Shown here: positions 1 to 64,000 of the stretch, in pieces
How the letters are laid out: the number at the start of each line of letters is the position of its first letter
Position numbering within the stretch: position 1 is the first letter of the stretch
Source of the DNA: Sulfurovum sp.
Lineage (GTDB): Bacteria; Campylobacterota; Campylobacteria; Campylobacterales; Sulfurovaceae
Length of the DNA: 64,000 nt
Direction: 5' to 3'
NCBI GenBank assembly: GCA_027019175.1
Contig: JALUXB010000009.1
Location: forward strand, 34,311 to 98,310
Translations under genes and position numbers: made by a program
Notes under the pieces: generated by a model
Told to the model about the DNA's origin: nothing
The model's database searches: none
Seen by the model: the letters and a program-made list of their open reading frames with translations, nothing else

Positions 1-166
1 ATCATGGCACTCCTGCGGCAAAGACAGATAAGGGTTGGTCAGTTTCAATTCGCTCAGTTTCATACCCAAATAGTATCAGCCAATTCTTAAATAGCACGAT
101 TGCATATTCCGGGTTAAACTATTTAGGAGTATAATACGCCCAATCATTGACAAAAGGATACAACCG

Positions 167-907
167 ATGGGTAGAGCGTTCGAATACCGCAAAGCGGCAA
201 AAATGAAACGATGGGGCACCATGTCCCGCCTGTTCCCAAAACTGGGAAAAGTCATTACCATGGCAGCCAAAGAGGGAGGATCACCCGACCCTGAAATGAA
301 TGCCAAACTGCGTACAGCCATTCTCAATGCCAAAGCACAGAATATGCCAAAAGACAACATTGAAGCAGCGATCAAACGTGCCTTCAATAAAGATGCAGCT
401 GACATTAAAGAGATCACCTATGATGTCAAAGCTCCCTACGGCGTACAGATGATCGTCGAGTGTGCAACAGACAACGGTACCCGTACCGTTGCCAATGTCA
501 AGGCAATTCTAAACCGTAACCATGCAGAGATGCTTACCTCCGGCTCACTCAACTTCATGTTTACCCGCAAAGCGGTTTTTGTTATTGACAAAACGGAAGA
601 TATGGATGTTGAAGAACTGGAACTGGATCTGATCGATTACGGACTGGAGGAGATCGAAGAAGATGTCGAACCGCAGGAAAACGGCGAAGACAAACCTATT
701 TTAAGAATTTATGGCGACTATACCGCTTTCGGTGATCTTAGCAAAGCCTTTGAAGAGCGCGGCATAGAGCCCAAAAAATCAACACTGGAGTACATTGCCA
801 ATACACCGGTTGACCTGAACGAAGAACAGCTTGAAGAGATAGAAGCGCTTATTGAAAAGCTGGAAGAGGATGATGACGTTCAAAACGTCTACACGAATAT
901 CAACTAA
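167..907 (+). CDS. yebC: YebC/PmpR family protein
   Basis: N-terminal [39 protein letters not shown] and C-terminal [13 protein letters not shown] are family hallmarks. Confidence 0.95.
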
Positions 908-976
908 CTTATACAGCGTTACAGGAGTCAGACTTTGATTCTGAACGCTGAATGCCAAAACAGGCTATAGCCTGTT

Positions 977-2575
977 TCAATGTTTCCCGTACTTCTCTAC
1001 AAACTCTTCGTAATTGCCTTCGAAATCGATCATCGTACCATCTTCATTAAGTTTGATAATACGGTTGGCAAAGGCATCGATGAGCTCACGGTCATGTGAT
1101 ACGACAATAGCCCCGCCTTCATAGCGGTGCAACGCTTCACCGAGTGAAACGATCGCTTCGAGGTCAAGATGGTTGTTGGGCTCATCCATCACAAGGAAAT
1201 TGGCGCTGTCCATCATCATCTTGCTCATCATCACACGGTGTTTTTCGCCTCCGGAACAGGCATCTACTTTCTTTTTCTGCTCCTCACCGCTAAAGAGCAT
1301 ACGTCCAAGTGTCTTTCGAATATCATCGATGTGCCATTTGGCATCAAACCCCTGTATCCACTGCGGTAGTTCCACATCGCCGGTAACAATATCCGTCGTG
1401 TTTTGTGGAAAGTAACTTGTAGTAATGGTCTGTCCCCAGCTGTAGCTGCCACTGTCCGGCTCCAGGTTCCCCATCAAAATCTCCAGCAGCGTCGTTTTCC
1501 CTACACCGTTGGTACCGATAAGGGCTATTTTGTCGCCTTTATTGACTTTAAACGAGATATTTTCAAATACCTTCTCGTCACCATAGCTCTTGGACAGTTC
1601 ATTGACCTCCAACACCTCGTTACCGATCTCTCTGTGTGGACGGAACATAATGGAGGGGTCGCGTCTGGAAGAGAGCTTTATTTCACCAACATCGAGTTTA
1701 TCGAGCTGTTTCTGCCGTGAAGTTGCCTGTTTAGCCTTGGAAGCATTCGCAGAAAAACGGGCAATGAATTTTTCAAGCTCTTCTTTCTCTTTAAGCGCCT
1801 TGCTTCTGTCCGCTTCAGCCTGCTTTGCCATCAGATTGGCTGCAATATACCACTCGTCATAGTTTCCGGTGAACTCACGGATGGTTTGAAAATCAAGGTC
1901 GAGAATATGGGTAACAACACCGTTAAGGAAGTGTCTATCATGTGAAATCACCAGCAAAGTTCCTTCATGACGTTTCAGTTCCTCTTCCAGCCATGCGATC
2001 GTCTCCATATCGAGGTTGTTCGTCGGCTCATCCAGCAGCAGTACATCGGGCTTGAGGAAGAGTACCTGAGCAAGCAAAATCTTAAACTTGTCACCGCCGG
2101 TAAGCAAACTCATCAGGTCATTGTGCTGTTCTACCGGGAATCCCAGCGTGGTCAGCAGTTTTTCGATTTTGACATCACTTTCATAGGTGGGGTCTTCATC
2201 GGCGCAGATCATCTCAAGCTCGGCAAGACGGTTATTGACCTCATCACTCTCGAAGTCCCCCTCCATATAGAGCTTCTCTTTCTCTTTTTGGGCATCATAG
2301 AGCTTTTTGTTACCGTAGAGTACGGCATCTTTGAGCGTAAAGTCTTCAAAAGCGTACTGGTTCTGGCTAAGCATCCCCAGTTTGAGTCCCGGCTGAAGCT
2401 GTACTTCGCCTTCACTTGGCTCAATTTCGCCTGCAAGAATCTTCATAAAGGTCGATTTTCCCGCCCCGTTGGCACCAATGAGTCCGTAGCGCTTGCCCAC
2501 ATCCAGGGTCTGGTTTATTTTTTCAAAAAGCACACGCTTTCCGTAACGCTGTGTTAAATTTACTGTAGAGAGCAT
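977..2575 (-). CDS. ABC-F family ATPase (YbiT-like)
   Basis: Two ABC cassettes (GANGAGKST, GTNGVGKTT; LLLDEPTNNLD, DEPNNHLD), no TM segments, inter-ABC linker. Confidence 0.92.
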   Translation of the reverse strand: MLSTVNLTQRYGKRVLFEKINQTLDVGKRYGLIGANGAGKSTFMKILAGEIEPSEGEVQLQPGLKLGMLSQNQYAFEDFTLKDAVLYGNKKLYDAQKEKEKLYMEGDFESDEVNNRLAELEMICADEDPTYESDVKIEKLLTTLGFPVEQHNDLMSLLTGGDKFKILLAQVLFLKPDVLLLDEPTNNLDMETIAWLEEELKRHEGTLLVISHDRHFLNGVVTHILDLDFQTIREFTGNYDEWYIAANLMAKQAEADRSKALKEKEELEKFIARFSANASKAKQATSRQKQLDKLDVGEIKLSSRRDPSIMFRPHREIGNEVLEVNELSKSYGDEKVFENISFKVNKGDKIALIGTNGVGKTTLLEILMGNLEPDSGSYSWGQTITTSYFPQNTTDIVTGDVELPQWIQGFDAKWHIDDIRKTLGRMLFSGEEQKKKVDACSGGEKHRVMMSKMMMDSANFLVMDEPNNHLDLEAIVSLGEALHRYEGGAIVVSHDRELIDAFANRIIKLNEDGTMIDFEGNYEEFVEKYGKH

Positions 2576-2701
2576 CGTTTGTTTCCTTCGTGCTGTAATA
2601 TGGTTGCGATTTTACCCAAATCTTCTGAAAGTGTCTTCAAACCATATCGAATAAACTTTTGAGTATAATCGTCAAATTTTTTTCCAAAGGAATACCGCAC
2701 T

Positions 2702-3910
2702 ATGCTAAGACGAGATTTCTTCAAACAAGCTGCGCTCATCGCAGGAAGTGCCGCTGTAGGCAGTACAACTGTCGATGCCGACACCACAACACACCCGGTT
2801 GACAACCGCAAAGTTGCCGACATTGCTTTTCCTCAAAAGCGTCCGCTCATCACCTACTCCGACCGGCCGCCGCTGCTGGAAACACCACGCGAAGTCTTTG
2901 CCAATCCCATTACGCCAAACGATCTCTTTTTTGTCCGCTGGCACATGCCGATGATCCCCACCTACATCAACCCGCACTACTTCTCCATCAAAATCGACGG
3001 AGAGGTTGAAAAACCTGTCAAGATCACTGTTGACTCTCTCAAAGATGATTTTGAACCTGTTGAGATCACCTCCGTGCTTCAGTGTGGCGGCAACAGCAGA
3101 AGTGCCTTTCATCCAACTCCAGGCGGCATCCAATGGGGACCGGGTGCAATGGGGTGTGCAAAGTGGAAAGGAGCGCGTCTTAAAGATGTACTTGCCAAGG
3201 CCGGTCTCAAAAAAGGGGCAGCCTGGATCAAGTTTCACGGCCTTGAAAAACCGGTCTACACCAAAACCGACGGCTTTGTGCGTGCGCTTGAACTTGACAA
3301 ACTGCATGACAAGATCATCATTGCCTACGAAATGAACGGTGAAGCACTCCCCTACCTCAACGGCTTTCCCGTACGCCTTATTTTACCGGGCTTTTACTCT
3401 GACAGCTGGGTAAAGATGCTCTCAAACATCACCGTTACCGGTACCAAGCCGAAGTTGCACTTTATGGACCATGCCTACCGCGTGCCCGACAACGAATGTG
3501 AGTGTGAAACACCAGACAACCTTGCAGCAAAAACCAAGCCCATCGAAGAGATGAATGTCAACTCACTCATCGGCTACCCTACAAGCGGTATACAGGTCAA
3601 ACAAGGAGCCAAACTCATTGTCCGAGGTGTGGCATTCGACGGCGGACACGGCATCGCTAAAGTAGAAATTTCCACAGACGGCGGTACCAGCTGGCAGAAG
3701 GCAACACTTGATGACGGTACTCAGGGATCATACGCCTACCGCAGCTTCAGACACACACTCATGCCCAAACAGGCGGGAACACTGTCAATTATGGCACGGG
3801 CAACGAACACCAAAGGTGAAACCCAGCCTTTTGCTGAAGAGGTCAAATGGAACCGCGGCGGCTATAAATACAACGGTATCGATGAAGTGACTGTGGAGGT
3901 GATATCGTGA
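2702..3910 (+). CDS. sorA: Sulfite:cytochrome c oxidoreductase molybdopterin subunit
   Basis: Tat signal RRDFFK, FFVRWH, Mo-ligand LQCGGNSR, NGFPVRLILPG, dimerisation domain GVAFDGG; followed by cytochrome c. Confidence 0.88.
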   Translation: MLRRDFFKQAALIAGSAAVGSTTVDADTTTHPVDNRKVADIAFPQKRPLITYSDRPPLLETPREVFANPITPNDLFFVRWHMPMIPTYINPHYFSIKIDGEVEKPVKITVDSLKDDFEPVEITSVLQCGGNSRSAFHPTPGGIQWGPGAMGCAKWKGARLKDVLAKAGLKKGAAWIKFHGLEKPVYTKTDGFVRALELDKLHDKIIIAYEMNGEALPYLNGFPVRLILPGFYSDSWVKMLSNITVTGTKPKLHFMDHAYRVPDNECECETPDNLAAKTKPIEEMNVNSLIGYPTSGIQVKQGAKLIVRGVAFDGGHGIAKVEISTDGGTSWQKATLDDGTQGSYAYRSFRHTLMPKQAGTLSIMARATNTKGETQPFAEEVKWNRGGYKYNGIDEVTVEVIS

Positions 3911-4239
3911 GAAAACAGATGGTCACTGCAGTCATCGCTGCTGTACTTATTACTTCGCTGGGGGCGGAAGAGAACAAAGCTGAGATACAAAAAGGCATTA
4001 AAATGCCCTATATGGCATTTCCAATGAAACAGGGCAAAGGAATGTACTCCACCAAAGGCAAATGCAATATGTGCCACTCCTGGGGGTATGTTCTCAACCA
4101 GGGACCACAGTCAAAAGCCTTCTGGCGCAAAAAGGTCATTAAGATGATAGATGTTTTTCAGGCACCCATCAAAAATGAGGACATTGACGAAGTGGTGGAA
4201 TATCTCTATAAGAATTACGGAAATGGGAAGGAAAATTAG
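3907..4239 (+). CDS. sorB: Monoheme cytochrome c subunit of sulfite dehydrogenase
   Basis: Signal peptide, single CNMCH heme motif, 4-bp overlap with sorA. Confidence 0.8.
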   Translation: MRKQMVTAVIAAVLITSLGAEENKAEIQKGIKMPYMAFPMKQGKGMYSTKGKCNMCHSWGYVLNQGPQSKAFWRKKVIKMIDVFQAPIKNEDIDEVVEYLYKNYGNGKEN

Positions 4240-4247
4240 ATAGAGAT

Positions 4248-4269
4248 GCAGGGTGCGTAATCACGCACC
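4248..4269 (+). repeat. GTAG-type REP palindrome (GCAG variant)
   Basis: GCAG-GGTGCGT-AATC-ACGCACC, between convergent sorB and arsC. Confidence 0.85.
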
Positions 4270-4306
4270 TTTGACACGTATTGAGATAACAAACACATCC
4301 CCGTTT

Positions 4307-4663
4307 CTAATTCTCATCTAACAGTTCGATTACCTTCTCAATCGGTCTGCCGATTGCCGCTTTGCCGTCTTTAATGACAATGGGACGTTCGATAAGTTTT
4401 GGATACTCCGCCATCGCTTCAATAAGTTTCTCTTCATCATCCACATCCCCCAGTCCAAGCTCTTTATAGATCGTCTCTTTGGTACGCATCAATTCTCGTG
4501 CGGAGATGCCCAGCATCTTAAGCACTTCCTTGATCTCCTCTTTTGTCGGCGGGGTATCGAGATATTTTACTACTTCGGCGTTAATGCCTTTCTCTTCGAG
4601 TAATTTAGCTGCATTCCGTGATTTGCTGCATCGGGGGTTATGCCAGATTGTTACTTTGCTCAT
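4307..4663 (-). CDS. arsC: Arsenate reductase (glutaredoxin), ArsC family
   Basis: HNPRCSKSR active-site motif and LIERPIV. Confidence 0.88.
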   Translation of the reverse strand: MSKVTIWHNPRCSKSRNAAKLLEEKGINAEVVKYLDTPPTKEEIKEVLKMLGISARELMRTKETIYKELGLGDVDDEEKLIEAMAEYPKLIERPIVIKDGKAAIGRPIEKVIELLDEN

Positions 4664-5220
4664 TCATTCTCTCCTTTATTGTTGGATTGTTGTTTTTTTC
4701 GCTGTTGCATCTGTGAAACGAAACGCTCTTCAGTTTCCAGTTTCATGAGAAGCCTTGCATTATTGACTCTCAGTTTACTGTTCTCCTCATTAAGACTCTC
4801 CATTCTCTCATTCAACGCCCGATGGGCATTTTTAAGTGCTTCATACCGTTCCGTAAGCTGGTCAAGCTGTGTTTTCGTCTGTCCCTGAAGCGTCTGAAGC
4901 GAGGCAAACTCTTTTTGTGTTTTTTCCAGTATCTCCGTTGTCTGTGCCAACCGTTTTTTTGTATCGTCAAACTGCTGCAGTTCCTGCTCGTTCTGCGCAT
5001 TTTTAATGTGCAGCACTTTCATTTCCTCTTCCAGTACCGCAATACGTTTCTCTTTGGCCTCATTGTCGATTTTAACATCGACATAGCGGTCTTTGTAGGT
5101 TTTGACACGCATACTCGCCACCACAACCACCAGTACCATAAAGAGTAGAATAACCACGCCGATGGCAGCACTTATCATCAGTACCGGATCACTCTGTACT
5201 CTGCTGATCAGTTCACCCAT
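4660..5220 (-). CDS. Membrane-anchored coiled-coil hypothetical protein
   Basis: N-terminal hydrophobic helix then heptad-rich E/Q/K/L region; 4-bp overlap with arsC. Confidence 0.75.
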   Translation of the reverse strand: MGELISRVQSDPVLMISAAIGVVILLFMVLVVVVASMRVKTYKDRYVDVKIDNEAKEKRIAVLEEEMKVLHIKNAQNEQELQQFDDTKKRLAQTTEILEKTQKEFASLQTLQGQTKTQLDQLTERYEALKNAHRALNERMESLNEENSKLRVNNARLLMKLETEERFVSQMQQRKKQQSNNKGENE

Positions 5221-5221
5221 T

Positions 5222-5746
5222 TTACCCCCTTATAAAGTCATATGCTGCCGGATAATGACACTTCATACGTGCTGCAGGCAGTTTCCCCTTGCCGTAACGC
5301 ATCTTTTGAAAAAGAATCTGTACTTTGTTGTCCAGATCGTCATAGTAGGCAACACTCTGGAGTCTACCGTTCTCATCTACTTTAATAGTATAGCGCTTTC
5401 CTTCATATTCCATGATATAAATATTTTTTTTGTAAGGTTTCGCCTTGTTTAAAATTTCGGCAAGGTCAAATATTTTTCCAATACGATAGGCCGATACCTG
5501 TTCAAGGTCATGATCGACTACCAGCACTTCCTTCCCGTCGGTACACACCTCTTTTTTTGTCGGAGAACGATAAGACCACTTCAGCAGATTTTCCTTGCTG
5601 AAAGCAACATTCCCTTTATAGGTGAGGACCCTGTTCTTCGGATTGGTCACAGTCTGCACAAAATCGGCAGTAAAGTGTTCCGGAAGTGTGATTTCCGATG
5701 CAAAAAGCGCGCCAAAACAAAGCAGTAATATCCATAACGTTTTCAT
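5222..5746 (-). CDS. lolA: Outer-membrane lipoprotein chaperone LolA family
   Basis: Signal peptide, FTADFVQTV, LKWSYRSP, DHDLEQVS; divergent from secA as in Campylobacterota. Confidence 0.85.
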   Translation of the reverse strand: MKTLWILLLCFGALFASEITLPEHFTADFVQTVTNPKNRVLTYKGNVAFSKENLLKWSYRSPTKKEVCTDGKEVLVVDHDLEQVSAYRIGKIFDLAEILNKAKPYKKNIYIMEYEGKRYTIKVDENGRLQSVAYYDDLDNKVQILFQKMRYGKGKLPAARMKCHYPAAYDFIRG

Positions 5747-5912
5747 TTTTTACCTTCTTTCATTGATGCAAATATATCCTAAAGCCACTTGAAAAGGATT
5801 GAGTTTACAGTACTACTCTACCGCCAAATTGTGAAGCTTCTGTGGATAACGGACTATTAATCACTTTTTGGATAAAATAGCCCACTCCAATATTACGCAA
5901 GGCAAGACAACC

Positions 5913-8552
5913 ATGATAAAAAGTCTACTCAAGGTTTTTGGTACCCAAAACGACAGAATCGTCAAAAAATATCTCAAAAGAGTCGAACAGATAAACGCAC
6001 TTGAAAGCAAGTACAAAGCGATGGATGATGACGCACTCAAAGAGGCTTTCAATACGCTCAAAGAGGCAGTCAACAGCGGTGAAAAAACGCTCGACGACGT
6101 ACTCTACGACTCCTTCGCCATTATCAGAGAGGCAAGCCAGCGTGTCCTTGGTATGCGCCATTACGATGTCCAGATGGTCGGGGGAATGGTACTGCATGAC
6201 GGAAACATTGCCGAAATGAAAACCGGTGAAGGTAAAACCCTCGTGGCTACCCTTGCAGTTGTACTCAATGCAATGACCGGCAAGGGCGTACACGTTGTTA
6301 CCGTTAACGATTACCTTGCCAAGCGTGACTCCGAAGAGATGGGGCAACTCTACAAATTCCTTGGCTATAGCGTCGGATGTATTACAGCTGATATTCAAGA
6401 TGAATTTGAGAGAAAAGCACAGTATGATGCCGATATCACCTACGGTACCAACAATGAATACGGCTTTGACTACCTGCGCGACAACATGAAAGTGCGTGCC
6501 GAAGAGAAGGTACAACGTGAGCACAACTATGCCATTGTCGATGAAGTTGACTCCATTCTTATCGATGAGGCAAGAACACCGCTGATCATTTCAGGTCCCA
6601 CACAGCGTGACCACAACCATTATGCCAGAGCGAATGAAATTGCCAAAAAAATGGAAAGAGGCAAAGAACTTCCTGCCAAGCCGGGTGAAGACAAAAAGAT
6701 GACCGGCGATTTTGTAGTCGATGAAAAAAACCGTACCATTGTCATGACAGAACAGGGACTGCAGAAAGCACAGGATCTCTTCGAGGTCGACAACCTCTAT
6801 TCACTTGAAAACGCCATTTTGGCACACCATCTTGATCAGGCACTCAAAGCACACCACCTCTTTGAAAAAGATGTCAACTATGTCGTACAGGACGGAGAAG
6901 TCATCATTGTCGATGAGTTTACCGGACGCCTCAGTGAAGGACGACGCTACTCTGAAGGCCTGCACCAGGCACTCGAAGCCAAAGAGGGCGTAGAGATACA
7001 GGAAGAGTCACAGACACTTGCCGAGATCACCTACCAGAACTATTTCCGTCTGTACAACAAACTTGCCGGTATGACAGGTACCGCACAGACCGAAGCGACA
7101 GAATTCGCACAGATATACGGACTGGAGGTCATTTCCATTCCTACCAATGTACCTGTACAGCGTATCGATAAAAATGACCTTATCTATAATACCGAACGTG
7201 AAAAGCTCGATGCAGTCGTACGAAAGGTCAAAGAGTACCATGAAAAAGGCCAGCCGGTACTTATCGGTACAGCCTCTATTGAAAAGTCGGAAATGATCCA
7301 TGAACGTCTCAAACAAGAGAAGATCCCGCACAATGTCCTCAATGCCAAAAACCACTTCCAGGAAGCGGAGATCATTAAAAATGCCGGCCAGAAAGGTGCC
7401 GTCACCGTTGCAACCAACATGGCGGGGCGCGGGGTCGACATCAAAATTGACGATGAAGTAAGAAAGCTTGGCGGTCTGGCGATCCTTGGTACGGAAAGAC
7501 ATGAATCACGCCGTATCGACAACCAGCTCCGCGGACGTTCCGGGCGTCAGGGCGATCCGGGCGAGAGCCAGTTCTTCCTCAGCCTCGACGATGATCTGCT
7601 GCGTATTTTCGGTGGTGAGAAGATACGTAATATCATGAACCGTCTCGGTGTTGAAGAGGGAGAGTATATCGACTCGAAGCTGGTTACCCGTTCTGTCGAA
7701 AAAGCACAGAAAAAGGTTGAAAACCAGCATTATGAAGCGCGTAAGCACATTCTTGAATACGATGATGTTGCCAATCATCAGCGTAAAGCCATCTATACAT
7801 TCAGAAACCAGTTGCTCGATCCTGAATTCGACATTGATGCCAAAATTAAAGAAAACAGGGAAGAGTATGTACAGCATTTACTCGATGAGGCCGATATTAT
7901 TGAAGGCATGCCGAGAGAAGATTACGACCTTGAACGTCTTGCAGCACTGATTCGTGAAGAATTGCTGATGGATTTGGAACCAGAAACGTTCAAAGACAAA
8001 GATGCTGACGAAATCAAAGAGATGATCATTTCACTCATGGAAAATCTTTACGAAGCCAAAATGAGTCAGCTTGAACCTGAACAGCGTAAAGAGATTGAAC
8101 GCATTATTTACCTTCAGGTGCTTGACCCTCAATGGCGAGACCACCTTTATGAAATGGATGTCCTCAAAACAGGTATCGGTCTGAGAGGATACAATCAGAA
8201 AGATCCCCTCACAGAATACAAGCAGGAAAGCTACAAACTCTTTACCGAACTGGTACAGCGCATTAAACACGAAGCAGTGAAAACCCTGCATCTGGTACAG
8301 TTTGACTTCACTTCTCCTGAAGAGGAAGAGCAGGCCATCGAGCAGATCCGCGAAGAGCTGGAGAGTGAAGTGGCAGATGCAACACTCAACCAGTCTTTTG
8401 AAGAAGGTGTGATTACAGAAGATCTTGACAAACTTGAACCGATCACCGGGACAAAAAAACCAAAACGTAATGACCCCTGCCCATGCGGTTCGGGTAAAAA
8501 ATATAAAAACTGCTGTGGTCAAAGCGGCCCCAAAAAAGGCCTTCTGGCCTGA
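5913..8552 (+). CDS. secA: Preprotein translocase ATPase SecA
   Basis: [29 protein letters not shown]-terminal [17 protein letters not shown]; start taken at ATG 5913 rather than track start 5868. Confidence 0.98.
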
Positions 8553-9778
8553 TGCGACCCTCGCTTAACGCTCCCAACAAAACCTTTGTACGGCGGATCA
8601 TCCGCCACTACCTCAAATACGACAAAGAAAACCCCTTTATTTTCATCTCTGCCATGCTTGCCTTTCTCGGTATAGCTGCGGGGGTTATGGTACTGATGAT
8701 CGCGATGGGGATCATGAACGGTACACAAAAAGAGTTCAAAAAGAAACTTTTTGTGATGAACTATCCGCTTACAGTATTGCCCGTGCGGGAAGATGCAGTC
8801 GACAGCACACTCATAAAAAAACTCTCCAGTGCCTTTCCTCACTTGAAGTTCAGCCCCTATTACACCACACAGGTCATTACCAAAAACGAAGGAGCCGTAC
8901 AGGGTTCGCTGCTCTACGGTGTCGATTTTGCAAAAGAGAGTGCCATCAATCCTATTTTCAAAAAAGCGAGTGCAAAGGGCAGTGCCAAAACACCTTTCCG
9001 CGTGATCATCGGAGATTCTCTCTCTTATGAAATGGATGCCCCCATCGGTAACAAAGTCACCCTCTACTTCTCGGAACAGCAGGCCATTGGATTTGCAACC
9101 ATGCCACTTCAAAAACGCTTTGTCGTAGACGGCATTTTCGACTCTGGACTGAAAGCCTATGACAAAGCCATCATGTATACGACACTCGAAGCTTTTGAAA
9201 GACTTCTCAAACGTAAACCCGGCATCTATGACGGACTGCATATCTACACACAAAACCCGCTTGAAGAGATCAAAGAGATCCGGAAAATACTTCCCGATAC
9301 TGTTGTCATTGAAGGGTGGTGGCAGCAAAACGGCAACTTCTTCTCTGCAATGGAAATGGAGAAAAAAGCACTCTTTCTGGTACTTTTGCTGATCATCCTT
9401 GTGGCTTCTCTTAACATTATCTCCTCACTTCTGATGACAGTAATGAGCCGCCGCAGTGAAATAGCGCTCATGCGTACGCTTGGAGCGACACAAAAAGAGA
9501 TCAGGATGATCTTTTTCAAGCTGGGACTTGCTATTGGCATGACCGGTATTGCAGCGGGTACGCTGCTGGGACTGCTGGGCATCTGGATATTGAAGACATT
9601 TGACATCATTTCCATGCCTGCTGATGTGTATGGAACCAGCCGCCTGCCGGTCGATCTCACTTTCAGTGATTTTGCCATGATCATTACCGGCACGGTAATC
9701 ATCATTATACTCTCTTCGCTCTATCCTGCTAGAAAAGCTGCACAGACTGACCCGCTGACGGTGCTTCGGAACGAGTAG
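8552..9778 (+). CDS. lolC: Lipoprotein-releasing ABC transporter permease LolC/E family
   Basis: GVMVLMIAMGIMNG, IALMRTLGAT, YPARKAAQTDPLTVLRNE; TGATG coupling to secA. Confidence 0.88.
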   Translation: MRPSLNAPNKTFVRRIIRHYLKYDKENPFIFISAMLAFLGIAAGVMVLMIAMGIMNGTQKEFKKKLFVMNYPLTVLPVREDAVDSTLIKKLSSAFPHLKFSPYYTTQVITKNEGAVQGSLLYGVDFAKESAINPIFKKASAKGSAKTPFRVIIGDSLSYEMDAPIGNKVTLYFSEQQAIGFATMPLQKRFVVDGIFDSGLKAYDKAIMYTTLEAFERLLKRKPGIYDGLHIYTQNPLEEIKEIRKILPDTVVIEGWWQQNGNFFSAMEMEKKALFLVLLLIILVASLNIISSLLMTVMSRRSEIALMRTLGATQKEIRMIFFKLGLAIGMTGIAAGTLLGLLGIWILKTFDIISMPADVYGTSRLPVDLTFSDFAMIITGTVIIIILSSLYPARKAAQTDPLTVLRNE

Positions 9779-12578
9779 GCTGCGGAACCTTTTTTTCTTT
9801 TTGTGTTACAGATGATGCCTCACCCTTGGCTTTGGGTCTCATCGACGGAATGGGATGGCTCTTTTTGCCATCCTTTTTTGGACTTGACATCGATGGGGCG
9901 GGAACAGCTTTCGATTGTTTATTCGGCATAGTTCTGTCAGGGATCTGTGGAGCCACCTGCTTTGGAGCGTGTTCCTGCATATAGCCGGGGGCTTCAATGG
10001 TACGCTTGAGTATCTGCAGCGGCAGTGTTAAAATATCTTTTGCCACTGAAGTGTTGACCTTTGGATTGTCCAGTGTCCCTGTCACCTCAAGCCCTACGGT
10101 CATACTATTGTCATCTCCCATCAGAATGTAGCCAAGCAACGGAATTTTGCCCACCATTTTACCAAATTCACGAACTGTCTGGATGGCCAGTTTTATATCG
10201 ATTTTCCTGCTTTTAAGATTCACAACGCCTTTTCCTGTCACCGTAGCGGAGTTGCCCTTCAAATAAACCGAATCAAATACCAGTTTCTGCGGTGTCAAAT
10301 GATATTCCACTACCCCTTCCGAAATTTTAAAACCTTTATTCGAGAAACCCGGTTTGCTCAATGTGGCAAGTGCAGGCAGTGTATTGATGAATGCCAGCGT
10401 ATTGCTGTACGCCTTGAAATCGCTGAGTACACCCCCTTCAATAATGATACGCCCTTTCATAAGCTTAACCGGATCTCCGGTAAGTTTCAGTGAATAGCGC
10501 CCCTGTTTCAGCCCGTCAAAGCCTATGAGCGGGTGCAGTACACGATCCGTAACACGCAGGACTTCTACTGTGAGTATCTTCCCCTTTTTTGTCAGTTTGA
10601 TAATATTGCCCTGACTGCTTCCTATTGCCTTAATATTGCCGTTAGGTTTTATTTCAATATCATAACTGTCCGTTACCAGTTTTCGCTTTCCATAGCGCAG
10701 CTGACTCTTTTTGCCAATGATGACAAACGTTTTCTTCAGCCCCATACTGCTGTTTCCGCTTTTGTGCATTAACTTTTTCTGTTCTTCCATAAAACGTTTC
10801 AAGTCTATGTTGATGTCGGTAAGCGTGATACGCCCTTTGGCGGTATTGATATGTACCCGCTTATCGAAGGCATACAGATTGACCTGTTTTGTAGCGGTAT
10901 TGAATGTTCCTTCAAGCGGAATAGCCGTATAACATACATCTTTGCTGTCATAGAAGAAACAGACATCCTTTTGCACCCTTCCATTGAAATGCCACACCGT
11001 ACCGTTTTCATTTCCCGTAACGTGCAGTTCTCCTCCCGTAATGCCAAGCATATTATTCTTAAGATAAGGAAGCATTTTAGAAAGGTCAGAAAGGAAAATA
11101 TATATACCTTTTCCTTTCTTTGTCAATGTCACTTTCAGTGTCGGCAGTGTAAAACGCAATTGCGTTCCGTAAGAAAGGATCATCGGTATTTTTCGGTTGA
11201 CAATTTCAACATCAGGTGATTTTTCCTTACCCAAAATAAAACGTTTAATATGTAGAACAAGGTCTGCTTTGTGATGAAGCGTGTCGATAGTTCCCTCTAT
11301 AGTACCCTTGTACCATCGTGCATTCACCTGTACATCTTTCAGCGTAGCTTTGCCTGACTTACTGTTGAAAAGCACCCATCCGCCATTGACCGGCAATTTC
11401 AAACTGCCAATATGCAATACCCCCTTGTCAAGTTTCACTTCAACGGAAACGAGCAATTTTCTTTTCTGTTTGCCAAGCGGAATTGTAATGCCGATATTGA
11501 TGCTATTGCGTTTTCCTGTATGTGACACAGGCAGTGTAATGTTATAGGCCTTCAGTATTTTTGCAACCAGCCCGTCAATGGCACTTTGAATCTTCAGATC
11601 AAGAATCAATACAGGTTTCTGTACTCCGACAATATGCTTGATAACCAAATGGGTACCCGAAAGATCCCTGCCTTTACATTGCGGTTTTTCCAGGTCAAAG
11701 TAGAGATTTCCTTTTTTGTAACGCAGCGTCAACGCTTTGGCATGGACAGGGTCCAGACCTTTTTTGTAATATATGGAGACATCTTCAAAACGCCCCTGCG
11801 CCTTTAAGCCGCCAATATCCGGTTTAAGCTGATGATCGACAATATCGATCCGTCCTTTGATATACTCTACCCTGTAGCGCTTTGCACGTACTTTTCTTAC
11901 CGTCCAGTCTTCAATGGTTTTAGGCAGAGAAAAACGGGTAATCAGCGGTTCAAGATTTGTAAATGTTTCGGTATTCACCGCATAGACAATACTGTTGGCA
12001 TGCTGCACTGCACGGAAATGTCCCTTAATTCCGTAGGCCTCGAACCTTCCGCCTGTCTCCAAGGTATTTTTTGCCAAATCATACGTCAGTTTTCCGGCAA
12101 TGGAAATCTTCTCCTTTTTTATGTAGAGCAATGGTACATCAGCAATGAGTTTATTGCCTTTGCGAACAATGTTCCCGGCAATTTCATACTCGTCACTGGT
12201 GATGTAAAGCACATCATCGGCAAACAGTACGGTCAGATGGTTATTCTTGAAATTGATGTGCTCAAGGTAAATTGTTTCAAAATAGGAAAGCAGATTTTTA
12301 ATGCGGTCAAACGTCGCATCTACCCTTTCAAAAGAGGGTTTTTCCTTTGATGCAGGAATAGTAACGGACTTTGCCTTGAGTATAAGCTTTTTATCGAGTT
12401 TGATGTATAATCCAACCACTTTATAGGATCCAACATCGATCCTGTCGACCTGTATGCCATGCAACAGCCAGAAAAACAATGCCGCCACAAGGACAACCAG
12501 CGCGATGAGAAAATCACGAATAACGATATGGAGAAGATGGATCGTATGGGCAGAGAACATTGCCGTGGTCTTGATCAT
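9729..12578 (-). CDS. YhdP/AsmA-like intermembrane lipid-bridge protein
   Basis: N-terminal TM, long beta-rich body, AsmA-like C-terminus (VTGKGVVNL...VGLEVTGTLDNPKV), Pro/Ser/Lys-rich tail. Confidence 0.75.
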   Translation of the reverse strand: MIKTTAMFSAHTIHLLHIVIRDFLIALVVLVAALFFWLLHGIQVDRIDVGSYKVVGLYIKLDKKLILKAKSVTIPASKEKPSFERVDATFDRIKNLLSYFETIYLEHINFKNNHLTVLFADDVLYITSDEYEIAGNIVRKGNKLIADVPLLYIKKEKISIAGKLTYDLAKNTLETGGRFEAYGIKGHFRAVQHANSIVYAVNTETFTNLEPLITRFSLPKTIEDWTVRKVRAKRYRVEYIKGRIDIVDHQLKPDIGGLKAQGRFEDVSIYYKKGLDPVHAKALTLRYKKGNLYFDLEKPQCKGRDLSGTHLVIKHIVGVQKPVLILDLKIQSAIDGLVAKILKAYNITLPVSHTGKRNSINIGITIPLGKQKRKLLVSVEVKLDKGVLHIGSLKLPVNGGWVLFNSKSGKATLKDVQVNARWYKGTIEGTIDTLHHKADLVLHIKRFILGKEKSPDVEIVNRKIPMILSYGTQLRFTLPTLKVTLTKKGKGIYIFLSDLSKMLPYLKNNMLGITGGELHVTGNENGTVWHFNGRVQKDVCFFYDSKDVCYTAIPLEGTFNTATKQVNLYAFDKRVHINTAKGRITLTDINIDLKRFMEEQKKLMHKSGNSSMGLKKTFVIIGKKSQLRYGKRKLVTDSYDIEIKPNGNIKAIGSSQGNIIKLTKKGKILTVEVLRVTDRVLHPLIGFDGLKQGRYSLKLTGDPVKLMKGRIIIEGGVLSDFKAYSNTLAFINTLPALATLSKPGFSNKGFKISEGVVEYHLTPQKLVFDSVYLKGNSATVTGKGVVNLKSRKIDIKLAIQTVREFGKMVGKIPLLGYILMGDDNSMTVGLEVTGTLDNPKVNTSVAKDILTLPLQILKRTIEAPGYMQEHAPKQVAPQIPDRTMPNKQSKAVPAPSMSSPKKDGKKSHPIPSMRPKAKGEASSVTQKEKKVPQPTRSEAPSAGQSVQLF

Positions 12579-13461
12579 ATCGCTGGCCTTTTACATTAGC
12601 ATACCCGTACGGTCCACGCAGACCCTTTATGTCCCGCAAGGCTCAATAAAAAGTATTATAACACAGCTGAGCAAAAAAGGGTACGACCTCTCCATCATCG
12701 ACCGCTATCTGCTGCGTCTGATGGGGCAGCCCCAGCATGGCTGGATCTTTATTGGGAAACACCGACTCAACCGCATCGACTTTCTGCACAAACTCACCTC
12801 TTCCAAGGCGATGATACACAAGGTCACACTCATCCCGGGAGAGACGCTCGAACTTTTCTTTGAGTCACTCTCAAAGCAGTACGGCTTGAACAAGGCAAAA
12901 CTCTGGAAATATTACAAAGAGTATTCTCCCTACCCTGAAGCCGGTATTTATGCCGATACCTATTACGTACCGGTAGGTATCGGCGAAAAACATCTGATGC
13001 AGTTTCTCGTACGCCAATCGGAAAGGCGGTATACTGCACTGGCAAACAAAATATATGGTGTCTATGATAAAAAACAGTGGAAAAAGATATTAACTATATC
13101 CTCAATTATCCAGAAAGAAGCAGCCAATACCAAAGAGATGCCGCTTATCGCATCGGTCATTTACAACCGTCTGAAAAGAAAAATGCGCCTGCAGATGGAT
13201 GGTACCCTGAATTATGGGAAATACTCTCATCTTAAAGTAACACCCGAACGCATTAGAGAAGACAACTCCACGTTCAACACTTACAAATTCAAAGGTATTC
13301 CCCCCTCACCCATCGGTGCCGTTTCACTTTCTGCCATCAAAGCAGCAATAAAACCGGCAAAAACAACACATCTCTATTTTATGAAAAATAAAAGTGGCAC
13401 GCATGATTTCAGCGACTCTTTCAGGGCACACCTAAAGAATATTCAAAAGGTAAAAGAATAA
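12505..13461 (+). CDS. mltG: Endolytic transglycosylase MltG
   Basis: TLIPGET, SIIQKEAAN, ASVIYNRLKRKMRLQMDGT, FNTYKFKGIPPSPI; start estimated at ATG 12505. Confidence 0.92.
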   Translation: MRKSRITIWRRWIVWAENIAVVLIISLAFYISIPVRSTQTLYVPQGSIKSIITQLSKKGYDLSIIDRYLLRLMGQPQHGWIFIGKHRLNRIDFLHKLTSSKAMIHKVTLIPGETLELFFESLSKQYGLNKAKLWKYYKEYSPYPEAGIYADTYYVPVGIGEKHLMQFLVRQSERRYTALANKIYGVYDKKQWKKILTISSIIQKEAANTKEMPLIASVIYNRLKRKMRLQMDGTLNYGKYSHLKVTPERIREDNSTFNTYKFKGIPPSPIGAVSLSAIKAAIKPAKTTHLYFMKNKSGTHDFSDSFRAHLKNIQKVKE

Positions 13462-13519
13462 ATACACTATAATTTTAAGAAAAATTAATTATAATATATT
13501 CGTATCAATATGCAGCCAT

Positions 13520-14758
13520 ATGTGGGACTCCTTTATGTTAAATTTGTTATACAAAGAACGTTACTCATTTCAGACCATTGGTATTGAACGAATGAAAGCG
13601 CACTATCTTTTTACCGAAAAAGATGCCAGAATACTGTACAGTCTGCAACCTATTGCACACAAAGCACTGCCTTCTATGATAGATGCATTCTACAATTTCA
13701 TTTTCAATTTTGAACATGCCAAAGTCTTTCTAAATTCGGAAGAAATTATCAGAAAGCATCGCAAAGGTATTGAACAGTGGTACATGAACCTCTTTTGCGG
13801 ACACTATGATACCGACTATTTCGAAGGACTTTCCACCATCAGTGAAACCCATGTAAAAATCGGTCTGCCTTCCCATTATGTCAATGCAGCATTCAGCTTT
13901 GTCCGCCAGTTTCTTGAAAATATGCTGATCAGGGCGGGTCATACCGACAAACTCTCCTCTTTGCACAAGATCATCGATATCAATCTTGATCTCCTGAGCC
14001 TGACTTACAAACAGGAGTCACTACAGAAACTGATTAAAAACGTAGCAGTTTTAAAGGATACCATAAAATATGGAAATATTGTTCCTTATGTCCAGCCAAT
14101 TTACAGCAATAAAACGGGAAAGATTTCACACTATGAGTGTCTCATGAGAATCCCACACAGAGAAAATTACACGGTTTGTTCCATCGTACATATGTTACAA
14201 CTCGCTAAACAGATACATCTCTACCATGACTTGATGCAACAGATGATCCAAAAGAGCTTTAATGCTTTTACACAGTTACCGCATGCATTCACTCTTAATC
14301 TCAGTTATGAAGATATTGCCAACACCGATTCGAGAAATTTTCTTGAGAAGATGCTTATGGCGCTCCCCAATCCCTCCCGTGTAACATTTGAAATTCTTGA
14401 AACCGACATGATTGCCGACTACAATATCGTTTCGGATTTTATCAAAGAGATTAAAACATATGGATCCCAAATTGCCATTGATGATTTTGGTACAGGCTAC
14501 TCCAATATGGAAAATCTTTTAAAACTGAAACCTGATTATGTCAAAATAGACGGTTCGCTTATTCGGGATATTCACCACTCGGAAAAATCACTGAAACTGG
14601 TAAAGAACATTATCAATATCAGCCGGGATATCGGTGCCAAAACAATTGCCGAACATGTTCACAATGAAGCAGTCTACACCATTCTCCATACACTCGACAT
14701 TGACTACCTGCAAGGCTTCTATCTTTGCAAGCCGTTTCCTCTCTCAGAGCTTACATAG
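13520..14758 (+). CDS. Globin-coupled sensor fused to EAL phosphodiesterase
   Basis: N-terminal protoglobin-like (FYNFIF...ISETHVKIGLPSHYVNAA); C-terminal QPIY, ECLMRI, FEILE, IAIDDFGTGYSN, VKIDGS, IAEHV, QGF. Confidence 0.85.
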   Translation: MWDSFMLNLLYKERYSFQTIGIERMKAHYLFTEKDARILYSLQPIAHKALPSMIDAFYNFIFNFEHAKVFLNSEEIIRKHRKGIEQWYMNLFCGHYDTDYFEGLSTISETHVKIGLPSHYVNAAFSFVRQFLENMLIRAGHTDKLSSLHKIIDINLDLLSLTYKQESLQKLIKNVAVLKDTIKYGNIVPYVQPIYSNKTGKISHYECLMRIPHRENYTVCSIVHMLQLAKQIHLYHDLMQQMIQKSFNAFTQLPHAFTLNLSYEDIANTDSRNFLEKMLMALPNPSRVTFEILETDMIADYNIVSDFIKEIKTYGSQIAIDDFGTGYSNMENLLKLKPDYVKIDGSLIRDIHHSEKSLKLVKNIINISRDIGAKTIAEHVHNEAVYTILHTLDIDYLQGFYLCKPFPLSELT

Positions 14759-14768
14759 AAAACATTTT

Positions 14769-16400
14769 CTAAAAAAAGAGCAACTGAATGATGTTCAGAA
14801 TGAACATTGTAATAAATCCTACTTTATAGACCATCATTTCATTACGCTCAATAAATGATGTGTGGCGGTCAAAATAGGGCTGTACTTTGTCAGGATTGTC
14901 AATTTCATAGAGCATTTCCGAATAGTTGTGGTAGCGCTTGTCCGGATCGGTCTCGATGGCACGCAGAATCACACTCTCCAGCCAGTGCGGTATTTTCGGG
15001 TTGAGCTTACTCGGATGCTTCGCATCTTTCTCGAAACCCGGAGTCTGGAACGGTTCTATTTCTCCAAACGGGAACTTCTGTGTCAATGCCTCGTAGAGTG
15101 TCACCCCTATGGCATAAATCTCTGTCTGTTCGGTAATCGGTGCCTGCTTGAAACGCTCCGGCGCAAGATAGGAAGGTGTACCCGCCCGCGTGACTGTAGA
15201 GTAGGCTTCGGTAATACTGCCAAAATCAACCATTTTGAAAACAATCTTCTCTTTTCGTTTGGTCACAATAATATTTTCAGGTTTGATATCGCCGTGTACC
15301 AGGTTGAACTTAATGAGGTACTGCGACATCTTCAGTAAAAAGTGCGCCAGTTCCACCCCAAGGTCAACACTCAGCGGCTTTTTGGAAATATATTCTTTAA
15401 GAGAAACTCCCTCGATGTATCGCATAATATAATAACGGTGTGTCCTCTTTTTCGGAATAACCGCTTTGGGGAAGAATCCGGCTTTCAAGCGGTTGGCCAT
15501 CCAGACTTCTTTCACAAAAAGATCCAGCATCACCTCATCGTCAATCGCTTCATGGGGTGCAAATTTAATCACATACTGCACCCCTTTCTTCTCACACAGC
15601 CAGGTTCTGTTGTTCTGTATCAACGGTTTGATAAGACGATAACCGTCTATCTCTTCACCTTTTTTGTACTGTTCCTGAATAATCAGGTCTGTCTGCTTCA
15701 GCTTCAGCCTCGGGTCAAGCTCTTTGATTTCAATGACCACGGCAGTGGTATCGTCAGGCAGGTCATCGTTGTGCTTTTTGCTTGCTTTTTTAACCAGAAA
15801 CGAAGCACCCACTTTGATGCCCTCTGCAAGTTCTTCGGGGGAGAGTTCATTGTAAAGCCCATCACTACAGAGCAGAATGCGGTCTCCTGCCTGCAAATTG
15901 TTCTCAAAGTAGTAAGGCTCTACACTCTCTTCAAGCCCGATGGCTGCTGTCAGCACATTCTCCATCCCTTCCTCATCCATCGCATGATCGGAGGAGAGCT
16001 GAGCAAACTGTCCGTTACGGGAGAGGTAGATACGGCTGTCACCCACATTGGCACCGTAAAGCCTGTTTCCTTCAATGACCACCAGTGTAAGGGTTGTCAC
16101 AAGCTCCTGCCGTTCATACTGCTCCATCGATTCAAGATAGAGCACACGGTTGATATTGTCAATAAAATGGCGAATGGACTTTTCCATACTCCAGCTTCGC
16201 GGACGGTTCTTCAGCGACTGCACCAGAAACTGCGCGGTACGCTTTGCCGCTTCGGCACCATGCATTGATGAGCCTACTCCATCGCAGACCACCGCAACAG
16301 TAATGTTCTCCATTACTTTGACTTCGAAATAATCATCGCCTTTAAGCTGCGTACCTTTGGCCAGCGTAAATCCGCTGGTTTCAATATTTTCTTTAGACAT
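14769..16400 (-). CDS. Bifunctional PP2C phosphatase / Hanks Ser-Thr kinase with C-terminal TM
   Basis: VCDGVG, NVGDSRIY, LLCSDGL, DDTT (PP2C); IKF, HGDIKPEN, DFG, GTPSYLAPE (kinase); hydrophobic C-terminus. Confidence 0.92.
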   Translation of the reverse strand: MSKENIETSGFTLAKGTQLKGDDYFEVKVMENITVAVVCDGVGSSMHGAEAAKRTAQFLVQSLKNRPRSWSMEKSIRHFIDNINRVLYLESMEQYERQELVTTLTLVVIEGNRLYGANVGDSRIYLSRNGQFAQLSSDHAMDEEGMENVLTAAIGLEESVEPYYFENNLQAGDRILLCSDGLYNELSPEELAEGIKVGASFLVKKASKKHNDDLPDDTTAVVIEIKELDPRLKLKQTDLIIQEQYKKGEEIDGYRLIKPLIQNNRTWLCEKKGVQYVIKFAPHEAIDDEVMLDLFVKEVWMANRLKAGFFPKAVIPKKRTHRYYIMRYIEGVSLKEYISKKPLSVDLGVELAHFLLKMSQYLIKFNLVHGDIKPENIIVTKRKEKIVFKMVDFGSITEAYSTVTRAGTPSYLAPERFKQAPITEQTEIYAIGVTLYEALTQKFPFGEIEPFQTPGFEKDAKHPSKLNPKIPHWLESVILRAIETDPDKRYHNYSEMLYEIDNPDKVQPYFDRHTSFIERNEMMVYKVGFITMFILNIIQLLFF

Positions 16401-16429
16401 CTACCTTCCCCGTTTCTTGGTTACACCCC

Positions 16430-16484
16430 ATTATAACATTGCCTTCAGCACTTTCAGACGTCCTGCCTGATTAAGATTTGTGCA
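16430..16484 (-). promoter_or_regulatory. Promoter of PP2C-kinase gene with hybrid operator
   Basis: TGT-TATAAT extended -10 on minus strand (16430-16438); TGATTAAGATTTGTGCA at 16468-16484, centre 41 bp upstream of the -10. Confidence 0.65.
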
Positions 16485-16534
16485 GTATATCTATCTGCTA
16501 TAATATGCACAACCCATTCCAAAAGGATATTTTA

Positions 16535-16807
16535 ATGCCCGGCAAAATAATGATCGCAGCACTATGCTGTACTGCCCTTACAATGGGTGCAGAAGACAAC
16601 AACCGTACCAAACAGGCACTTATTCAAAAACAGATTGAAAAACAGAAAGCGTTGGAGAAAAAATATGCTAAAGAACAACGATTCTATCAGGGAGATGAAT
16701 ATGACTTCAAGGGCAAAGAAGTAGACCCCGACATCCTCAAAGATGTCAAGCCTGTGGAACCCGACTATGAGCACACCAACGACTGGGGTGTTGCGGATAA
16801 TGAATGA
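16535..16807 (+). CDS. Small exported hypothetical protein
   Basis: AAAGGA RBS before ATG 16535, signal-like MPGKIMIAALCCTALTMGA, TGC-TATAAT at 16496-16504. Confidence 0.7.
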   Translation: MPGKIMIAALCCTALTMGAEDNNRTKQALIQKQIEKQKALEKKYAKEQRFYQGDEYDFKGKEVDPDILKDVKPVEPDYEHTNDWGVADNE

Positions 16808-16825
16808 TACAAAATCGTTTTAACA

Positions 16826-16900
16826 CGTTTCCCATGCTCTGCGTGGGAATGCATGCCTTAATCTTGCATAGTATGCTCCCACGCAAAGCATGAGAGCAAG
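16826..16900. repeat. Inverted doublet of TCGTTCCCA-family palindrome
   Basis: CGTTTCCCATGCTCTGCGTGGGAATGCAT followed by inverted ATGCTCCCACGCAAAGCATGAGAGCAAG. Confidence 0.75.
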
Positions 16901-16915
16901 AGAAAATTTTTATGC

Positions 16916-18196
16916 TTAAATAATTCCCCCTGCATTGGCACCCCATGTGGTTCTCCAGCGTGTTTTAACAAGCGAAATGGCACCGATGGCAATGAGTACA
17001 AGCCCCGCAAAAATAAAGAAACCGACACTGTAGCTGTCAAACGTCCCTTTCGCCCAGCCAAGTGTTTTGACAAGGAACGTACCGCCGATCCCGCCGGCTG
17101 CACCGATGAGTCCGGTCATAATACCGATATCTTTTCCGAAGCGCTGCGGTACGAGCTGGAAAACTGCACCGTTTGCCATTCCAAGATTGGCCATGATCAA
17201 AAAGAGTACACCAATGGCAACCCAGAACGGAAGCTGTACCGCACCGCTGAGCGCCACCAGTGCAGCAACAACACCAAAAAAGATATAAAGTGCTTTGACC
17301 CCACCCATTTTGTCGGCAATACCACCGCCTACAGGACGCAACACTGCACCGGCAAAGATGGTAAGGGCTCCAAAGTAACCGGCAATGACCTTGACATTCG
17401 GTTCATGGAAAACACTCAATCCAAAAGCACTCATATCTGCCTGATACGTATTCATCAGGTAGACTTTCATATAGTTTGCAAATCCTACAAATCCGCCGAA
17501 GCTGACAGCATAAAAGAGCATAAACCACCAGCTGTCACGGTCTTTGAGCAGTTTCCAGTAATCACCCAGCTTTTTGGGACGCGGCTTGTAAACTGATTCA
17601 GGTGCATCTTTTGCCATTAAAATATAAATGATCAGCACGATGAACGAGAGCAATCCTCCAACAAGGAAAACTGCTTCCCATCCCCAAATTTCTGCGATTT
17701 TAGGTGCAAAAAGGAAGTCAACGACCACACCGATATTCCCTGCTCCGGCAATACCGAGTACGATCCCCTGAAGCTTGGGCGGATACCACTGTCCTGCCTG
17801 CGGCAGTGCCACCGCAAAGGATGCACCGGCAAAACCAAGCCCAAGTGCAACAACCAACAATTCATTATAGGTAATGCTCTCTCCTCTTGAATACGCATAG
17901 AAGAGTGATGCAATCACGATAACCTGTGCGATGATGGCAGTTTTCTTCGGTCCAATCTTGTCGACACCGAAACCAAGTACAATACGCAGCAGTGCACCTG
18001 CCAAAATCGGGATGGAAAGCAGTGTTGCAATCTGCCCTGCACTCAATGCTGTACCGTGATGAGCCAGTGATTCGTTGATCTCGGTTGCCAAAGGCCCGAG
18101 CATCGTCCATACCATAAAACTGAAATCAAAGTAGAGAAATGCCGCAAAAAGTGTCTTTGCATCTCCCTGCCCTTTAAGCGCCTTGAAGTTCGCCAT
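16916..18196 (-). CDS. narK: Nitrate/nitrite MFS transporter (NarK/NasA family)
   Basis: FAGASFAVALPQAGQWYP, GIAGAGNIG, LRPVGGGIADKMGG, GMANGAVFQLVPQRF nitrate-signature motifs. Confidence 0.93.
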   Translation of the reverse strand: MANFKALKGQGDAKTLFAAFLYFDFSFMVWTMLGPLATEINESLAHHGTALSAGQIATLLSIPILAGALLRIVLGFGVDKIGPKKTAIIAQVIVIASLFYAYSRGESITYNELLVVALGLGFAGASFAVALPQAGQWYPPKLQGIVLGIAGAGNIGVVVDFLFAPKIAEIWGWEAVFLVGGLLSFIVLIIYILMAKDAPESVYKPRPKKLGDYWKLLKDRDSWWFMLFYAVSFGGFVGFANYMKVYLMNTYQADMSAFGLSVFHEPNVKVIAGYFGALTIFAGAVLRPVGGGIADKMGGVKALYIFFGVVAALVALSGAVQLPFWVAIGVLFLIMANLGMANGAVFQLVPQRFGKDIGIMTGLIGAAGGIGGTFLVKTLGWAKGTFDSYSVGFFIFAGLVLIAIGAISLVKTRWRTTWGANAGGII

Positions 18197-18225
18197 TCTT
18201 GCTCCTTAAACAAATTAATGTACGA

Positions 18226-18280
18226 ATTATACTGTAACGTTATGGCATTCATTACCTTTATATTGATTATTTTTTAATCA
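18226..18280 (-). promoter_or_regulatory. narK promoter with 17-bp operator
   Basis: TATAAT on minus strand 18226-18231; TGATTATTTTTTAATCA at 18264-18280, centre 41 bp upstream. Confidence 0.78.
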
Positions 18281-18340
18281 TATTTTTTTACCTGTTTTAG
18301 AGCCCAATCATAGACGATAAGCTTATATAGATCAAACAAT

Positions 18341-18396
18341 TGATTATTTTTTAATCATATTTTTCTCTGCAATTCTACATCTGTTTTGGATATAAT
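18341..18396 (+). promoter_or_regulatory. nirA promoter with 17-bp operator
   Basis: TGATTATTTTTTAATCA at 18341-18357; TATAAT 18391-18396, centre 42 bp upstream. Confidence 0.78.
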
Positions 18397-18433
18397 GACG
18401 CAGATTGAATAACGACAGGAGCAGCGTGATTAT

Positions 18434-20353
18434 ATGGAAGCATTAGCAAAAGCCAAAGAGGCAAGAAGCAAAAAGCTCAATAAAGTAGAAACGACCAAAG
18501 CGCTTAAAGACCCGATGGAGGTCTACAAGCGTTTGGAAGAGATCGCAGCAGCAGGTTATGAGGGATTAAGCAAAGAGGATTCCGCCTACTTTCTAAAGTG
18601 TTTCGGACTCTTCGATAAGGGCGAGGACTTTATGTTACGTGTGCGTATCCCCGGCGGGCAGCTGACCAATGCACAAGCGATACGCATCGGTGAAGTGGCA
18701 AAGGAGTACGGCAATGACTACATCGATATTACCACCCGTATGCAGGTGGAACTGCGCTATTTGCAGATTGCTGACATTGCAAAGGTACTCAAAGCGCTTA
18801 AAGAGGCAGGCATCTCCACCTTCCAGACCGGGGTGGACAACCCGCGAAACATCGTCACCGACCCGCTTGACGGTATCGCTTATGACAACATCATCGAGTC
18901 CATGCCCATCTTGACGCAGCTTCAGGAGATCTTCCTCGAAAATCCCGAGTGGATCTCTGCCCTGCCTCGAAAATTCAATACCGGTATTTTGGGAAGCCTG
19001 AGCAACTCCTGTAACATCTTCGGGCATGACTGTAACTTCGTACTCGCCAACAAAGACGGTAACTTTGGCTTCAACGTCTACCTTGGTGCCCGTGTCGGTG
19101 TACAGGCACGGGATGCTGACCTCTTCGTTACTCCCGAAGAGGTACCCGTATTTTTCAAAGCCCTGCTAAACGTTTTCAAAACCTACGGCTACCGCGACAA
19201 CCGCAACAAGAACCGTCTGCACTTTCTGCTGCAGGATGTGGGTATTCCTGCATTCATCGAAGCGGTCAAAGAGGAGGCCGGACTCTCCTTTGCCTCAGGC
19301 GGCATGACACTGGTGCAGTCGCAAAACATCGCGCTGGGTGCCAACCGTGTGCTGCTTAAAAACGGCACCTATGCCTACAAGGTCATCGTCCCCTCCGGTA
19401 TCTTCAGCGGAACGGATATGATCGCAGCAGCCAAAGCGGCACAAAGCTACGGCAGCGGCGACATCCGTCTCAGCTACGACCAGAACCTTTTCATTATCAA
19501 CATTGACAAAGAGAAGCTTGATGCCTTTGAGAACGATCCGCTCATTGGCAAATATGCCCAGTACAACAACCTCTATTTTCAGGATATGATTGCCTGTGCG
19601 GGAACACAGACCTGCAGCTATGGCGTCATCCCCAACAAACCCGATGCCATCGAGATGGCACACTTCCTCAACTCCGAAGTGCCCATTGCCAATGCCAACG
19701 TACGTATGAACTGGTCAGCCTGCCCCAAAGGGTGCGGCGTACACGGCATTGCCGACATCGGTTTTGAGGGATGCAAGGCAAAAGATGCCGAGGGCAACCG
19801 TGTAGATGGTGTACACCTCTTTATGGGCGGCAAGATCACCCGCCAAGCCAAAGAGGCGCACATCCTGCACAAAGCACTGCCGATCGACGAAGCCAAACAC
19901 CATGTCAAGTATCTTCTGAAAACATATGCGGTATACAAAGAGCGCGGAGAGACCTTCGAGAGTTTTGAGACACGCTTTTTCAGCAAGAACTACAGCTACC
20001 AGGCGATCAGCTTCTTTACCAAGATCAACTACATCCTCCGCGACAAACTGGGACTGGATGTAATGTTTGAGCTTGACAAAGAGCCCAAAAGTGGACGCCG
20101 TGAAGAGTACGAACTCTTTACCTTCGGACTCAAACTCTTCAAACTCCTCACGGGAGAGAAGCGTTTTGAAGCTGTCACAGGACTTGCTCCCACACTCGCA
20201 CGCCCAAGAAAGATCAAACGGGATGAAGTAAGCAAGCTCAACCCGAAAGTCCCGCCGAAACTCTCTGAAGTCATCTACAATATGACCCATGAGAACAAGA
20301 GTGAGCGTGCGCAGGTCTTCTCGGAGTTGCTTATGGCACTTAAAGAGGTGTAA
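18434..20353 (+). CDS. nirA: Ferredoxin-nitrite reductase with C-terminal extension
   Basis: MLRVRIPGG, ITTRMQVELR, ALPRKFN, siroheme/FeS ligands ACAGTQTC and SACPKGCG; nitrate-cluster context. Confidence 0.9.
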   Translation: MEALAKAKEARSKKLNKVETTKALKDPMEVYKRLEEIAAAGYEGLSKEDSAYFLKCFGLFDKGEDFMLRVRIPGGQLTNAQAIRIGEVAKEYGNDYIDITTRMQVELRYLQIADIAKVLKALKEAGISTFQTGVDNPRNIVTDPLDGIAYDNIIESMPILTQLQEIFLENPEWISALPRKFNTGILGSLSNSCNIFGHDCNFVLANKDGNFGFNVYLGARVGVQARDADLFVTPEEVPVFFKALLNVFKTYGYRDNRNKNRLHFLLQDVGIPAFIEAVKEEAGLSFASGGMTLVQSQNIALGANRVLLKNGTYAYKVIVPSGIFSGTDMIAAAKAAQSYGSGDIRLSYDQNLFIINIDKEKLDAFENDPLIGKYAQYNNLYFQDMIACAGTQTCSYGVIPNKPDAIEMAHFLNSEVPIANANVRMNWSACPKGCGVHGIADIGFEGCKAKDAEGNRVDGVHLFMGGKITRQAKEAHILHKALPIDEAKHHVKYLLKTYAVYKERGETFESFETRFFSKNYSYQAISFFTKINYILRDKLGLDVMFELDKEPKSGRREEYELFTFGLKLFKLLTGEKRFEAVTGLAPTLARPRKIKRDEVSKLNPKVPPKLSEVIYNMTHENKSERAQVFSELLMALKEV

Positions 20354-20366
20354 GCACTTTGCGAAG

Positions 20367-20394
20367 CGTTGAGTGTTGAGCGCTGAGCGCTGAG
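20367..20394 (+). repeat. Degenerate heptamer tandem (CGYTGAG x4)
   Basis: CGTTGAG TGTTGAG CGCTGAG CGCTGAG directly after nirA stop. Confidence 0.8.
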
Positions 20395-20409
20395 AACTCA
20401 AAAGAATAA

Positions 20410-20552
20410 AGCTTTTGTGTTACTTTTGCACTTTTTGTGCAGATGCGGTTGCGCCCATATGTGCGAAGCACGGCGCAAAGAGCATCATCCGCACAATTGC
20501 AAAAGTAACGCTTTTGGCGCTACCTTTTCTAAAAAGGTAGCAAAAACGCCAA
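20410..20552. repeat. Nested-hairpin intergenic element
   Basis: GTTACTTTTGCA/TGCAAAAGTAAC outer stem, inner TTGTGC/GCACAA, GCGCC/GGCGC, GTGC-GAA-GCAC; second hairpin GCTACCTTTT/AAAAGGTAGC. Confidence 0.75.
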
Positions 20553-20614
20553 ACTTCAAAAAGAGTTTATGTTACAAGACTATAATTGAATAATAGCAAA
20601 AAAGGAAACAACAG

Positions 20615-22222
20615 ATGGCAGTGGAACCATTGAGCAAACACACACCGTTAGAGAGCTTCATCAACCACAAGAATGACACCGGTATGCAGTGCGGCAACTA
20701 CACCATCGATATTCCCGAGCTCAAGCCCGGTGAGCAGTACCGTTTTCACTTCGATGCCACCGCCTGTGTGGGCTGTCACTGCTGTGAAGTGGCCTGTAAC
20801 GAACAAAATGCCAATCCCGACGAGATCAAATGGCGCCGTGTGGGTGAGATGGAGACCGGCTCTTTCCCTGACACACTCCAGCTTTTCAACTCGATGAGCT
20901 GTAACCACTGCATCGACCCCGAGTGTCTGCGCGGCTGCCCTACCGAGAGCTACATCAAACTTGACAACGGGATTGTCTGGCATGATGACCCAAGCTGCAT
21001 CGGATGCCAGTACTGTACCTGGAACTGTCCCTATGAGGTGCCCGTCTTCAACCCTGACCGCGGTATCGTCACTAAATGCCATATGTGTGTGGACAAGCTC
21101 GAGGCAGGACAGACACCTGCGTGTGTCCAGGCGTGTCCCGGCGGAGCCATCGAAATAGAAGCTGTCAATGTCGAGCAGTGGCTTTCAGAAGATATGGCAA
21201 AAGAGGGAGTCGCTCCCCATCTGCCTGACATCAATATCACCAAACCCACCACACGTTACACCCTGCCTGATCTTCCTGAAGGTCAGGAGATACGTCCGGC
21301 TGATGAACACATCCTCAAGCCTGCCCATGCCGAATTGCCGCTTGTCTTTATGACGGTGCTGACACAGGTTTCGGTGGGGGCTTTTCTGGCACTGTTTTTG
21401 GGGCAGCTGCTCTACTCGCTTGGCTTCAACCTGCCAAAACCAAACCTTATTATGGCGATATTGGCATTCCTGCCTGCAGCCATAGGCCTGCCGCTTTCGG
21501 CAATGCACCTTGGACGCCCCGGTAAAGCGATGAGTGCGATGAAGAACTGGAAAACTTCATGGCTCAGCCGTGAAGCGATCGCTTTGGGTGCCTATACCGG
21601 TCTGGCAACCGTTGTAGCCGGACTCTACTTCCTTGATGTCGGCGGTGTTCTTCTGCTCCTGCTTGAAGTCCTGACCCTTGGCATCGGACTCTACGGTATC
21701 TACGCGCAGTCGATGATTTACCGCATCAAAGCACGTCCAAGCTGGAACCGCAAGAGTACCACCAAACGCTTCTTCGGTTCAGGCTATGTCGGCTTCCTGC
21801 TTATCGCCACCGCTCTGCTCGCAAGCAACGGCGCGCAGGGTGCAACTGTACTGCTTGCCGTCACGCTGCTTGCAGGCATGGGGCAGGCACTGGTGATCTT
21901 TGAGGAGGTGATGTTCTACCGCCACCTCGACAAAGAAGATCCGCTCTACTATCAGTACAACCGAAGCCGCATCCTGCTGCAGGAGCACTTTGGAAACATC
22001 AAGAAGTTCCGCATATGGTCACTGGCAGCCTTTGGGCTGGCACTGCCGCTTTTTGCTATTCTCTTTACCGCCAGTGGTTTAACAGGTTTAGCAATTGCCA
22101 CACTTGTCATCGCCACACTCGGTGCCTTGGCATCCGAACTTGCCGGACGCTACCTTTTTTACCGTACTGTGGTACCATTGGGACTTGCGGGGAACTTCTT
22201 TGCGGGAAACCAGCGACATTGA
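20615..22222 (+). CDS. Fused 4Fe-4S (DmsB-like) plus DmsC/NrfD-like membrane anchor subunit
   Basis: CVGCHCCEVAC, CNHCIDPECLRGCP, CIGCQYCTWNCP, KCHMC..CVQACP then ELPLVFMTVLTQ, SAMHLGRP, SWLSRE and multiple TM helices. Confidence 0.88.
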   Translation: MAVEPLSKHTPLESFINHKNDTGMQCGNYTIDIPELKPGEQYRFHFDATACVGCHCCEVACNEQNANPDEIKWRRVGEMETGSFPDTLQLFNSMSCNHCIDPECLRGCPTESYIKLDNGIVWHDDPSCIGCQYCTWNCPYEVPVFNPDRGIVTKCHMCVDKLEAGQTPACVQACPGGAIEIEAVNVEQWLSEDMAKEGVAPHLPDINITKPTTRYTLPDLPEGQEIRPADEHILKPAHAELPLVFMTVLTQVSVGAFLALFLGQLLYSLGFNLPKPNLIMAILAFLPAAIGLPLSAMHLGRPGKAMSAMKNWKTSWLSREAIALGAYTGLATVVAGLYFLDVGGVLLLLLEVLTLGIGLYGIYAQSMIYRIKARPSWNRKSTTKRFFGSGYVGFLLIATALLASNGAQGATVLLAVTLLAGMGQALVIFEEVMFYRHLDKEDPLYYQYNRSRILLQEHFGNIKKFRIWSLAAFGLALPLFAILFTASGLTGLAIATLVIATLGALASELAGRYLFYRTVVPLGLAGNFFAGNQRH

Positions 22223-22255
22223 CAAAGAAGATATACTGTACTATAATATGTACAG
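22219..22255 (+). promoter_or_regulatory. yefM-yoeB sigma70 promoter and operator
   Basis: TTGACA 22219-22224, 17-bp spacer, TATAAT 22242-22247; inverted CTGTAC/GTACAG flank the -10. Confidence 0.85.
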
Positions 22256-22279
22256 GATTTAGAACATAAAGGAGTTGTA

Positions 22280-22534
22280 ATGCAGGTTGTCAACTTTACA
22301 GAAGCAAGAAACAATTTAAAAGCACTCTGTGATACCGTCTATGAGAACAGTGAAGAGGTCATCATCAATCGCAAAAACGGAGAAAATGTAGTCATTCTTT
22401 CATTGGAGAGCTATAATGCACTACAGGAGACTGCTTACCTGCTGGCGTCTGCCAAAAACAGAGAACGTCTGCTTAGTTCACTTGAGCATGCCCGTACAGG
22501 CAAAGTAACACAAAGAGAATTAGCAGAGTCATGA
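22280..22534 (+). CDS. yefM: YefM/Phd family antitoxin
   Basis: NFTEARNNLK, VIINRKNG, YNALQETAYLLASAKNRERL. Confidence 0.93.
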   Translation: MQVVNFTEARNNLKALCDTVYENSEEVIINRKNGENVVILSLESYNALQETAYLLASAKNRERLLSSLEHARTGKVTQRELAES

Positions 22535-22791
22535 ATCTTCTTTTCACAGAGGAAGCATGGGAAGACTACTGCTATTGGCAGCAGTACGATAAAAAGTTAC
22601 TCAAAAAGGTAAACAGCCTTTTAAAAGAGATACAAAGAAACCCGTTTGAGGGTACCGGAAAACCTGAAGCACTAAAACATGAACTTCAGGGATGTTGGTC
22701 ACGGCGCATTAATCAGGAACACCGCCTGGTCTATGAGGTCTTGGACACACAGATAAATATCTTGGCTTGCCGGTATCATTACGGTAATTAG
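22531..22791 (+). CDS. yoeB: YoeB/Txe family toxin
   Basis: AWEDYCYWQ, GTGKPEALKHELQGCWSRRINQEHRLVY, CRYHY; ATGA overlap with antitoxin. Confidence 0.95.
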   Translation: MNLLFTEEAWEDYCYWQQYDKKLLKKVNSLLKEIQRNPFEGTGKPEALKHELQGCWSRRINQEHRLVYEVLDTQINILACRYHYGN

Positions 22792-22793
22792 TA

Positions 22794-25127
22794 ATGGAGA
22801 ATAATATGAGTCTCATAGACAAAGCAAAAAACTTTCTCGGCTTCGACATCAAAGAGGACAAATACGCCCTCGTCGACGACCCAATATTTGGTAAAGTTGC
22901 CAAAGCCAAAGCCCCTGACAAGTGGGTACGAAGCACCTGCGGCTACTGCGGTGTAGGCTGCGGCATGTACATCGGTGTCAAAGACGGTAAAGCGGTCTAC
23001 TCCAAAGGCGATCCGCTCCATCCGGTCAATATGGGCACACTCTGCCCAAAAGGCTTGAGTGAGCACAGAATGGTACGTGCCGACAACCGTATACCTACGC
23101 CGATGCTCAAAAAAAACGGCACGCTTCAGCCTGTTTCATGGGATGAAGCATTCAGCCATACTGCAGAAGAATTCAAACGTATTCAACAACAGTACGGCAA
23201 AGGTGCGGTTGCTGTGGTCTCTACTGGTCAACTACTAACAGAAGAGTTCTATGCGCTGGGCAAATTTGTGCAGCTTGGGCTTGAAACAAACAACTATGAC
23301 GGCAATACCACACTCTGTATGGCAAGTGCCGTCATGGGATACAAACAAACCTTTGGCTCAGATGGTCCTACCGGATGTTATGAGGACTTTGAAAAAGCAG
23401 ATGTCATTATGCTTATCGGTGCAAACATTGCCGACAATCACCCTATTTTGAAGCTGCATATTGCCAAAAACAAAAAAACCACAGGGAAAAAACCAACCAT
23501 TATTGTTGTTGACCCCAGAAAATCCAAAACCTCACAGATGGCAGACATTTTTGTGCCACTTAAACCACGCTCCGATCTGGCGCTCATCAATGGTCTGTGC
23601 TACATCATCATGGAACAGGGATGGGAGGATGAAAACTTCATCAAAGAGCGCACCAACGGCTACAGAGAATTCAAAAAACACATCATGGAGAACTACCCGC
23701 CACAAGAGGTTGCTCACATCACCGGCATCGATGTCAAGGAGCTTTACAACCTTGCACGCATTTACGCCGGTGCGGATGCGGTAATGAGTGCCTGGACCAT
23801 GGGTGTCAACCAAAGCTCCATCGGAACCGATACGGTCTCTGCCATCTGTAACCTTGCACTCATCACCGGCAACCTTGGCAAAGAGGGAGCTTCACCTATG
23901 TCCATCACCGGACAGTGCAACGCCATGGGTACACGGGAGTTTGGCTTTACCTCATCCATCCCCGGATACCGCAACTACGCCAGTGAAAGTGACCGAAGAG
24001 AGTTTGCCGAGATCATCAGTGTATCCGAAGAGCTCATCCCCACTGCAAGAGGCTACGCCTACCCGCAGATTATCGAGGCGATCAACCGCGGCGAGATCAA
24101 AGCACTCTGGGTTGTTGCCACCAATCCACTGGTAAGCTACCCTGATCAAAACGGACTTAGAGAAGCACTCAAAAAACTTGACATGCTTGTGGTACAGGAT
24201 GCCTTCATGTCCGATACGGCACAAATAGCCGATGTGGTCTTCGCCGCAGCGACATGGAGCGAAAAAGAGGGTTGCTACACCAACAGTGAGCGCCGCTGCA
24301 ACTATGCCAAAAAAGCCATAGAACCTCTTGAACAGAGCAAGGCAGACTTCTACATTGTCAAAGAGTTCTCCAAATATTTCGGCGACAAACACGACCTGCT
24401 CTTCAAAAATCTCAATACCCCACGAGATACTTTCGAGGAGATCAAACGCGTCAGCAAAGGCAGACTCTGCGACTACAGCGGTATGAGCTACGAACTCATT
24501 GAGGAGCTTGGCGGCATCCAGTGGCCATGTAATGACAAAGCCCCCAAAGGCACCAAACGCCTCTACTCCGACGATATGCCATGTCCTACCCCTGATGGCA
24601 AAGCACAGCTGCTGCCGGTTGACTGGGTACCGCTGAGTGAAATGCAGTGCAAAGAACTGCCTGTCATGCTCAATACCGGACGAACGGTAGAACAGTTCCA
24701 TACCCGTACCAAAACCGGTACCATCGGCATCCTCGATGCACTGGCTCCCGAAGCATGGATAGACATTAATCCCAAAGATGCTGCCAAACTCAAAGTCAAA
24801 AGCGGAGACCGCATCGCCATTTCCGGCAGCCGCGGGCGTGTAGAGGATGTCATCGTCAAAGTGAGCGAAACCGTACGGGAAGGCAACATCTTCGTACCGT
24901 TCCACTTTAACGAACAGCTTATCAATGCCGTTACTATCCCCGAGTTCGACCCCAAATCCTTCGAGCCAAACTACAAACAGTGTGCTGTACAGCTGCACTC
25001 CGAAGCGGTACCCGAAGGCATCGTCTATGAAGAGCTGGAAATCAGCGGCTACCTGGAGAATGTAAAAGTATACAAAGAGGAAGAGACGGCACAAAACGAT
25101 ATGGCTGCTGCAGAGGCGCAAAAATAG
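22794..25127 (+). CDS. Molybdopterin nitrate reductase catalytic subunit (assimilatory NasA/NarB-like, cytoplasmic)
   Basis: STCGYCGVGCG..GTLCPKG, NTTLCMASAV, SITGQCNAMG, LNTGRTVEQFHTRTKTG, EPNYKQCAV; no Tat signal. Confidence 0.9.
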   Translation: MENNMSLIDKAKNFLGFDIKEDKYALVDDPIFGKVAKAKAPDKWVRSTCGYCGVGCGMYIGVKDGKAVYSKGDPLHPVNMGTLCPKGLSEHRMVRADNRIPTPMLKKNGTLQPVSWDEAFSHTAEEFKRIQQQYGKGAVAVVSTGQLLTEEFYALGKFVQLGLETNNYDGNTTLCMASAVMGYKQTFGSDGPTGCYEDFEKADVIMLIGANIADNHPILKLHIAKNKKTTGKKPTIIVVDPRKSKTSQMADIFVPLKPRSDLALINGLCYIIMEQGWEDENFIKERTNGYREFKKHIMENYPPQEVAHITGIDVKELYNLARIYAGADAVMSAWTMGVNQSSIGTDTVSAICNLALITGNLGKEGASPMSITGQCNAMGTREFGFTSSIPGYRNYASESDRREFAEIISVSEELIPTARGYAYPQIIEAINRGEIKALWVVATNPLVSYPDQNGLREALKKLDMLVVQDAFMSDTAQIADVVFAAATWSEKEGCYTNSERRCNYAKKAIEPLEQSKADFYIVKEFSKYFGDKHDLLFKNLNTPRDTFEEIKRVSKGRLCDYSGMSYELIEELGGIQWPCNDKAPKGTKRLYSDDMPCPTPDGKAQLLPVDWVPLSEMQCKELPVMLNTGRTVEQFHTRTKTGTIGILDALAPEAWIDINPKDAAKLKVKSGDRIAISGSRGRVEDVIVKVSETVREGNIFVPFHFNEQLINAVTIPEFDPKSFEPNYKQCAVQLHSEAVPEGIVYEELEISGYLENVKVYKEEETAQNDMAAAEAQK

Positions 25128-25171
25128 CACCAAGTGTGCTATAATGCCGTACTTTTTTCAAGGAAACCGCC

Positions 25172-26632
25172 GTGGCAGAAACTATCGTCAAAACACAGAA
25201 ATTCATCCTCAAACTTTTTCCGGAGATTATGGTCAAGGGTGCATCAGCAAAGAAGCAGATGGTCAACCAGCTCTACCAAAACCTCCTCACACTCTTAAAA
25301 CCGATAGATGATGCAATAGAGATCAAAAAATTTTCTGACAAGATCGAAGTGGTCACCCCCATCGAAAAGGTTGATACGGTACGAGAAATACTCCTGAACA
25401 CACCAGGTATCGAACAGGTACTTGAGGCGCTACAGTTCAACAAAACCGATACTCTTGAAGCTATCAAAGAGAAGGTTGCCCAAACTGTTGCCAAAGAGAT
25501 AGCAGGTAAAAGCTTTGTTGTACGTGCCAAGCGTACCGGCACCCACCCTTTCAACTCTTCCGAAATGGAACGGGTCGTCGGTGGGTACACGCTGGCTCAC
25601 ACTGATGCAAAAAAAGTCGACCTGCACAATCCTGATGTAACGGTACGCATCGAACTGATCAACCAGCAGCTCAATATCATCACTGCCAAGTATGAAGGCC
25701 TGAGCGGGTTCCCCATTGGTACACAGGGGGACATCCTCTCTCTGATGTCCGGGGGGTTTGACTCTACCGTAGCAAGTTTTTTGACAATGAAGCGCGGTAT
25801 CAAAACACATTTTATCTTTTTCAATCTTGGCGGTGCTGCACATGAGATCGGGGTAAAGCAGGTAGCATGGTATCTTTGGAGCAAATTTGGCGCTTCCCAC
25901 CGTGTCAAGTTTGTTACTATTCCCTTTGAAGATGTCGTTACTGAAATCTTTCGCTCTACACACGAAAGCTATATGGGAGTTACCCTCAAGCGGCTGATGC
26001 TCATGGCTGCCGAGAAAATTGCCGATAATATGGAGATAGATGCCCTACTCACAGGCGAAAGTGTCGCACAGGTCTCCAGCCAGACACTGCGCAACCTTGC
26101 ACTTATCGACCAGGCAACCGACAAACTGGTACTTCGCCCCCTTGCTACCGTCAACAAACCGGAAATCATCCGCATTGCCACACAGATCGGTACACGCCGC
26201 TTTGCAGAGAATATGCCTGAATACTGCGGTGTTATCTCTAAAAATCCTATTACACACGGTTCTTTCAAGCGGATGGAACGCGAAGCCAAACATTTTGATT
26301 ACAGCGTTCTTGATAAGGCTGTAGCAAATGCCAAAACAATTTATGTCGATGAAATCGTCGAAGACATTACTGACAATGCCCCTATTGATATCGTTACCTC
26401 ACCCAATCCTGAGAACGATGTCATCATTGACATCCGTGCAGATGAAAAAACTGTAGAAACCCCCTGTGAAACCATTAAGATCCCTTTTCACCAGCTCAAA
26501 ACAGAATTTAAAAAACTGCCTAAAGAAAAGAACTACCTGCTCTACTGTGACAAAGGTGTACTAAGCCAGCTTCATGCACAATACCTTAAAGATGCCGAAG
26601 GTGCCGATGTGAAGGTATACAGACCGGAATAA
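25172..26632 (+). CDS. thiI: tRNA 4-thiouridine synthase with rhodanese domain
   Basis: THUMP domain, SLMSGGFDS PP-loop, MPEYCG, C-terminal LLYCDKG rhodanese. Confidence 0.95.
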   Translation: MAETIVKTQKFILKLFPEIMVKGASAKKQMVNQLYQNLLTLLKPIDDAIEIKKFSDKIEVVTPIEKVDTVREILLNTPGIEQVLEALQFNKTDTLEAIKEKVAQTVAKEIAGKSFVVRAKRTGTHPFNSSEMERVVGGYTLAHTDAKKVDLHNPDVTVRIELINQQLNIITAKYEGLSGFPIGTQGDILSLMSGGFDSTVASFLTMKRGIKTHFIFFNLGGAAHEIGVKQVAWYLWSKFGASHRVKFVTIPFEDVVTEIFRSTHESYMGVTLKRLMLMAAEKIADNMEIDALLTGESVAQVSSQTLRNLALIDQATDKLVLRPLATVNKPEIIRIATQIGTRRFAENMPEYCGVISKNPITHGSFKRMEREAKHFDYSVLDKAVANAKTIYVDEIVEDITDNAPIDIVTSPNPENDVIIDIRADEKTVETPCETIKIPFHQLKTEFKKLPKEKNYLLYCDKGVLSQLHAQYLKDAEGADVKVYRPE

Positions 26633-26635
26633 CAT

Positions 26636-26657
26636 GTAGGGTGCGTAATCACGCACC
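26636..26657 (+). repeat. GTAG-type REP palindrome
   Basis: GTAG-GGTGCGT-AATC-ACGCACC after thiI. Confidence 0.9.
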
Positions 26658-26721
26658 GACAGTGAGCAAATTCTGCATTGTTTGATTGAAGCGAAGTTTA
26701 AAATTTAAGTCATTCCTACAC

Positions 26722-27573
26722 TTACTCACACAGCCGTTTCAAATCGCCCAGATCAAACAGCAGCAACGTCTCACTCTGCATTCCGAGCAGCTCATTGGAA
26801 AACCCGTCTTTGGAAAAAAGTGCATAGATATCGGCATGAATTCCTGACTGCTCTGCTTTCGCCTTGAGTTTGTTCAGTTCATTCTTACATACTTTTCGGT
26901 CTTTGTATTTACACTCGCCAAGAATGATTTTCTTCTCACTTGTAACAGCAAGAATATCGAACTCACTATGATGATTCCAGTAACTCCCATGACTGAGCAG
27001 AGGGCTGCGCGATTGAAAATAATCGACCAACAGATCATTACAGAGCTGTTCAAATACCAAAGTACGGAGACGCTCATAGTGTGCTTCAAAGTTCGAGAGG
27101 AATGCTGCAGTATTCCCTTCCAATAATGCCTTTTTGTAAGGAAAAACAAACCCAAACCAGAAACGTAAAAAAGGCTGTTTAAATCGCAATTTGTCCTGAA
27201 TCCGGTAATGGCGAAGCTCTTTTTTGAGTTTATGTTTGGGATGCACTTTCAAGGGCTGTTCCCGGCTTGCTTCAATACGCAGGATACCAAGAGAGATAAG
27301 TTCCGTAACGATTTTTCCTCCTGTCTCCTCACTGAGTTTCGCTTTTCGCAGTACCGAATAGTACTTTCCATCCCCTTTTGCAACAGCCTGCAGTACATCA
27401 CAGTAAGGAGCTTCAAGCAGATAGGAGGGTGTAACAATCTGCTGTACTTCTGCAAAATTCGTTATAAACTTGGAATGCAGCAATGCCGTCATACTTTCGA
27501 AAAAATCCAGTTCAACCTTCTCCTCCACTCCGCCAAAAACTGAAAAATATTCAATAGCACTCTCAAGCGGCAA
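26722..27573 (-). CDS. DUF234-type protein (winged helix plus PD-(D/E)XK-like C-terminus), no ATPase domain
   Basis: YFSVFGG, FLRFWFGFVFP, SYWNHHSEFDILAV..ILGECKY; start uncertain (frame stays open to 27648). Confidence 0.7.
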   Translation of the reverse strand: MPLESAIEYFSVFGGVEEKVELDFFESMTALLHSKFITNFAEVQQIVTPSYLLEAPYCDVLQAVAKGDGKYYSVLRKAKLSEETGGKIVTELISLGILRIEASREQPLKVHPKHKLKKELRHYRIQDKLRFKQPFLRFWFGFVFPYKKALLEGNTAAFLSNFEAHYERLRTLVFEQLCNDLLVDYFQSRSPLLSHGSYWNHHSEFDILAVTSEKKIILGECKYKDRKVCKNELNKLKAKAEQSGIHADIYALFSKDGFSNELLGMQSETLLLFDLGDLKRLCE

Positions 27574-27663
27574 ATAGGGATGATAGTGACAAAAATGCTT
27601 AAATGGTTCTTTAATAAGGCTGTTTCCTCTCTTTCTTTTCCATATAGTTTAACATAAGTTTGA

Positions 27664-27701
27664 TATAATGGTTTTAAGCATTAATGATTATTTTTTAAGC
27701 A
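27664..27701 (+). promoter_or_regulatory. Promoter of NtrC-like gene with downstream operator variant
   Basis: TATAAT 27664-27669; TGATTATTTTTTAAGCA at 27685-27701 (1 mismatch) between -10 and RBS. Confidence 0.7.
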
Positions 27702-27728
27702 TTAAGAGGAAGGAACACTTCACCCTTT

Positions 27729-28463
27729 ATGGAAACATTTTATACAGATTCACCGCAGGTTCAGCAAATTATTCAAGGATTGAACCTAACCAGAACACTC
27801 TTTGTCTCTTCTATCGTCATAGGGGAACCCCATATTGGAAAGAAAACACTTGTGACACATCTCTTCCCCGATATTCCAGTTGTCTCAGGAGAAAATCAGG
27901 ATGAAGTCGAAGCCATACTCGAACACTCTGACGAGCTGATCATTACCAATTTTGAAAAACTTTCCAATAAAGAGAACCTCGTTTTCGACAACAAACGCAT
28001 CATTGCCACAGCAGACTATATCGGTAACCAAAAGACCATCGACAGCTTATTTGCTTTTATTTACATGATGCCTACATACAAGGAACGTCCTGAAGATCTC
28101 AAGCATCTTAAAACCCGCTTCCTTGAAGAGGCGGCAGCGACCTTGATGCTTGATGCTTCATCCTATACGCTTTCACAGCTTCCTACTGACCTGACACAGA
28201 ACAGCAAAAGCCTCAAACGTACCATATACCATTACCTTATGAGTCGTAATATGAGCAAAAAAGAGATTGAAGAGACACTGTATACCTATTTTATTGAGCA
28301 TCTTGAAGGCAATAACGGATACAAAGAGTATGTGGGAATGTATGAACGTCCTCTCATTAAGGCAGGGCTTGAGAAATACGGCTCTCAACTAAAACTTTCC
28401 GAAATTCTCGGTATCAACCGCAATACACTAAGGAAGAAGATCCATGAGCACGGCATCGATTGA
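27729..28463 (+). CDS. NtrC-like Fis-HTH regulator, degenerate AAA+, no receiver domain
   Basis: Degenerate Walker A GEPHIGKK, RIIATAD, MPTYKERPEDL (cf. LPPLRERREDI), HTH ERPLIKAGL..LGINRNTLRKKI; no GAFTGA. Confidence 0.8.
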   Translation: METFYTDSPQVQQIIQGLNLTRTLFVSSIVIGEPHIGKKTLVTHLFPDIPVVSGENQDEVEAILEHSDELIITNFEKLSNKENLVFDNKRIIATADYIGNQKTIDSLFAFIYMMPTYKERPEDLKHLKTRFLEEAAATLMLDASSYTLSQLPTDLTQNSKSLKRTIYHYLMSRNMSKKEIEETLYTYFIEHLEGNNGYKEYVGMYERPLIKAGLEKYGSQLKLSEILGINRNTLRKKIHEHGID

Positions 28464-29145
28464 TTTCCGCCCCTTTGTAGAGTGGGACAACAACCCCTTC
28501 ATTCTCTTCGACCCAAAAGGAAAGATCCTCTACCTCAACAACAGTGCGGAGATCCTGCTTGGATATGTCTCCAAAAAGGAGCTTTTCGACCTTGCACTTG
28601 CCTACGCACCGCAAAACTTCGGCTATAAAACGACAAGTATCTCTCTGCGTTACGAAGCTTTCAACTTCTACTCTATCACTGTAGGGTACGAAAATGAAGA
28701 GCAGCTTGCCATACGTTTCTACAATGCGCCAAGGCTCAGAAATCATACACCGGTGGAGAAAGAGAAACTCACTCTTACTGACATTAACCTGCTGCTTGAA
28801 GCCAATATTGCCCTCTTTAAAACAAAAAACAGCAATCCGCTGCAACTGTTGACCGATCCGGATATGCCACAGCTTAGAATCGACCAGAACCGCTTTTCAA
28901 AACTGCTGCGTAAAGTACTCGAATCATTCCGCGCATCCGACTCCATACGCATTGAACTCAAACTCCTTGTCGGGGAGCATGTCATTATCGATGAGCAAAA
29001 AATCTCCATTGCCCAGCTTTCCACTACGGCAAACGGACGCTATGTCGATAATGACAAGGAGATAAAAATACTTTCGGAAGAGTGCAATATCCGCAGTAAC
29101 CTCCAGGAATCCTCCATCAAACTCGAAATTCCGCTGATTGCATAG
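28444..29145 (+). CDS. PAS plus degenerate NtrB-like HATPase domain, lacking His-phosphotransfer domain
   Basis: PFILFDPKGKILYLNNSAEILLG (PAS); TDPDMPQLRIDQNRFSKLL and ANG remnants; no H-box. Confidence 0.6.
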   Translation: MSTASIDFRPFVEWDNNPFILFDPKGKILYLNNSAEILLGYVSKKELFDLALAYAPQNFGYKTTSISLRYEAFNFYSITVGYENEEQLAIRFYNAPRLRNHTPVEKEKLTLTDINLLLEANIALFKTKNSNPLQLLTDPDMPQLRIDQNRFSKLLRKVLESFRASDSIRIELKLLVGEHVIIDEQKISIAQLSTTANGRYVDNDKEIKILSEECNIRSNLQESSIKLEIPLIA

Positions 29146-29147
29146 AT

Positions 29148-29201
29148 TGATTAAAAAATAATCAGCTCCTTCCTCCATTTTCTTCTCCCGCGTGGTAAGA
29201 T
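29148..29201 (+). promoter_or_regulatory. amtB promoter with 17-bp operator
   Basis: TGATTAAAAAATAATCA 29148-29164 (exact reverse complement of the narK/nirA sites); TGG-TAAGAT extended -10 at 29193-29201, centre 40 bp upstream. Confidence 0.72.
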
Positions 29202-29236
29202 AACCTTTGTAAACCAAACACTACAAAGGACACAGC

Positions 29237-30544
29237 ATGAAGTTAAAACTTTTCGCTTTACTGGCAGCATTTATGCCAATTGCCGCTTTTTCGGCAGACA
29301 AACTCGATTCGGGTGATACGGCGTGGATGATGATCTCAACCGCACTTGTTCTCCTCATGACACCGGCAGGACTGGCACTTTTCTATGCAGGAATGTCAAG
29401 AAGCAAGAATGCCCTTAATACCTATGCCATGGTTATGGGTGCCTTCGTTCTGGCATTTGTTGTATGGATCGTTGCAGGATACTCTCTTGCATTTGGGACA
29501 GCAGGAAGTGCTTTCGTTCAGAAATTTATCGGTGGCTTCGGTAATATCCTTCTGAGTGAAACCAAATGGACAGACCTTAGCGGTACCTACCCTGCGTATG
29601 TGTTCGTTGCTTTCCAGGGAACATTCGCAGCTATTACCGTAGCAATTGCATCAGGTTCAGTCATCGGACGAATGAAGTTCTCTACCTGGATGGTTATCGT
29701 TGCACTCTGGGGTCTTGTTGTCTATGCACCAATTACTCACATGGTATGGGGTGGCGACGGAGCACTGCTCTTTGATGCAGGTGCGCTTGACTTTGCAGGT
29801 GGTACTGTCGTACATATGAACGGTGGTCTTGCAGGTCTGGTTCTTGCAATTCTAGTAGGGAAAAGAGTCGGCTACCCTAAAACAGCTATGAAACCGTTCA
29901 GTATCATTCTTACTGCAGCAGGTGCTGCCCTGCTCTGGTTCGGTTGGTACGGGTTCAACGGCGGTTCTGCATTCGGTGCGAACAAAATTGCCGGTCTTGC
30001 AGTTTTAACAACGACTGTTGCAACTGCTGCGGCAGGTGTTACCTGGCTGCTGCTTGAGTGGGCTATCTTTAAAAAGCCTACCCTTCTTGGTATTGCGTCT
30101 GGTATCATTGCCGGTCTGGTTGCCATCACACCTGCTGCAGGATTCGTTTCTGTAGGAGGATCGTTCATCGTTGGTATCGGTGGTACTCTCATCGCATTCT
30201 TCGGTGTCGTTACACTCAAGAAAAAACTCGGTTACGACGACTCACTTGATGCTTTCGGTATCCACTTCCTTGCAGGTCTCTGGGGTGCTCTTGTTACCGG
30301 TTTGCTCGCACTCAACGACAAAGATCTTCTCTGGGACGGACCGCTTAAAGAGAGTGGAGACAGAATAGGGCAGTTCATGGTTCAGGTTCAGTCTGTTGTC
30401 GTTGTCGGCCTCTGGACACTGATCGGTACTGTCATTGTTTACTATATTGCAAGTGCCCTGACAGGTGGTGCAAGAGTTGCAACAGAAGATGAAGAAATCG
30501 GACTTGACGAGTCTGTTCACGGAGAGAGAGGAATGAACCTTTAA
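29237..30544 (+). CDS. amtB: Ammonium transporter
   Basis: GDTAWMMIST, GLALFYAGM, LDFAGGTVVHMNGG, LLWFGWYGFNGGS, DDSLDAFGIH. Confidence 0.97.
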   Translation: MKLKLFALLAAFMPIAAFSADKLDSGDTAWMMISTALVLLMTPAGLALFYAGMSRSKNALNTYAMVMGAFVLAFVVWIVAGYSLAFGTAGSAFVQKFIGGFGNILLSETKWTDLSGTYPAYVFVAFQGTFAAITVAIASGSVIGRMKFSTWMVIVALWGLVVYAPITHMVWGGDGALLFDAGALDFAGGTVVHMNGGLAGLVLAILVGKRVGYPKTAMKPFSIILTAAGAALLWFGWYGFNGGSAFGANKIAGLAVLTTTVATAAAGVTWLLLEWAIFKKPTLLGIASGIIAGLVAITPAAGFVSVGGSFIVGIGGTLIAFFGVVTLKKKLGYDDSLDAFGIHFLAGLWGALVTGLLALNDKDLLWDGPLKESGDRIGQFMVQVQSVVVVGLWTLIGTVIVYYIASALTGGARVATEDEEIGLDESVHGERGMNL

Positions 30545-30577
30545 GGTTCTTCCCTGACAATACAGTAAAAAGGATAG

Positions 30578-30922
<345 letters not shown>

Positions 30923-30929
30923 TTCTCTT

Positions 30930-30952
30930 TGGTAAAGGAGTCTCCTTTACCA
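30930..30952. terminator. Probable bidirectional terminator hairpin
   Basis: TGGTAAAGGAG-T-CTCCTTTACCA perfect inverted repeat between convergent glnB and yigZ. Confidence 0.7.
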
Positions 30953-30953
30953 T

Positions 30954-31508
30954 CTATCCCCTACTTTCCCAACTTCTTATCTTCTCTTCTGAAGCTGTAA
31001 TTTTCCATATTACTTTATTGACACCATACTTACGTTCGATATCTCTAATGCCATACTGCTTTAGTCTATAGAGTGTCCTGTCAATGGTACTGTAATCTGT
31101 GGTAAATGTATGTTCTACCCTTTTTTCATATGCACTAAGTTCCGCGTGTACCAAAACATCTTTGACCGCCTGCGCATAAGCACGAGCCATACCGCCTGTA
31201 CCAAGTTTTATTCCACCAAAATACCGGACGATCAATATCGCCACATTAACCAATTCCTCTCCACGCAGTACATTGAGCGCAGGCACTCCGGCACACCCCT
31301 TTGGCTCTCCGTCATCCGTACTTTGTTCTACAATTTGTTCAAATTCATTTAGATACCGGAGGGCATAGACAACATGGTTGGCTTTGGGATGCTCTTGCTT
31401 GAGTTTTTCCTGCAATCCTTCAAAATCTGCATAGGGTACCAAAAAACTCAGAAACTTGGAACGGTTTACCACCGTTTCGGTATGACAGGAGGTCAGGAGT
31501 GTTTTCAT
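30954..31508 (-). CDS. yigZ: YigZ/IMPACT family protein
   Basis: RSKFLS, HPKANHVVYA, DDGEPKGCAG, VRYFGGIKLGTGGMARAY. Confidence 0.92.
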   Translation of the reverse strand: MKTLLTSCHTETVVNRSKFLSFLVPYADFEGLQEKLKQEHPKANHVVYALRYLNEFEQIVEQSTDDGEPKGCAGVPALNVLRGEELVNVAILIVRYFGGIKLGTGGMARAYAQAVKDVLVHAELSAYEKRVEHTFTTDYSTIDRTLYRLKQYGIRDIERKYGVNKVIWKITASEEKIRSWESRG

Positions 31509-32449
31509 ATGTCAGCAATTTGTGACACCCGTTTTGTGATCAGATCCACAAACCGGTCATCATCATTAAAACAACGTGCAACCACATAGTCTTCATAGTG
31601 TAACTTCTCTGCAATCTCGCGGTGTTCAATATCGAGTTCGAACACTGTTTCCGAGTTGTCAATGGTGAATGCAAGCGGGTAAATAAGCACCTTTCTGTGT
31701 GTCGGATTTCGCAGTACATCGGCAAGGTTTGGTTCCAGCCATGCCGATTTACCCACTTTGGACTGATAAACCAGCTTGATCTCGTGAAAGACAATACCCT
31801 TTGAAGCAAACCAGACTTTAAGTGCGGAGACATTCCCCTCTACCTGCTTTTCGTAAGGGTCACCTGCCTTAATGATACTCATTGGCAAACCGTGAGCAGA
31901 AAGCAGCAAATCATATTCTTCTGTTTTTTTACCCTCTATAGCTTCAAGAATTTTTGTACCGCATGCTTCTATATAATCATAATCATCATAATAGGGATCG
32001 ATGAGTGTTATTTTGGGTGTATATCCCATCGCTTTACAGTGCGCTTCAATATCTTCGACAGAAGAAAGTGTTGTAGTCGTCGAATATTGCGGGTACATGG
32101 GGAACAACAGTAACTCCTCCACTCCAGCCTCTTTACAGGCATATAATGCCCTGTCTGCAAAAGGAGGTACATAACGCATTGCCGCATGAATTGGCATATC
32201 AAGCCGTTGCTCAAGCTTCCCAATGAGTTTTTGTGTCAGTTCAGGAAGTGGTGACTTTCCGCCCAAGAGCCTGTAATTTTCTTTGACTTCGTCCACGCGC
32301 TTGGAGATAATAATATTCGCAACAAATTTCCGCATATAGGGGTTCATAGGAAGGATATGTTTGTCTGCGAACATATTGTGCAAAAAGAGTTCCACTTCGT
32401 CAATACTGTTCGGGCCGCCCATATTGAGCAGTAGAAGTGCCTGTTTCAT
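31505..32449 (-). CDS. hemH: Ferrochelatase
   Basis: LLNMGGP, GGKSPL, AMRYVPP, PMYPQYS, LLSAHGLP, YQSKVG, ETVFELD. Confidence 0.95.
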   Translation of the reverse strand: MKQALLLLNMGGPNSIDEVELFLHNMFADKHILPMNPYMRKFVANIIISKRVDEVKENYRLLGGKSPLPELTQKLIGKLEQRLDMPIHAAMRYVPPFADRALYACKEAGVEELLLFPMYPQYSTTTTLSSVEDIEAHCKAMGYTPKITLIDPYYDDYDYIEACGTKILEAIEGKKTEEYDLLLSAHGLPMSIIKAGDPYEKQVEGNVSALKVWFASKGIVFHEIKLVYQSKVGKSAWLEPNLADVLRNPTHRKVLIYPLAFTIDNSETVFELDIEHREIAEKLHYEDYVVARCFNDDDRFVDLITKRVSQIADI

Positions 32450-32530
32450 TCATTTCCCATCTGTTTAAAGTGCTGTATTTTAGCATAGACAGTGTAAAAT
32501 CGTACCTAATACCACTCAAAAGGTTTTATC

Positions 32531-33250
32531 ATGATTATTATTCCCGCACGGATAGGCTCTACACGCTTTCCAAACAAGGTTCTTGCAGATATCGGAGGGG
32601 TTCCGATGGTTGTACGCACGGCAATGACTGTCAGTGATGTGGACGATGTCATTATTGCCACCGATGCACAGGAAGTCGTCAATATTGCTGCCGAACACAA
32701 TATTAAAGCCATCCTTACTTCCAACACCCACCAAAGCGGTACGGATCGTATCTATGAAGCTGCAAAAAAAGCAGGATTAAAAGAAGATGCTATCATCATC
32801 AATGTTCAGGGGGATGAGCCCTTTCTTGAGAGTGAAGTGGTGCGTGCCGTCTATGACCTCACAGTGAAAAACAGAGACAATGAAAAAATACTGATGAACT
32901 CCTGTTATAAACGTATCAGCAATCCTGAAGCGGATGATCCCAATATCGTCAAGGTCGTTACGGACACTGAAGAAATTGCCCTCTACTTCTCCCGTGCCAA
33001 AATTCCCTATCCAAGAGACCATCACTTTGACCAATACAAAGGTCACCTCGGCATTTACGGATTTACACTCCGTTCACTTGAGCGTTTCTGCACCCTTTCC
33101 CCCGCACCGCTTGAAGAGATAGAAAAACTCGAACAGTTGCGTGCACTCTATCACGGTTACGAAGTTGCAATGACAGCAGTAGAAACAGAAAGTTTTGGAA
33201 TTGATACCCCCGAAGATTTGGAAAAAGCCATCAGATACCATCGGCTCTGA
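32531..33250 (+). CDS. kdsB: CMP-KDO synthetase
   Basis: IIPARIGSTRFPNKVLADI, SGTDR, NVQGDEP, LYFSRAKIP, EKLEQLRAL. Confidence 0.96.
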   Translation: MIIIPARIGSTRFPNKVLADIGGVPMVVRTAMTVSDVDDVIIATDAQEVVNIAAEHNIKAILTSNTHQSGTDRIYEAAKKAGLKEDAIIINVQGDEPFLESEVVRAVYDLTVKNRDNEKILMNSCYKRISNPEADDPNIVKVVTDTEEIALYFSRAKIPYPRDHHFDQYKGHLGIYGFTLRSLERFCTLSPAPLEEIEKLEQLRALYHGYEVAMTAVETESFGIDTPEDLEKAIRYHRL

Positions 33251-33263
33251 TCACTTTAATACC

Positions 33264-34520
33264 TTATCCATGTTTATTTACTGCTTGTCCAAGATCCCAC
33301 ATCGGCATAAAAATACCCAGCGCCATCAAAAGAACTAATCCGGCGATAAAAAAGAGCATAATGGGTTCAATATATGCCGCCAGGTTATCGATAAGATCCT
33401 GAAATTGCATATCATAGTACTCTGTTACCTTCTCAAGCATTGCGTCGAGCTGCCCCCCAGCCTCACCTGCCTTAATCATTTGTAAAAGCATATTCTCATA
33501 CAATCCTGTCAATGCAAACGCTTCAGCAAGATTCATACCTCTACCTATATTTGCATTTACTGTCAAAAGTTGCTCTTTAATTGCCAGATTGTCTACCATC
33601 CCCACTGCTGTATCCAATGCTTCAGAAACTGGAATGCCTGAATGCACTAGCTCAGCAAATACAAGGTTGTATCTATGCATTGTTGAAAGAAAAATTGCTT
33701 TATTAATCAAATAAAACTTAGGATGAATTAAGAGCTTATCAATATGGTATTGAAAGTCTTTATTATTTTTATACAAGAACTTTAAAATAAATACTATTGA
33801 GATCAGTCCAAAGAGAACATATATCCCATAATTGCTTAAAAGCCATTCTAGCTTTAACAAAATAATTGTTGGCAAGGGAAGTTCCGCTTTAAATTGGGCA
33901 AAGATTGCTTTAAACTTTGGCACTACAACTACAATTAATATGGTAAAAGCAATTGCCATTGCAATAAGTGTGATAATAGGTGTACGAATTGCTTTTTTAA
34001 ATTTTGCAGTATTATCCCTTATGTTTTCTAAAATATCTGCTAATTTATGATATGACTCAGAAATATTACCCGTTCTCTCTCCCAACTTTGTCATTGCAAG
34101 TGCCACATGACCAAATTCTTCTGTGTATGGTTCCATTGCATCAGACATACTATGCCCTGCATTGATATCACTATTCATTTTGCTATATATCTCTTTAAGT
34201 CTTGCATTGTGTGTATTCTCAGCAACGTCTTCAAGTGTATCATTAATAGCAATTCCAGCATCAGTCATCACAGCAATCTGACGTATAGTAGAAATCTTAT
34301 CATTAATAGGAACTTTTGATTTCATTGATCTTTTTAAACTGGAAAAAAACTTCGAAATTGTGTCCTCTAATGGTACTGATGTTTCTTCTGCTTTAATAAC
34401 CATCACGCCATCTTGAAATTTATGCTTCGCCTGTTTGATTGCAGCAATTTTGGACTCTGCCTGCAAAGTCAAATTCTCTTTTTTACCCCGTCTCATGACA
34501 GTTACATTAAAATATTTCAT
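33264..34520 (-). CDS. Type II secretion / type IV pilus platform protein (GspF/PilC; CtsF-like)
   Basis: Two T2SSF domains, GERTGNI, IKAGEAGGQLDAML, IEPIML..MPMWDL. Confidence 0.92.
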   Translation of the reverse strand: MKYFNVTVMRRGKKENLTLQAESKIAAIKQAKHKFQDGVMVIKAEETSVPLEDTISKFFSSLKRSMKSKVPINDKISTIRQIAVMTDAGIAINDTLEDVAENTHNARLKEIYSKMNSDINAGHSMSDAMEPYTEEFGHVALAMTKLGERTGNISESYHKLADILENIRDNTAKFKKAIRTPIITLIAMAIAFTILIVVVVPKFKAIFAQFKAELPLPTIILLKLEWLLSNYGIYVLFGLISIVFILKFLYKNNKDFQYHIDKLLIHPKFYLINKAIFLSTMHRYNLVFAELVHSGIPVSEALDTAVGMVDNLAIKEQLLTVNANIGRGMNLAEAFALTGLYENMLLQMIKAGEAGGQLDAMLEKVTEYYDMQFQDLIDNLAAYIEPIMLFFIAGLVLLMALGIFMPMWDLGQAVNKHG

Positions 34521-36265
34521 TATAATCTCGCTACCCTGTAAATTTCTTCAATGGTTGTTTTCCCATCAAGTGCTTTATGCACACCGTCTTCAAACATACT
34601 GATAAATCCTTCTTCGATTGCCTGTTTTGTCAATTCCTCTTTGGAAGCATTCCTTGCAATCATTCTGGACATTGTTTCACTGATGACCAATACTTCAGAA
34701 ATCATTTCCCGCCCTTTGTAACCACTCATACCACACTCTTTACACCCTTCACCTTTGTAAAAGACAGGGTTTTCCGGTAAATACTGCTTTACATCCTTGA
34801 GAAGACGTTCAGGAAGTACGGTTTCATGTTTACAGTAAGGACATATTTTACGTACCAGTCGCTGTGCCTGAATCGCTACCAACGCACCACTGACAAGATA
34901 CTCTTCAATTCCCATATCCAAAATTCTGGTTACAGCCGAAATTGAATCGTTCGTATGCAGTGTCGAAAGCACAAGGTGCCCTGTCAATGCCGCCTGTATC
35001 GCAATACGCAGTGTTTCCTTGTCACGAATCTCCCCGATCATAATCTTGTCTGGATCCTGACGGAGAATAGAGCGCAGCGCATCTGCAAAACCAAGTCCCA
35101 CATGCGGACGCACCTGTACCTGCTGCAATCCCGCCATCTGATACTCTACCGGGTCTTCAACGGTAATAATCTTGTCCTTAACATCTTTAATCGCATTCAA
35201 AGCACCATAGAGTGTTGTCGTTTTACCTGAACCTGTAGGACCGGTGACCAATACAATCCCATAAGGTACTTTGATCGCATTGGAGAAGCGTTCATAACAA
35301 AACTGACTCATCCCTGCATCTTCAAGCCGTATCATTGCCTTGGACTTGTCGAGAATCCTCAAAACAATTGATTCACCGTAAATTGTAGGCAGTGTCGAAA
35401 CCCTGAAGTCAAAGTCTTTTCCGGAAACTGTCGCAGAAAAACGGCCATCCTGAGGTTTACGTTTTTCGGCAATATCAAGGTTTGAAAGCAACTTCATACG
35501 TGATGCAAGCGGATTAAAGATATCTTTGTCAAATGTAAAACTCTGTCTCAAAATACCATCGACACGTTCTCTCACAACGCAGCTTTTTTCTGTCGCTTCT
35601 ATATGAATATCCGATGCCCCAATATAAATGGCTGACTTCAGAATAATATCAATGAGTTTCAATACAGCAGATGATCCTTCATCATCTTCATCCAGCGTTG
35701 GGCTCCCTTCCTGACTCAGGTCCTTACGAATATCGGCAATCAAGCCCTTTACACTCTCATTAATTTCCAGTCTTTGAAGCTGTTGGGCAATCTGGCTTGG
35801 CTTTGCAAGGGCTATCTTAATTGGTTTCTTGGGGAAAAGACGCTGAATAGCATCCTGTGCACCCATATCCAAAGGATCAGCAAAAGCAATCAGGACATGG
35901 AGATCACTCTCTTCTATAGGAAGAACATTATATTTAATAAGCTGTTTGTAGGGAAGTTCAGAGAAAAGCTTCATATCGATTTCTACTTCATCCAAGTCTA
36001 CATACTCTATATGAAGTTCCTTTGCTACCTCTTTCAAAATAGGAACAATATCGATACCTTCAATTTTCTCAAGATGTGAAAGGGTTATAACCCCTTGTCG
36101 TATTTTTTTAACCAAAAAATTATCAACAACAGCAGGATCAACCATCTTCTCTGCAATCAAATTGGCAAAAGATATCTTTTTAGGAGGTCTGCTCTTCACC
36201 AGTTTAGAGATGGATTCTTTTGTTACCAATCCTTCATCCAGCATCATTTCGATCAGTTTAACCAT
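34520..36265 (-). CDS. GspE/PilB family assembly ATPase (CtsE-like)
   Basis: ASDIHIE, PQDGRF, VTGPTGSGKTTTLY, LRQDPDKIMIGEIRD, STLHTND, Zn motif CPYC/CKEC. Confidence 0.95.
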   Translation of the reverse strand: MVKLIEMMLDEGLVTKESISKLVKSRPPKKISFANLIAEKMVDPAVVDNFLVKKIRQGVITLSHLEKIEGIDIVPILKEVAKELHIEYVDLDEVEIDMKLFSELPYKQLIKYNVLPIEESDLHVLIAFADPLDMGAQDAIQRLFPKKPIKIALAKPSQIAQQLQRLEINESVKGLIADIRKDLSQEGSPTLDEDDEGSSAVLKLIDIILKSAIYIGASDIHIEATEKSCVVRERVDGILRQSFTFDKDIFNPLASRMKLLSNLDIAEKRKPQDGRFSATVSGKDFDFRVSTLPTIYGESIVLRILDKSKAMIRLEDAGMSQFCYERFSNAIKVPYGIVLVTGPTGSGKTTTLYGALNAIKDVKDKIITVEDPVEYQMAGLQQVQVRPHVGLGFADALRSILRQDPDKIMIGEIRDKETLRIAIQAALTGHLVLSTLHTNDSISAVTRILDMGIEEYLVSGALVAIQAQRLVRKICPYCKHETVLPERLLKDVKQYLPENPVFYKGEGCKECGMSGYKGREMISEVLVISETMSRMIARNASKEELTKQAIEEGFISMFEDGVHKALDGKTTIEEIYRVARL

Positions 36266-36342
36266 AGCACTTTCCCTTTCTTTATCTGCCTCTTTTTATA
36301 AAGTATACCATCACAACTTTCCAAAGAAATTAAACAATACTA

Positions 36343-36996
36343 CTAAATTTTACCTTTTTTTATTTTATCCAGTAATACTTTAGCCTCAATGGAATGGGTA
36401 CGTCTAATATAGACTGTTAAAATATGGATTGCTTCATTCCTGTGTCCCTGTTTGGCTTTTGCCTTTGCGAATATCAACCAGCTCTCTTCAACATTTCCGT
36501 TGACTTTATTTGTCTGAAGTGCCCAGTATTCCGCTTTTTTATAATTTTTACGCTGATAATAGCTTTTTGCGAGAAAAAGGGAATCGTCAATATCATGTCC
36601 CATTCGGAAACGTTTCTCTATCTCTTTGAAAGAAGACTTCTTCTTTGATGCATCAATAACTTGAATATGAATCTTTTTCTTTTCCCCGTTATGGTAGCTT
36701 CCTGTTCCCTCCTCTTCTGTCACTTTTGCAATTTCTATGGGAGCATCGATCAATATGTCGTTCTTGTTTTTTTCGGCAACATCAACAATACCTCTGTCTA
36801 TGTAAATATCAATATCAGACTTTACTGTTTTTTGCTTGGATGCAGTATAGGTTTTGAAAATATCATGTTTATTTTTTAGGAAAAAAGCCGTACCGCCTAT
36901 CCCCAATACTATGACCGCAATACCTATAATGAAAGGAATTCTTTTTTTACGTTTATAACGTTTCCATTCCTCCTCAAGTACTTCAATATTATACAT
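36343..36996 (-). CDS. Membrane-anchored TPR-like pilus/competence accessory protein (CtsX-like position)
   Basis: N-terminal TM, C-terminal helical repeats (LFLAKSYYQRKNY..AEYWAL); operon position. Confidence 0.6.
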   Translation of the reverse strand: MYNIEVLEEEWKRYKRKKRIPFIIGIAVIVLGIGGTAFFLKNKHDIFKTYTASKQKTVKSDIDIYIDRGIVDVAEKNKNDILIDAPIEIAKVTEEEGTGSYHNGEKKKIHIQVIDASKKKSSFKEIEKRFRMGHDIDDSLFLAKSYYQRKNYKKAEYWALQTNKVNGNVEESWLIFAKAKAKQGHRNEAIHILTVYIRRTHSIEAKVLLDKIKKGKI

Positions 36997-37801
36997 TGAT
37001 ATACCCCAGTTTCAATGCTGCCATCTCAATAATACGTTTTGGAATACGGTCATAACGTACTTTTGAAGGTTCATTTTTATCATAATATTCGCAAATTTCA
37101 AAAATTGTGAACATCATTTTATTACACTCTCTGTAGTTTCCTTTGGTAAACTTGTGGATAAGTTTGAAATTCTTCTCTTTTATACTGTTGGCAATTTCAA
37201 AAAGATTTTTTTTCAAAAGCTTTTTGTGGATATAGGTTGTTTGGTCTTTCAGAGATGCATTGTGCAGTTCAACCACCTCCCAAATTCTTGACTGAAAATG
37301 TTCTTTTGCAATCAAATCTTCATCTTCGGTTTTATGCAGGGAGACAATAAACTTGACTGCCCTGCTGTCTGAAAGCAGTCTTATTTTTTCCATCATCTCC
37401 GGACTGTACATCTGTGCTTCATCCAGCATAATAATAATTTCACGTTTCCCCCGCATATTCTTGCAATAGTTCACAAGTGCAGAAAAATTTACCTCCGTAT
37501 TCTGAGGAAGCGTTTTTTTTGTCAAAACCTTGAAAATTTTATGGAAAAACTCTTTTTCATTGATGGCAGGCGTATCAAAGTAGTAGATCTCTTTTTGATA
37601 TTTCAGTCTGTCATGCAGTCTGTTAAGAAGAATGCTTTTCCCTGTTCCCGGTCGCCCAAAAAGAAGAATCATCTTCAATGGCTTATTGATACTGTGTTCT
37701 AACTGTTGATAAGCCGTTAAAGAGGATTCAAGTTCAATATAGTCGTCCAAGTCGACAGAGTCGACAAAGACTTCTTTTGCAGATTCATATCTACTTTTCA
37801 T
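36989..37801 (-). CDS. ExeA/MshM-like ATPase (CtsP-like)
   Basis: GRPGTGKS Walker A, IIMLDEAQ Walker B; downstream of secretin. Confidence 0.8.
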   Translation of the reverse strand: MKSRYESAKEVFVDSVDLDDYIELESSLTAYQQLEHSINKPLKMILLFGRPGTGKSILLNRLHDRLKYQKEIYYFDTPAINEKEFFHKIFKVLTKKTLPQNTEVNFSALVNYCKNMRGKREIIIMLDEAQMYSPEMMEKIRLLSDSRAVKFIVSLHKTEDEDLIAKEHFQSRIWEVVELHNASLKDQTTYIHKKLLKKNLFEIANSIKEKNFKLIHKFTKGNYRECNKMMFTIFEICEYYDKNEPSKVRYDRIPKRIIEMAALKLGYINV

Positions 37802-39413
37802 TGACTTTTGTATAACCCAAATCTTTGAGAGAAACAGATTTGCTGTTTCGGATAATATGTGGTGTAATAATTAAAACAAGTTCTTCAACAGTTTCAATCT
37901 TCTCTTCATGCTTAAATGCATACTCAAGAATCGGAATATCTCCAAGAATTGGAATCTTATTGGACTTAAATCCAGTTTTGCTAGTAATAAGTCCACCTAA
38001 AATTGCATGTTCACCATTTTTGACTTTGACAACCGAAGCGATCTGTCTTCGAATAAGATCAGGGGGGATCTGTCTAAGTGCATTATTACTACTTACAGGA
38101 TTAACAGTTTCAGAGATAGACGGATTTATCTTCAATGTAATCATCCCATTTGAATCAATTTCAGGAGTAATATCAAGTAAAATTCCCGCAAAGACAGAAT
38201 CAACAAGCTCACCTTGCGCTGCAACAGCACCACCTCCACCGGATGCAGTACTTGCAGATTGTATTTTGTAAAAAAGTTCACGACCGACACTGATAAGTGC
38301 AGGTTGGTTATTTAGCGTCATTACCCTAGGACTTGAAATCGCCTTTACATCTCCTTGGGTCCCAAGGAACTTAATCACTTCCTGAATTTGTGCTTTACCA
38401 GTCACTTGTACTAAGCCAGCAGTTGTAGGGCTAGTACCTTCAGCATATGATGCGTCTGTAATTCCTTGGATTGCATCAAAAGTCCATGAAGCCATATTTT
38501 TCTGAGACATACGCAAAGAATTAACAGTAAAGTTCTGTAAACTATAGAGCTGTGACCAGTCAACCCCTGTGGTACGGCTGTTATCAAACTCTACCGTAAG
38601 TATACGAACGTCAATGAGTACTTCTTGCTTAATCTGTTTTGAAAGCGAATGGATATATCTTGCTACACGATTGATCTGTCTATCTGTACCAGTTACAGTA
38701 ATCATTCCCGCCTCAGGATTTACAATTGGAGCAAGGGGGTTGTACTCCCAGACCTTGCCATCTGGCCCAGTCCACGTATCTCCTGTACGTGTATAATGTG
38801 TCGAACCATCTGCGGCACCAATCAAGATACGCTGAATTTCATTCTCAACTGTTTTCCAAAACTGAAATTCATCATTACTTTCAATAGAGATACCAGTTTT
38901 TGCAATATTCTGCCCTGTCCCACCTGACGAACCACCGGAACCTCCTCCACCGATACCACCAGTTGACGATGCAGAGTTTTGGGAATTGGCTATTGTAACA
39001 TTTGCCGTACTTCTTCCAATACGCTGTCCTGATATATAATGAATCTTAAACGTTCTTGTAATTAAATACGATATTGTCAACTTGTTTCCACGTAGCGTAT
39101 AATGAAGATCATTATCTTTAAGTATCGTATTCAAAAAACCTTTCAGTGTACTATTTTTCAGTTTTACATAATAGAGCTTTTTGTTCATTCTCTTGCGTGC
39201 AGCTTCATCCTTTACAACAACGGTAAGTCCACAAGTGTCGGCAAGATTTTCAATAACATCACCTATGGACAGCTGGCTGTCAATCGTTACGGAAAAGAGT
39301 TTTGTCGAACAACTCTCAGATGCAACACTTTGTGTCGCACCAAATGCCATCAGCAGTGCTGCGGCAACCTGAATTCCCTTGTTTTTTATCCTTTTCATCC
39401 TATTCCCTTTCAT
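37791..39413 (-). CDS. Secretin (MshL/CtsD type)
   Basis: Gly/Ser-rich N domain, SPRVMTLNNQPA, GILLDITP, ILGGLI, IPILGDIPILEYAF..LVLIITP. Confidence 0.93.
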   Translation of the reverse strand: MKGNRMKRIKNKGIQVAAALLMAFGATQSVASESCSTKLFSVTIDSQLSIGDVIENLADTCGLTVVVKDEAARKRMNKKLYYVKLKNSTLKGFLNTILKDNDLHYTLRGNKLTISYLITRTFKIHYISGQRIGRSTANVTIANSQNSASSTGGIGGGGSGGSSGGTGQNIAKTGISIESNDEFQFWKTVENEIQRILIGAADGSTHYTRTGDTWTGPDGKVWEYNPLAPIVNPEAGMITVTGTDRQINRVARYIHSLSKQIKQEVLIDVRILTVEFDNSRTTGVDWSQLYSLQNFTVNSLRMSQKNMASWTFDAIQGITDASYAEGTSPTTAGLVQVTGKAQIQEVIKFLGTQGDVKAISSPRVMTLNNQPALISVGRELFYKIQSASTASGGGGAVAAQGELVDSVFAGILLDITPEIDSNGMITLKINPSISETVNPVSSNNALRQIPPDLIRRQIASVVKVKNGEHAILGGLITSKTGFKSNKIPILGDIPILEYAFKHEEKIETVEELVLIITPHIIRNSKSVSLKDLGYTKVNEK

Positions 39414-39834
39414 CTAGTATGAGCAACTGTTCTTTAGGTTTGCCTATGAACAGCTTTTTTATTGTAGTGCCGTTTTGCAGTACAACGCCTCTTTTCCCTA
39501 TATATTTGACAGTATATCCCATCACAACATCACCTACCTTTTTCCAGCTGTCATTAATATAAGCCTTGCCACCCATGATCGCATGCAATGTAAGTTTAAC
39601 ATCAGGTTTTATCTGACTTGGAAGTTCCACCACAACCGTTTTATTCTCTTCTTTTGTAATTCTAATAAACGGCTCTTTTGTCTGATCAAGTGTCTTTAAT
39701 GCAATCCCCTCTCTCTTAAGATGTATCTTTTGAACCATTTTTTCTATTTGCTTGACAGAGAGATCAGCTATAGCCAATGTCAAAGACAGTGGTACCAGTA
39801 TTAATATTATCTTCATCATCTGTTGATCCCCCAT
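39400..39834 (-). CDS. Pilus accessory protein (MshK/PilP-like position)
   Basis: Signal peptide, KAYINDSWKKVGD beta-domain; operon position before secretin. Confidence 0.55.
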   Translation of the reverse strand: MGDQQMMKIILILVPLSLTLAIADLSVKQIEKMVQKIHLKREGIALKTLDQTKEPFIRITKEENKTVVVELPSQIKPDVKLTLHAIMGGKAYINDSWKKVGDVVMGYTVKYIGKRGVVLQNGTTIKKLFIGKPKEQLLILDERE

Positions 39835-40469
39835 ACTGAGATATTGATGTCTGCAATTACTTTCGAACTGTTTTCATCCATATGCATTTTCGTATTATAA
39901 ATATCGGTAACCAGAACATTCTGTTCCAACTCATTCATAAACTTGACAATACTTTTATAATCTCCCTGACATCCGATACCTACTTCAAGTACATGTCCAA
40001 AACTACCATTGTTGTCAACATATTTATTTGCAATATACTGGATATCAACATCCTGAACAGCTGCACGGTCTGTAATGGAGTTGAGGAAGATAGACCAGTT
40101 TTTTTGATTGAAAAGCATATCAGAGAGTTTGTTAAGGTTCATATCAATAAATGCTATCTTCTTTTTGGTTTTCTCAATCTTTTTCTTTTTATTGGCAATA
40201 TCCTGTGTATATTTTTTAACATAATAGTCACGGTCGCCATTAACGGTAATACCATTGAGGTATATTGTATTGTCTTTGATACTTTTTTCTACCGCTTTCA
40301 GGGCAATATCACTTTTTTTGTGCATTTGTTCTGTATAGGGCAGAAGATAGGCATAGGCCAGGTAAGTAATGAATCCTGCAATCCCAAGAATAATCAACCA
40401 TTTTTCGCTCTCTTTTTTAGGGGCGAAATACGCATCCAGTTCCTCTAATTTATCTTCTATAAACTTCAT
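39816..40469 (-). CDS. PilO/MshJ-like alignment protein
   Basis: TM, coiled coil, GDYKSIVKFMNELEQ ferredoxin-like motif. Confidence 0.65.
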   Translation of the reverse strand: MKFIEDKLEELDAYFAPKKESEKWLIILGIAGFITYLAYAYLLPYTEQMHKKSDIALKAVEKSIKDNTIYLNGITVNGDRDYYVKKYTQDIANKKKKIEKTKKKIAFIDMNLNKLSDMLFNQKNWSIFLNSITDRAAVQDVDIQYIANKYVDNNGSFGHVLEVGIGCQGDYKSIVKFMNELEQNVLVTDIYNTKMHMDENSSKVIADINISVWGINR

Positions 40470-42034
40470 CTGAATTCAACCTTTAATAGTCCTCTGTAGT
40501 GCTTGCTTGCAGGATCCTTTTCTATCATCTCGATATCGATCTCTTTAATATCATTGTAATGTTTGTCAGAGATATACTTGATAAGCTCTGTTAATTTTCT
40601 GTCATCCGAACTTACAAGTGACATCCACACTGTATTTTCATGTGTGTAGATTTTGTCTACATAAACACCAAATTTATTCAACTCTTCTGCAATAGTATAA
40701 AAAATACCGGACTTGAGACGATAGTCGACCTTCTCTTTATAGATCGACTCAAGTGTTTTTGTTTTTCCGCCATAAAGCTGGGTTAAACGGTTCAGTTCTT
40801 TATCCAACGCACTGATCTGCTTCTTTTTTGCAGCAATGATCTGTTTATATTTACTTGCTTCCGCTTTCAGCTGTGCATCCTGTTTGCTTAAGGCCAGACG
40901 CTTGGCATCGTTGGCATAGGAACTGACAAGATGGTACAGAGGATACGCCAGACCGATAGATATGGCTGCAAACATTGCGATAATGAACTGTCCGCTTGCA
41001 CGGTTGACAAAGCTCGGAGGCCTTGGGAAAACCGTCATATTTAAAATGAAATCCGGATTTTCTATATACTCCATGGATGTCAGAAGCATCAAATAATGCA
41101 TCTGGTCAGTATACCACTCATCATTTTCAATATTGTAGTCAAAGTTCAAATCGGCAGAAGGAAGACCAAGATAGTTATGACTGTATTCATCCAGCCCTAC
41201 AATCGGTCCCTGTACACTTCCAATATACATATAGTCGATGGTTTCGAGCCGATATGCTCTCTTGGTATAGATGATTATATCGTTGATCGTGATGAAAACT
41301 TCACCAAAGATTTTCATAAAATTCTGTTGGTATTTTGTATCGGTCGTTTTTAAACCTTCTGTTTCCAAAACAGAGAAAAACTCTTCTCTATCGACCTGTT
41401 CCCCTTCTATTTCACAGAACTTTTCGTATATCTGTTCCAATGAAAATTCTATGGATTTTGAATACAGATATTTTCCGTTACTGTAAAATGAAATAAACGC
41501 ATCAACTTTTGTAAAATAGACAAAACAGTGCGTACCTACAGAGGACAATATCTCTTTGGTATAAAGAACCTCATAAAGAAGCGGTGCAGGAACGATCAGA
41601 TCAATATATTTCGTTTCCTGTTTGATAGGAAGATAAAGTTTGTTCAGTACTTCCGTTTCCGCAACAAAGAGGCTAAACTCCCGTTCTTCCCCTTCGTTGT
41701 GCATTTCCATATAGGATATGGAATACTCAATTGCCTGGTCGAGTCCCAACTCTTCATACGCTTTTACTTCCAGAACATCGGCGATATCTTCTTCGGGGAC
41801 ACTGCGGCTTACCGTAGTTGTCGTTGTGATGATATCTTTATTGCCAAGATAGGATGTAATAAAGTTAGCTTTATTAAAAGTAAGCTTTTTAAGCGGCTGG
41901 AACTTATCACCTTTAAAGATGTAGTTCTTGCCTGTGTATGCGTTTAGGGTGACGATATTTTTTATCGGGGACTGTGCCTCGTTTGTTCCATCTTTTTTCA
42001 AAAACATTGCTAAACTTCCTTGTTTGTTGACCAA
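40466..42034 (-). CDS. PilM/PilN (MshI)-like fused alignment protein
   Basis: Cytoplasmic N-domain, single TM near residue 350, coiled coil and C-terminal periplasmic domain; first gene of pilus operon. Confidence 0.6.
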   Translation of the reverse strand: MVNKQGSLAMFLKKDGTNEAQSPIKNIVTLNAYTGKNYIFKGDKFQPLKKLTFNKANFITSYLGNKDIITTTTTVSRSVPEEDIADVLEVKAYEELGLDQAIEYSISYMEMHNEGEEREFSLFVAETEVLNKLYLPIKQETKYIDLIVPAPLLYEVLYTKEILSSVGTHCFVYFTKVDAFISFYSNGKYLYSKSIEFSLEQIYEKFCEIEGEQVDREEFFSVLETEGLKTTDTKYQQNFMKIFGEVFITINDIIIYTKRAYRLETIDYMYIGSVQGPIVGLDEYSHNYLGLPSADLNFDYNIENDEWYTDQMHYLMLLTSMEYIENPDFILNMTVFPRPPSFVNRASGQFIIAMFAAISIGLAYPLYHLVSSYANDAKRLALSKQDAQLKAEASKYKQIIAAKKKQISALDKELNRLTQLYGGKTKTLESIYKEKVDYRLKSGIFYTIAEELNKFGVYVDKIYTHENTVWMSLVSSDDRKLTELIKYISDKHYNDIKEIDIEMIEKDPASKHYRGLLKVEFR

Positions 42035-42161
42035 TTATATATGTTATAATATTAAAAGATTCTTACATAAGCTAAAAAAAACATAATAATATAACTAATT
42101 TTTATTAAAAACTATTTTAAATTGGTTATTTATGTAATAAACAGGTCAGTAGCACAGCTGT

Positions 42162-43064
42162 TTAGACAATATATCCAAACTCTTCAAGTGAATCTTTATT
42201 CTTACTCCATCCCTTTTTAACAGAAACATGCAGATCCAAAAAGATCTTTTTACCTGCAAACTTCTCCATCAATTCTCTGGCACTCTTGCCAATGCGTTTG
42301 ATCCCTGAACCTTTTTGCCCAACAATCATGCCCTTCTGTGTCTCTTTTTCTACGACAATTGTTGCATAAACATGGTCTATATGATCCTCTTCGTAAATTT
42401 TTTCGATAAGGACATCACTCTCGTAGGGAATTTCGTCACTCATATTCTCAAAAATTGCTTCACGGATGAGCTCTTTGTAAATATCCCTGATATTGTCTGT
42501 CGTAAGTATTTCAGGGTCAAAAAGCCAAGGAGAATTAGGCAAATACTTGGCAATTTCATCAAGCAGCTGTTCCTTGCCGACTTTTTTATTGACAGAAAAG
42601 GGAATAATCGCTTCAAATTTGTCCTGGTACTTCTGATACTCCGAAAGCTTTTTAAGAATATCTCCCTGTTTTGCATGATCTATTTTTGTCAGCACAACAA
42701 TATGCTTTACACCTTTTGCCTCCGTCAGAGCCAGGAACTTCTCATACTCTTTGATTTTGTCCGTCACCGGTGCCAAAAAAAGGATGAGATCACTGTCTCC
42801 CATTGCTTTGAGTGCTTCATCAAGCATGAACTGGTTCAGCAACCGCTCCTTTTCGTGTATACCGGGTGTATCCACAAAGATGATCTGCGCATTCTTGTGC
42901 ATAACAATGATATTCATACGCTTGCGTGTTGCCTGTGCCTTTTTTGAAACCATCGCCAGTTTTTCACCTACCAGGTGGTTCAGCAGCGTACTCTTTCCCG
43001 CATTGGGTCGTCCTACAACTGCTACAAATCCCGCCTTGGTATCTTCTCTTTCCTCGTTAAACAT
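42162..43064 (-). CDS. era: GTPase Era
   Basis: GRPNAGKST, DTPG, TKID, KH domain EIPY..GMIVGQKG. Confidence 0.97.
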   Translation of the reverse strand: MFNEEREDTKAGFVAVVGRPNAGKSTLLNHLVGEKLAMVSKKAQATRKRMNIIVMHKNAQIIFVDTPGIHEKERLLNQFMLDEALKAMGDSDLILFLAPVTDKIKEYEKFLALTEAKGVKHIVVLTKIDHAKQGDILKKLSEYQKYQDKFEAIIPFSVNKKVGKEQLLDEIAKYLPNSPWLFDPEILTTDNIRDIYKELIREAIFENMSDEIPYESDVLIEKIYEEDHIDHVYATIVVEKETQKGMIVGQKGSGIKRIGKSARELMEKFAGKKIFLDLHVSVKKGWSKNKDSLEEFGYIV

Positions 43065-43103
43065 TCTACTCCATTATTTTTTTCTATCACTCGAACTTCC
43101 CAT

Positions 43104-43130
43104 TCGTTCCCATGCTTTGTGTGGGAACGA
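43104..43130. repeat. TCGTTCCCA-family palindrome
   Basis: TCGTTCCCATGCTTTGTGTGGGAACGA between hslU and era. Confidence 0.8.
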
Positions 43131-43168
43131 AAGAAAGGTTGCCTCTACATTCGGTTGCTAATTTCTTA

Positions 43169-44497
43169 TTATAGAATATATCTCGTCATATCCTCATCTT
43201 CAACAACATTGCCAACCTTCTCATCAACCATAGCTTTGCTGATCGTCACCGTCTCACCACTATGCATATCAGCTTCGAAGCTTATCTCTTCAAGCAGCTT
43301 CTCCATCACTGTATGCAGCCGTCTGGCACCGATGTCTTCTGTCTTCTCATTTGCAAGCAGCGAATAGTGAGCGATGGCACGCAGCGCTTCCTCTTCAAAT
43401 TCCAGCGTTACACCTTCGACTGCAAGCAATGCCTGGTACTGCTTAACAAGCGAATGTTTAGGCTCTGTCAGAATACGGTAGAGGGTTTCTTCATTCAGGC
43501 TCTCAAGCTCCACACGCAGCGGGAAACGCCCCTGCAGCTCAGGGATCAGGTCGCTTGGCTTGCTCAGATGAAATGCCCCTGCTGCAATGAAAAGAATATG
43601 GTCAGTATTGACAACCCCCAGCTTCGTGCTTACAGCCGAACCCTCTACTATAGGCAGCAAGTCTCTTTGAACCCCCTCTTTACTGGGATCCTGTCTGCTC
43701 TGTGAACCAGAGGAAACAGCAATCTTGTCCACCTCATCAAGAAAGACAATACCGCCCTTCTCCACCTTTTCACGCGCCAACTCTTTGAGTTTTTCCTCGT
43801 CAAGCAGCACTTCACTCGCTTCCTGCTCGAGAATCTTCTTCGCTTCGGCAACACTTACTTCTTTTTCAGGCCCTTTCTTGCCAAAACCGCCAAGCACCTT
43901 GACAATAGACTCCTGTACCTGGATCATCTGCGGCGGCAGTCCGTCTTCGGGAAGTTCCGCTTTATTTGGCATATTGACCTTGACCATCAGATGATCTAGC
44001 TCACCGCGTGCAAACTTTTTCTGCATTTTGGCAAAAGAAGCATCATACTCTCTTTGCTTCTGCTCACTCGCACCCTTTGGAAGCGGCGGCAGCAGCTTTT
44101 CGATGATCTTGTTCTCGATGTAGTTGGCGATCTTCTCACGGTTCTTCTCATTCTCCTCTTCACGCACCAGCGAAAGTGACGTGGCGGCAAGGTCGCGTAT
44201 CATCGACTCCACATCACGCCCGACAAACCCTACTTCGGTATATTTGCTGGCTTCAACTTTGATGAAAGGCAGGTTCATCATCTTTGCCAAACGTCTGGCA
44301 ATCTCCGTCTTACCCACACCGGTACTTCCGATCATCAGAATGTTCTTGGGAGTCACATCCTGCTGCATCTCTTCACTCAGCTGCATCCGTCTGTAACGAT
44401 TCCTCAGTGCCACGGCAATTGTCCGCTTGGCATCATCCTGCCCGATCACATACTTGTCAAGATGTGTCACAATCTCTTTTGGTGTCAAATTATCCAA
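43169..44497 (-). CDS. hslU: HslU ATPase subunit
   Basis: IGSTGVGKTEIARR, VEASKYTEVGFVGRDV, DEVDKI, ELQGRFPLRV. Confidence 0.97.
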   Translation of the reverse strand: MDNLTPKEIVTHLDKYVIGQDDAKRTIAVALRNRYRRMQLSEEMQQDVTPKNILMIGSTGVGKTEIARRLAKMMNLPFIKVEASKYTEVGFVGRDVESMIRDLAATSLSLVREEENEKNREKIANYIENKIIEKLLPPLPKGASEQKQREYDASFAKMQKKFARGELDHLMVKVNMPNKAELPEDGLPPQMIQVQESIVKVLGGFGKKGPEKEVSVAEAKKILEQEASEVLLDEEKLKELAREKVEKGGIVFLDEVDKIAVSSGSQSRQDPSKEGVQRDLLPIVEGSAVSTKLGVVNTDHILFIAAGAFHLSKPSDLIPELQGRFPLRVELESLNEETLYRILTEPKHSLVKQYQALLAVEGVTLEFEEEALRAIAHYSLLANEKTEDIGARRLHTVMEKLLEEISFEADMHSGETVTISKAMVDEKVGNVVEDEDMTRYIL

Positions 44498-44588
44498 CTA
44501 TACATCTCCTAATAAAAATTCGCAAAAGGATTATCTGGCGTCCTTCCCCTGTTTTAGCCGGGGCATATTTTTGACGAGACGTCAGTGA

Positions 44589-44660
44589 ATCAGCTTTTCT
44601 TTTTTCTTTGCTTCGTTTCTCTTTTTCTTTGTGCTGGAACAAAGAAAAAAGAAATGAAGA
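44589..44660. repeat. 72-bp duplicated hairpin element, copy 1
   Basis: Identical to 51014-51085 except in the loop (GAA vs CTA); lies between hslV and hslU. Confidence 0.88.
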
Positions 44661-44674
44661 AGCACGCTAAACAA

Positions 44675-45205
44675 CTACAGTTCTAAAATCTTGATATTCG
44701 TATTGGTATAAATACAAAGCTCTCCCGCAATCTGCAAAGACTCCTCCACAAGCTTGCGCGGCTCAAGGTCGGCATGCTTGTCCAGCGCACGCGCAGCAGA
44801 GATCGCATAGTTCCCTCCGCTGCCGATCGCAGCGATCTTCCCATCTTGGGGCTCAACGACATCTCCGGTACCCGAGAGAATAAAAATATGCTCACGGTTG
44901 AGCACGATCATCATCGCCTCCAACTGACGCAGATGCTTGTCTTTTCGCCACGCCTTGGAAAAAGCGATAACTGACTTGAAAAGGTCACCTTTTTTTTCAT
45001 TCAGAAACCCCTCGAACATATCAAAAAGGTTGAATGCATCCGCTGTCGAACCTGCAAATCCACCAAGAATTTCACCATTATAAAGTGTACGTATCTTGGT
45101 CGCATTGCTTTTGAGTACGGTATCACCGAAAGTGACCTGCCCGTCTCCGCCTATGACCGCTTTGCCGTCAGCCTTGTATCCGAGTATCGTAGTCGCTTCG
45201 AACAT
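44675..45205 (-). CDS. hslV: HslV protease subunit
   Basis: [35 protein letters not shown]. Confidence 0.97.
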
Positions 45206-45648
45206 CAGACACCGACCACTTCTACTTTCGCATCGGCGTGAATACCGTGTCCAAGCTTGATGTCAATCGTATGAATACCTGTCGATTTGATCGCCTTTTT
45301 GAGGTTGATCTGTTTCTTGTCCACTTCAATACCGAGCTGCTCTTTCATGGCTGCAGCTATATCGGCATTGCCCACAGAACCCTTGATGCCGACAGGGGCT
45401 GCCTGCTTTTCAATGCGTACTGTTGCAGCTTCAATTGCCTTTTTCTCTTTTTCCAGACGCTCGAGTTCTGCTTTGAGCTCCGCCTCTTTACGTGCCTGCT
45501 CCTCCTGCCACTGTGCTACCACATCGGGAGTGGCCAGTTTGGCAAGCCCTTTGTTAATGAGAAAGTTCTGTCCGTAGCCGTCTTTAACCTCTTTGATCTC
45601 ACCCGCTTTGCCGAGTGTTTTGACATCTTTGATAAGTAAAACTTTCAT
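45205..45648 (-). CDS. rplI: 50S ribosomal protein L9
   Basis: [30 protein letters not shown]. Confidence 0.97.
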
Positions 45649-45760
45649 ACTGTCCTATCCTTGCGTTATAAATTGTCACTATTTTATCGAAACTTTGTTA
45701 ACACTCTTAACAGCCAATGTGCTACAATTGCCCAAAATTAAACAGAATGGATACAGAGCG

Positions 45761-47710
45761 ATGTTTCAACCTTTTCAAATAGATAACCTTGCAACCTTTC
45801 CAGAGCGCCTTGAAGCGCTTCTTGACAAACAGCGTGTGCAGATAGATGCCATTGTAAAAAGTGATGCCCATAGCTATCAAAGCGTCCTCAAACCGCTCCA
45901 AGATATGGATGAAACGCTTGAGTGTTTCTTCACACCGCTTTCGCACCTCAATTCGGTAATGAACTCCGAAGCGACCCAGCAGGCATATGAAGCCTCACTG
46001 CCGCTGCTGAGCAAGTTTGGCTCCGAAATGGCGCAGAATGTCCCGCTTTTCGAAAAGATAAAGAAGCTGAAAGGAGAGACCGCCCAGCAGCAGAAGGTTA
46101 TCACCAACGATGTGCGTGACTTCAAACTTTCCGGTATCGACCTGCCCGAAGAGAAGAAGAAGCGTCTTGAAGCCATCAGCCTTGAACTCTCCGAACTCTC
46201 CAACGCCTTTTCGCAAAACCTGCTCAATGCCACAAATGCCTATGAACTCATCATTGAAGATGAAAAAGATGTGGAGGGGATGCCCCCGCACGACATCGAA
46301 GCGGCAAAAACGGAAGTTGACGGCAGAACTGTCTATAGATTTACCCTTCAGATCCCAAGCTATCTTGCCTATATGACCTACGGCCCCAACCGGGATTACA
46401 GAAAAGAACTCGCTAAAGCCTACAGTACCCGCGCGCCGGAAAATGCCAAAGTCATAGACCGCATCCTTGCACTCAAACAGGAAAAGGCGCACATTCTCGG
46501 GTTTGATAATTATGCCCAGTACGCACTTGAAACAAGAGACGCTTCCAGCCAAGAGGAGGTGATTAACTTCCTCAATGCACTTGCCGACGCAGCATTGCCG
46601 CAGGCGAAAGAGGAGCTCGATGAGCTGATTGCCTTTGCCAAAGCGCTTGACGGCATCGAAGATTTCGCACGCTATGACCTTGCCTACTACTCCGAAAAGC
46701 TCAAAAAGGAGAAGTTCGACTTTGATGATACGATGACCAAACCCTACTTCGAACAGGAGAAGGTACTGGCTGGAATGCTCGATATCGTCTCCGAACTCTT
46801 CGGTGTACGCTTTGAAACAGTCGATGTGCCTGTATGGCACGACTGCGTAAAAAGCTTTGATATCTATGAGGATAACACACTTTCAGGGCGCATCTACTTC
46901 GACCTCGAAGCACGCAAAGAGAAGCGCGGCGGAGCATGGATGCACGACTGGGAGACCCACTTTGTCGACCAGAAAGGCAATACACACCTCGCTTCGGCAT
47001 TTGTCGTCTGTAACTTTGCACCTGCAACTGACACCAGCCCATCCCTGCTGCGGCACGATGATGTCGTTACCCTCTTTCATGAAATGGGGCATGCAATCCA
47101 CCACCTCTTCGGTAAATGTGAAGAGCGTTCAGTAAGCGGTATCAACGGTGTAGCATGGGATGTGGTGGAGTTTCCATCCCAATTTTTGGAGAATTTCGCC
47201 TACGAAGCGGCTATTTTAAAGCGTTTCGGATTTCACTACCAAAACGGTGAAGCGATTCCTGAAACACTGATGCGAAAGATCAAAGAGACCAAGAACTTCC
47301 AGGCCGCCCTTGGTATTCTGCGCCAGGTAGAATTCTCGCTTTTTGATTTTATATTGCATCAAAAACTTTATCAGGGAGAAGAAGTACAGGCACTGCTTGA
47401 CCGTATACGTGAAAAGACATCACTTCTCAAACCGCCAAGCTACGACCGCTTCCAACACGGGTTTTCCCACATTTTTGCAGGCGGGTATGCTGCAGGATAC
47501 TACTCTTACAAATGGGCTGAAGTACTCAGTGCTGATGCCTTCTTTGCCTGTCTTGACGAGAAAGAGGGTTTCAATAAAACAAAAGCGAAAGGATACAAAG
47601 AACATATTCTCAGCAACGGCGGCGCAAAAGAGATGAGTGAACTCTACCTTGAGTGGCTTGGACACAAACCAGAAGTTGAAAGTCTGCTCAAACTCTATGA
47701 GATAGCGTAG
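45761..47710 (+). CDS. prlC: Oligopeptidase A, M3 family
   Basis: GGAWM, HEMGH zinc motif, VEFPSQFLE, FAGGYAAGYYSYKWAE; start at ATG 45761 avoids overlap with rplI. Confidence 0.93.
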   Translation: MFQPFQIDNLATFPERLEALLDKQRVQIDAIVKSDAHSYQSVLKPLQDMDETLECFFTPLSHLNSVMNSEATQQAYEASLPLLSKFGSEMAQNVPLFEKIKKLKGETAQQQKVITNDVRDFKLSGIDLPEEKKKRLEAISLELSELSNAFSQNLLNATNAYELIIEDEKDVEGMPPHDIEAAKTEVDGRTVYRFTLQIPSYLAYMTYGPNRDYRKELAKAYSTRAPENAKVIDRILALKQEKAHILGFDNYAQYALETRDASSQEEVINFLNALADAALPQAKEELDELIAFAKALDGIEDFARYDLAYYSEKLKKEKFDFDDTMTKPYFEQEKVLAGMLDIVSELFGVRFETVDVPVWHDCVKSFDIYEDNTLSGRIYFDLEARKEKRGGAWMHDWETHFVDQKGNTHLASAFVVCNFAPATDTSPSLLRHDDVVTLFHEMGHAIHHLFGKCEERSVSGINGVAWDVVEFPSQFLENFAYEAAILKRFGFHYQNGEAIPETLMRKIKETKNFQAALGILRQVEFSLFDFILHQKLYQGEEVQALLDRIREKTSLLKPPSYDRFQHGFSHIFAGGYAAGYYSYKWAEVLSADAFFACLDEKEGFNKTKAKGYKEHILSNGGAKEMSELYLEWLGHKPEVESLLKLYEIA

Positions 47711-47719
47711 GAGGAATAT

Positions 47720-48235
47720 ATGAAAGAATACGGCTACCTGCTGCTTACCATTATCGCCATCTTTGGGATCATCCTTGCCGGAGCGTACTTCAGTCCCACG
47801 TTTGAAGAGCAAAAAAGTTTTCTCGAACTCTTCTACCTCAGCGGCGCACTGCTCTTTGTTTTTTCGGCACTGGTGATCTTTGCCACCATTGGGTTTGGAT
47901 CCTTCGCCATTTACGGTGCTATTTTTCTGGCAGCTGTCATGGGTATCTACGGTATTGAAGGTGCTGTGCTGGTCGTTGTACTGACCTATATTACCTGGGG
48001 ATCCATCTTTGCAATGCAGGTACTGCTTTTCTATCATCATCTAAAAAGCGCTGTTGAATGGTTTGAAACCCGTTATACCTTTAAATCGTTCAAGTATGAA
48101 TATTATGTTTTTTATCCGATGTTCTGGGTTGCCTATCTCTTTTTGGAGTTTATTCCAAGTATCATTTACAGAGAGGATTTTTTGAAGTTCACCCCGTCAA
48201 GGGTATTGGAGGAGATGCGTCAGGTTTTGAAGTGA
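47720..48235 (+). CDS. Hypothetical integral membrane protein
   Basis: GGAGG RBS, several hydrophobic helices. Confidence 0.75.
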   Translation: MKEYGYLLLTIIAIFGIILAGAYFSPTFEEQKSFLELFYLSGALLFVFSALVIFATIGFGSFAIYGAIFLAAVMGIYGIEGAVLVVVLTYITWGSIFAMQVLLFYHHLKSAVEWFETRYTFKSFKYEYYVFYPMFWVAYLFLEFIPSIIYREDFLKFTPSRVLEEMRQVLK

Positions 48236-48264
48236 CGCATTTTTTAGAGGTTTTAGGGAAACCT

Positions 48265-49608
48265 CTATTTTTTTGGTGTACTGGTATTGCCAAAGCCAAA
48301 GAAGCGTTTGATACGCTCACAAATGGTCATTGACCCTGTTTCGATGCGACACACTTCAGTCTCTTCGTAATCACCTACTAATGTTTTAATACGCTCAGGC
48401 TGCTTCTTGCCCTCGATAATGAAACGCAGCGCATTGAGGCGGATAAATCCTTCTGCATCTTTCTGATTATACACATCATCTGCTTCAAAGGTCGAGTGCT
48501 CCTCTGAATAGAGTGAGTTCTCAGACTTACGTCCCACCACGATGACATTACCCTTGTAGAGCTTGAGGCGTACTTCGCCGTTTACCTGCTCCTGCGTCGC
48601 ATCGATGGCTGCCTGCATCATGCGGCGCTCAGGAGACCACCACAGACCGTTGTAGATAAGCTTGGCATATTTTGGCATCATCTCATCTTTGGCATGCGCC
48701 TCTTCACGGTCAAGCGTGATCGATTCGATGGCACGGTGCGCCTTGAGCATAATGGTTCCGCCCGGTGTCTCGTAACATCCGCGCGCCTTCATCCCCACCA
48801 TACGGTTTTCTACAATGTCGATACGACCGATACCGTGCTTTTTACCGTAAGTGTTGAGCGTCTCAAGGATCGTTGCAGGCGTCATCTCCTCACCGTTGAT
48901 CGCGACAGGGTCGCCATGTTTATAGGTGATAGTAATGTATTCTGCCTTGTCCGGTGCATTCTCAGGAGAGACAGACCAGAGCCACATATCCTCTTCAGGT
49001 TCGTTGTAAGGGTTCTCCAGCCACTCACCCTCATAGGAGATATGCAGCAGGTTTGCATCCATCGAATAGGGTTTTGGCTTCCCTTTGCCGTCGATGTCAA
49101 TGCCGTGTGCTTTGGCATACTCCAGCAGCTTGGTACGGGAGTTGAGATCCCACTCTCTCCATGGAGCGATGACCGCGATATCCGGATCGAGCGCAAGGTA
49201 TCCAAGCTCGAAACGCACCTGGTCGTTTCCTTTGCCTGTTGCACCGTGAGAGACAGCATCCGCTCCGGTCTCATGCGCGATCTCTATCTGCTTCTTGGCG
49301 ATAAGTGGACGCGCGATAGAAGTACCGAGCAGATACTCCCCTTCATAGATCGCATTGGCTCTGAACATCGGAAATACAAAATCCTTGACAAACTCTTCAC
49401 GCAGGTCAAGGATAAAGATATTTTCAGGTTTGATACCCATATCAAGCGCCTTCTGTCGCGCAGGCTCCACCTCTTCACCCTGCCCCAGATCGGCAGTGAA
49501 GGTCACCACCTCACAGTTGTACTCATCCTGAAGCCACTTGAGAATGATACTTGTATCGAGTCCGCCGCTGTATGCGAGAACTGCCTTTTTGATCTCTCTT
49601 TTTGCCAT
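48265..49608 (-). CDS. argG: Argininosuccinate synthase
   Basis: [50 protein letters not shown]. Confidence 0.97.
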
Positions 49609-49666
49609 TTTTCAGCCTTGTAAAAAAATAATATTGCCGCGATTTTAGCGTAATTTTGGTTAAGGG

Positions 49667-50005
49667 TTACACAAACCCCCACTTCTTCAAAATAATATCC
49701 AGTACCGGCTTCTTATACGCTCCCGTATGCCTAAAGACCTCATTGCCTTCGGCATCGAAAAAGATTTGTGTCGGCATCTCTTTGAGTTTGTAGATATCTC
49801 TGCTGATGATGCGCTCTTTCTGTCCGTCTATCGCATAGATCTGAAACTCCGGATGCTCCTCGAGTACCTGTGCAAAAACTTTTGACATCGCGATGCAGCT
49901 GTAGCAGTGGCTCATTCCAAATGCCAGAATGGTCGGTTTGCCGTTGCCAATGTTGTGCTTGATGTTTTTGTATTCGCTTACAGGCATAGGCTGACGTTCT
50001 GCCAT
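49667..50005 (-). CDS. Thioredoxin-family protein
   Basis: CYSC motif, cis-Pro region MPTQIFFD..EVFRHTG. Confidence 0.82.
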   Translation of the reverse strand: MAERQPMPVSEYKNIKHNIGNGKPTILAFGMSHCYSCIAMSKVFAQVLEEHPEFQIYAIDGQKERIISRDIYKLKEMPTQIFFDAEGNEVFRHTGAYKKPVLDIILKKWGFV

Positions 50006-50063
50006 TTCGCTCTCCTAATCGATTATTGGCTATAATTTATCCAAATTATCTTTAGGGAATGCC

Positions 50064-50846
50064 ATGAAACTGGGTGTCAACATCGATCACATCGCCGTAC
50101 TTCGGGAAGCCAGAAGGGTTGCCGACCCCGATCCGCTCGATGCGCTGAGCATCTGCAAACGTGCCGGAGCAGACCAGATCACCATCCACCTGCGTGAAGA
50201 CAGACGCCATATGCAAGACAGTGATGCCAAAAACATCATCGCACTCTCTGCGCTGCCTGTCAACCTTGAGTGCGCCATTGAACCAAGCATGATCGACATC
50301 GCCTGTGCGCTTCGTCCGCATCGTGTGACCCTTGTACCCGAAAAGCGTGAAGAGGTAACCACCGAAGGGGGGCTTGCCGTCACCGGAGCACAACCCAAAC
50401 TCAAAGAGGCGATCAGACGATTAGAGGAGGAGGAGATAGAGGTCTCTCTCTTTATCGACCCTACCCTTGAGGCGGTACGGGCAGCGGTCGATCTGCATGT
50501 GGAGTGGATAGAGTTTCATACCGGCAAGTATGCCAACATCTACGCCATGCTCTATGGCAACCTTGCCAAGACCCACCACACCATCAAAGAACTCGAACTA
50601 CCCCGCAAAGTACTCAAGCAGATGCTCGATGACGAGCTTCGCAACCTCAGACTGCTCAGCTGCGATGCCATGGAACTGGGTCTCAAGGTCGCTGCCGGGC
50701 ACGGACTGAATTACCAAAATGTCAAGGATATCGTCGAAATTGAAACGATTGAAGAGCTCAACATCGGACAGAGTATCATTGCTCGCTCTGTCTATACAGG
50801 TCTGGAGCAAGCGATTTTGGATATGAAGGCGTTGTTGATACGGTAA
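50064..50846 (+). CDS. pdxJ: Pyridoxine 5'-phosphate synthase
   Basis: LGVNIDH, HLREDRRH, VPEKREEVTTEGGL, EFHTG, AAGHGLNY, ELNIGQS. Confidence 0.97.
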   Translation: MKLGVNIDHIAVLREARRVADPDPLDALSICKRAGADQITIHLREDRRHMQDSDAKNIIALSALPVNLECAIEPSMIDIACALRPHRVTLVPEKREEVTTEGGLAVTGAQPKLKEAIRRLEEEEIEVSLFIDPTLEAVRAAVDLHVEWIEFHTGKYANIYAMLYGNLAKTHHTIKELELPRKVLKQMLDDELRNLRLLSCDAMELGLKVAAGHGLNYQNVKDIVEIETIEELNIGQSIIARSVYTGLEQAILDMKALLIR

Positions 50847-50849
50847 AGT

Positions 50850-50952
50850 GCGTTGAGCGTTGAGCGTTGAGCGTTGAGCGTTGAGCGTTGAGCGTTGAGC
50901 GTTGAGCGTTGAGCGTTGAGCGTTGAGCGTTGAGCGTTGAGCGTTGAGCGTT
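50850..50952 (+). repeat. Perfect heptamer tandem array (CGTTGAG)14
   Basis: 14 exact CGTTGAG units 50851-50948 plus partial, immediately after pdxJ stop. Confidence 0.97.
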
Positions 50953-51013
50953 CTATAGAACGATTTCACAATGACCTTAATATGTCAAGGAATATTGACA
51001 AAAATCACGCATT

Positions 51014-51085
51014 ATCAGCTTTTCTTTTTTCTTTGCTTCGTTTCTCTTTTTCTTTGTGCTGCTACAAAGAAAAAAGAAATGAAGA
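51014..51085. repeat. 72-bp duplicated hairpin element, copy 2
   Basis: Matches 44589-44660; between pdxJ and pdxA. Confidence 0.88.
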
Positions 51086-51147
51086 GAGAAGCAAGACAAA
51101 GCTAAAAAGTATAACAACCGATAGATAGACTATAAAGGCGAATAACA

Positions 51148-52086
51148 ATGCAAAAGAAAAAAATAGCCGTTTCCATCGGCGACCTCAACGGCATCGGTAT
51201 CCAACTCGCACTTGAAAACCACACACAGATTGCAGCCATGGTCGATCCGATCTACTGCATAGACACTGCTATGCTAAGAGAAGCAGCTGAACTCTTACAG
51301 TTGCCGATACCGGACGGGTTTCAGACCGTAGAAGATATTGCCCCTGCCTTTACCATTGAACCGGGCAAAGTCTCTGCGTCAAGCGGTGCCTACGCCTATG
51401 CCTCTTTCGTCAAGGCAGTCGAACTGGCACGTGAAGGAAAGGTCGATGCCATTACCACCCTCCCCATCCACAAAAAAGCATGGGAAGAGGCAGGCATAAA
51501 ATACAAGGGGCATACCGATGCCCTCCGTGACTTCTTTGATGCGGATGCTATCATGATGCTGGGCTGCCAAAAAATGTATGTCGCCCTCTTTACCGAACAC
51601 ATGCCACTAAGAGAGGTAGCTGACAGCATAAACGAGCAGGATCTGACACGCTTCCTGATTGATTTTTACAACACAGCCAAACCCACATCTACCGTAGCTG
51701 TCCTCGGGCTCAACCCCCACGCAGGAGACGACGGCGTACTCGGCAACGAAGAAAAATTCATTACAAATGCCATAAACAATGCAAACCATCAACTCAGTGC
51801 TCAGCGCTCAGCGCTCAGCGCTCCGTTCACCGGTCCTTTGGTGCCCGACGTCGCCTTCACTCCCAACGTACGCAAACACTACACCCACTACGTCGCCATG
51901 TACCACGACCAGGGACTCGCACCGCTTAAGGCACTCTACTTTGACGAAGGTATCAACGTCTCTTTAAATCTACCTATACTCCGTACTTCTGTCGATCACG
52001 GTACGGCATTTGATATTGCCTATAAGGGTGTAAAATTGAATGCGTTGAGTTATTTGAATGCGGTCAGATATATTGCTGCATCGTAG
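51148..52086 (+). CDS. pdxA: 4-hydroxythreonine-4-phosphate dehydrogenase
   Basis: GDLNGIG, TLPIHK, GHTD, LNPHAGD, AMYHDQGL, RTSVDHGTAFDIA. Confidence 0.97.
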   Translation: MQKKKIAVSIGDLNGIGIQLALENHTQIAAMVDPIYCIDTAMLREAAELLQLPIPDGFQTVEDIAPAFTIEPGKVSASSGAYAYASFVKAVELAREGKVDAITTLPIHKKAWEEAGIKYKGHTDALRDFFDADAIMMLGCQKMYVALFTEHMPLREVADSINEQDLTRFLIDFYNTAKPTSTVAVLGLNPHAGDDGVLGNEEKFITNAINNANHQLSAQRSALSAPFTGPLVPDVAFTPNVRKHYTHYVAMYHDQGLAPLKALYFDEGINVSLNLPILRTSVDHGTAFDIAYKGVKLNALSYLNAVRYIAAS

Positions 52087-52201
52087 GGTGCGTAATGCCC
52101 GCAGGAAATACCCTTGGGGTACACGCACCTTTTACCACATATTCCGGTAGTGAACATTGATTTTTATAAACGGTTTGAAGGTGCGTGGATACGCACCCTA
52201 C
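52083..52201. repeat. Inverted REP doublet; left copy carries a 25-bp loop insertion
   Basis: GTAG-GGTGCGT-(29 nt)-ACGCACC at 52083-52129 and inverted GGTGCGT-GGAT-ACGCACC-CTAC at 52180-52201. Confidence 0.85.
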
Positions 52202-52213
52202 AGTAAAACGATG

Positions 52214-52441
52214 TTAGCAAAACAGTGACGGTTCCGCCTCGTCATAGACAATCTCACACTCTTCATTCATACGTGCGCAGAGTTTCTGCTGGCAGCAGTC
52301 GCACAGGAAGCGGTAATTTTGCATATCGTAGTGGATAGTATCACCCTCATTGAGGTCAACATAACACTCACCGCAGACATTGGTGACACGTAACAAAATA
52401 TCTTTTGTAGCAACTTGCGTCACAAAACAGGCACTGCTCAT
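52214..52441 (-). CDS. Small Cys-rich, putative Zn-binding protein
   Basis: CGEC and CDCC motifs; ATGA overlap with upstream TPR gene. Confidence 0.65.
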   Translation of the reverse strand: MSSACFVTQVATKDILLRVTNVCGECYVDLNEGDTIHYDMQNYRFLCDCCQQKLCARMNEECEIVYDEAEPSLFC

Positions 52442-53082
52442 TGTTTCCTCTCCAATTCTTCTATCATCTTTTGAGCCTCCTCGATTTCAGGGTCAAGTTC
52501 ATAAGCTTTTTTATAATTGACAAGCGCTTCGTCATAACGCTTCATATCGTAAAGTGTATTGGCATAGTTAAAATAGTGCGGCGCATACTCGGCATCAAGC
52601 TCGATCGCCTTTTGGTGGTGACGCATCGCCTCTTCATCTTCTCCCAGTTTATGCAGTGTATTTGCCAGTGAATCATGGGCAATGTCATCATTTGGATCGA
52701 GAGAGAGTATCTTTTCGTAAACCTTTTTTGCCTCTTTATATTCTCTGTCTTCAAGGTAAAGATACCCCTCCCGACGCAGTGCTTCTATGTTGTTCTCATC
52801 CAAAATCAATGCACTTTGCACTGCCTTACGTGCCTCAAGCAAATCTCCTTTGCTTATTGCTTCGTCAGCCATTTCAATAAGCTGTTCGATACGCGAACCA
52901 CCCTCCTGTCTCGGTTTGGCAAAAATCTTGTCAGGACGGTTAATACCGCCGATACGGTCATCCGGTACTTTCGCTTCATAGTCAACACCGCGCTTGGGGT
53001 AATTTCCAGAGAAGAGCTGTTTGAAAAAGAGGTAGAAAACCCCGCCTGCGACAATGAGTAAAAAAAGTTGAAAAGTTGTCAT
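52438..53082 (-). CDS. Membrane-anchored TPR protein
   Basis: N-terminal TM, several TPR units (AHDSLANTLHKLG, HYFNYANTLYDMK). Confidence 0.85.
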   Translation of the reverse strand: MTTFQLFLLIVAGGVFYLFFKQLFSGNYPKRGVDYEAKVPDDRIGGINRPDKIFAKPRQEGGSRIEQLIEMADEAISKGDLLEARKAVQSALILDENNIEALRREGYLYLEDREYKEAKKVYEKILSLDPNDDIAHDSLANTLHKLGEDEEAMRHHQKAIELDAEYAPHYFNYANTLYDMKRYDEALVNYKKAYELDPEIEEAQKMIEELERKQ

Positions 53083-53142
53083 AGATGCTCCACAATTGAA
53101 TGCCGAATCATAGGATAATCCACCTTAAAGGACAAGAAAATC

Positions 53143-53946
53143 CTACCACCCTTCCGCAAGATCGATCACTCCGTAGCCTGCTTGTTGACGCTTTGAAAAT
53201 ACCTTTTTAAACGCTTCGACCGTTGGTGCCGTTTCAAAGCCCTGCTGCGGTTGGTGTGCCGTTTTGGAAAAGAGTACCATCCAGCGTCCAAGTGTGTACT
53301 CGATATTGGTAATGCCATACCCCTCTTTCCAGTAACTATCAATCATTTTTGCCGCTTCATACCATGTCGACCGTACCCCAAGCGCCTGTGTACGGTACTC
53401 GGTATGTTTAGCAAAGATGCCTACATAGTGCCCTTCTCCGTACTCTAAATCGACCATATCATACCCTGCTTCCCATCGTGCATTCACCGCACGAATGAAA
53501 TCATCACGCTTTGCCCGTGCCTCATACGCCTGACTTCCATACCCGGTACCTTTTTCAAAAAAGACGACCCAGTTTGCCAAACCATGCTCTATATTGGTAA
53601 TAAAATACCCCTCTTTCCAGTACTGATCTACGATCTTGTCTATCGCTTCCCATCTTGAAGCCACCACATAGGTTTGATGGCTTTTGGGATTCGATTTGCC
53701 AAAAACACCAAGCCAGTGCCCGTTGCCATACTTCATCTCGACAAGATCATATCCTGTCTGCCACTGCTTTCTAATAACTTTTCGGAAATTTTTAAGATCC
53801 ATAGTGCTTTTGATGGTCTGTGTATTGTCCCCTTTTTCAAATACACCTATATATTTGTAGCGTGAAGCATCATACTTTGCATCGATCGCCATTGCGGAAA
53901 CTGTCATTGCCAATACTACTAAAACACCCAAAAGTTTTTTTTGCAT
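53143..53946 (-). CDS. Secreted protein built from about five 50-aa W-x2-GY repeats
   Basis: Signal peptide; repeats such as WKEGYFITNIEHGLANWVVFFEK and WEAGYDMVDLEYGEGHYVGIFAK. Confidence 0.8.
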   Translation of the reverse strand: MQKKLLGVLVVLAMTVSAMAIDAKYDASRYKYIGVFEKGDNTQTIKSTMDLKNFRKVIRKQWQTGYDLVEMKYGNGHWLGVFGKSNPKSHQTYVVASRWEAIDKIVDQYWKEGYFITNIEHGLANWVVFFEKGTGYGSQAYEARAKRDDFIRAVNARWEAGYDMVDLEYGEGHYVGIFAKHTEYRTQALGVRSTWYEAAKMIDSYWKEGYGITNIEYTLGRWMVLFSKTAHQPQQGFETAPTVEAFKKVFSKRQQAGYGVIDLAEGW

Positions 53947-53949
53947 CTT

Positions 53950-54240
53950 CTATCCTTTCAACTGTGCAGCAATCGAAGCAGCGAGATTATCCATCTCTTC
54001 CCGCGTTTTGTAAATAAAACTGTGCTTTTCATTCTCGCCAATGTAGACAAATATGCCGTACCCTACAATTTCTACTTTCTCTTTCCCCTCCACATCGAGC
54101 CACTCCAGACTCACTTGTGTCGTCTCATCCTCATAACCTGTCTTAATAATCGCAGCAGGATAGAGCTGTGTCATTTCCCGTGTCTCAAATTCTTTGTCTT
54201 CTATGCATATTTTCATAGTATGATTATAGTATAATCGCAT
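53950..54240 (-). CDS. Hypothetical protein
   Basis: ORF abutting downstream gene; true start probably MKICIEDK; no recognisable motif. Confidence 0.6.
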   Translation of the reverse strand: MRLYYNHTMKICIEDKEFETREMTQLYPAAIIKTGYEDETTQVSLEWLDVEGKEKVEIVGYGIFVYIGENEKHSFIYKTREEMDNLAASIAAQLKG

Positions 54241-54261
54241 TAAATTACACGAGGATGCATT

Positions 54262-54705
54262 ATGAGTCTAAAAGAACAAATCAAAAACGATATCAAAGAA
54301 GCGATGCGCGCCAAAGATACAGCAAAGCGCGACACGCTTAGAAACCTTAACGCCGCAATCAAGCAGATTGAAGTCGATGAGCGAAGAGAACTCAGCGATG
54401 CTGATGTGGAAGCAATACTGATGAAATATGCCAAACAGCGTGAAGATGCCAAAGCACAGTTTGCCGATGCCGGACGTGACGACCTTGTAGCCAAAGAAGA
54501 AGCCGAACTTGCCATCGTCAAAAGCTACCTGCCTGAACCGCTTAGCGAAGCAGAGCTTGAAATCATCATCAAAGAGATCATCGCCGAGACAGGTGCCCAG
54601 AGTATGAAAGATATGGGCAAAGTGATGGGTGCAGCCAAAGCAAAAGTCGGAAGCCGTGCGGATGGCGGTACGATTTCAAAGATGGTAAAGGGGTTGTTGG
54701 GGTAG
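54262..54705 (+). CDS. GatB/YqeY domain protein
   Basis: KEAMRAKD, KQREDA..FADAGRDDL..EL, KDMGKVMG, GSRADG. Confidence 0.92.
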   Translation: MSLKEQIKNDIKEAMRAKDTAKRDTLRNLNAAIKQIEVDERRELSDADVEAILMKYAKQREDAKAQFADAGRDDLVAKEEAELAIVKSYLPEPLSEAELEIIIKEIIAETGAQSMKDMGKVMGAAKAKVGSRADGGTISKMVKGLLG

Positions 54706-54722
54706 GCATCATAACCACACTC

Positions 54723-54752
54723 TCGTTCCCACGCTCACGCGTGAGGATGCAT
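54723..54752. repeat. TCGTTCCCA-family palindrome (degenerate)
   Basis: TCGTTCCCACGCTCACGCGTGAGGATGCAT; possible decayed partner near 54830-54858. Confidence 0.65.
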
Positions 54753-54949
54753 AGACTACATAGAACTCAGATAATCTTCAACAAGTTTTATGGAGAACAA
54801 TCAACGAATATAACAGCTTATACTCTCGTAATGTATTTCCACGTGCAACGTATGTATAGACAAGAAAATAATTTACTTCACTTTAAGTTTAATACAATAA
54901 ACTAAATAAACAATAATTCGTATAATATAAAATACTTAGGAACAAAGTA

Positions 54950-56149
54950 ATGTACACAGTATTAGAAAATGCAAAACGTCTCTATAGACTCAAAAGTAAC
55001 CAAACACTACCTCTTTTTAAGCGATATATTTTTGATGACCTGAAACACTCCAGTGCAAAACTCACGGCAATCTACGGCAGTAGAGGTGTTGGGAAAACGA
55101 CACTGCTGATGCAGCTTTTAAAAGCGTCTAATGTAGAAGATAAACTTTATATTTCATGTGATCATCCAATGTTTTTCGATGTTTCTCTCTTTGATTTTGT
55201 AGATGAATACAGTAAAAGAGGCGGGGAATTGATCTGTATTGACGAGGTACATGAGGCAAAAAACTATGAACAGGAACTCAAAGCCATCTACGACTTTTTA
55301 GATATCAAAGTCTATTTTACCGGTTCAAGTGCTATTGCGCTTCGAAGCCCAGACTTTGCCAGAAGATATTCAATGTACCATCTATATCCACTCAGTTTTA
55401 GAGAGTTCTTAGAGCTTACGCAAAATATTTTGCTAAAAAGCTATCCTTTAACAGATATTTTACAATATCATGAAAAAGCAGCAAATGAAATTATCGATAG
55501 CCTAAAAGCTAAAAAAATATTAAAACACTTTTATCAATTTCTGGACGTTGGTGCATACCCATTTTATTTTGAAGACAAAAGCAAATATATCGACAGAGTC
55601 AATGATACCATTAACAAGATTTTACATATAGATTTGAGCAAAATCTACGCTATTCAACCCGATAAAGTAGATACACTCAAAAAGATTTTGCTTACTATTT
55701 GTATCTCAGAACCATTTGAACTCAATATAGAAAAAATTGCAAGACTTGCAGGCATCACTAAAGCAACACTTTATAAATATCTAAATTATCTTAACGATGC
55801 AGAACTTATTACGCTTGTAAGCAATGAAGCAAAAAGGTTTGCAAATATCAGAAAACCGGATAAGCTTTATCTTGCAAATAGCAATCTTTTCAATGCACTC
55901 TGCGACAGCAGTAAAAAAGGAACTCTAAGAGAGACTTTTTTTGTCAGTCAGGTCAAAACAAAACACAAAATATATTATGCAAATAGCGGTGATTTTATCA
56001 TAGATGATACATATACTGTTGAGATAGGTGGGAAAAACAAAAGCTTTGATCAAATTAAAGATATACCTAATGCCTTTGTGGTCGCTGACGATATTGAGGT
56101 TGGATTTGAAGCTAAAATACCCCTTTGGTTATTTGGATTTCTGTATTAG
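54950..56149 (+). CDS. AAA+ ATPase with DUF4143-type C-terminus
   Basis: YGSRGVGKTTLL, ICIDEVH, YFTGSS, KPDKLYLAN, LRETFF, VEIGGKNK; AT-rich. Confidence 0.85.
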   Translation: MYTVLENAKRLYRLKSNQTLPLFKRYIFDDLKHSSAKLTAIYGSRGVGKTTLLMQLLKASNVEDKLYISCDHPMFFDVSLFDFVDEYSKRGGELICIDEVHEAKNYEQELKAIYDFLDIKVYFTGSSAIALRSPDFARRYSMYHLYPLSFREFLELTQNILLKSYPLTDILQYHEKAANEIIDSLKAKKILKHFYQFLDVGAYPFYFEDKSKYIDRVNDTINKILHIDLSKIYAIQPDKVDTLKKILLTICISEPFELNIEKIARLAGITKATLYKYLNYLNDAELITLVSNEAKRFANIRKPDKLYLANSNLFNALCDSSKKGTLRETFFVSQVKTKHKIYYANSGDFIIDDTYTVEIGGKNKSFDQIKDIPNAFVVADDIEVGFEAKIPLWLFGFLY

Positions 56150-56242
56150 ATGCGGTAAGGGCGACAGAAGGAAGTGCCTGTGGTGCATAACACCCTATCC
56201 TTTCAAATATACTCCAATATAAAAAACAAGGAGAAAAGATCT

Positions 56243-56524
56243 CTACAAAATAAGAATAAAAACCATTATCCCTACTATCAGCAATAAAATCCCCACAACA
56301 ATCCAAGTAATCTTGTTTATGTAACTCGGTGTATCCGTTCCATCCGGATTATTGAAACCACCGGGGAGATCATCCTCGATAGTTGCAATGACACCATTGA
56401 TTATAATAGCTCCAGCAGTCATAGCAAAAGCTATCCAATAGCTAAATCCAAACAAATAGTTTACTCCAGCAGCAACAATAAAAATGATCAATAAAGATAT
56501 TACTACTAACTTAATATCGATCAT
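56243..56524 (-). CDS. Small membrane hypothetical protein
   Basis: Three hydrophobic segments around DDLPGGFNNPDG; AT-rich. Confidence 0.7.
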   Translation of the reverse strand: MIDIKLVVISLLIIFIVAAGVNYLFGFSYWIAFAMTAGAIIINGVIATIEDDLPGGFNNPDGTDTPSYINKITWIVVGILLLIVGIMVFILIL

Positions 56525-56536
56525 ATTCTACTGATA

Positions 56537-57340
56537 TCAATCTAATACTTCACCATACTTCACCGCTTTGATCGCTGCAGTGATATCATCCTGGCGCATA
56601 AAGTGTTCGCCTACCAGAAACGCATCTGCACCCATTTTGGAAATCTCTACGACCGTTTCATGGTCATTGATGCCGCTTTCGGCAACGATAATCTTGTTAT
56701 TGGGGATGAGCGGAATGAGCTTTTCGGTCAGGCGCATATCCATCTCGAATGTTTCCAGGTTTCGGTGGTTGATACCTACGATCGTTGCACCGGCGAACAT
56801 CGCTTTAATGAGATCCGCCTTGTCATGGATCTCGACAAGTACTTCAAGCCCAAGGTGGAGCGCATATTCATAGAGTTCTTTGAGTTCTTTGCGTGAAAGC
56901 GCCTTTGCAATGAGCAGAATGTAGTCTGCGCCGAATGCCAATGCTTCTACAATCTGGTACTTATCGACAATGAAATCCTTGCGAAGCAGCGGAATACTCA
57001 CATAGCGGCGTACCATGCCAAGATATTCCTTGTCTCCCTTAAACCAGTGCGGCTCGGTCAGAATTGAAAGTGAATCTGCCCCGCCCTTTTCGTATGCCTG
57101 CGCGATCACAACAGGGTCGAAGTCTTCACGAATAATTCCTTTGCTGGGGCTTGCTTTCTTCACTTCGGCAATAATGCGATAGGGGTTTTCTGGTGTAGAA
57201 CGCAGAGCGCCCTGTACATCTTTGGGAACAAAAGGATTAAAAGCCAAAGAGCGTCCAAGCCACTCTACAGGATATTCGACTTTGCGCTTTTCAAGATCAT
57301 CTTTTGTCTTTCGGATTATTTCATCTAAAATATCTGCCAT
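56537..57340 (-). CDS. trpC: Indole-3-glycerol phosphate synthase
   Basis: [49 protein letters not shown]. Confidence 0.97.
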
Positions 57341-57404
57341 ACGTTATACTCTCTATGAATTTTTGCGTATTATAGCGCAAGGAAGAGAGGTAGCCGCTGA
57401 AGCT

Positions 57405-58682
57405 TTAGTGTTTCGTAGAGTAGTGCTTCTTGCACTTTTTAATCGCATCCCAGTGTGCTGTGATTTCAGGCTCTTTAAACCCCTCCTGTGCAATCACTTT
57501 TTCCATCAGGTCATACGCCTTTGCGCACTGCTTCTGCTTGTAGTAGCCCCAGGCCAGAGAATCAAGATAGTAGGTATTGTCCGGCTGCTGTTTAAGGGCA
57601 TCTTTCAAAATACGCATCCCCTTTTTCACATCGATATCTTTATCGATCAGCGTATAGCCGTAATAGTTCAGATAGATACTGTCATCCACTCCCAGTGAGA
57701 TCGCCTTGTCAAAGGTCTTGACCACTTTGGCGATCATTACAGCATCGTTCTTGTCTTTTGCCTTTTCGTAGGTCAAAATCGCCACTTCCGCCAGCCACTT
57801 TGGATCTTTCTCTTTCTCATAAAACTGTTGGGCAAGCGGCAACGCCTTGTCAAACATCTTCTGGCTTTTGTAAAGCTGATAGAGGATCTTCTCTCCGGCT
57901 TTTTCTTTCTCAAGATATTTAATAGCGCCTTTGATATCCCCCTTGAAAGCGTACGCCTTGACGATTCTGTCAAGGTACTCCGGGCTTTTGTCGTGCTCGT
58001 ACAGTGCCTGATAGATGGAGATCACCCCGTCGACATCGTTTTCTTTGACATATAAAGAGAGGAGTTTGAAATAGAGCATGTCAGAATTAACCACATTCAT
58101 ACGTCTGTGTGTCTCCAACAGCTGGATTGCTCTGCGCCGTTCATGGGTATATTCATCCATAATCGCCACCATACGCAGCAAAATATCTTCGCTGTTTGAC
58201 GCTTCGTAGGCACGCTGCAGCAGCTGCAGGGCTTTTTTAAACTCACCCGCATACAGATAGGGATTGGCAGCCAGATCAAGATCCACAGCCTTGTTGGAAC
58301 GCTCAAGCAGGTAAGATGCCTCTTTCTGTGCCTCTTTGATCTGCTGATTGGTCAGATAGAGCGGAATAAGCAGGCGCTTGACTTCCAGCATATCAGGGTG
58401 TTTCTTGTCAAATGCTTTAAGACGGACAATACTTTCCGGAATATGTGTTCTGCCAAGCAGTGACGCCGTCACTTCACGAAAGAGGTACTCTTTCTCTCCG
58501 GTCATATCGTACAGCTTTGCAAAGACTTCACGGCTTGATTCATACGCTTTGTACTGGGCGTAGAGCAACCCGCGCACAATCAGTTCATCTTCACTGATCA
58601 TCTGCAGCGTTTTGGCCTGCGAAGAAGTAATGCAAAAGAAAAAAGCAGCGACTGCTGCAAAAATTATACGATACCGGGACAC
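57405..58682 (-). CDS. Exported TPR protein
   Basis: Signal peptide; C-terminal YLNYYGYTLID and YYLDSLAWGYYK TPR units. Confidence 0.85.
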   Translation of the reverse strand: MSRYRIIFAAVAAFFFCITSSQAKTLQMISEDELIVRGLLYAQYKAYESSREVFAKLYDMTGEKEYLFREVTASLLGRTHIPESIVRLKAFDKKHPDMLEVKRLLIPLYLTNQQIKEAQKEASYLLERSNKAVDLDLAANPYLYAGEFKKALQLLQRAYEASNSEDILLRMVAIMDEYTHERRRAIQLLETHRRMNVVNSDMLYFKLLSLYVKENDVDGVISIYQALYEHDKSPEYLDRIVKAYAFKGDIKGAIKYLEKEKAGEKILYQLYKSQKMFDKALPLAQQFYEKEKDPKWLAEVAILTYEKAKDKNDAVMIAKVVKTFDKAISLGVDDSIYLNYYGYTLIDKDIDVKKGMRILKDALKQQPDNTYYLDSLAWGYYKQKQCAKAYDLMEKVIAQEGFKEPEITAHWDAIKKCKKHYSTKH

Positions 58683-59044
58683 TCTTTTCTTACCTCTTCT
58701 TCATCATGTTTGAACTGCTCCCAAAACGGAAAGGTACGGCACTGAAGCGGCCGTACCGGGTAGATTGAACAGCGGTTTTTTGTTTCGTCAAAAAAGATAC
58801 AGGCATAATTGTCAGGTGCCAGCATCTTCTCTGTAAGCGAATAACGGTGTTTGACTTTTCTTAGATACATTGTAGCAAATTCTTCCACCGAAAGGTTAAC
58901 AAACGCCGCCATATTGACGATCTCATCATACTTCGCCCAGATATACCCGCTCTCCCCCGTACAGCAATGCCCGCCACACGCCTCACACGCAGCAGGGTCA
59001 AACTTGTAACTGTACCCCTCTTTTTCCATCAGGTTTTCATTCAT
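58664..59044 (-). CDS. YkgJ family CxxCxxCC cysteine-cluster protein
   Basis: CEACGGHCC, CIFFD, CSIYPVRPLQCRTFPFW, CPGI; start estimated (59044 or 59053). Confidence 0.88.
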   Translation of the reverse strand: MNENLMEKEGYSYKFDPAACEACGGHCCTGESGYIWAKYDEIVNMAAFVNLSVEEFATMYLRKVKHRYSLTEKMLAPDNYACIFFDETKNRCSIYPVRPLQCRTFPFWEQFKHDEEEVRKECPGIV

Positions 59045-59070
59045 ATTTTCCATCCATAAATTGTTTTTTT

Positions 59071-59092
59071 GGTGCGTGGATACGCACCCTAC
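59071..59092 (-). repeat. GTAG-type REP palindrome
   Basis: Reverse complement reads GTAG-GGTGCGT-ATCC-ACGCACC. Confidence 0.9.
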
Positions 59093-59128
59093 ATAATCAA
59101 AGCATTGCACAGCAATGCCTACCTCATC

Positions 59129-59156
59129 TCTTCACTCTTCTCTCTTCACTCTTCAC
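59129..59156. repeat. Heptamer tandem (TCTTCAC x4, one variant)
   Basis: TCTTCAC TCTTCTC TCTTCAC TCTTCAC spanning the stop of the methyltransferase gene. Confidence 0.7.
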
Positions 59157-59856
59157 TATCATCGCGTTCCGCTTTGATACTATGCGTCCCCGCCCTCTCA
59201 AATGCCTGCTGTGCCGCAGGAAGATAGTTACTCTGCTCATCAAAGACGATCAGCGGCGGCAACACCTGTGTCATCGACTTTGAGTTGTTGCGTGCTGCGA
59301 TCATCACCAGTTTGGATTCACGGTCTATCTTAGAATGGACAAACCGTATCTTTTCAGGGTTGATGCCGTAGTGTTTGAGCCACTGCATCAGCAGGTCGAT
59401 CTGTTTGGCATCATAACAGAAAATGAACCATCCTTTGGGACGCAAAAAGGTCTTGACACGCCTGATGAAACGCTCGACAGGCAAATGGTGCGCATAGCGG
59501 GCAATGTTGAGATGCGTATCTTCACTTTGGGTGACATTGGGATCATAAAAGGGCGGATTGGAAACAATGTAATCAAACCGTTCTTCACTCTGAAACTCGG
59601 TAAAATCTCCCAAATGCGCTGACACATCAAGGTTATTCAGCCTAAAGTTGTGTACTGCATAAGAAAGCATCTTTTCCTGTTTGTCGATGATACGTGTTTC
59701 TGTCTTAAAATCTCGCGTCAGCAGCAGTGAAATAATGCCCACTCCGCAACCTACATCGAGCAGTTTTCCCTTCGGCTTGAATTGTGCAATGAAGTCGTAA
59801 AGAAAAATAGAGTCACTGTTGTAACAGTAACCGCTGGTGGGCTGATAGAGAAACAC
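59146..59856 (-). CDS. tRNA1(Val) adenine-N6 methyltransferase-like
   Basis: YCYNSDSIFL, LLDVGCGVG, IVSNPPFY, IARY. Confidence 0.85.
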   Translation of the reverse strand: MFLYQPTSGYCYNSDSIFLYDFIAQFKPKGKLLDVGCGVGIISLLLTRDFKTETRIIDKQEKMLSYAVHNFRLNNLDVSAHLGDFTEFQSEERFDYIVSNPPFYDPNVTQSEDTHLNIARYAHHLPVERFIRRVKTFLRPKGWFIFCYDAKQIDLLMQWLKHYGINPEKIRFVHSKIDRESKLVMIAARNNSKSMTQVLPPLIVFDEQSNYLPAAQQAFERAGTHSIKAERDDSEE

Positions 59857-59936
59857 TCCCGCTCCTAATAGGAAAATATCACAATTTTACTATATTTTCT
59901 GTATAATCGCGGTAATTTTAGCACAAGGAGGCAGCC

Positions 59937-60692
59937 GTGAACGAAGAACTTGATTTGCTCAACCCTCCTTCAACTGACTTTTCGATGCTCGATTATGATT
60001 GTGCCTACCTCCCCGGCCGCTCGGTGCGAATGCACTACAAGTATGTCCAAAATGCTTCGAAAACCTTTGCAACCGCCGTTATTCAGCGTGGCTGGCGCCG
60101 GTTTGGAAAATACTTTTTTCACCCTACCTGCAATGGATGCAACGAATGTAAAAGTGTCCGTATCGATGCAGAGGCTTACAGCTTCAGCAAATCTGAGCGC
60201 CGTACTATCAGACGCAATGAAAATACACAGATCATTGTCCAAAAACCGACACTCACACAGTCGCACATTGACCTCTACAACAAGTACCATGCCTATAAAC
60301 ATGACAAAGACGGCTGGAGCTTCCGAAACATCTCCCAACGCGAATACCATGAAAACTTTGTTGACGGTGCGCATGATTTCGGCAAAGAGGTACTTTACAT
60401 TGTCGACGGCAAACTGGTAGGGGTCGACCTCATCGATATCCTTGATGACGGCATCAGCGCCATCTACTTCTACTACGACCCTGATTACGGTAAACTCTCT
60501 CTGGGCACCTACTCCCTGCTCTACCAGATCAAACTTGCCAAGATACTCGAACTGCCCTATATCTACCTCGGCTACTGGGTGGAGGGGTGCAAAGCCTTTG
60601 CCTACAAGCCGAAGTTCCAGCCGCAGGAGATACTCGACGGATTCCCGCATATTACAGAGCCCGCTTCGTGGGAGAAATGGGAACAGCCGTAG
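59937..60692 (+). CDS. Arginyl-tRNA-protein transferase family (Bpt/ATE-like)
   Basis: CAYLPG, GWRRFG..FHPTCNGCNEC, SAIYFYYDPD, SLGTYSLL, YLGYWV. Confidence 0.9.
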   Translation: MNEELDLLNPPSTDFSMLDYDCAYLPGRSVRMHYKYVQNASKTFATAVIQRGWRRFGKYFFHPTCNGCNECKSVRIDAEAYSFSKSERRTIRRNENTQIIVQKPTLTQSHIDLYNKYHAYKHDKDGWSFRNISQREYHENFVDGAHDFGKEVLYIVDGKLVGVDLIDILDDGISAIYFYYDPDYGKLSLGTYSLLYQIKLAKILELPYIYLGYWVEGCKAFAYKPKFQPQEILDGFPHITEPASWEKWEQP

Positions 60693-60782
60693 GGTGCGAT
60701 ATTTCGCACCTTCAAATGATCTTACAAAGAATAATCTTTTTTAATTTCAGTGCGTAAAAAGGTGCGTGATTACGCACCCTTC
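60689..60782. repeat. Inverted REP doublet
   Basis: GTAG-GGTGCGA-TATT-TCGCACC (60689-60710) and inverted copy 60761-60782; each overlaps a stop codon. Confidence 0.88.
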
Positions 60783-61900
60783 AGCTTCCTCGCCCACTTC
60801 AAAAAGAGTCTGTCCGGATTGACGCTGCTATCGACCTCTTCTCCTTCGGTTATCAGCTCCGCAAGCCACTTTGCCATTAACGGGGCAAAGACAAAACCGC
60901 GTCCTCCCACTCCATTGAGAATATAAAGATTCTCCAAATGTTTCAGCGGCGGTTTGGCACCGCGAAAGACATTGGGGTGGTGCGCTTCCATATAGGGTAC
61001 ATCGACCACCCTGCCCACCAGCGGAAAATAGTCTTTGCTGCCTGCACGCATACCGCAAAAAGTCTCTTTGAGCACGAAATCGGAGGTATCGACCATCTGA
61101 GATGCCTGTGCTTCAAGTGATGCAAGCGGTTTGCCGTCACAGACCATACAGGGACTTTTGGATTTGACATGGGTTGCACCAAGTTTGATGATGCCGCCAA
61201 TATTGGCAGAGACTGAGATCTTTTTGTGCATACTCACATCAAGCTTCAAAGCACTATAGTAATCACCACGCGAGCCCCATGTACCGCGTATGCCCATGTA
61301 GCGCAGATCAAGCAAATTGCTTTCATGTCCGGTCGCCAGTACAATGTACTTGGCGTTTAGCGTTGTACGTTGTGCGTTGAGGAGAGTCCAGCTTCCGTTG
61401 TTGTAGATCAGTTTTTCTACTGCAAACTGTTGAAAGGGAACCTGTTTTAGAATAGCATTACACAGCTCTGGTGCATCACAGACACCTGCTTCTTCGAAGA
61501 GAAAACTTGCATTGTTTTCTTTGATACCGAGTTTTTGCAACTGCTCTTTATTTAACCAGCGATACTTTGCTTCGTTGTGCGGTTCGTAAAGAGAAAACTT
61601 TATTGCATCCTCTGCATCTTTGGGGATGCGGATCACACCGGTTTGGTGAAAATAGTCTGGAAAGTGTTTAAGGTAAAAATCTTTGGCATAGGCAAAGGCT
61701 TCATTGGTCAAGGCCTGAAGCGAACCACCTTTGCCGATCTTTGGAGAGACAAAAGCACCAGCTGCACCTGAACCGCCAGTGGCTGCCATACCGCTTCTGT
61801 CCACAAACAGAACATCATGCCCCTGCTCTTTGAGTGCAAATGCCGCACAGCACCCGGCAATGCCGGCACCTATTACAATAGTATCGTAAATTTCAGGCAT
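60770..61900 (-). CDS. FAD-dependent oxidoreductase, MnmC C-terminal-domain-like
   Basis: IGAGIAG, GGSGAAGA, VLATG, IKLGATH, GMRAGSKDYFPLVG, NGVGGRGFVFAP. Confidence 0.82.
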   Translation of the reverse strand: MPEIYDTIVIGAGIAGCCAAFALKEQGHDVLFVDRSGMAATGGSGAAGAFVSPKIGKGGSLQALTNEAFAYAKDFYLKHFPDYFHQTGVIRIPKDAEDAIKFSLYEPHNEAKYRWLNKEQLQKLGIKENNASFLFEEAGVCDAPELCNAILKQVPFQQFAVEKLIYNNGSWTLLNAQRTTLNAKYIVLATGHESNLLDLRYMGIRGTWGSRGDYYSALKLDVSMHKKISVSANIGGIIKLGATHVKSKSPCMVCDGKPLASLEAQASQMVDTSDFVLKETFCGMRAGSKDYFPLVGRVVDVPYMEAHHPNVFRGAKPPLKHLENLYILNGVGGRGFVFAPLMAKWLAELITEGEEVDSSVNPDRLFLKWARKLKGA

Positions 61901-61905
61901 GCAGC

Positions 61906-63954
61906 CTAAACCGTAATCTCTTTAATATCCGCAATATCCCGGAATGTTTTGTAGATAGATGCGATCATATGCTGACGGTTTTTACGCAGAGCCTCCTCTT
62001 CAGCATTGACCAGTACATCATCAAAGTAGGCATCAAGCTCCCGCTTGAGACCGAAAAGTGCTTCAAGTTTCGTTTTGTAATCGGAAAATTCCTGATTGAG
62101 CACCTTTTCGTACGCATTGTAAAGGTTCACTTCGGCATCCTCTCTGAAGAGGCTCACATCGATACTCAGATCGCCGTCCAGATCGACATCCTTGGAAATG
62201 TTCGCCACACGTTTGAAGGTGGCAAACTGCTCCTTGAAGCTCTCGTCTGCGACAATCTCGTTGAGTGCTGCAACCTTCTTTGCAATCTCGTTGATATCGA
62301 GTTCTCCACTGGCAAGGACAGCCGCGATGACAGAGGGGTTGGCATCAAGGCTCTTGTTGATACGTTCAATAATAAAGGCTTTGAGCTGTCCAACATCAAA
62401 ACTGTCATACTCATCTTTGAGCAGTGCCAGCATATCATCGATATTAAATGGAATATCGTTATCGATAACAATACGCACAATCCCGTTGACTGCACGGCGG
62501 AGTGCAAAGGGGTCTTTACTCCCGGTCGGGATCTTGCCGACACTGAAGAGTCCAAGCAGGGTATCAAGCTTGATACTCATTGCTACAATCGCAGAGAAAA
62601 GTGAACTTGGAAGCTCTGCACCTTCACCCACAGGCATATACTGCTCTTTGATCGCATTGTAAACCAGAGGATCCTCTCCCAGCGCCTTGGCGTAGTAGTA
62701 GCCCATCAAGCCCTGAAGCTCCGTAAACTCGTAAACCATCTCACTCATCAAGTCTGCCTTGGCAAGCTCAACCGCTCTGTCCATAAGCTTTTCAAGTTCT
62801 GCCGGTGTTTTACCGGTTTGTGCTTCAAGTTTATCCATGTAGAGCGCAAGCAGTCTGAGGGCAATACGCTTTTCACGTTTGATCTTGTCTGCAAGTGTTC
62901 CCAGCCCGTCAATAAACTGTACTTTCTCAAGTCCTGACGTACTCAGTCCATTGCGCAGGTCATTGCGGTAGAAGAATAGACCATCGGCAAGTCTTGGCTT
63001 GAGCACACGTTCGTTTCCGGCAATGACTTTGGAATAGTCGTCAGTATAGGCATTGGAGACCACCACGAACTTGTTGGTGATCTTGCCCTTTTCAAAGACC
63101 GGGAAGTAGCGCTGATGCTCTTTCATCGATGTAATGATCACCTCCGGCGGCAGTTCCAGGAACATTTCGTCAAACTTCCCTACCAGTGCTTTGGGGTTTT
63201 CGGTAATGGCAACCACTTCTGCAAGCAGGGCATTGTCACGCTCTATGACAATACCGTGTTCCTCTTCCAATGTATCGAACTCTGCAAGAATGCGTGCCTC
63301 ACGTTCTGAAGGTTCAAGCGTCACTGCTCCCTCTTTGAGCACTTCCGGGTAGGCTTCAATGCTTGGTACTTCAACCGCATCGTAGCTTACCATACGGTGC
63401 ACATAAGTCTTTGTATCGGAAGTGACACCAAAGAGTTCTACAGGTACGGAAGTATCTCCCAGTCTGACCTGCAGCCAACGTACCGGACGGATGAACTCAT
63501 CGCTTCTGTCACCCCATCGCATCATTTTACCAAAGGCCATCGATGCAATCCATTTTCCAATCATCTCTTCAAGCAAAGCAGCAGTTTCTTCACCCTTCTC
63601 CTCTTTTTTGAAATAAAGTACTTCCGTCTTGCCTTTTTGTGCTCTGCCAAGCTCACTGACATCCACTCCGCACTTTCTTGCAAACCCAAGTGCGGCAGGA
63701 GTAGGCTCCCCATCTTTGAACGCTGCCGCAACCGGAGGCCCCATCAGTTCTATAGTACTGTCTTCCTGTTTCAGTGGCATAGCATTATGCATCAGCACCA
63801 GGCGTCTTGGTGTATAGAGAAAGGTAAAATCACTGTCAAGCCTGTATTCTTCCAGGATTTTCTTCCAGGCATTTTCAATATTCTTGACAATTTTAAGCAG
63901 CGGAATGGCGGGCAGTTCCTCTACCCCTATCTCGATCAGTAACGGTTGTGTCAT
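61906..63954 (-). CDS. glyS: Glycine-tRNA ligase beta subunit
   Basis: LLIEIGVEELP, TPRRL, MRWG..FIRPVRW, GNERVLKPRLADG, EFTELQG, GSKDPFALRR; start at 63954 with GAGGA RBS. Confidence 0.97.
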   Translation of the reverse strand: MTQPLLIEIGVEELPAIPLLKIVKNIENAWKKILEEYRLDSDFTFLYTPRRLVLMHNAMPLKQEDSTIELMGPPVAAAFKDGEPTPAALGFARKCGVDVSELGRAQKGKTEVLYFKKEEKGEETAALLEEMIGKWIASMAFGKMMRWGDRSDEFIRPVRWLQVRLGDTSVPVELFGVTSDTKTYVHRMVSYDAVEVPSIEAYPEVLKEGAVTLEPSEREARILAEFDTLEEEHGIVIERDNALLAEVVAITENPKALVGKFDEMFLELPPEVIITSMKEHQRYFPVFEKGKITNKFVVVSNAYTDDYSKVIAGNERVLKPRLADGLFFYRNDLRNGLSTSGLEKVQFIDGLGTLADKIKREKRIALRLLALYMDKLEAQTGKTPAELEKLMDRAVELAKADLMSEMVYEFTELQGLMGYYYAKALGEDPLVYNAIKEQYMPVGEGAELPSSLFSAIVAMSIKLDTLLGLFSVGKIPTGSKDPFALRRAVNGIVRIVIDNDIPFNIDDMLALLKDEYDSFDVGQLKAFIIERINKSLDANPSVIAAVLASGELDINEIAKKVAALNEIVADESFKEQFATFKRVANISKDVDLDGDLSIDVSLFREDAEVNLYNAYEKVLNQEFSDYKTKLEALFGLKRELDAYFDDVLVNAEEEALRKNRQHMIASIYKTFRDIADIKEITV

Positions 63955-64000
63955 CAGGGTCATCCTCATAGATAATAATGGCATTAATTTTATCGAAAAG

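Follow-up and report, generated by a model that had tools for sequence, protein, structure and literature searches.

Phosphorylation of nitrate transporters tunes uptake in eukaryotes, as exemplified by Arabidopsis NRT1.1 with the kinase CIPK23 and by yeast Ynt1 with Npr1, and in these switches kinase and phosphatase are separate soluble proteins, unlike the single-chain protein analyzed here. In cyanobacteria, PII governs nitrate and cyanate uptake; PII is phosphorylated there at Ser49, with PphA/tPphA as its PP2C phosphatase. Outside the cyanobacteria, the rapid shut-down of nitrate uptake in heterotrophic and chemolithotrophic bacteria, such as may follow an ammonium pulse, is poorly understood.

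Proteins uniting a PP2C phosphatase, a Hanks-type kinase, and a transmembrane (TM) segment have been noticed in nitrate assimilation clusters. PA1782 of Pseudomonas aeruginosa is located between nasA (PA1783) and nirB (PA1781) (PMC7214821), and its listing as a kinase is a prediction (PMC8560001, PMC11197903). In 2013, the report of the Pseudomonas sp. UW4 genome described ppkB (PputUW4_03641) downstream of nasA and proposed that its product phosphorylates the transporter, by analogy with Arabidopsis and yeast, citing work on a CBL-interacting kinase and on Npr1/Ynt1 (PMC3596284). The same cluster has been described in Methylococcus genomes (PMC8527097). Our literature search returned no functional study of any PA1782/PpkB family member. 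The family is already annotated and was remarked upon in print in 2013; what is new here is a divergent member from the Campylobacterota.

The window analyzed, a stretch of 64,000 nucleotides from a Sulfurovum genome, encodes one such protein (P0001, hereafter the fusion; Table 1). Its N-terminal domain is recognized by the Pfam families PP2C_2 (residues 18-190, 71.9 bits, cut-off 24) and PP2C (PF00481, 53 bits, cut-off 20.3), and its central domain by Pkinase (PF00069, residues 271-490, 92.2 bits, cut-off 31.7). The metal-binding aspartates of PP2C motifs I, II, V, VIII, and XI are complete (D23, D40-G41, G120-D121, D180-G181, and D216), as are the kinase motifs (the β3 lysine K279, the αC glutamate E298, H369-G-D371-I-K-P-E-N376, D392-F-G394, A413-P-E415, and the αH-I arginine R489). 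A GxGxxG glycine-rich loop is absent between β1 and β2 of the kinase, where we find the turn PLIQNNRTW instead. The last 22 residues are hydrophobic, and Pfam and hydropathy analysis reveal nothing beyond them that could form an outside sensor domain. The closest database matches are Sulfurovum proteins (80-99% identity), and several of the best ones carry the NCBI product name "bifunctional protein-serine/threonine kinase/phosphatase". Scores with the NCBIfam models NF033483 for the Stk1/PknB PASTA kinase (130.1 bits, cut-off 450) and NF033484 for the Stp1 phosphatase (121.5 bits, cut-off 230) are far below threshold, and so are the profile matches to MADS6 and BREX PglW, which speaks against a defense-system identity. 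With the fusion as query we could not detect a second match in the source genome, making it the sole Hanks kinase and PP2C found there.

Table 1. Features of the fusion gene and its surroundings (positions within the window)
Feature	Position	Strand	Basis
PP2C phosphatase / Hanks kinase / tail-anchor fusion gene (P0001)	14769..16400	minus	ORF and translation, 543 aa
PP2C (PPM) phosphatase domain, residues about 18-225	15726..16349	minus	Pfam PF13672, PF00481, PF07228
Ser/Thr protein kinase domain, residues about 250-505, non-RD type (HGD)	14886..15653	minus	Pfam PF00069
β1-β2 turn PLIQNNRTW (residues 259-267) in place of the glycine-rich loop	15600..15626	minus	Sequence, family alignment
C-terminal transmembrane tail anchor, residues 522-543	14772..14837	minus	Hydropathy, AlphaFold2
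Promoter-like site, extended -10, CTGAAA-16-TG-n-TATAAT	16430..16457	minus	Consensus scan and sequence reading
Small ORF, about 90 aa, signal-peptide-like start, between narK and the fusion gene	16535..16807	plus	Sequence
narK, NarK-family nitrate/nitrite MFS transporter, proposed partner	16916..18196	minus	Pfam MFS_1, TIGR00886
NarK residues 410-419, VKTRWRTTWG, candidate phospho-acceptors T416 and T417	16940..16969	minus	Position immediately behind the final TM helix
NirA C-terminal tail, residues 557-633, homologous to kinase C-lobe helices αF-αI	20102..20332	plus	BLASTP, NCBIfam PknB match

An AlphaFold2 model of the fusion calculated on the family alignment (mean pLDDT 93.6, pTM 0.89) is weakest in the interdomain linker and in the activation loop, shows the PLIQNNRTW turn with confidence (pLDDT blocks of 96 and 92), and ends in a helix comprising residues 521-542. 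Foldseek matched the N-terminal domain to PstP, tPphA, Stp1, and PppA (E 1e-15 to 1e-17) and the kinase domain to PknB and Stk1, with PknI of Mycobacterium tuberculosis also among the matches; it returned no solved structure with PP2C and kinase domains together. The best structural matches of the two domains thus belong to PknB/Stk1 and PstP/Stp1, where an opposing kinase and phosphatase are likewise encoded together, but as two separate proteins rather than one chain. PknB/Stk1 also have extracellular PASTA sensor domains and a canonical glycine-rich loop, and the fusion has neither. From its sequence, the fusion is a cytoplasm-facing enzyme whose 22 C-terminal residues tether it to the inner membrane, with both catalytic domains in the cytoplasm.

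We aligned 40 full-length relatives (23-60% identity) from a search of 1.84 billion representatives, in which the fusion gave full-length matches at 25-47% identity. D40-G41, G120-D121, and D180-G181 of the phosphatase are invariant in the 40 relatives, and D23 and D216 nearly so. K279, E298, H369, D371, N376, D392, G394, E415, and R489 of the kinase are invariant as well, K373 is conserved in at least 90% of the homologues, and the arginine of the HRD motif varies (HGD in this fusion; HRD, HQD, or HCD elsewhere). The most hydrophobic 17-mer is found 0-11 residues from the C-terminus in 39 of the 40 family members, and only one member has another segment above the TM threshold (mean hydropathy above 1.8). 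None of the 40 contains GxGxx[GAS]; distant members read LHASxRSxVY at this position, and the turn of the Campylobacterota clade is two residues shorter than theirs. The missing glycine-rich loop is therefore a trait of the family and not a local lesion, and ATP binding and kinase activity are consequently not assured. A first-pass annotation of the DNA had read intact PP2C metal motifs, intact HGDIKPEN/DFG/APE motifs, a non-canonical glycine loop, and a C-terminal TM helix from the letters alone, and the alignment and the model bear out all four.

The absence of GxGxxG from every family member would also fit a kinase domain that is inactive and acts as a scaffold, docking the active PP2C, or itself, onto the transporter. 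The Foldseek match to PknI points the same way, as an inactive state akin to that of pseudokinases has been ascribed to this M. tuberculosis protein. Yet relatives as distant as 23% identity all keep K279, E298, D371, N376, D392, and E415, whereas pseudokinases usually lose at least one such residue, and we found no other Hanks kinase in the genome that could write the mark the PP2C would erase. We consider a pseudokinase scaffold very unlikely.

Architecture and genomic setting relate the fusion to PA1782/PpkB. It has an N-terminal PP2C domain, a central kinase, a single C-terminal TM segment, and no outside domain in one chain, an arrangement shared with PA1782/ppkB, and a nitrogen-anion transporter gene adjoins it (narK, at a distance of 516 bp with one small ORF between). 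A Pseudomonas homologue (locus L041) aligns with the fusion at 30% identity over residues 37-542 (E 2e-68) and lacks the glycine-rich loop as well; the membership of PA1782 itself rests on locus numbering and the literature, not on sequence comparison. Our contig scan for proteobacterial loci used a general kinase motif, so that the first 10-11 of its 80 loci represent the family. Upstream of one alphaproteobacterial fusion gene, an ammonium transporter gene runs divergently, and another alphaproteobacterial locus has nirB. In the Pseudomonas members, as in the fusion, the gene stands directly behind a NarK-family nitrate transporter in a nas cluster (PMC3596284, PMC7214821). The Campylobacterota clade differs from PA1782/ppkB in forming a long separate branch (length 1.96), in having a β1-β2 turn shorter by two residues and HGD throughout, and in its partner, a ferredoxin-type NirA with a kinase-like tail instead of NirBD. 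In this window, moreover, the fusion is split from narK by an inserted gene, unlike PA1782/ppkB. On sequence grounds, the fusion is a divergent member of the PA1782/PpkB family and constitutes its Campylobacterota branch.

Comparison of genomes revealed that the fusion travels with NarK. Among 201 sampled Campylobacterota genomes, a fusion orthologue (E below 1e-150) is present in 23, and NarK is present in exactly the same 23. A genus sample of 41 genomes contains the fusion in 32 and NarK in 30; nine genomes have neither, and the two discordant ones are contig breaks. In 18 of 19 orthologous loci, narK precedes the fusion gene on its own strand, often abutting it or at a distance of 0-20 bp. 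NarK adjoins the fusion in 8 of 10 named proteobacterial loci, in three of these in convergent or divergent orientation; the NarK-adjacent loci include Pseudomonas, Methylomonas, Colwellia, Porticoccus, Sedimenticola, a Comamonadaceae MAG, and a betaproteobacterial MAG. We found a full-length fusion in 84 of 300 sampled gammaproteobacterial genomes, and in at least 66 of the 84 a NarK-family gene is located within 2 kb (upstream on the same strand in 65), when fusion coordinates are compared by eye with TIGR00886 matches. G382 is one further NarK-adjacent case, cut by a contig end, and the counts become 82 and 64 when the unpublished genomes G283 and G385 are left out. The adjacency is kept even where the orientation has changed to convergent or divergent (L042, L044, L045, and G393). 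Because related genomes are not independent, these counts overstate the support and describe a pattern, not a probability. As a pattern in sequence data, they strongly back a functional tie between the fusion and NarK. They also agree with the statement in the first-pass annotation that nitrate transporters of other Proteobacteria have comparable fusions, without a defined substrate, as neighbors, which both our loci and the literature confirm (PMC3596284, PMC11197903, PMC8527097).

The remaining gammaproteobacterial copies form a paralogous set that does not adjoin NarK. We had predicted a gene of the formate/nitrite-transporter family (FNT, PF01226) as their neighbor beforehand, and then found that the paralogue is located directly behind such a gene in 9 of 10 loci, the tenth being cut by a contig end. 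A cyanate lyase gene (cynS) is positioned before, between, or after this pair in 6 of the 10. The ten FNT-linked paralogues form one branch in a quick, unrooted maximum-likelihood tree (SH-aLRT 100), in which two paralogues from Campylobacterota (G166 and G159) nest among the gammaproteobacterial ones. The FNT proteins at the G166 and G159 loci share 76-81% identity across phyla, pointing to gene transfer. What stays constant is thus a neighboring membrane transporter that handles a nitrogen compound and has one of two unrelated folds, and a transporter is therefore favored over a reductase as partner. Judged by these neighborhoods, a NarK-type transporter is the likeliest partner of the fusion. 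The targets proposed in the first-pass annotation fare accordingly: NarK is linked to the fusion by co-occurrence and adjacency, NirA is linked to it in the Campylobacterota by a tail that resembles the kinase C-lobe (see below), and for the nitrate reductase we found no evidence.

On the minus strand of the window, narK is followed by a 516-bp gap and then by the fusion gene, which had correctly been placed downstream of narK on the same strand, although the gap holds a small plus-strand ORF. The narK product scores 243 bits with TIGR00886, under the model cut-off of 311.7. Beyond nirA (18434-20353), which is divergent from narK, come an FeS/DmsC-type fusion gene, a yefM-yoeB pair, and the gene for the molybdenum nitrate reductase. 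At the other end, a plus-strand globin-EAL gene (13520-14758), and not narK, converges on the fusion gene. The small ORF (16478-16807, with an ATG at 16535) has no Pfam family and was found only in the two closest genomes (∼70% identity), in which the fusion itself is 97-98% identical; we thus rejected it as a conserved operon member and regard it as lineage-specific. Other Sulfurovum genomes have a plain gap of 130-220 bp between narK and the fusion gene. The globin-EAL gene, too, has been inserted in this lineage, and yceG is the downstream neighbor in most other Sulfurovum loci examined.

An inverted repeat that could form a hairpin follows the narK stop codon. Perfect TGATT-N7-AATCA operators are located between narK and nirA and before amtB, and we could not detect one with at most one mismatch upstream of the fusion gene. 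Two weaker candidates were discarded: one half of a "hybrid" site at 16468-16484 carries three mismatches, and a site at 16319-16335 with one mismatch falls within the coding sequence and does not exceed what chance would give. The promoter of its own that the first-pass annotation had assigned to the gene does correspond to a consensus match (Table 1), but the number of promoter-like sites in the region is not above chance in our consensus scan. Given the gap with its antisense ORF, the inverted repeat, the promoter-like site, and the lack of an operator before the fusion gene, the gene looks transcriptionally uncoupled from narK in this strain, at the level of consensus matches.

A promoter-like site of its own and the lack of a full nitrogen operator before the gene in this strain would also suit general Ser/Thr signaling unrelated to nitrate, or a substitute for a lost NtrBC phosphorelay, with narK adjacency being operon hitch-hiking, and a general role would be in line with the fusion being the only such enzyme found in the genome. 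We regard this as extremely unlikely, since the fusion co-occurs exactly with NarK and stays next to it in different phyla and orientations, and since the paralogue has moved to another nitrogen-anion channel. Replacement of a lost His-Asp relay, as the first-pass annotation had suggested, is itself improbable because Pseudomonas nas clusters retain NasST and NtrBC alongside nasA-ppkB (PMC3596284, PMC10783516).

NirA bears a trace of the fusion. Residues 557-633 of the 639-residue NirA align to residues 424-497 of the fusion (BLASTP, E 2e-5). A profile built from 14 NirA tails scores 49-57 bits on all 19 Campylobacterota fusions and 15-27 bits on proteobacterial ones, and as the scores are highest in the Campylobacterota clade, the tail derives from that clade's own kinase. 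Tailed NirA accompanies the fusion in 21 of 23 Campylobacterota genomes; in G065 the NirA that goes with the fusion is without the tail, and G166 combines a tailed NirA with an FNT-type paralogue only and no orthologue. These comparisons back a tie of NirA to the fusion module in the Campylobacterota, through a copied piece of the kinase C-lobe.

The NirA tail bears on two further readings. The transporter may act as a sensor ("transceptor"), with the fusion reading the conformation or occupancy of NarK or FNT and phosphorylating other proteins, so that it would report flux instead of gating it; candidate targets would be NirA, through its kinase-like tail, or the cluster's NtrC-like regulator pair. 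This would account for a fusion without a sensor domain of its own that is the sole Hanks kinase and PP2C found in the genome, and for a NirA tail that is derived from the clade's kinase C-lobe and accompanies the fusion in nearly all of the 23 genomes. However, the transporter link persists outside the Campylobacterota, where we find no tailed NirA, the exceptions G065 and G166 separate tail and orthologue in both directions, and no FHA reader domain was found in the genome. We consider a transceptor unlikely. In the other reading, the kinase C-lobe would be a docking module for the transporter tail, of which NirA acquired a copy; kinase and NirA would then compete or alternate at NarK, and phosphorylation of a Thr-Thr pair in NarK would decide whether a NarK-NirA channeling complex forms. 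This we hold to be quite improbable. If true, the fusion family would serve bacteria at large as a transporter-coupled gauge of nitrate, nitrite, and cyanate flux.

The reading that we favor instead is direct control of the transporter. The fusion family travels with nitrate, nitrite, or cyanate transporter genes and thus probably switches nitrogen uptake on and off. We think it somewhat more probable than not that a cytoplasmic segment of NarK is phosphorylated by the tethered kinase and that the fused PP2C reverses this, providing fast control of uptake. In such a mechanism, the kinase half would modify NarK, the fused phosphatase would take the phosphate off again, and nitrate uptake could be switched within seconds, independent of transcription. 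In support of this reading, the catalytic residues of both domains are kept in homologues down to 23% identity, both domains are modeled with confidence, fusion and NarK co-occur and adjoin each other, the paralogous clade has an FNT gene as neighbor, and fusion-linked NarKs share a Thr-Thr tail (see below). Against it speak the glycine-rich loop missing from the whole family, a NarK with the same tail in a genome lacking the fusion, a linked NarK subtype with another tail, and the apparent uncoupling of the gene from narK in this window. Architecture, intact catalytic residues, membrane tether, and genomic coupling to transporters are thus established here, while catalytic activity, substrate, site, and direction of the effect on uptake are inferred from sequence. 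Regulation of NRT1.1 by CIPK23 and of Ynt1 by Npr1 serves as a working analogy only.

The best candidate target would be the invariant Thr416-Thr417 in the RWRTTWG motif, after the last transmembrane helix of NarK. This basic tail marks those 12-TM NarKs that are linked to the fusion; 18 of 18 such sequences from Campylobacterota have it, as do Pseudomonas and Methylomonas. Betaproteobacterial fusion-linked NarKs read RWTRTW at this place, a second fusion-linked subtype (L043, L046, L048, and L050) has a different tail, and the FNT proteins linked to the paralogues end in THV[KR]T..R. RWRTTWG is absent from respiratory NarK1/NarK2 of genomes without the fusion, in a set of 20 NarK loci unlinked to the fusion from which six were dropped because their longest ORF was a spurious high-GC frame. 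G491, in contrast, contains a NasA-type NarK with RWRTTWG and no fusion anywhere in the genome; this weakens a strict dependence of the motif on the fusion and indicates that the motif may be structural. Thr416-Thr417 is thus a candidate phosphorylation site, a lead rather than a finding.

tPphA ranks high among the structural matches of the PP2C domain, and we also weighed PII as a substrate in the cyanobacterial manner. With Ala49 and Tyr51 in its sole PII, and with a GlnD-like gene, this genome offers no basis for a Ser49 switch of the cyanobacterial type, and PII is an unlikely substrate of this kind.

The fusion family is an obvious candidate for the rapid control of nitrate uptake, being present in 28% of the sampled Gammaproteobacteria and in every NarK-bearing Campylobacterota genome sampled. 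The comparative pattern, with two paralogous clades next to two unrelated nitrogen-anion transporters, a membrane tether, and an invariant Thr-Thr tail on NarK, makes the question testable. The family would also tell whether a Hanks kinase works without any glycine-rich loop.

A sequence profile built from 14 NirA C-terminal tails scored the Campylobacterota phosphatase-kinase fusions at 49-57 bits and the proteobacterial fusions at 15-27 bits. The position of this tail and of four further features of the nitrate cluster is listed below.

Additional features in and around the nitrate cluster (window coordinates)
Feature	Position	Strand	Description
NirA C-terminal tail	20102-20332	+	homologous to alphaF-alphaI of the Campylobacterota clade's own kinase
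Small ORF (~90 aa)	16535-16807	+	signal-peptide-like start; in the gap separating narK from the fusion gene, antisense to both
TGATT-N7-AATCA operator match	16319-16335	+	one mismatch; within the fusion gene coding sequence
yefM-yoeB toxin-antitoxin pair	22280-22791	+	flanked by the FeS/DmsC-type gene and the gene for the molybdenum nitrate reductase
Globin-coupled EAL (c-di-GMP phosphodiesterase) gene	13520-14758	+	convergent with the fusion gene

The small ORF has relatives only in the two closest genomes (∼70% identity) and matched no Pfam family. In a complete Sulfurovum genome (G234:C1:1540983-1545969), narK and the fusion gene lie ∼2 kb apart on a shared strand. The operator-like site inside the fusion gene is within chance expectation (seven matches against 5.0 expected). 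The stop codons of the fusion gene and of the globin-EAL gene are 10 bp apart. yceG occupies this neighboring position in most other Sulfurovum loci examined, and the globin-EAL gene is an insertion in the lineage of the window.

Fusion paralogues of one clade are immediately preceded by a gene of the formate/nitrite transporter (FNT) family (L034, L035, and L132-L139, all in other genomes), and in these loci the cyanate lyase gene cynS is often found nearby, in variable gene order. The two Campylobacterota fusions of the FNT-linked clade are placed within gammaproteobacterial ones in our unrooted, quick maximum-likelihood tree, and the FNT proteins of the same two loci share 76-81% identity with their gammaproteobacterial counterparts across phyla.

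The pairing of NarK and fusion has an exception in a gammaproteobacterial genome (G491), which encodes a NasA-type NarK (G491:C1:2954104-2955108, locus L157) ending in the RWRTTWG motif and in which a search at E 1e-5 returned no fusion gene. In an alphaproteobacterial metagenome-assembled genome (L047:5578-6954), a divergent gene for an Amt ammonium transporter lies upstream of the fusion gene in the place of NarK or FNT. Judging from this single locus, Amt may represent a third partner type of the fusion.

Follow-up and report, generated by a model that had tools for sequence, protein, structure and literature searches.

We propose that a 17-bp dyad with the consensus TGATTA-N5-TAATCA is the operator of the regulon for nitrogen assimilation in Sulfurovum, and that variants of it, whose half-sites differ from lineage to lineage, serve most free-living Campylobacterales. 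In our preferred reading, to which we give a probability of roughly 0.7, the dyad is bound by a protein encoded in the same locus, P0001, which mostly activates sigma70-type promoters; binding, the sign of regulation, the transcription starts and the signal path are all inferred. If true, this would explain the control of nitrogen uptake without the textbook NtrB/NtrC pair in these bacteria. We found no prior description of this operator/regulator system in the literature.

The window, by which we mean the whole 64,000-nt stretch of DNA analysed, holds three matches to TGATT-N7-AATCA against a chance expectation of 0.20, a number that 0 of 100 shuffles attained; allowing up to three mismatches adds a single match, at 27685-27701. 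The operator copies and the predicted -10 boxes, with spacings that run from the centre of the motif to the first -10 base, are as follows:

18264..18280, no strand assigned: operator copy 1, TGATTATTTTTTAATCA, exact match, serving the narK-like promoter (minus strand)
18341..18357, no strand assigned: operator copy 2, TGATTATTTTTTAATCA, exact match, serving the nirA promoter (plus strand)
29148..29164, no strand assigned: exact reverse complement of TGATTATTTTTTAATCA, serving the amtB-glnK promoter
27685..27701, no strand assigned: operator copy with one mismatch, TGATTATTTTTTAAGCA, between a -10 box and the regulator start codon
16468..16484, no strand assigned: 'hybrid' TGATTAAGATTTGTGCA, with one half-site only
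18226..18231, minus strand: narK-like -10 TATAAT, 41 bp from the centre at 18272
18391..18396, plus strand: nirA -10 TATAAT (context TGGaTATAAT), 42 bp from the centre at 18349
29196..29201, plus strand: amtB -10 TAAGAT, 40 bp from the centre at 29156
27664..27669, plus strand: regulator-operon -10 TATAAT, upstream of the operator at 27685

The initial annotation had picked out the 17-mers at 18264, 18341 and 29148 along with the single-mismatch copy at 27685, and their coordinates and sequences are as it claimed. Re-measurement likewise returned its distances to the -10 boxes of narK, nirA, amtB and a kinase gene, the last being 41 bp between the centre of the hybrid and a TATAAT at 16435-16430 on the minus strand. 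The hybrid itself, TGATTAAGATTTGTGCA, is present as given, but the regulon membership accorded to it did not stand: it is only a half-site, is not among the PWM scan matches (falling below any threshold), and has no counterpart in the DNA upstream of the kinase gene in nine relatives. Judged from these sequence comparisons, it is probably not a functional member of the regulon.

The genes downstream of these sites carry the identities that had been proposed for them, Pfam recovering an MFS transporter, NIR_SIR, a nitrate reductase of the molybdopterin type, Amt and PII, together with the Fis-type HTH of a 244-aa protein:

16916..18196, minus strand: narK-like target, MFS nitrate/nitrite transporter (Pfam MFS_1)
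18434..25127, plus strand: nitrite/nitrate reductase target cluster (Pfam and NCBIfam)
18434-20353, plus strand: nirA, ferredoxin-type nitrite reductase (Pfam NIR_SIR)
20615-22222, plus strand: FeS/DmsC-like fusion
22280-22791, plus strand: yefM-yoeB, inserted in the nitrate cluster
22794-25127, plus strand: molybdopterin assimilatory nitrate reductase
27729..28463, plus strand: P0001, candidate regulator, 244 aa, with the HTH …LGINRNTLRKKI… (Pfam HTH_8, HTH_50)
28444..29145, plus strand: P0002, partner protein, 233 aa, PAS plus degenerate histidine-kinase CA domain (AF2, Foldseek)
29237..30922, plus strand: amtB-glnK target operon (Pfam Ammonium_transp, P-II)
29237-30544, plus strand: amtB (Pfam Ammonium_transp)
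30581-30922, plus strand: glnK/PII (Pfam P-II)

Within the nirA-nitrate reductase cluster only the nirA promoter has an operator site. When the 2.2-Mb genome was scanned with a PWM built from 72 sites, only five scored at least 24 bits, and these precede narK, nirA, amtB-glnK, the regulator's own operon and a heme-copper-oxidase-like operon; the next best, at 13.6 bits, is the glnA promoter, where a weaker copy (C21:5-21) lies 40 bp from a TATAAT.

The motif recurs well beyond this genome, with 2-8 copies in 23 of 24 congeners as against 0-2 for a reversed control pattern. Orthologous sites were recovered upstream of amtB in all 19 genus loci, and also in four other families, and upstream of narK in 7/7 relatives examined and in two other families, while further congener sites precede nirA, a second amt, porins and an NrtA-like binding protein. 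Across four other families, the same motif stands before amtB, narK or glnA. In 18 of 20 congeners the regulator ATG is preceded, at 10-25 bp, by a site; the other two, L008 and L009, have diverged copies there. These orthologous promoters (narK/nirA, amtB, second amt, regulator and glnA) meet the expectation of the initial annotation that the motif would be enriched upstream of nitrogen genes in relatives. Its more specific prediction of glnA as a regulon member is borne out by sites at like spacing both in this genome and in every congener whose upstream DNA could be read, and that of ure/nif-type targets by a related family, in which a variant operator is found at urea-type and NifA-like genes as well as at nitrate and nitrite genes.

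Copies 1 and 2 lie 77 bp apart, and sites paired at 77-78 bp recur in four relatives. The two copies share 26 identical bases, and this could suggest a local duplication; one might regard the repeats as chance A/T-rich matches, a recently duplicated promoter cassette or a mobile repeat, devoid of any regulatory role. We consider this scarcely tenable, given that only 0.2 copies are expected and that the reversed-pattern control is near zero. Moreover, the flanks diverge freely among relatives, yet the dyad persists at its offset to the -10, down to about 55% identity of the regulator and into other families. In our view, the comparative data refute such an origin.

The offset to the -10 is itself a conserved feature. 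Of 82 non-identical sites, 37 have a TATAAT-like hexamer that starts 40-41 bp from the centre, where the background per offset is 0-7; this sharp peak upholds the fixed spacing claimed earlier. With it, every in-silico check put forward in the initial annotation gave the predicted outcome. The TGGnTATAAT context is common to the nirA and glnA promoters, and the amtB promoters of relatives display TTATGAT or TACTAT at the offset of TAAGAT; the heme-copper-oxidase-like operon has a poor -10 at the canonical offset. A consensus scan of the narK-like promoter gave no matching -35. We picture the targets as sigma70-type promoters that have a good -10 box but lack a -35 box; at narK, nirA, amtB-glnK, glnA and the heme-copper-oxidase-like operon, the centre of the dyad is placed some 52-53 bp ahead of the predicted start. 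A site that stays upstream of the -35 region, with an offset varying by no more than 1-2 bp, is a hallmark of activators that touch RNA polymerase, and P0001 would most likely activate from about -52/-53 through such contact, although this sign is inferred. The regulator's own promoter is arranged differently: its -10, kept as ttgaTATAATg in six of the loci compared (L001-L004, L008 and L012), precedes the operator at 27685, and the position of the dyad just downstream of it suggests that P0001 may repress itself.

The sign could also be the opposite throughout, with the same operator and the same regulator but with P0001 repressing at all sites under nitrogen excess, its fixed position at -52 blocking the upstream A/T-rich promoter contacts of RNA polymerase. 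Campylobacterota promoters generally have no -35 box, so an activator may not be needed; the target -10 boxes are strong (TATAAT or TGGnTATAAT), and such near-consensus boxes may work unaided, which leaves room for repression from -52. The site at the regulator's own gene, too, is clearly in a repressing position. Nevertheless, we hold general repression to be unlikely, though a serious contender, as repressor sites usually overlap the core promoter at variable offsets, whereas here the offset is fixed to 1-2 bp across genes, genera and families, and the related NtrC proteins without GAFTGA are activators of glnA-type genes (PMC10274813).

We infer P0001 to be the regulator because its HTH is Fis-like, because it is the sole such protein in the genome and because a site lies at its own promoter. 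Its C-terminal Fis-type HTH is detected by HTH_8 (29.2 bits) and HTH_50 (33.2 bits), with NCBIfam matches to the Fis and NtrC C-terminal regions, and a profile of the protein compared with the PDB retrieves NtrC1, NtrC4, ZraR, FleQ and Fis. The Pfam Response_reg domain was not found, and the receiver is indeed missing, for the alignment with the NtrC1 AAA+ construct has reached residue 16 of the construct at residue 2 of the profile. Neither a match to PF00158, the AAA+ sigma54-interaction domain, nor a GAFTGA motif is present in P0001. The profile aligns to NtrC1 only at positions 2-45 and 88-153, with 42 residues replacing 91; about 50 residues of the AAA+ core are missing, Walker B included, which reads DF or NF. 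The AF2 model (pLDDT 91.6) nonetheless has an enhancer-binding-type AAA+ fold, with Foldseek matches to ZraR, NtrC1, NtrX, PspF and VpsR. Going by sequence and predicted structure, then, P0001 is an NtrC remnant that has lost the receiver domain and the sigma54-contacting part of the AAA+ domain while keeping the Fis/NtrC-type HTH, and a dimer of it would bind the 17-bp dyad.

No Sigma54_DBD, and hence no RpoN, was found in the 99.99%-complete genome, with positive controls, and sigma54 is also missing from 20 of 24 congeners, where the regulon is kept. An NtrC-derived factor here thus cannot act as a sigma54 enhancer protein, in agreement with the initial annotation, which had named the NtrC-like ORF at 27729-28463 as the probable factor. 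That choice is further supported, binding not having been shown, by the co-occurrence of P0001 and the motif across 151 genomes of the order, each at least 90% complete: P0001 is present in 114 and P0002 in 113, and motif copies average 1.26 per genome in the 114 positives against 0.11, the level of the control, in the 37 negatives. The same contrast is seen within one family, where variant sites number 4-21 in genera with P0001 and 0-1 in a genus without it, and in another genus one genome has neither P0001 nor the motif. This association is confounded by phylogeny and lifestyle, and the P0001-negative genomes fall into a few families that may have lost nitrogen regulation altogether. The recognition helix co-varies with the operator: lineages with NRNTL have TGATTA or TGCTTA half-sites, and those with NR[I/A/V]TL have TGTATA-N5-TATACA at glnA, amtB and their own gene. 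One family with NRVTL yet TGATTA is an exception, and one or two evolutionary events probably account for the co-variation.

These observations also bear on the possibility that the operator is a genuine one of the nitrogen regulon but is bound by another factor (Crp/Fnr, a MerR-family protein such as TnrA/GlnR, or some other), P0001 and P0002 being mere members of the regulon. In many families the P0001 gene lies in a tol-pal/fabD housekeeping context without a site of its own, there are no binding data, and TnrA/GlnR boxes also have a 5-7-5 geometry. Against this stand the status of P0001 as the only bona fide Fis/NtrC-type HTH protein of the genome, the adherence of the dyad to the G-7/C+7 and A/T-centre rule for that type of HTH, the fall of the motif to control level in genomes lacking P0001 and P0002, contrasts within families included, and operator variants that track the clade with a changed recognition helix and remain beside the regulator gene. 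We therefore regard binding by another factor as improbable.

Returning to P0001 as the binding factor, we predict that the co-transcribed P0002 is its obligate partner; of the 114 genomes with P0001, 113 also have this family, and unlinked genes are no exception. P0002 has no Pfam match at all, HisKA and HATPase_c included, and only a weak TIGR00229 match to an N-terminal PAS domain, the predicted fold of which aligns with PAS-histidine kinases. In the AF2 model (pLDDT 86), the PAS domain (about 1-95) leads straight into a CA-like domain (about 110-233); neither a helical hairpin nor a DHp/His domain separates the two. Foldseek retrieves PAS-histidine kinases and CA domains, including that of NtrB (1R62, TM 0.65 on the target), so that the CA assignment rests on the fold; in our reading, the N, G1 and G2 boxes cannot be made out in the alignment. 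P0002 probably relays the nitrogen signal through contact between proteins and not by phosphorylation, and the source of the signal may be PII/GlnK or 2-oxoglutarate.

NtrC and its derivatives are among the closest known systems. The NtrC proteins of Rhodobacter capsulatus and Caulobacter crescentus lack GAFTGA and use the housekeeping polymerase to control glnA and other nitrogen genes (PMC10274813 and references therein). Like these, NtrX and Vibrio cholerae VpsR, the latter two being among the best structural matches of its model, P0001 derives from the bacterial enhancer-binding proteins, has lost the L1 loop that contacts sigma54 and has kept the Fis-type HTH. However, the GAFTGA-less proteins retain a receiver, phosphorylation by NtrB/NtrY and a near-full AAA+ domain, whereas P0001 has no receiver and, in place of a true NtrB/NtrY kinase, a kinase-like partner without a His domain; the operator sequences are also unlike. 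The classical NtrC system has the same core regulon, comprising glnA, amtB-glnK, nitrate/nitrite assimilation and its own operon (Leyn et al. 2016, PMC5343134). It shares with the present one the gene order of regulator and kinase-like partner, and its sites, TGCACC-N5-GGTGCA, have the same 17-bp 6-5-6 geometry with G/C at +/-7, but the half-site TGCACC is replaced here by TGATTA and the variants TGCTTA, TGGTYA and TGTATA. Unlike that system, the one described here has no sigma54, -24/-12 promoters, enhancer-like action at a distance or phosphorelay; a single site stands instead at a fixed -52 from the predicted start.

The recognition helix of P0001 (GINRNTLRKKI) is almost identical to that of Fis (GINRGTLRKKL), and its profile matches Fis residues 28-96. 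Fis sites follow the rule G-7, Y-4, A-3, A/T centre, T+3, R+4, C+7 over a 15-bp core; the Sulfurovum dyad fits it and shares with Fis and NtrC sites the G at -7, the C at +7 and the A/T centre. Yet Fis is a 98-aa nucleoid protein with abundant, degenerate sites, whereas the N-terminal 190 aa of P0001 form an AAA+-derived domain and its proposed sites of high information number only 5-6 in the genome.

The Bacillus TnrA/GlnR box reads TGTNA-N7-TNACA, and activating TnrA sites are centred at about -50. These boxes are likewise 17-bp 5-7-5 inverted repeats preceding amtB (nrgA), glnA and nitrate/nitrite genes, and TnrA acts about 50 bp upstream of sigma-A-type promoters, much as the Sulfurovum dyad is placed. 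The variant TGTATA-N5-TATACA nearly fits the TnrA/GlnR box, while the Sulfurovum TGATT does not fit TGTNA. Given that TnrA and GlnR are MerR-family proteins controlled by glutamine synthetase and unrelated to P0001, the likeness, which rests on comparison alone, looks like a functional analogy and not homology.

The initial annotation had described a palindrome, TGATT-N7-AATCA, as repeated in the 64-kb window, and the count bears this out: it occurs three times (18264, 18341 and 29148), against 0.20 expected from shuffled sequences, with none of 100 shuffles reaching three. All three occurrences are a single 17-mer, TGATTATTTTTTAATCA, or its reverse complement, and allowing three mismatches adds only the one-mismatch variant already pointed out at 27685-27701, TGATTATTTTTTAAGCA. 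The genes in this neighborhood, with identities assigned using Pfam and NCBIfam, are as follows:

14769-16400, minus strand: fusion of a PP2C phosphatase and a Ser-Thr kinase (PP2C-kinase fusion)
16916-18196, minus strand: MFS narK-like transporter
18434-20353: ferredoxin-type nitrite reductase (nirA)
20615-22222: FeS/DmsC-like fusion
22280-22791: yefM-yoeB pair
22794-25127: molybdopterin assimilatory nitrate reductase
between the nitrate reductase and P0001: ThiI and DUF234 genes
27729-28463: P0001, the candidate regulator, a 244-aa Fis-HTH protein; gene overlapped by that of P0002
28444-29145: P0002, the 233-aa partner; gene overlaps that of P0001
29237-30544: amtB
30581-30922: PII gene

The yefM-yoeB toxin-antitoxin pair, which sits between the FeS/DmsC-like subunit and the molybdopterin nitrate reductase, is an insert missing in the relatives examined, and a protoglobin-EAL fusion combining heme-sensor and c-di-GMP phosphodiesterase domains (13520-14758) adjoins the nitrate cluster.

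Measured from the dyad center to the first base of the -10 box, the operator-promoter distances reported earlier were recovered: 41 bp to the TATAAT of narK (minus strand, 18231-18226), 42 bp to that of nirA (18391-18396) and 40 bp to the TAAGAT of amtB (29196-29201). The copy at 27685 is placed differently, 16 bp downstream of a TATAAT (27664-27669) and 28 bp ahead of the P0001 start codon. A direct repeat, TTTTAAGCATTAA, flanks and overlaps this autoregulatory operator (27672-27705), and its variant half-site AAGCA is the TGCTTA/TAAGCA half-site that forms the main operator in other families (genomes G030, G031 and G038). A hybrid with one half-site (16468-16484) before the PP2C-kinase gene had also been counted in the regulon; it does lie 41 bp from the TATAAT of that gene, but its membership was rejected, as the kinase-gene promoters of relatives have no counterpart. 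The PP2C-kinase fusion (14769-16400) comes after narK in Sulfurovum and in two other families (loci L038, L055 and L058). As several genomes show no gap between the two genes, the fusion is probably co-transcribed with narK, and where they adjoin in this manner it is probably a regulon member via the narK operator, with no site of its own. An Rfam search of 14000-32000 returned no match, implying that the sites do not belong to any known RNA element; the FNR box (TTGAT-N4-ATCAA), the Fur box and NssR-type sites were excluded by spacing.

The proposal that the operator keeps a fixed distance from the promoter also holds: with hexamers sought on either side of 82 non-identical sites, TATAAT-like sequences show a peak: 22 sites have one at a distance of 40 bp from the dyad center and 15 have one at 41 bp, all other offsets having 0-7. 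If the -10 hexamer is taken to occupy -12 to -7, the dyad is centered at about -52/-53 and spans about -61 to -44, upstream of the expected place of a -35 element. No -35 hexamer is recognizable at the target promoters, and a consensus -35/-10 scan misses them, which is consistent with -35-less promoters and neutral as evidence. At the regulator's own gene, the dyad is found 10-25 bp before the start codon in 18 of 20 congeners, with diverged copies at that position in loci L008 and L009; there it overlaps the -10 box or follows it, a geometry suited to repression. Activators that contact RNA polymerase show a fixed upstream offset across genes and genera. Hence, given such an offset at the targets and the repressing geometry at its own gene, we favor the reading that P0001 activates the nitrogen genes and represses its own gene, the sign being unproven without expression or start-site data.

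Enrichment of the motif in relatives, upstream of nitrogen genes, had been predicted, and both parts of this expectation were met. TGATTA-N5-TAATCA is present in two to eight copies in 23 of 24 same-genus genomes (0-2 for the reversed operator pattern counted as a control), and the sole congener without copies, which is 80% complete, is also the only one without a P0001 match. In seven congeners whose site surroundings were read, the operators precede narK, nirA, the regulator operon, amtB-glnK and a second amt-glnK pair that is missing from our genome, in addition to an oxidase-like operon and genes for OprD-like porins and an NrtA-like binding protein. The narK/nirA region of congeners has one or two sites, which are 77-78 bp apart when paired. 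Every readable glnA promoter of the genus has a dyad 75-83 bp upstream of the start codon; many of these dyads are degenerate (TGGTTA-N5-TAGGCA, TGATTA-N5-TAAGCA), and some match the consensus. As the flanks from the dyad to the -10 box have freely diverged, this conservation amounts to phylogenetic footprinting and not to shared recent ancestry. The second amt of congeners has its operator about 130-140 bp upstream of the start codon (L025 5448-5583, L030, L032, L035, L040), and next comes a conserved leader, some 100 nt long and containing ccttttattcttttccaataagcgttacactat, which could be a regulatory 5' UTR.

Beyond the window, our genome (2.2 Mb, 46% G+C, 99.99% complete) holds only one exact operator copy, on contig C47 at 23641, preceding a two-gene operon (C47:23641-26025) that codes for a 197-aa cupredoxin-like protein and a 561-aa divergent heme-copper-oxidase subunit I (Pfam COX1). 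The oxidase-like protein has no sequence relative in the PDB. The operator before this operon is also kept in a congener (L034, G012), and the reason for an oxidase/NO-reductase-like enzyme belonging to the regulon is unexplained. A PWM built from 72 sites of relatives and scanned over our genome gave five matches at 24-29 bits and then a gap, pointing to a small, sharply delimited regulon. The expected glnA site at the same spacing was found as the next-best match (TGGTCAAATTTTAAGCA, 13.6 bits), 80 bp before glnA, with its center 40 bp from TGGtTATAAT and at a contig end. The assembly break falls exactly at this operator region, where the starts of contigs C21 (1-100) and C68 (1-300) overlap as reverse complements across the glnA promoter; judging from sequence alone, the two contigs are probably adjacent.

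The RpoN DNA-binding domain was not found in our genome, with control genomes scoring in the same search, nor in 20 of the 24 congeners, among them near-complete ones keeping the regulator and its sites; likewise, no genuine enhancer-binding protein was found in our genome. Accordingly, the regulon must be sigma54-independent, and sigma54-type -24/-12 elements were dropped from consideration in the absence of RpoN.

The order-wide survey took in 151 Campylobacterales genomes with completeness of 90% or more: P0001 occurs once per genome in 114 of them, and 113 of these 114 also encode P0002, the two co-occurring even where their genes are far apart. The 114 P0001-positive genomes hold 144 copies of TGATTA-N5-TAATCA (1.26 per genome) and the 37 negative ones hold four (0.11), uncorrected for phylogeny; the reversed control gives 0.10 and 0.11 per genome, respectively. 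Within one genus (g10), protein and motif are both missing from a single member and both found in five others. Other families likewise have the motif ahead of amtB-glnK, narK and glnA, and two further variants were observed. TGCTTA-N5-TAAGCA is found before the regulator gene (G031), before amtB (G030) and inside the nitrate cluster (G038). TGTATA-N5-TATACA occurs in regulator/amtB or glnK intergenic regions and directly before glnA (both in G035 and G040), as well as beside the regulator (G076, G090, G084 and G125); in family f9 it is strongly enriched in genera with P0001, numbering 21, 17, 7, 5 and 4 copies, as against 0-1 in the genus without it. The recognition helix in lineages with the TGTATA variant reads NR[I/A/V]TL in place of NRNTL. 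This co-variation is consistent with the proposed binding of the operator by P0001 but is only suggestive and not proof, as the lineages with the variant seem to form a single clade and family f13, an exception, combines NRVTL with TGATTA.

A prediction of sites at ure/nif-type genes was fulfilled in the 3.2-Mb genome G125 of family f9, where variant sites, 21 in all, precede genes for a UrtA-like binding protein and a GAF-type NifA-like activator. Its further targets are amtB, a NirB-like nitrite reductase, NirC, an assimilatory nitrate reductase, an NrtA-like binding protein, ethanolamine ammonia-lyase, an Amt-GGDEF fusion and amino-acid binding proteins; as a predicted set, this is a textbook nitrogen-scavenging regulon. 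Three of the variant sites in G125 lie beside the regulator gene, and one lies 65 bp before the gene coding for the GAF-sigma54-activator-HTH (NifA-like) protein (L091, L111-L123), which suggests a cascade from a sigma70-type nitrogen regulator to a sigma54-dependent one.

A profile from an alignment of 25 P0001 family members, searched against the PDB, matches the AAA+ domains of Aquifex NtrC1 and NtrC4, ZraR and FleQ, and also Fis. Positions 2-45 correspond to the Walker A region (GEPHIGKK in our protein, GESGVGK in relatives) and positions 88-153 to the stretch from sensor I through the arginine-finger motif (ERPED). Between these aligned parts, the family has 42 residues as against 91 in NtrC1, with the GAFTGA loop gone; Walker B is reduced to DF or NF, and the receiver domain is missing. 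The best structural matches of its AF2 model (pLDDT 91.6) are ZraR, NtrC1, NtrX, PspF and VpsR. The C-terminus, LGINRNTLRKKI, is nearly the Fis recognition helix. Sites for Fis and NtrC follow a rule of G at -7, C at +7, a pyrimidine at -4, A at -3 and an A/T center, and the dyad PWM has each of these features. P0001 is the top hit in a whole-genome HTH_8 search, in which only one other protein exceeds the cut-off, a zinc-ribbon protein of a different kind that looks DUF2089-like.

P0002 matches no Pfam family, and a PDB sequence search yields only a spurious CENP-N hit; hence, its assignment rests on the predicted fold alone. The model (pLDDT 86) can be superposed on PAS-histidine kinases as well as on isolated catalytic domains, that of NtrB among them; in it, a PAS domain leads directly into an ATP-binding-like domain, the His-phosphotransfer hairpin being missing. 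By our reading, nucleotide-binding boxes are not recognizable in the P0002 alignment. Thus, the anatomy of the two proteins resembles an NtrB/NtrC pair devoid of any phosphotransfer element. In four other families, the P0002 homolog is immediately downstream of and co-oriented with rpoD (L131 3666-6210 in G038, L132 3578-6135 in G128, L133 1820-4366 in G047, L135 1311-4210 in G027), which codes for the primary sigma70 with regions 1.2, 2, 3 and 4; the P0001 homolog is elsewhere in these, between tol-pal/slyD and fabD. This linkage of a pseudo-kinase with rpoD may be functionally meaningful and hints at a closer tie to the housekeeping sigma factor.

We posit that a P0001 dimer would bind the dyad by its Fis-like HTH, for which there are no binding data, and from -52 would recruit or stimulate sigma70 RNA polymerase at the -35-less promoters of glnA, amtB-glnK, narK, nirA-nasA and the oxidase-like operon, while repressing its own operon from the site behind the -10 box. 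P0002, always accompanying P0001, would relay nitrogen status without phosphorylation, with PII/GlnK, encoded by the regulon itself, as the obvious candidate input, since PII binds the corresponding domain of NtrB. The retained Walker A suggests that P0001 might bind nucleotide without hydrolysis; such behavior has been reported for R. capsulatus NtrC, as cited in PMC10274813. To a further-reaching reading we assign a probability of roughly 0.45, somewhat short of even: free-living Campylobacterales would run their whole nitrogen regulon by a phosphorylation-free NtrB/NtrC remnant, in which nitrogen status would be sensed by a pseudo-kinase made up of PAS and a dead ATP-binding domain without His, possibly by binding 2-oxoglutarate or by binding PII/GlnK through the counterpart of the PII-contacted domain of NtrB. 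This partner would then switch an NtrC dimer lacking both receiver and GAFTGA, and the dimer would activate sigma70 RNA polymerase from one Fis-like site at -52.

Campylobacterota include dominant primary producers of hydrothermal vents, sulfidic sediments and oxygen-minimum zones. To our knowledge, control of nitrogen assimilation is essentially undescribed in this taxon, with no nitrogen regulator assigned. Our analysis supplies a concrete operator, a candidate regulator pair, clear promoter architecture and a defined core regulon comprising glnA, amtB-glnK, nitrate and nitrite uptake and reduction, and porins, extended in larger genomes by urea-type transport, ethanolamine lyase and a NifA-like activator. 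Each of these four items is open to standard experimental tests, and the motif can serve as a marker of nitrogen-responsive genes when metagenome-assembled genomes are annotated. The system would represent a natural end-point of NtrBC reduction, with no receiver, no His and no sigma54, and is relevant to the evolution of two-component systems and enhancer-binding proteins into one-step sigma70 activators.

We found no prior description of the motif or regulator in the full-text literature; subscription journals were outside its coverage, so earlier work may exist. A large study of proteobacterial regulons omitted the epsilonproteobacteria for want of orthologs of the transcription factors that it covered, including NtrC (PMC5343134). 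The principle of a GAFTGA-less NtrC acting at sigma70 promoters is not new, being known from such proteins in Alphaproteobacteria and from VpsR in Vibrio (PMC10274813). In contrast to these, the P0001 system is without a receiver, has a gutted AAA+ core and is partnered by a His-less kinase remnant; it also differs in operator sequence and taxon, and in a promoter layout with a single high-information Fis-like site at a fixed -52.

Follow-up and report, generated by a model that had tools for sequence, protein, structure and literature searches.

A Sulfurovum nitrite reductase carries a C-terminal module that is homologous to a kinase C-lobe and was likely donated by the kinase family of its own gene cluster

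The NirA of Plectonema/Leptolyngbya reportedly carries a ferredoxin-like C-terminal extension. Pieces of kinases can likewise be found in other proteins: the KIND domain is a kinase C-lobe that lacks the catalytic parts and acts as an interaction module in a non-kinase protein (PMC2064798, PMC3934834). In nitrate assimilation, a nasA-ppkB gene arrangement has been described in the genome of Pseudomonas sp. UW4 (PMC3596284), and that genome paper was the only work found in the literature on PA1782 and on bacterial nitrate-transporter kinases. No description of a kinase-like tail on NirA was found in the literature.

Here we describe a nitrate assimilation locus in which the nitrite reductase ends in part of a kinase fold and a kinase of the matching family is encoded in the same cluster. 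The window is the whole stretch of DNA that was analyzed, 64,000 nucleotides from Sulfurovum sp. (GCA_027019175.1, JALUXB010000009.1:34311-98310), and its relevant features, counted from the first letter of the window, are as follows.

14769..16400, minus strand: tail-anchored PP2C phosphatase/Hanks kinase fusion (PpkB-type), 543 aa (Pfam)
14892..15137, minus strand: residues 422 to 503 of this kinase (αF-αI), homologous to the NirA tail (hhalign columns)
16916..18196, minus strand: narK, nitrate/nitrite MFS transporter, directly upstream of the kinase gene (NCBIfam TIGR00886, E = 3.7e-72)
18434..20353, plus strand: nirA coding sequence, 639 aa, siroheme/4Fe-4S nitrite reductase core plus C-terminal extension (ORF, Pfam)
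18434..19978, plus strand: NirA catalytic core, residues 1 to ~515 (alignments with PDB NiRs, tail-less orthologues)
19991..20101, plus strand: pre-tail segment, residues 520 to 556, a long helix (522 to 538) and then an extended linker (alignment A1, AF2)
20102..20350, plus strand: kinase-derived module, residues 557 to 639, with αF, a degenerate αG region, αH, and αI (homology, structure)
20615-22222, plus strand: 4Fe-4S/polytopic membrane protein (NCBIfam, ORF list)
22280-22791, plus strand: yefM-yoeB-like gene pair (NCBIfam, ORF list)
22794-25127, plus strand: NasA/NasC-type molybdopterin nitrate reductase (NCBIfam, ORF list)

The core of NirA matches the Pfam families NIR_SIR (E = 2.5e-37) and NIR_SIR_ferr (E = 6e-33) and contains two NIR_SIR_ferr/NIR_SIR repeats, and the cysteines for the 4Fe-4S cluster and siroheme (C388, C394, C430, and C434) are invariant. 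In Foldseek searches, the full-length AlphaFold (AF2) model (pLDDT, 89.6; pTM, 0.87) aligns over ~510 columns with NiR/SiR structures, including tobacco and spinach NiR (TMt, 0.84 to 0.85), and kinases follow directly in the ranking. The score against the NCBIfam equivalog is 361.6, below the cutoff of 594, so the family match does not by itself establish exact NirA equivalence or the electron donor. The context, with narK and a nasA-type reductase, favors nitrite as the putative substrate. The closest database matches of the protein are Sulfurovum proteins.

Ferredoxin-dependent nitrite reductases were expected to end soon after the siroheme-binding domain, and the solved enzymes do so: PDB chains cover residues 8 to 507 (tobacco) and 64 to 512 (M. 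tuberculosis) of NirA and reach these points near their own C termini, which makes the tail an addition to the normal enzyme. Tail-less NirAs of the Campylobacterales are 516 to 535 aa long. The pre-tail segment is conserved among tailed NirAs, with F527 invariant, and is modeled with a pLDDT of 86 to 95, high values continuing through the linker. Similarity to kinases was not detected in this segment, and the hhalign alignment with the kinase is confined to the later part of the tail. The helix at residues 522 to 538 was considered as an equivalent of αE and rejected, being supported by none of the profile alignments and not conserved in the other tails.

The preliminary description of this locus drew attention to positions 20108 to 20353, which encode NirA residues 559 to 639 and the stop codon, and proposed that this stretch resembles subdomains IX to XI of the neighboring kinase. 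This likeness was borne out. In a single BLASTP comparison of NirA residues 515 to 639 with that kinase, NirA 557 to 633 align with kinase 424 to 497 at 29% identity over 78 columns (E = 1e-6), and the match spans the shared features that had been listed (SKLNPK.P, VI, the subdomain XI Arg, and SE.L). A six-frame search of the genome with the tail likewise hits the kinase gene, at contig positions 49214 to 49447 (14904 to 15137 of the window). Profile comparison is considerably more sensitive: a profile of 14 tails (alignment A1; 25 to 37% identical to the tail of the window) aligned by hhalign with a profile of 15 cluster-kinase orthologues gave a probability of 98% (E = 1.5e-13) over 81 columns, corresponding to kinase residues 422 to 503. 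NCBIfam PknB_PASTA_kin matches NirA residues 561 to 638 at model positions 191 to 267 (E = 7e-4). All five phmmer matches of the tail among PDB sequences are kinases, and so are the best 60 of the 103 matches that the tail profile has in the PDB at E ≤ 1; the top ones are StkP and PknB-type kinases (E = 7e-5), always aligned at αF-αI. When 1.8 billion representative proteins were searched exhaustively with phmmer, 33 matched: NirA tails or fragments ranked first, followed by true Pkinase domains at their C-terminal ends. Every profile match of the tail begins at about kinase position 190. Residues typical of subdomains IX to XI are invariant or nearly so among the tails (E560/G565, R625, and E631). 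We conclude that NirA residues 557 to 639 are homologous to helices αF-αI (subdomains IX to XI) of Hanks Ser/Thr kinases.

The rest of the kinase fold is absent, and the earlier statement that the tail carries no catalytic-loop or DFG motif holds. Neither the HRD/HGD...N catalytic loop nor DFG or APE occurs in residues 505 to 639 or in the 13 other tails of A1. Elements of the N-lobe (Gly-rich loop, β3 Lys, and αC Glu) are also absent, the residues before 557 being NirA core and pre-tail helix. Therefore, the tail is neither a kinase nor a pseudokinase; only ~83 residues, the equivalents of αF-αI, are present. A short motif, LDKEP, was considered as a relic of the catalytic loop and rejected, as no profile alignment backs it and the other tails lack it. 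At E ≤ 10, none of the 14 tails is matched by Pfam Pkinase (PF00069) or KIND (PF16474), a silence that accounts for the missing annotation and is no argument against homology.

Structure prediction, which had been proposed together with profile search as a check on the kinase likeness, is in good agreement with the sequence evidence. The AF2 model of residues 505 to 639 (mean pLDDT, 85; pTM, 0.81) has predicted helices at 557 to 573, 598 to 602, 608 to 617, and 629 to 638, and every one of its 50 best PDB matches in Foldseek is the catalytic domain of a kinase. The best match is PknB of M. tuberculosis (2fum_B; 81 columns; root mean square deviation, 4.1 Å). The small size of the module keeps the Foldseek E values weak (0.013 to 0.16), and the alignments behind the AF2 models were shallow (14 and 19 sequences).

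Which kinase gave rise to the tail can be addressed by family-level comparison. Searched over 401 genomes of the class Campylobacteria, the tail HMM scores NirA tails at 60 to 176 bits and 44 NarK-linked kinase orthologues at 37 to 57 bits; other Hanks kinases of the Campylobacteria score 33 bits or less, and the second PP2C-kinase type scores 24 bits. Kinases of the PDB reach 26 bits at most, and in the database-wide phmmer matches, single domains score up to 40 bits. Shared residues point in the same direction. At position 560, the usually invariant Asp of subdomain IX is Glu in 25 of 25 tails and 15 of 15 NarK-linked kinases and Asp in 29 of 29 other kinase domains. Tails and NarK-linked kinases also share, unlike those 29 domains, Glu at position 557, Tyr at 578, Phe at 584, and an aromatic residue followed by Ser/Thr at 629 and 630; the comparison kinases had been picked by single-sequence search and not with the tail profile. 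Scores and residues together show that the likeness of the tail to the cluster's own kinase holds at the level of the family. In a tree of the 80-residue αF-αI segments, a single node joins three clades (the tails, the NarK-linked kinases, and the other kinases), so the segment tree cannot settle which are sister groups. The NirA tail thus likely derives from the NarK-linked PpkB-type family, and the proposal of a noncatalytic C-lobe "captured" from the neighboring kinase fits the profiles, the predicted structure, and this family-specific likeness.

About 50 of the 401 Campylobacteria genomes encode the tail. Complete genomes encode it too, and over 380 database proteins contain it; among the tail-like proteins of the exhaustive search, the one with an organism name is from the Campylobacterota. 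Tailed NirAs occur in Sulfurovum, Nitratifractor, Sulfurimonas, Hydrogenimonas, and Nautiliaceae, and tail-less ones occur in Arcobacter, Poseidonibacter, Aliarcobacter, and some Sulfurimonas and Sulfurovaceae. When the tree of the catalytic core is rooted with paralogues, the tail-less NirAs form a single clade that is sister to the tailed clade of Sulfurovum (support, 1.00) and nested in other tailed lineages (supports, 0.94 and 0.98). This nesting indicates one ancient gain and one loss; a separate truncation of the tail is seen in locus L023. It is therefore well supported that a single gain of the tail preceded the diversification of the NirA family of the Campylobacterales and that one nested clade subsequently lost it. 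The tail is not an ordinary domain of NirA, a possibility that the preliminary description had named as damaging to its proposal: plant and mycobacterial NiRs lack it, as does the nested clade. Between close Sulfurovum pairs, dN/dS is 0.016 to 0.058 for the kinase-like segment and 0.033 to 0.050 for the catalytic core. Since these values are equally low, selection maintains the tail, and strong purifying selection on it is well supported.

The neighboring protein has a Pkinase domain (E = 4.6e-26), a PP2C_2 domain (E = 7e-20), and a conserved hydrophobic C terminus, and its gene is the sole Pkinase gene in the whole genome. The gene lies directly after narK, often overlapping it, and narK and the kinase gene are a conserved same-strand pair, adjacent in most loci with readable flanks; in L012, L022, and L023, the kinase gene is 10 to 16 kb from nirA. 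In the Sulfurimonas-type locus L014, a paralogous PP2C-kinase gene stands behind a formate/nitrite (FNT) channel gene and ahead of a tailed nirA. This synteny with a transporter gene, NarK or FNT channel, and not with nirA identifies the transporter as the primary genetic partner of the kinase.

A survey of tail and kinase across genomes had been suggested as a further check, and its evidence on function is mixed. The orthologous kinase is encoded in 40 of the 49 genomes whose NirA is full length and tailed; another 4 have only the other PP2C-kinase type, encoded beside nirA, and 5 have no PP2C-kinase; 3 of these 5 (G264, G341, and G263), in fragmented assemblies of 140 to 210 contigs, have no Pkinase match at all. 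However, the kinase is retained in four of the eight genomes with a tail-less orthologue. In Arcobacter, Poseidonibacter, and others, it persists beside a NirA that has no tail. There is thus a weak association between tail and kinase among NirA-bearing genomes (Fisher's test, uncorrected for phylogeny: P = 0.07 for the orthologue and P = 0.016 for any PP2C-kinase). A relaxed or altered kinase C-lobe after tail loss was looked for and rejected, αF-αI being no less conserved in tail-less lineages and free of diagnostic substitutions. The invariant PYGEIEPFQxPxF loop of the kinase, between αF and αG, is absent from the tail, in which the matching region is variable and has the lowest pLDDT. As for a third gene that might track the tail, the neighbors yielded only antisense ORFs and lineage-specific genes. 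An ABC-transporter-like trio is enriched at tail-less loci. A 1,027-aa reading frame in G263 was rejected as a fusion; it results from an upstream open frame that overlaps nasA.

Our preferred reading, to which we assign a probability of about 0.55, is that the tail is a remnant of a PpkB-type kinase C-lobe that serves as an interaction module, with the membrane-anchored parent kinase/phosphatase as its likeliest partner. A partial duplicate of the kinase gene would have been joined to the 3′ end of nirA, with deletion of the PP2C domain, the N-lobe, the catalytic loop, the activation segment, and the membrane anchor, and the remaining helical bundle would act in protein-protein interaction. 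Duplicated self-associating domains tend to go on binding their parent, and the C-lobe is the usual dimerization and substrate-docking surface of kinases; these two general tendencies make the parent kinase the most economical partner. Such binding may place NirA at a NarK-kinase assembly as a substrate or regulatory partner or, as an alternative use of the same placement, may let it consume nitrite where nitrate enters. Because the kinase follows the transporter, outlasts tail loss, and was not detected in three fragmented tailed assemblies, docking of the NirA tail to it is plausible but unproven; the comparative evidence allows this reading and does not require it. A more specific version has the tail pairing C-lobe to C-lobe with the membrane-anchored PP2C/kinase to form an assembly of NarK, kinase, and NirA; phosphorylation of the transporter would then be under feedback from the nitrite reductase, through its state or its amount. 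We regard this version as rather doubtful. If it were true, a bacterial enzyme would have built into it a "half kinase" that acts as a regulatory subunit of the parent kinase, and the C-lobe pairing would give the PpkB family its first physical partner.

It is also possible, though we hold this more tentatively than docking to the kinase and give it roughly half the weight, that the kinase-derived tail now serves NirA apart from the kinase, by binding another partner (for example, the nitrate reductase, the FeS-membrane electron donor, or ferredoxin) or through oligomerization, stabilization, or autoregulation. The tail is kept, at 112 to 162 bits, in seven genomes without the NarK-linked kinase (G346, G254, G166, G394, G264, G341, and G263), but four of the seven have another PP2C-kinase beside nirA, and the three kinase-free assemblies are the fragmented ones. 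Lineages that lost the tail have an unchanged kinase, the αF-αG loop signature of the kinase is not retained by the tail, and the full-length AF2 model, with its pTM of 0.87 and confident linker, would allow the tail to pack on the core. One Sulfurovum metagenome-assembled genome encodes NirA-tail fused in frame with a NarB-like nitrate reductase, which would suit a partner of this kind; nevertheless, no neighboring gene family tracks the presence of the tail. A conserved basic charge for the docking of ferredoxin was rejected: with net charges of the tail anywhere between +5 and -5, a simple electrostatic patch is disfavored.

Two further explanations differ in whether the tail acts at all. 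PknB-type kinases transactivate through C-lobe (αG) contacts, and the tail might act as a decoy or pseudo-partner that competes with self-association of the kinase (trans-autophosphorylation) or with its substrate, so that the abundance of NirA would tune kinase output toward the transporter. The family-specific similarity of the tail to the kinase C-lobe and the PknB-type structures that head its structural matches would be expected in this case. We nonetheless think it unlikely, given that the αG-region signature of the kinase is unconserved in the tail, that dimerization of this kinase is an assumption, and that the comparative counterevidence is the same as for kinase docking. Finally, the tail could lack a function, being a neutral leftover of a past gene fusion or similar to kinases only by chance. 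Loss of the tail in one clade that kept nirA, and its truncation in L023, do show that it is dispensable in some lineages. Against this stand a dN/dS as low as that of the core, invariant residues preserved among tails so divergent in sequence, and the wide occurrence of the tail in complete genomes and database proteins; the hhalign E value excludes chance. This last explanation is the least credible of all, and we consider it very improbable.

The tail provides a concrete hypothesis for a widespread family of transporter-linked PP2C/kinases of nitrate assimilation clusters, and tailed and tail-less NirAs within one bacterial order constitute a natural experiment. It also exposes an annotation gap, since Pfam and the precomputed domains of public databases show only NIR_SIR domains for these proteins. 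As far as we have found, a kinase C-lobe without a catalytic core has not been described before on a bacterial metabolic enzyme.

Compared with the known systems, the kinase of the window agrees with the PpkB/PA1782 type of tail-anchored PP2C-phosphatase/Ser-Thr-kinase encoded beside nitrate/nitrite transporters, having PP2C and Pkinase domains, a hydrophobic C terminus, and a gene placed after narK, whereas the NirA tail retains only the equivalents of its residues 422 to 503. Pseudomonas, which has the PpkB type, uses a NasDE (NirBD-type) nitrite reductase, for which a tail is not reported. Like the extension of the Plectonema/Leptolyngbya enzyme, the Sulfurovum tail follows the NirA core, but the former is an electron-carrier domain and the latter is a fragment of a signaling protein without cofactor motifs. 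With pseudokinases, the front-to-front dimers of PknB, and the PknB-GarA complex, the tail would share the noncatalytic use of kinase surfaces, which for the tail is putative; PknB-type structures, including PknB with its substrate GarA (6i2p), are its best structural matches. Pseudokinases, however, keep the full bilobal fold, and the tail lacks the N-lobe, the catalytic loop, and the activation segment. The closest parallel in architecture is KIND, likewise a noncatalytic C-lobe in a non-kinase protein, the interaction role being putative in the case of the tail. KIND comprises a whole C-lobe of ~200 aa, whereas the NirA tail is limited to αF-αI (~83 aa), sits on a redox enzyme, and is not a KIND member by sequence. 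KIND is found in animals and their relatives without an adjoining parent kinase; the NirA tail is bacterial, and its donor family is represented in the same cluster, so that both halves of the evolutionary event are open to study.

Just one Hanks-type kinase gene can be detected in the 2.2-Mb genome of the window, that of the PP2C-kinase, a PP2C phosphatase/Hanks kinase fusion (14769-16400, - strand). In its kinase domain, the HRD motif is replaced by HGD, and the invariant Asp of subdomain IX is replaced by Glu. Two other features of the window are as follows:

13520-14758, + strand: EAL-domain protein of 412 aa, with the EAL (c-di-GMP phosphodiesterase) domain at its C-terminal end and no domain assigned to its N-terminal half
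22280-22791, + strand: putative YefM/Phd antitoxin and YoeB/Txe toxin ORFs of 84 and 86 aa, assigned on resemblance by eye

The gene for the EAL-domain protein is convergent with the kinase gene, whose 3' end it directly adjoins from the other strand. The putative antitoxin-toxin pair separates the nitrate reductase gene from the FeS-membrane gene, two genes that are adjacent to each other in close relatives, such as loci L029 and L036.

Two unusual forms of tailed NirA, i.e., NirA with the C-terminal kinase-like extension, were found at related loci. In the Sulfurovum sp. MAG GYT0_bin.8 (L031:3143-7063, - strand), a single ORF of 1,306 aa comprises NirA, the tail, and a NarB-like molybdopterin nitrate reductase in frame, with the residues VFSELLVALKEIKELPRTVCSYCGIGC at the junction of the tail and the NarB-like part. 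In its close relatives L046 and L039, nirA and the nitrate reductase gene are distinct and abut each other. The joined ORF, found in one MAG only, could be a genuine fusion or an assembly error. The second form consists of intact small ORFs of 240 to 285 aa (L104:6013-6864, + strand, in genome G334, and proteins P0127 and P0154), in which the C-terminal tail is joined to the ferredoxin-like half-domain of the NirA N terminus, with the greater part of the catalytic core missing. The deletion boundaries are not the same in the two cases, and neither a full NirA nor a PP2C-kinase was found in G334. These ORFs may be remnants or small regulators.

Three families of neighboring genes, with products of about 460, 272, and 268 aa, resemble in size the gene trio of an ABC transporter. 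They are present at 6 to 8 of 12 tail-less nirA loci, compared with only 2 to 3 of 33 tailed loci, counts that ignore phylogeny. The loci listed for this pattern are L016 to L021, L065, L066, L076, L086, L093, and L096.

At one tailed locus (L014:6678-11321, + strand, in genome G346), the gene order is a channel of the formate/nitrite transporter (FNT) family, a second type of PP2C-kinase, and nirA. Because an FNT channel precedes the PP2C-kinase here, at least two transporter classes accompany the transporter-kinase module in this bacterial order. This second-type kinase is about 26% identical to the PP2C-kinase of the window.

What the first reader, a model, noticed from the sequence alone, without database searches (positions are those of the whole stretch)
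20615..25127. Assimilatory nitrate reductase apparently wired to the quinone pool by a fused FeS-membrane subunit
Seen in sequence: a single ORF fuses four Cys-cluster motifs to a DmsC/NrfD-like polytopic domain. It lies upstream of a Mo subunit with no Tat signal and NasA/NarB-like motifs, and no NADH diaphorase gene is present in the cluster. Established: characterised assimilatory nitrate reductases are soluble and use ferredoxin/flavodoxin or NADH, while DmsBC-type modules couple to menaquinol. Inference: a cytoplasm-facing, membrane-bound assimilatory reductase using menaquinol from sulfur/H2 oxidation.
Basis: partly seen in the sequence, partly recalled or inferred. Interest (0 to 1): 0.62.

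Follow-up and report, generated by a model that had tools for sequence, protein, structure and literature searches.

The report
Membrane-anchored, probably quinol-fed assimilatory nitrate reductase
In this Sulfurovum nitrate-assimilation cluster the nitrate reductase is paired with a single protein that fuses a four-cluster iron-sulfur wire to an inward-facing, quinol-binding membrane anchor. The pairing is conserved across many bacterial phyla and suggests a way of powering nitrate assimilation from the membrane quinol pool that I could not find described.

Summary
ORF 20615-22222 fuses a DmsB/PsrB-type four-[4Fe-4S] domain (16 invariant Cys) to an 8-helix DmsC/NrfD-type anchor. ORF 22794-25127 is a Tat-less Mo-bisPGD enzyme with Nap/Nas-type active-site motifs. 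A yefM-yoeB cassette sits between them, which the finding did not mention. The cluster also holds narK, nirA, amtB, glnB and NtrBC-like genes, but no diaphorase, ferredoxin or flavodoxin gene.

The pair is not a chance neighbour. In 301 Campylobacterota genomes the fused gene occurs in 29 and its Mo partner in 28, all 28 among those 29. In about 150 loci from other phyla (Planctomycetota, Myxococcota, Verrucomicrobiota, Acidobacteriota, Actinomycetota and others) the same two genes are adjacent, mostly beside nirA or nirB.

The charge bias (about 19 K+R on the FeS side, 1.6 on the other) and the missing signal peptides put the FeS domain in the cytoplasm. That orientation is inverted relative to E. 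coli DmsC. The menaquinol-site residues of DmsC (S62, H65, S82, E87) are conserved.

Best reading (about 0.62): a cytoplasm-facing menaquinol:nitrate oxidoreductase for assimilation. Quinol use and the assimilatory role are inferred, not shown. I found no published description, and reviews state that Nas enzymes lack such subunits.

The parts
14769..16400 (-). PP2C phosphatase / Ser-Thr kinase fusion that travels with narK in nitrate-assimilation clusters
   Evidence: Pfam PP2C_2 and Pkinase. It is syntenic with narK in most Campylobacterota loci. The same 'bifunctional kinase/phosphatase' is annotated beside nirBD-nasA in a Comamonadaceae plasmid.
16916..18196 (-). NarK-family nitrate/nitrite MFS transporter
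   Evidence: Pfam MFS_1. The best NCBIfam hit is TIGR00886, NarK family, E 3.7e-72.
18434..20353 (+). NirA-type ferredoxin-nitrite reductase (siroheme/4Fe-4S) with a C-terminal extension of about 130 aa
   Evidence: Pfam NIR_SIR and NIR_SIR_ferr. NCBIfam ferredoxin--nitrite reductase, E 5.5e-108, covers residues 9-496.
20413..20546 (.). Small repeated element with an imperfect 28-nt inverted repeat, inserted in the nirA-to-fused-gene spacer. In many relatives this spacer is only 3-5 nt.
   Evidence: Inverted repeat 20419-20446 / 20482-20509. Two further copies of 85-87% identity lie elsewhere in the genome.
20615..22222 (+). Fused four-cluster FeS protein plus DmsC/NrfD-type 8-TM anchor (P0001), proposed as the electron-entry and membrane subunit
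20735..21169 (+). FeS domain (residues 41-185): 16 Cys for four [4Fe-4S] clusters. It has no signal peptide and is predicted to be cytoplasmic.
   Evidence: TIGR02951 DmsB hit over residues 41-184, E 1.4e-42. PDB sequence hits to FdnH, PsrB and ArrB. Foldseek PsrB 2vpw_B, TM 0.74. All 16 Cys are invariant.
21329..22162 (+). DmsC-like membrane domain (residues 239-516) with 8 TM helices. The quinol-site residues are S295, H298 (nt 21506-21508), S315 and E320 (nt 21572-21574). The termini and the K/R-rich loops lie on the FeS side.
   Evidence: Pfam DmsC. Alignment with E. coli DmsC over all 8 helices. Residue mapping. K+R counts. Foldseek PsrC and ActC.
22219..22247 (+). Perfect sigma-70 consensus promoter (TTGACA-17-TATAAT) that overlaps the stop codon of the fused gene and reads into yefM-yoeB and the Mo gene
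22280..22791 (+). yefM-yoeB type II toxin-antitoxin cassette wedged between the two reductase genes. It is strain-variable.
   Evidence: Pfam and NCBIfam. It sits at the same junction in L020 and L023 and downstream of the fused gene in L027. It is absent from the 97%-identical locus L008 and from most other loci.
22794..25127 (+). Tat-less Nas/Nap-type Mo-bisPGD catalytic subunit (P0002). It has an FS0 motif (C49/C52/C56/C84), the Mo ligand Cys175 (nt 23316-23318) and Arg381. A family-specific N-terminal extension of about 45 aa precedes FS0. The start codon is probably 22806.
27729..30922 (+). Nitrogen-control and ammonium-uptake genes next to the cluster: an NtrC-like HTH protein, an overlapping ORF, amtB and glnB (P-II)
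   Evidence: Pfam HTH_8/HTH_50 and Ammonium_transp. Pfam P-II.

Best explanation
The fused protein and the Mo subunit form one enzyme on the cytoplasmic face of the membrane. [quoted passage not shown] That domain sits in the membrane upside-down relative to E. coli DmsC. Electrons then pass through the four [4Fe-4S] clusters of the fused FeS domain to the FS0 cluster and the Mo-bisPGD centre of the Nas-type subunit, which reduces imported nitrate to nitrite. NirA reduces the nitrite to ammonium for assimilation. The Mo subunit probably docks on the FeS domain through its family-specific N-terminal extension. Shown here: the domain architecture, conservation of cofactor and quinol-site residues, absence of export signals, the charge-bias topology, and gene pairing and context across phyla. 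Inferred: complex formation, quinol as donor, the assimilatory role, and whether any energy is conserved.
For: (1) Architecture. P0001 is DmsB plus DmsC by Pfam, NCBIfam and PDB sequence hits. The AlphaFold2 model (pLDDT 84.8, pTM 0.84) matches PsrB (TM 0.74) and the NrfD-type subunits PsrC (TM 0.65), ActC and ActF (TM 0.40-0.46).
(2) Quinol site. E. coli DmsC S62/H65/S82/E87 align to S295/H298/S315/E320. H, S315 and E are invariant in 30/30 representatives from many phyla. Mutation of H65 blocked quinol oxidation in DmsC and E87 was shown to be important for quinol binding (PMC8076601).
(3) Orientation. P0001 has no RR or Sec signal. K+R counts are 24 against 1 in this protein. The family mean is 19.4 on the FeS side against 1.6 on the other, compared with 5 against 4 for E. 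coli DmsC. No RR-like motif was found in 161/167 Mo partners.
(4) Partnership. The Mo gene lies directly downstream in most of 80 Campylobacterota loci and in 97/97 well-flanked loci from other phyla. In 301 phylum genomes the fused gene occurs in 29 and the partner in 28, all within the 29. The single exception lies at a contig end (Fisher p about 1e-38).
(5) Substrate. Cys175-Met and TGQxNAxGxRE match NapA and not formate dehydrogenases. The partners form their own clades, apart from canonical Nas and Nap.
(6) Assimilation context. narK, nirA, amtB, glnB and an NtrC-like gene lie here. NirA or NirB lies within 6-7 kb in 108/127 well-flanked loci. This genome has a separate Tat-NapA and no other Nas-like gene.
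(7) No alternative donor gene is in the cluster. Menaquinone biosynthesis genes are present.
Against: There is no biochemical, genetic or expression evidence. Only single chains could be modelled, so complex formation is inferred from synteny alone. In Arcobacteraceae loci a second, short NarB-like gene (663 aa, CMSSAV motif) sits in the same cluster. The fused-subunit enzyme is therefore not necessarily the only assimilatory nitrate reductase where it occurs. NirA still needs a low-potential donor, so the cell must make reduced ferredoxin anyway. Many loci in other phyla carry NirB, which in Paracoccus-type systems can feed NasC, so another route is conceivable there. Monophyly of all partner Mo subunits has only weak support (SH-aLRT 75.8). 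In this strain a TA cassette and a repeat element interrupt the ancestral operon, so its expression here is uncertain.
Confidence: 0.62

Rival explanations
1. The complex and its orientation are the same, but its main job is dissimilatory. It would be a cytoplasmic quinol:nitrate oxidoreductase used as an electron sink or for respiration, functionally like Nar. It might conserve energy through the NrfD-type ion pathway, and assimilation would be a by-product.
For: The roughly 0.5 V drop from menaquinol to nitrate is large for a purely assimilatory step. Charged residues of the second four-helix bundle that are proposed to line an ion pathway in DmsC (R230, E267, R271) are conserved as R466, E508 and R512 (PMC8076601). 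A NarK-family transporter is adjacent. Campylobacterota lack NarGHI (my own knowledge).
Against: The module sits with assimilatory nitrite reductases (NirA or NirB) in 108/127 well-flanked loci, and here also with amtB, glnB and NtrBC-like genes. This genome already has a periplasmic Nap for respiration. The residues of the first half-channel are not conserved.
Confidence: 0.13
2. The membrane domain is only a tether or scaffold. Electrons would enter the FeS domain from a soluble donor (ferredoxin or flavodoxin), as in NarB, and the quinol site would be vestigial or regulatory.
For: All characterised Nas enzymes use soluble donors (PMC7331816). NirA in the same cluster needs ferredoxin anyway. 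Sequence alone does not prove quinol turnover.
Against: S315, H298 and E320 are invariant across phyla that are only about 32-35% identical overall, and S295 is conserved in 22/30 representatives. Such conservation implies selection on the quinol site. The fusion and its 8-TM domain have been kept in more than 700 clusters at 50% identity. No ferredoxin or flavodoxin gene accompanies the module.
Confidence: 0.13
3. The Mo subunit acts on a different substrate. It could, for example, be a formate dehydrogenase feeding the quinone pool, or a reductase for another oxyanion. The link to nitrate genes would then be indirect.
For: The best-scoring NCBIfam model is Fdh-alpha (608.6 bits, just under its 666 cut-off). 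The NasC and NasA equivalog models score well below their cut-offs. The top full-length PDB hits are formate dehydrogenases.
Against: The active-site region matches NapA best (E 3.4e-53) and shares its LCMASAV and TGQxNAxGxR(E/D) motifs. Formate dehydrogenases have Sec/Cys-His and QGACD at the same positions. Synteny with nirA/nirB and narK holds across phyla.
Confidence: 0.05

Closest known systems
Soluble assimilatory nitrate reductases (cyanobacterial NarB, Klebsiella/Azotobacter NasA, B. subtilis/Paracoccus NasC, haloarchaeal NasA)
   Same: The catalytic subunit is a cytoplasmic Mo-bisPGD enzyme with an N-terminal FS0 cluster and a Cys Mo ligand. It carries Nap/Nas active-site motifs and is encoded with a nitrate transporter and an assimilatory nitrite reductase.
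   Different: The known enzymes are soluble and take electrons from ferredoxin, flavodoxin or an NAD(P)H diaphorase. Here the only partner is a fused FeS/quinol-anchor membrane protein. The Mo subunit scores below the NasC and NasA equivalog cut-offs (538.8/1100 and 491.9/1000). It has a family-specific N-terminal extension of about 45 aa. It falls outside the clade that holds the canonical Nas types and NapA I could sample.
E. coli DmsABC and Thermus PsrABC (complex iron-sulfur molybdoenzymes with a heme-free DmsC/NrfD anchor)
   Same: The modules are the same: a Mo-bisPGD subunit, a four-cluster protein and an 8-TM anchor. The same quinol-site residues (H65/E87 of DmsC) are present. The predicted fold matches PsrB and PsrC.
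   Different: DmsAB and PsrAB are exported by Tat and face the periplasm. Here there is no signal and the charge bias is inverted. The B and C subunits are fused into one chain. The catalytic subunit belongs to the Nas/Nap/Fdh branch and not to the DmsA/PsrA branch.
SoeABC sulfite:quinone oxidoreductase (Allochromatium vinosum, Aquifex aeolicus)
   Same: SoeABC is the one described CISM-type enzyme proposed to face the cytoplasm with an inverted NrfD-type anchor. SoeC also carries His65 and Glu87 (PMC8076601).
   Different: SoeABC oxidises sulfite and reduces quinone. The enzyme here would oxidise quinol and reduce nitrate. SoeB and SoeC are separate proteins. The catalytic subunit belongs to a different lineage. 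I did not compare the sequences directly.
NarGHI respiratory nitrate reductase
   Same: It is a membrane-bound quinol:nitrate oxidoreductase with its active site in the cytoplasm and an FeS subunit between the anchor and the catalytic subunit.
   Different: NarG uses an Asp ligand and belongs to another clade. NarI is a di-heme cytochrome b that oxidises quinol at the periplasmic side, forming a redox loop. The narH model matches only weakly here (50.6 bits against a cut-off of 524). The function is respiratory.
Periplasmic nitrate reductase NapA (D. desulfuricans, PDB 2jio/2nap)
   Same: It is the best structural-database match for the active-site half, with an identical LCMASAV motif and the conserved Arg.
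   Different: NapA has a Tat leader, is periplasmic and uses NapB, NapC or NapGH. This genome has its own Tat-NapA elsewhere.

Membership tests
Complex iron-sulfur molybdoenzyme (CISM: DmsABC/PsrABC type) | Mo-bisPGD catalytic subunit with an N-terminal FS0 Cys motif | tested here: met
   Pfam Molybdop_Fe4S4, Molybdopterin and Molydop_binding. C49-x2-C52-x3-C56 plus C84.
Complex iron-sulfur molybdoenzyme (CISM: DmsABC/PsrABC type) | Four-cluster protein with 16 Cys in four groups | tested here: met
   Four Cys groups. All 16 Cys are invariant in 33 sequences. DmsB model E 1.4e-42, but the score of 145.5 is below the equivalog cut-off of 214.
Complex iron-sulfur molybdoenzyme (CISM: DmsABC/PsrABC type) | Heme-free 8-TM NrfD/DmsC anchor with a quinol site next to the FeS subunit | tested here: met
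   PF04976 scores 74.8 bits against a cut-off of 22.3. Eight helices in the model. S62/H65/S82/E87 equivalents are conserved. Foldseek matches PsrC and ActC.
Complex iron-sulfur molybdoenzyme (CISM: DmsABC/PsrABC type) | Tat export of the A/B subunits to the periplasmic face (typical, though NarGHI and SoeABC are exceptions) | tested here: not met
   Neither protein has an RR motif. 161/167 partners lack an RR-like motif. The positive-inside bias places the FeS side in the cytoplasm.
Complex iron-sulfur molybdoenzyme (CISM: DmsABC/PsrABC type) | Separate B and C polypeptides | tested here: not met
   There is a single 535-aa ORF. Full-length fused relatives are found across phyla.
[quoted passage not shown] | Cys Mo ligand and Nap/Nas-type substrate-pocket motifs, not the Sec/Cys-His of Fdh | tested here: met
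   LCMASAV (C175) and TGQCNAMGTRE align with Dd NapA. Fdh sequences differ at both sites.
[quoted passage not shown] | Cytoplasmic location, encoded with a nitrate transporter and an assimilatory nitrite reductase | tested here: met
   No signal peptide. narK and nirA are adjacent. NirA or NirB is nearby in 108/127 well-flanked loci.
[quoted passage not shown] | Score above the curated equivalog cut-offs (NF047855 NasC, NF041323 NasA) | tested here: not met
   538.8 against 1100, and 491.9 against 1000.
[quoted passage not shown] | Nitrate reduction required for growth on nitrate; soluble donor (ferredoxin, flavodoxin or NAD(P)H) | not testable with these tools
   This needs genetics and enzymology. 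No donor gene is in the cluster.
DmsC/YnfH anchor family (PF04976) | N- and C-termini and the quinol site on the periplasmic side | tested here: not met
   K+R counts are 24 against 1 (family mean 19.4 against 1.6), with the excess on the side of the termini and the H298/E320 loop. E. coli DmsC has 5 against 4. Orientation is predicted, not measured.
SoeABC-like cytoplasm-facing CISM | Inverted NrfD-type anchor with His65/Glu87 and cytoplasmic A/B subunits | tested here: met
   The feature is described for SoeC in PMC8076601. The same residues and the same predicted orientation are found here.
SoeABC-like cytoplasm-facing CISM | Sequence orthology to SoeA, SoeB and SoeC | not tested
   No Soe sequence was available in the collections I could reach.
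NarGHI | NarG-type Asp ligand, NarH, and the di-heme NarI | tested here: not met
   The narH model scores 50.6 bits against a cut-off of 524. The Mo ligand is Cys. The anchor is DmsC-type without heme ligand motifs.

The most novel reading that the evidence does not exclude
The module is a third, quinol-dependent and membrane-bound class of assimilatory nitrate reductase, widespread in at least eight phyla. It may also be energy-coupled: the conserved charged residues of the second four-helix bundle (R466, E508, R512) could let the inverted NrfD-type domain move protons while the roughly 0.5 V drop from menaquinol to nitrate is spent. Nitrate assimilation would then contribute to the proton-motive force, which would blur the textbook line between assimilatory and respiratory nitrate reduction.
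Probability: 0.15. Interest if true: 0.85.

Novelty: new variant of a known kind. Interest (0 to 1): 0.66.

Why it matters
Textbooks and recent reviews divide prokaryotic nitrate reductases into three kinds: soluble assimilatory Nas (ferredoxin, flavodoxin or NADH), periplasmic Nap, and membrane-bound respiratory Nar. One phylogenetic review states that no member of the Nas/Nap/Fdh clade is associated with the canonical four-cluster or membrane-anchor subunits (PMC7331816).

A Nas-type enzyme wired to the quinol pool would be a fourth arrangement. It would explain how chemolithoautotrophs such as Sulfurovum, and many Planctomycetota, Verrucomicrobiota, Myxococcota, Acidobacteriota and Actinomycetota, reduce nitrate for growth. 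They would not need to spend scarce low-potential reductant on the first step.

It would also change how nasA and narB genes in metagenomes are interpreted for electron budgets. It would add a second example, after SoeABC, of an inverted NrfD-type anchor. Finally, it would give annotators a name for thousands of proteins now labelled inconsistently as DMSO reductase anchor, formate dehydrogenase FeS subunit or molybdopterin oxidoreductase.

Tried and rejected
Formate dehydrogenase reading. The Fdh-alpha model and Fdh structures score highest over the full length. The active-site motifs are Nap/Nas-type and the context is nitrate assimilation, so I rejected it.

Periplasmic orientation. I rejected it because no signal peptide is present and the charge bias is inverted.

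Chance adjacency. I rejected it on genome-level co-occurrence and on synteny in about 230 loci.

NapGH-like or NarH/NarI-like partner. The family models do not support either.

Prior description. Ten literature searches and eight papers read found no description of a fused FeS-anchor partner for Nas. Sulfurovum papers simply call the gene NarB or NasA. An earlier AI note says the pairing 'was mentioned once in a genome paper'. I could not find that paper, so prior mention cannot be excluded. Subscription-only literature was not searchable.

Canonical references. NarB, NasC and NasA sequences from model organisms could not be fetched because the control genomes give no loci. The tree therefore uses plasmid-borne Nas types, a haloarchaeal NasA and a Selenomonas NapA. 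The basal branching is unresolved, and the union of the two partner clades has only 75.8 SH-aLRT support.

Complex modelling. Only single chains can be folded here, so the Mo/FeS interface was not modelled.

Full report
WHAT IS THERE. The window comes from a Sulfurovum-type genome (2.2 Mb, 87 contigs). The finding's coordinates match two ORFs exactly.

ORF 20615-22222 (535 aa, P0001) matches Pfam Fer4_11 at residues 90-181 and DmsC (PF04976) at residues 239-516 (74.8 bits, cut-off 22.3). Its best NCBIfam hit is DmsB (E 1.4e-42), which is below the equivalog cut-off. It carries 16 Cys in the four groups typical of four-cluster proteins. All 16 are invariant in a 33-sequence alignment spanning several phyla.

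ORF 22794-25127 (777 aa, P0002) has the three domains of a Mo-bisPGD enzyme and no twin-arginine leader. Its active-site half matches D. desulfuricans NapA best (E 3.4e-53). It shares the LCMASAV (Cys175) and TGQxNAxGxR(E/D) motifs with NapA. Formate dehydrogenases show Sec/Cys-His and QGACD at the same positions.

The surrounding genes are a PP2C/kinase fusion, a NarK-family transporter and a NirA-type nitrite reductase upstream. Downstream lie thiI, an NtrC-like/NtrB-like pair, amtB and glnB. No diaphorase, ferredoxin or flavodoxin gene is present in that stretch.

The finding left out three details. A yefM-yoeB cassette (22280-22791) with a perfect sigma-70 promoter (22219-22247) separates the two genes. 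A 133-nt repeated element sits in the nirA-to-fused-gene spacer. The Mo gene probably starts at 22806.

IS THE PAIRING REAL? In 80 Campylobacterota loci the fused gene is followed by the Mo gene, often with a gap of 0-15 nt. The loci come from Sulfurovum, Nitratifractor, Hydrogenimonas, Sulfurospirillum and Arcobacteraceae. In most of them nirA, narK and the PP2C-kinase gene lie in the same cluster.

A search of 1.8 billion cluster representatives found 709 representatives at E<1e-30. The best 150 were listed, most of them matched over nearly the full length of the fusion, at 33-46% identity. Loci fetched with these distant relatives come from Planctomycetota, Myxococcota (including Sorangium), Verrucomicrobiota, Acidobacteriota, Actinomycetota, Poribacteria, Omnitrophota and others. 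In all 97 well-flanked loci of these two sets a Nas-like Mo gene (37-41% identical to P0002) lies directly downstream. An assimilatory nitrite reductase (NirA or NirB) lies within 6-7 kb in 83 of the 97. The figure for well-flanked Campylobacterota loci is 25 of 30.

At the genome level I sampled 301 high-quality Campylobacterota genomes. The fused gene is present in 29 and the partner in 28, and all 28 are among the 29. The one exception has the fused gene at a contig end (Fisher p about 1e-38). In three genomes the two genes are apart or on different contigs, yet both are kept.

In a maximum-likelihood tree the Campylobacterota partners form one clade and the multi-phylum partners another, each with SH-aLRT 100. 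The two clades sit together against all other sequences with weak support (75.8). NapA, the diflavin NasN type, a proteobacterial NasA, a Bacteroidota type and a short NarB-like gene of Arcobacteraceae form a separate clade (95).

The partner Mo subunits share an extension of about 45-55 aa before the FS0 motif, with a conserved FG(K/L)...PD signature. The short NarB-like proteins lack it. 161 of 167 partners have no RR-like motif.

WHICH WAY DOES IT FACE? P0001 has no signal peptide, and its first 30 residues are predicted to be disordered. I placed eight helices by hydropathy, and the AlphaFold2 model has the same eight. The loops on the same side as the FeS domain hold 5, 7, 7 and 3 K+R. 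The opposite loops hold 1, 0, 0 and 0.

Across 30 representatives the means are 19.4 against 1.6. E. coli DmsC, mapped on the same alignment, has 5 against 4. By the positive-inside rule the FeS domain, both termini of the membrane domain and the loop after TM2 are cytoplasmic. In E. coli DmsC and Thermus PsrC the corresponding side is periplasmic (PMC8076601). The whole B-C module is therefore inverted in the membrane. The same inversion has been proposed for SoeABC (same review).

DOES IT BIND QUINOL? E. coli DmsC aligns with residues 233-535 over all eight helices. The four residues listed for the DmsC quinol site (S62, H65, S82, E87) correspond to S295, H298, S315 and E320. H, S315 and E are invariant in 30 of 30 representatives. 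The NrfD review summarises the mutational work showing that replacing H65 blocks quinol oxidation and that E87 is important for quinol binding in DmsC.

The AlphaFold2 model (pLDDT 84.8, pTM 0.84) resembles PsrB, PsrC and ActC. The genome carries futalosine-pathway menaquinone genes. From my own knowledge, the phyla that carry the module are mostly menaquinone users. That fits a DmsC-type menaquinol site, but I did not test it.

MECHANISM PROPOSED. Menaquinol is oxidised at the cytoplasm-proximal site. Electrons pass through four [4Fe-4S] clusters to FS0 and Mo-bisPGD, where nitrate imported by NarK is reduced. NirA then completes the reduction to ammonium.

Quinol oxidation and nitrate reduction would both occur on the cytoplasmic side. 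The simplest expectation is therefore an electroneutral enzyme that saves low-potential reductant for the first two electrons. Residues R466, E508 and R512 correspond to DmsC R230, E267 and R271, which are proposed to line an ion pathway. They are conserved, so coupling to ion movement cannot be excluded.

RIVALS. Four alternatives remain, and their odds are in the structured fields.
- A dissimilatory or electron-sink role for the same complex.
- A purely structural anchor, with a soluble donor feeding the FeS domain.
- A different substrate for the Mo subunit.
- Chance adjacency, which I consider excluded.

One fact tempers the main reading. Arcobacteraceae clusters carry an additional short NarB-like gene. 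In those organisms two nitrate reductases with different donors may coexist. In this genome P0002 is the only Nas-like gene. The other Mo enzymes are a Tat-NapA, an Fdh-like protein with Cys-His, and a 611-aa enzyme that I did not characterise.

WHAT IS KNOWN. A DMSO-reductase-family phylogeny paper states that no member of the Nas/AioA/Nap/cytoplasmic-Fdh clade is associated with the canonical four-cluster or membrane-anchor subunits (PMC7331816). The NrfD review lists fourteen kinds of complex with NrfD-like subunits, and none is a Nas. Papers on Sulfurovum and on Epsilonbacteraeota list the gene as NarB or NasA without a partner. A Methylacidiphilum genome paper calls its NasA cytoplasmic.

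NCBIfam release 20 has no model that either protein passes. Database names for the fused protein are inconsistent. Ten full-text searches found no description. Subscription literature was not covered.

Earlier AI notes from this scan report the same module in many other genomes and reach the same reading. One note says the module was mentioned once in a genome paper, which I could not trace. Those notes are not independent evidence. They gave me the SoeABC comparison, which I then checked against the review.

VERDICT. The module is best filed as a new variant of known kinds: a Nas-type catalytic subunit on a fused, inverted DmsBC/PsrBC-type module. It is widespread and apparently uncharacterised. 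My confidence in the full mechanism is about 0.62. The weakest links are quinol as the physiological donor and assimilation as the exclusive role.

Noticed in passing
window 22219-22791: A yefM-yoeB toxin-antitoxin cassette with a 12/12 consensus promoter overlaps the stop codon of the fused gene and ends 2 nt before the Mo ORF. The same cassette sits at this junction in L020 and L023 and downstream of the fused gene in L027. It is absent from the 97%-identical locus L008. It is therefore a recent, strain-variable insertion that may now drive or disturb expression of the Mo gene.
   Followed up: partly
window 20405-20580: The nirA-to-fused-gene spacer is 261 nt here but only 3-5 nt in many relatives. 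It holds an element of about 133 nt with a 28-nt imperfect inverted repeat. Two further copies (85-87% identical) lie on other contigs of the genome, which suggests a MITE- or REP-like element.
   Followed up: partly
L083:3278-5269 (also L037, L074, L080, L086): Arcobacteraceae and Poseidonibacter nitrate clusters carry a second, short (663 aa) NarB-like Mo enzyme in addition to the fused-subunit pair. It has a CMSSAV motif and no N-terminal extension. These organisms may therefore have two assimilatory nitrate reductases with different electron donors.
   Followed up: partly
window 18434-20353 (residues about 510-639): NirA carries a C-terminal extension of about 130 aa beyond the region matched by the ferredoxin-nitrite reductase model. 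It has a faint hit to a PASTA-kinase model (E 7e-4, residues 561-638).
   Followed up: no
window 14769-16400 and L252:1-945: The PP2C-phosphatase/Ser-Thr-kinase fusion next to narK recurs beside nitrate-assimilation genes in Campylobacterota and Verrucomicrobiota (47% identity). It is also annotated in a Comamonadaceae plasmid. This points to a conserved but little-studied regulator of nitrate uptake.
   Followed up: partly
window 13520-14758: A protoglobin-EAL domain protein, a putative gas-sensing c-di-GMP phosphodiesterase, lies just upstream of the nitrate cluster.
   Followed up: no
L103:7963-9909 and 10957-13035: A Verrucomicrobiae contig carries two nearly identical copies of the partner Mo gene about 1 kb apart. 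This is either a tandem duplication or an assembly artefact.
   Followed up: no
G015:C83 (102367-104619 and 153883-155445); G004 and G057: In a few Campylobacterota genomes the fused gene and its Mo partner are about 50 kb apart or on different contigs, yet both are retained. The functional link therefore does not depend on co-transcription.
   Followed up: no
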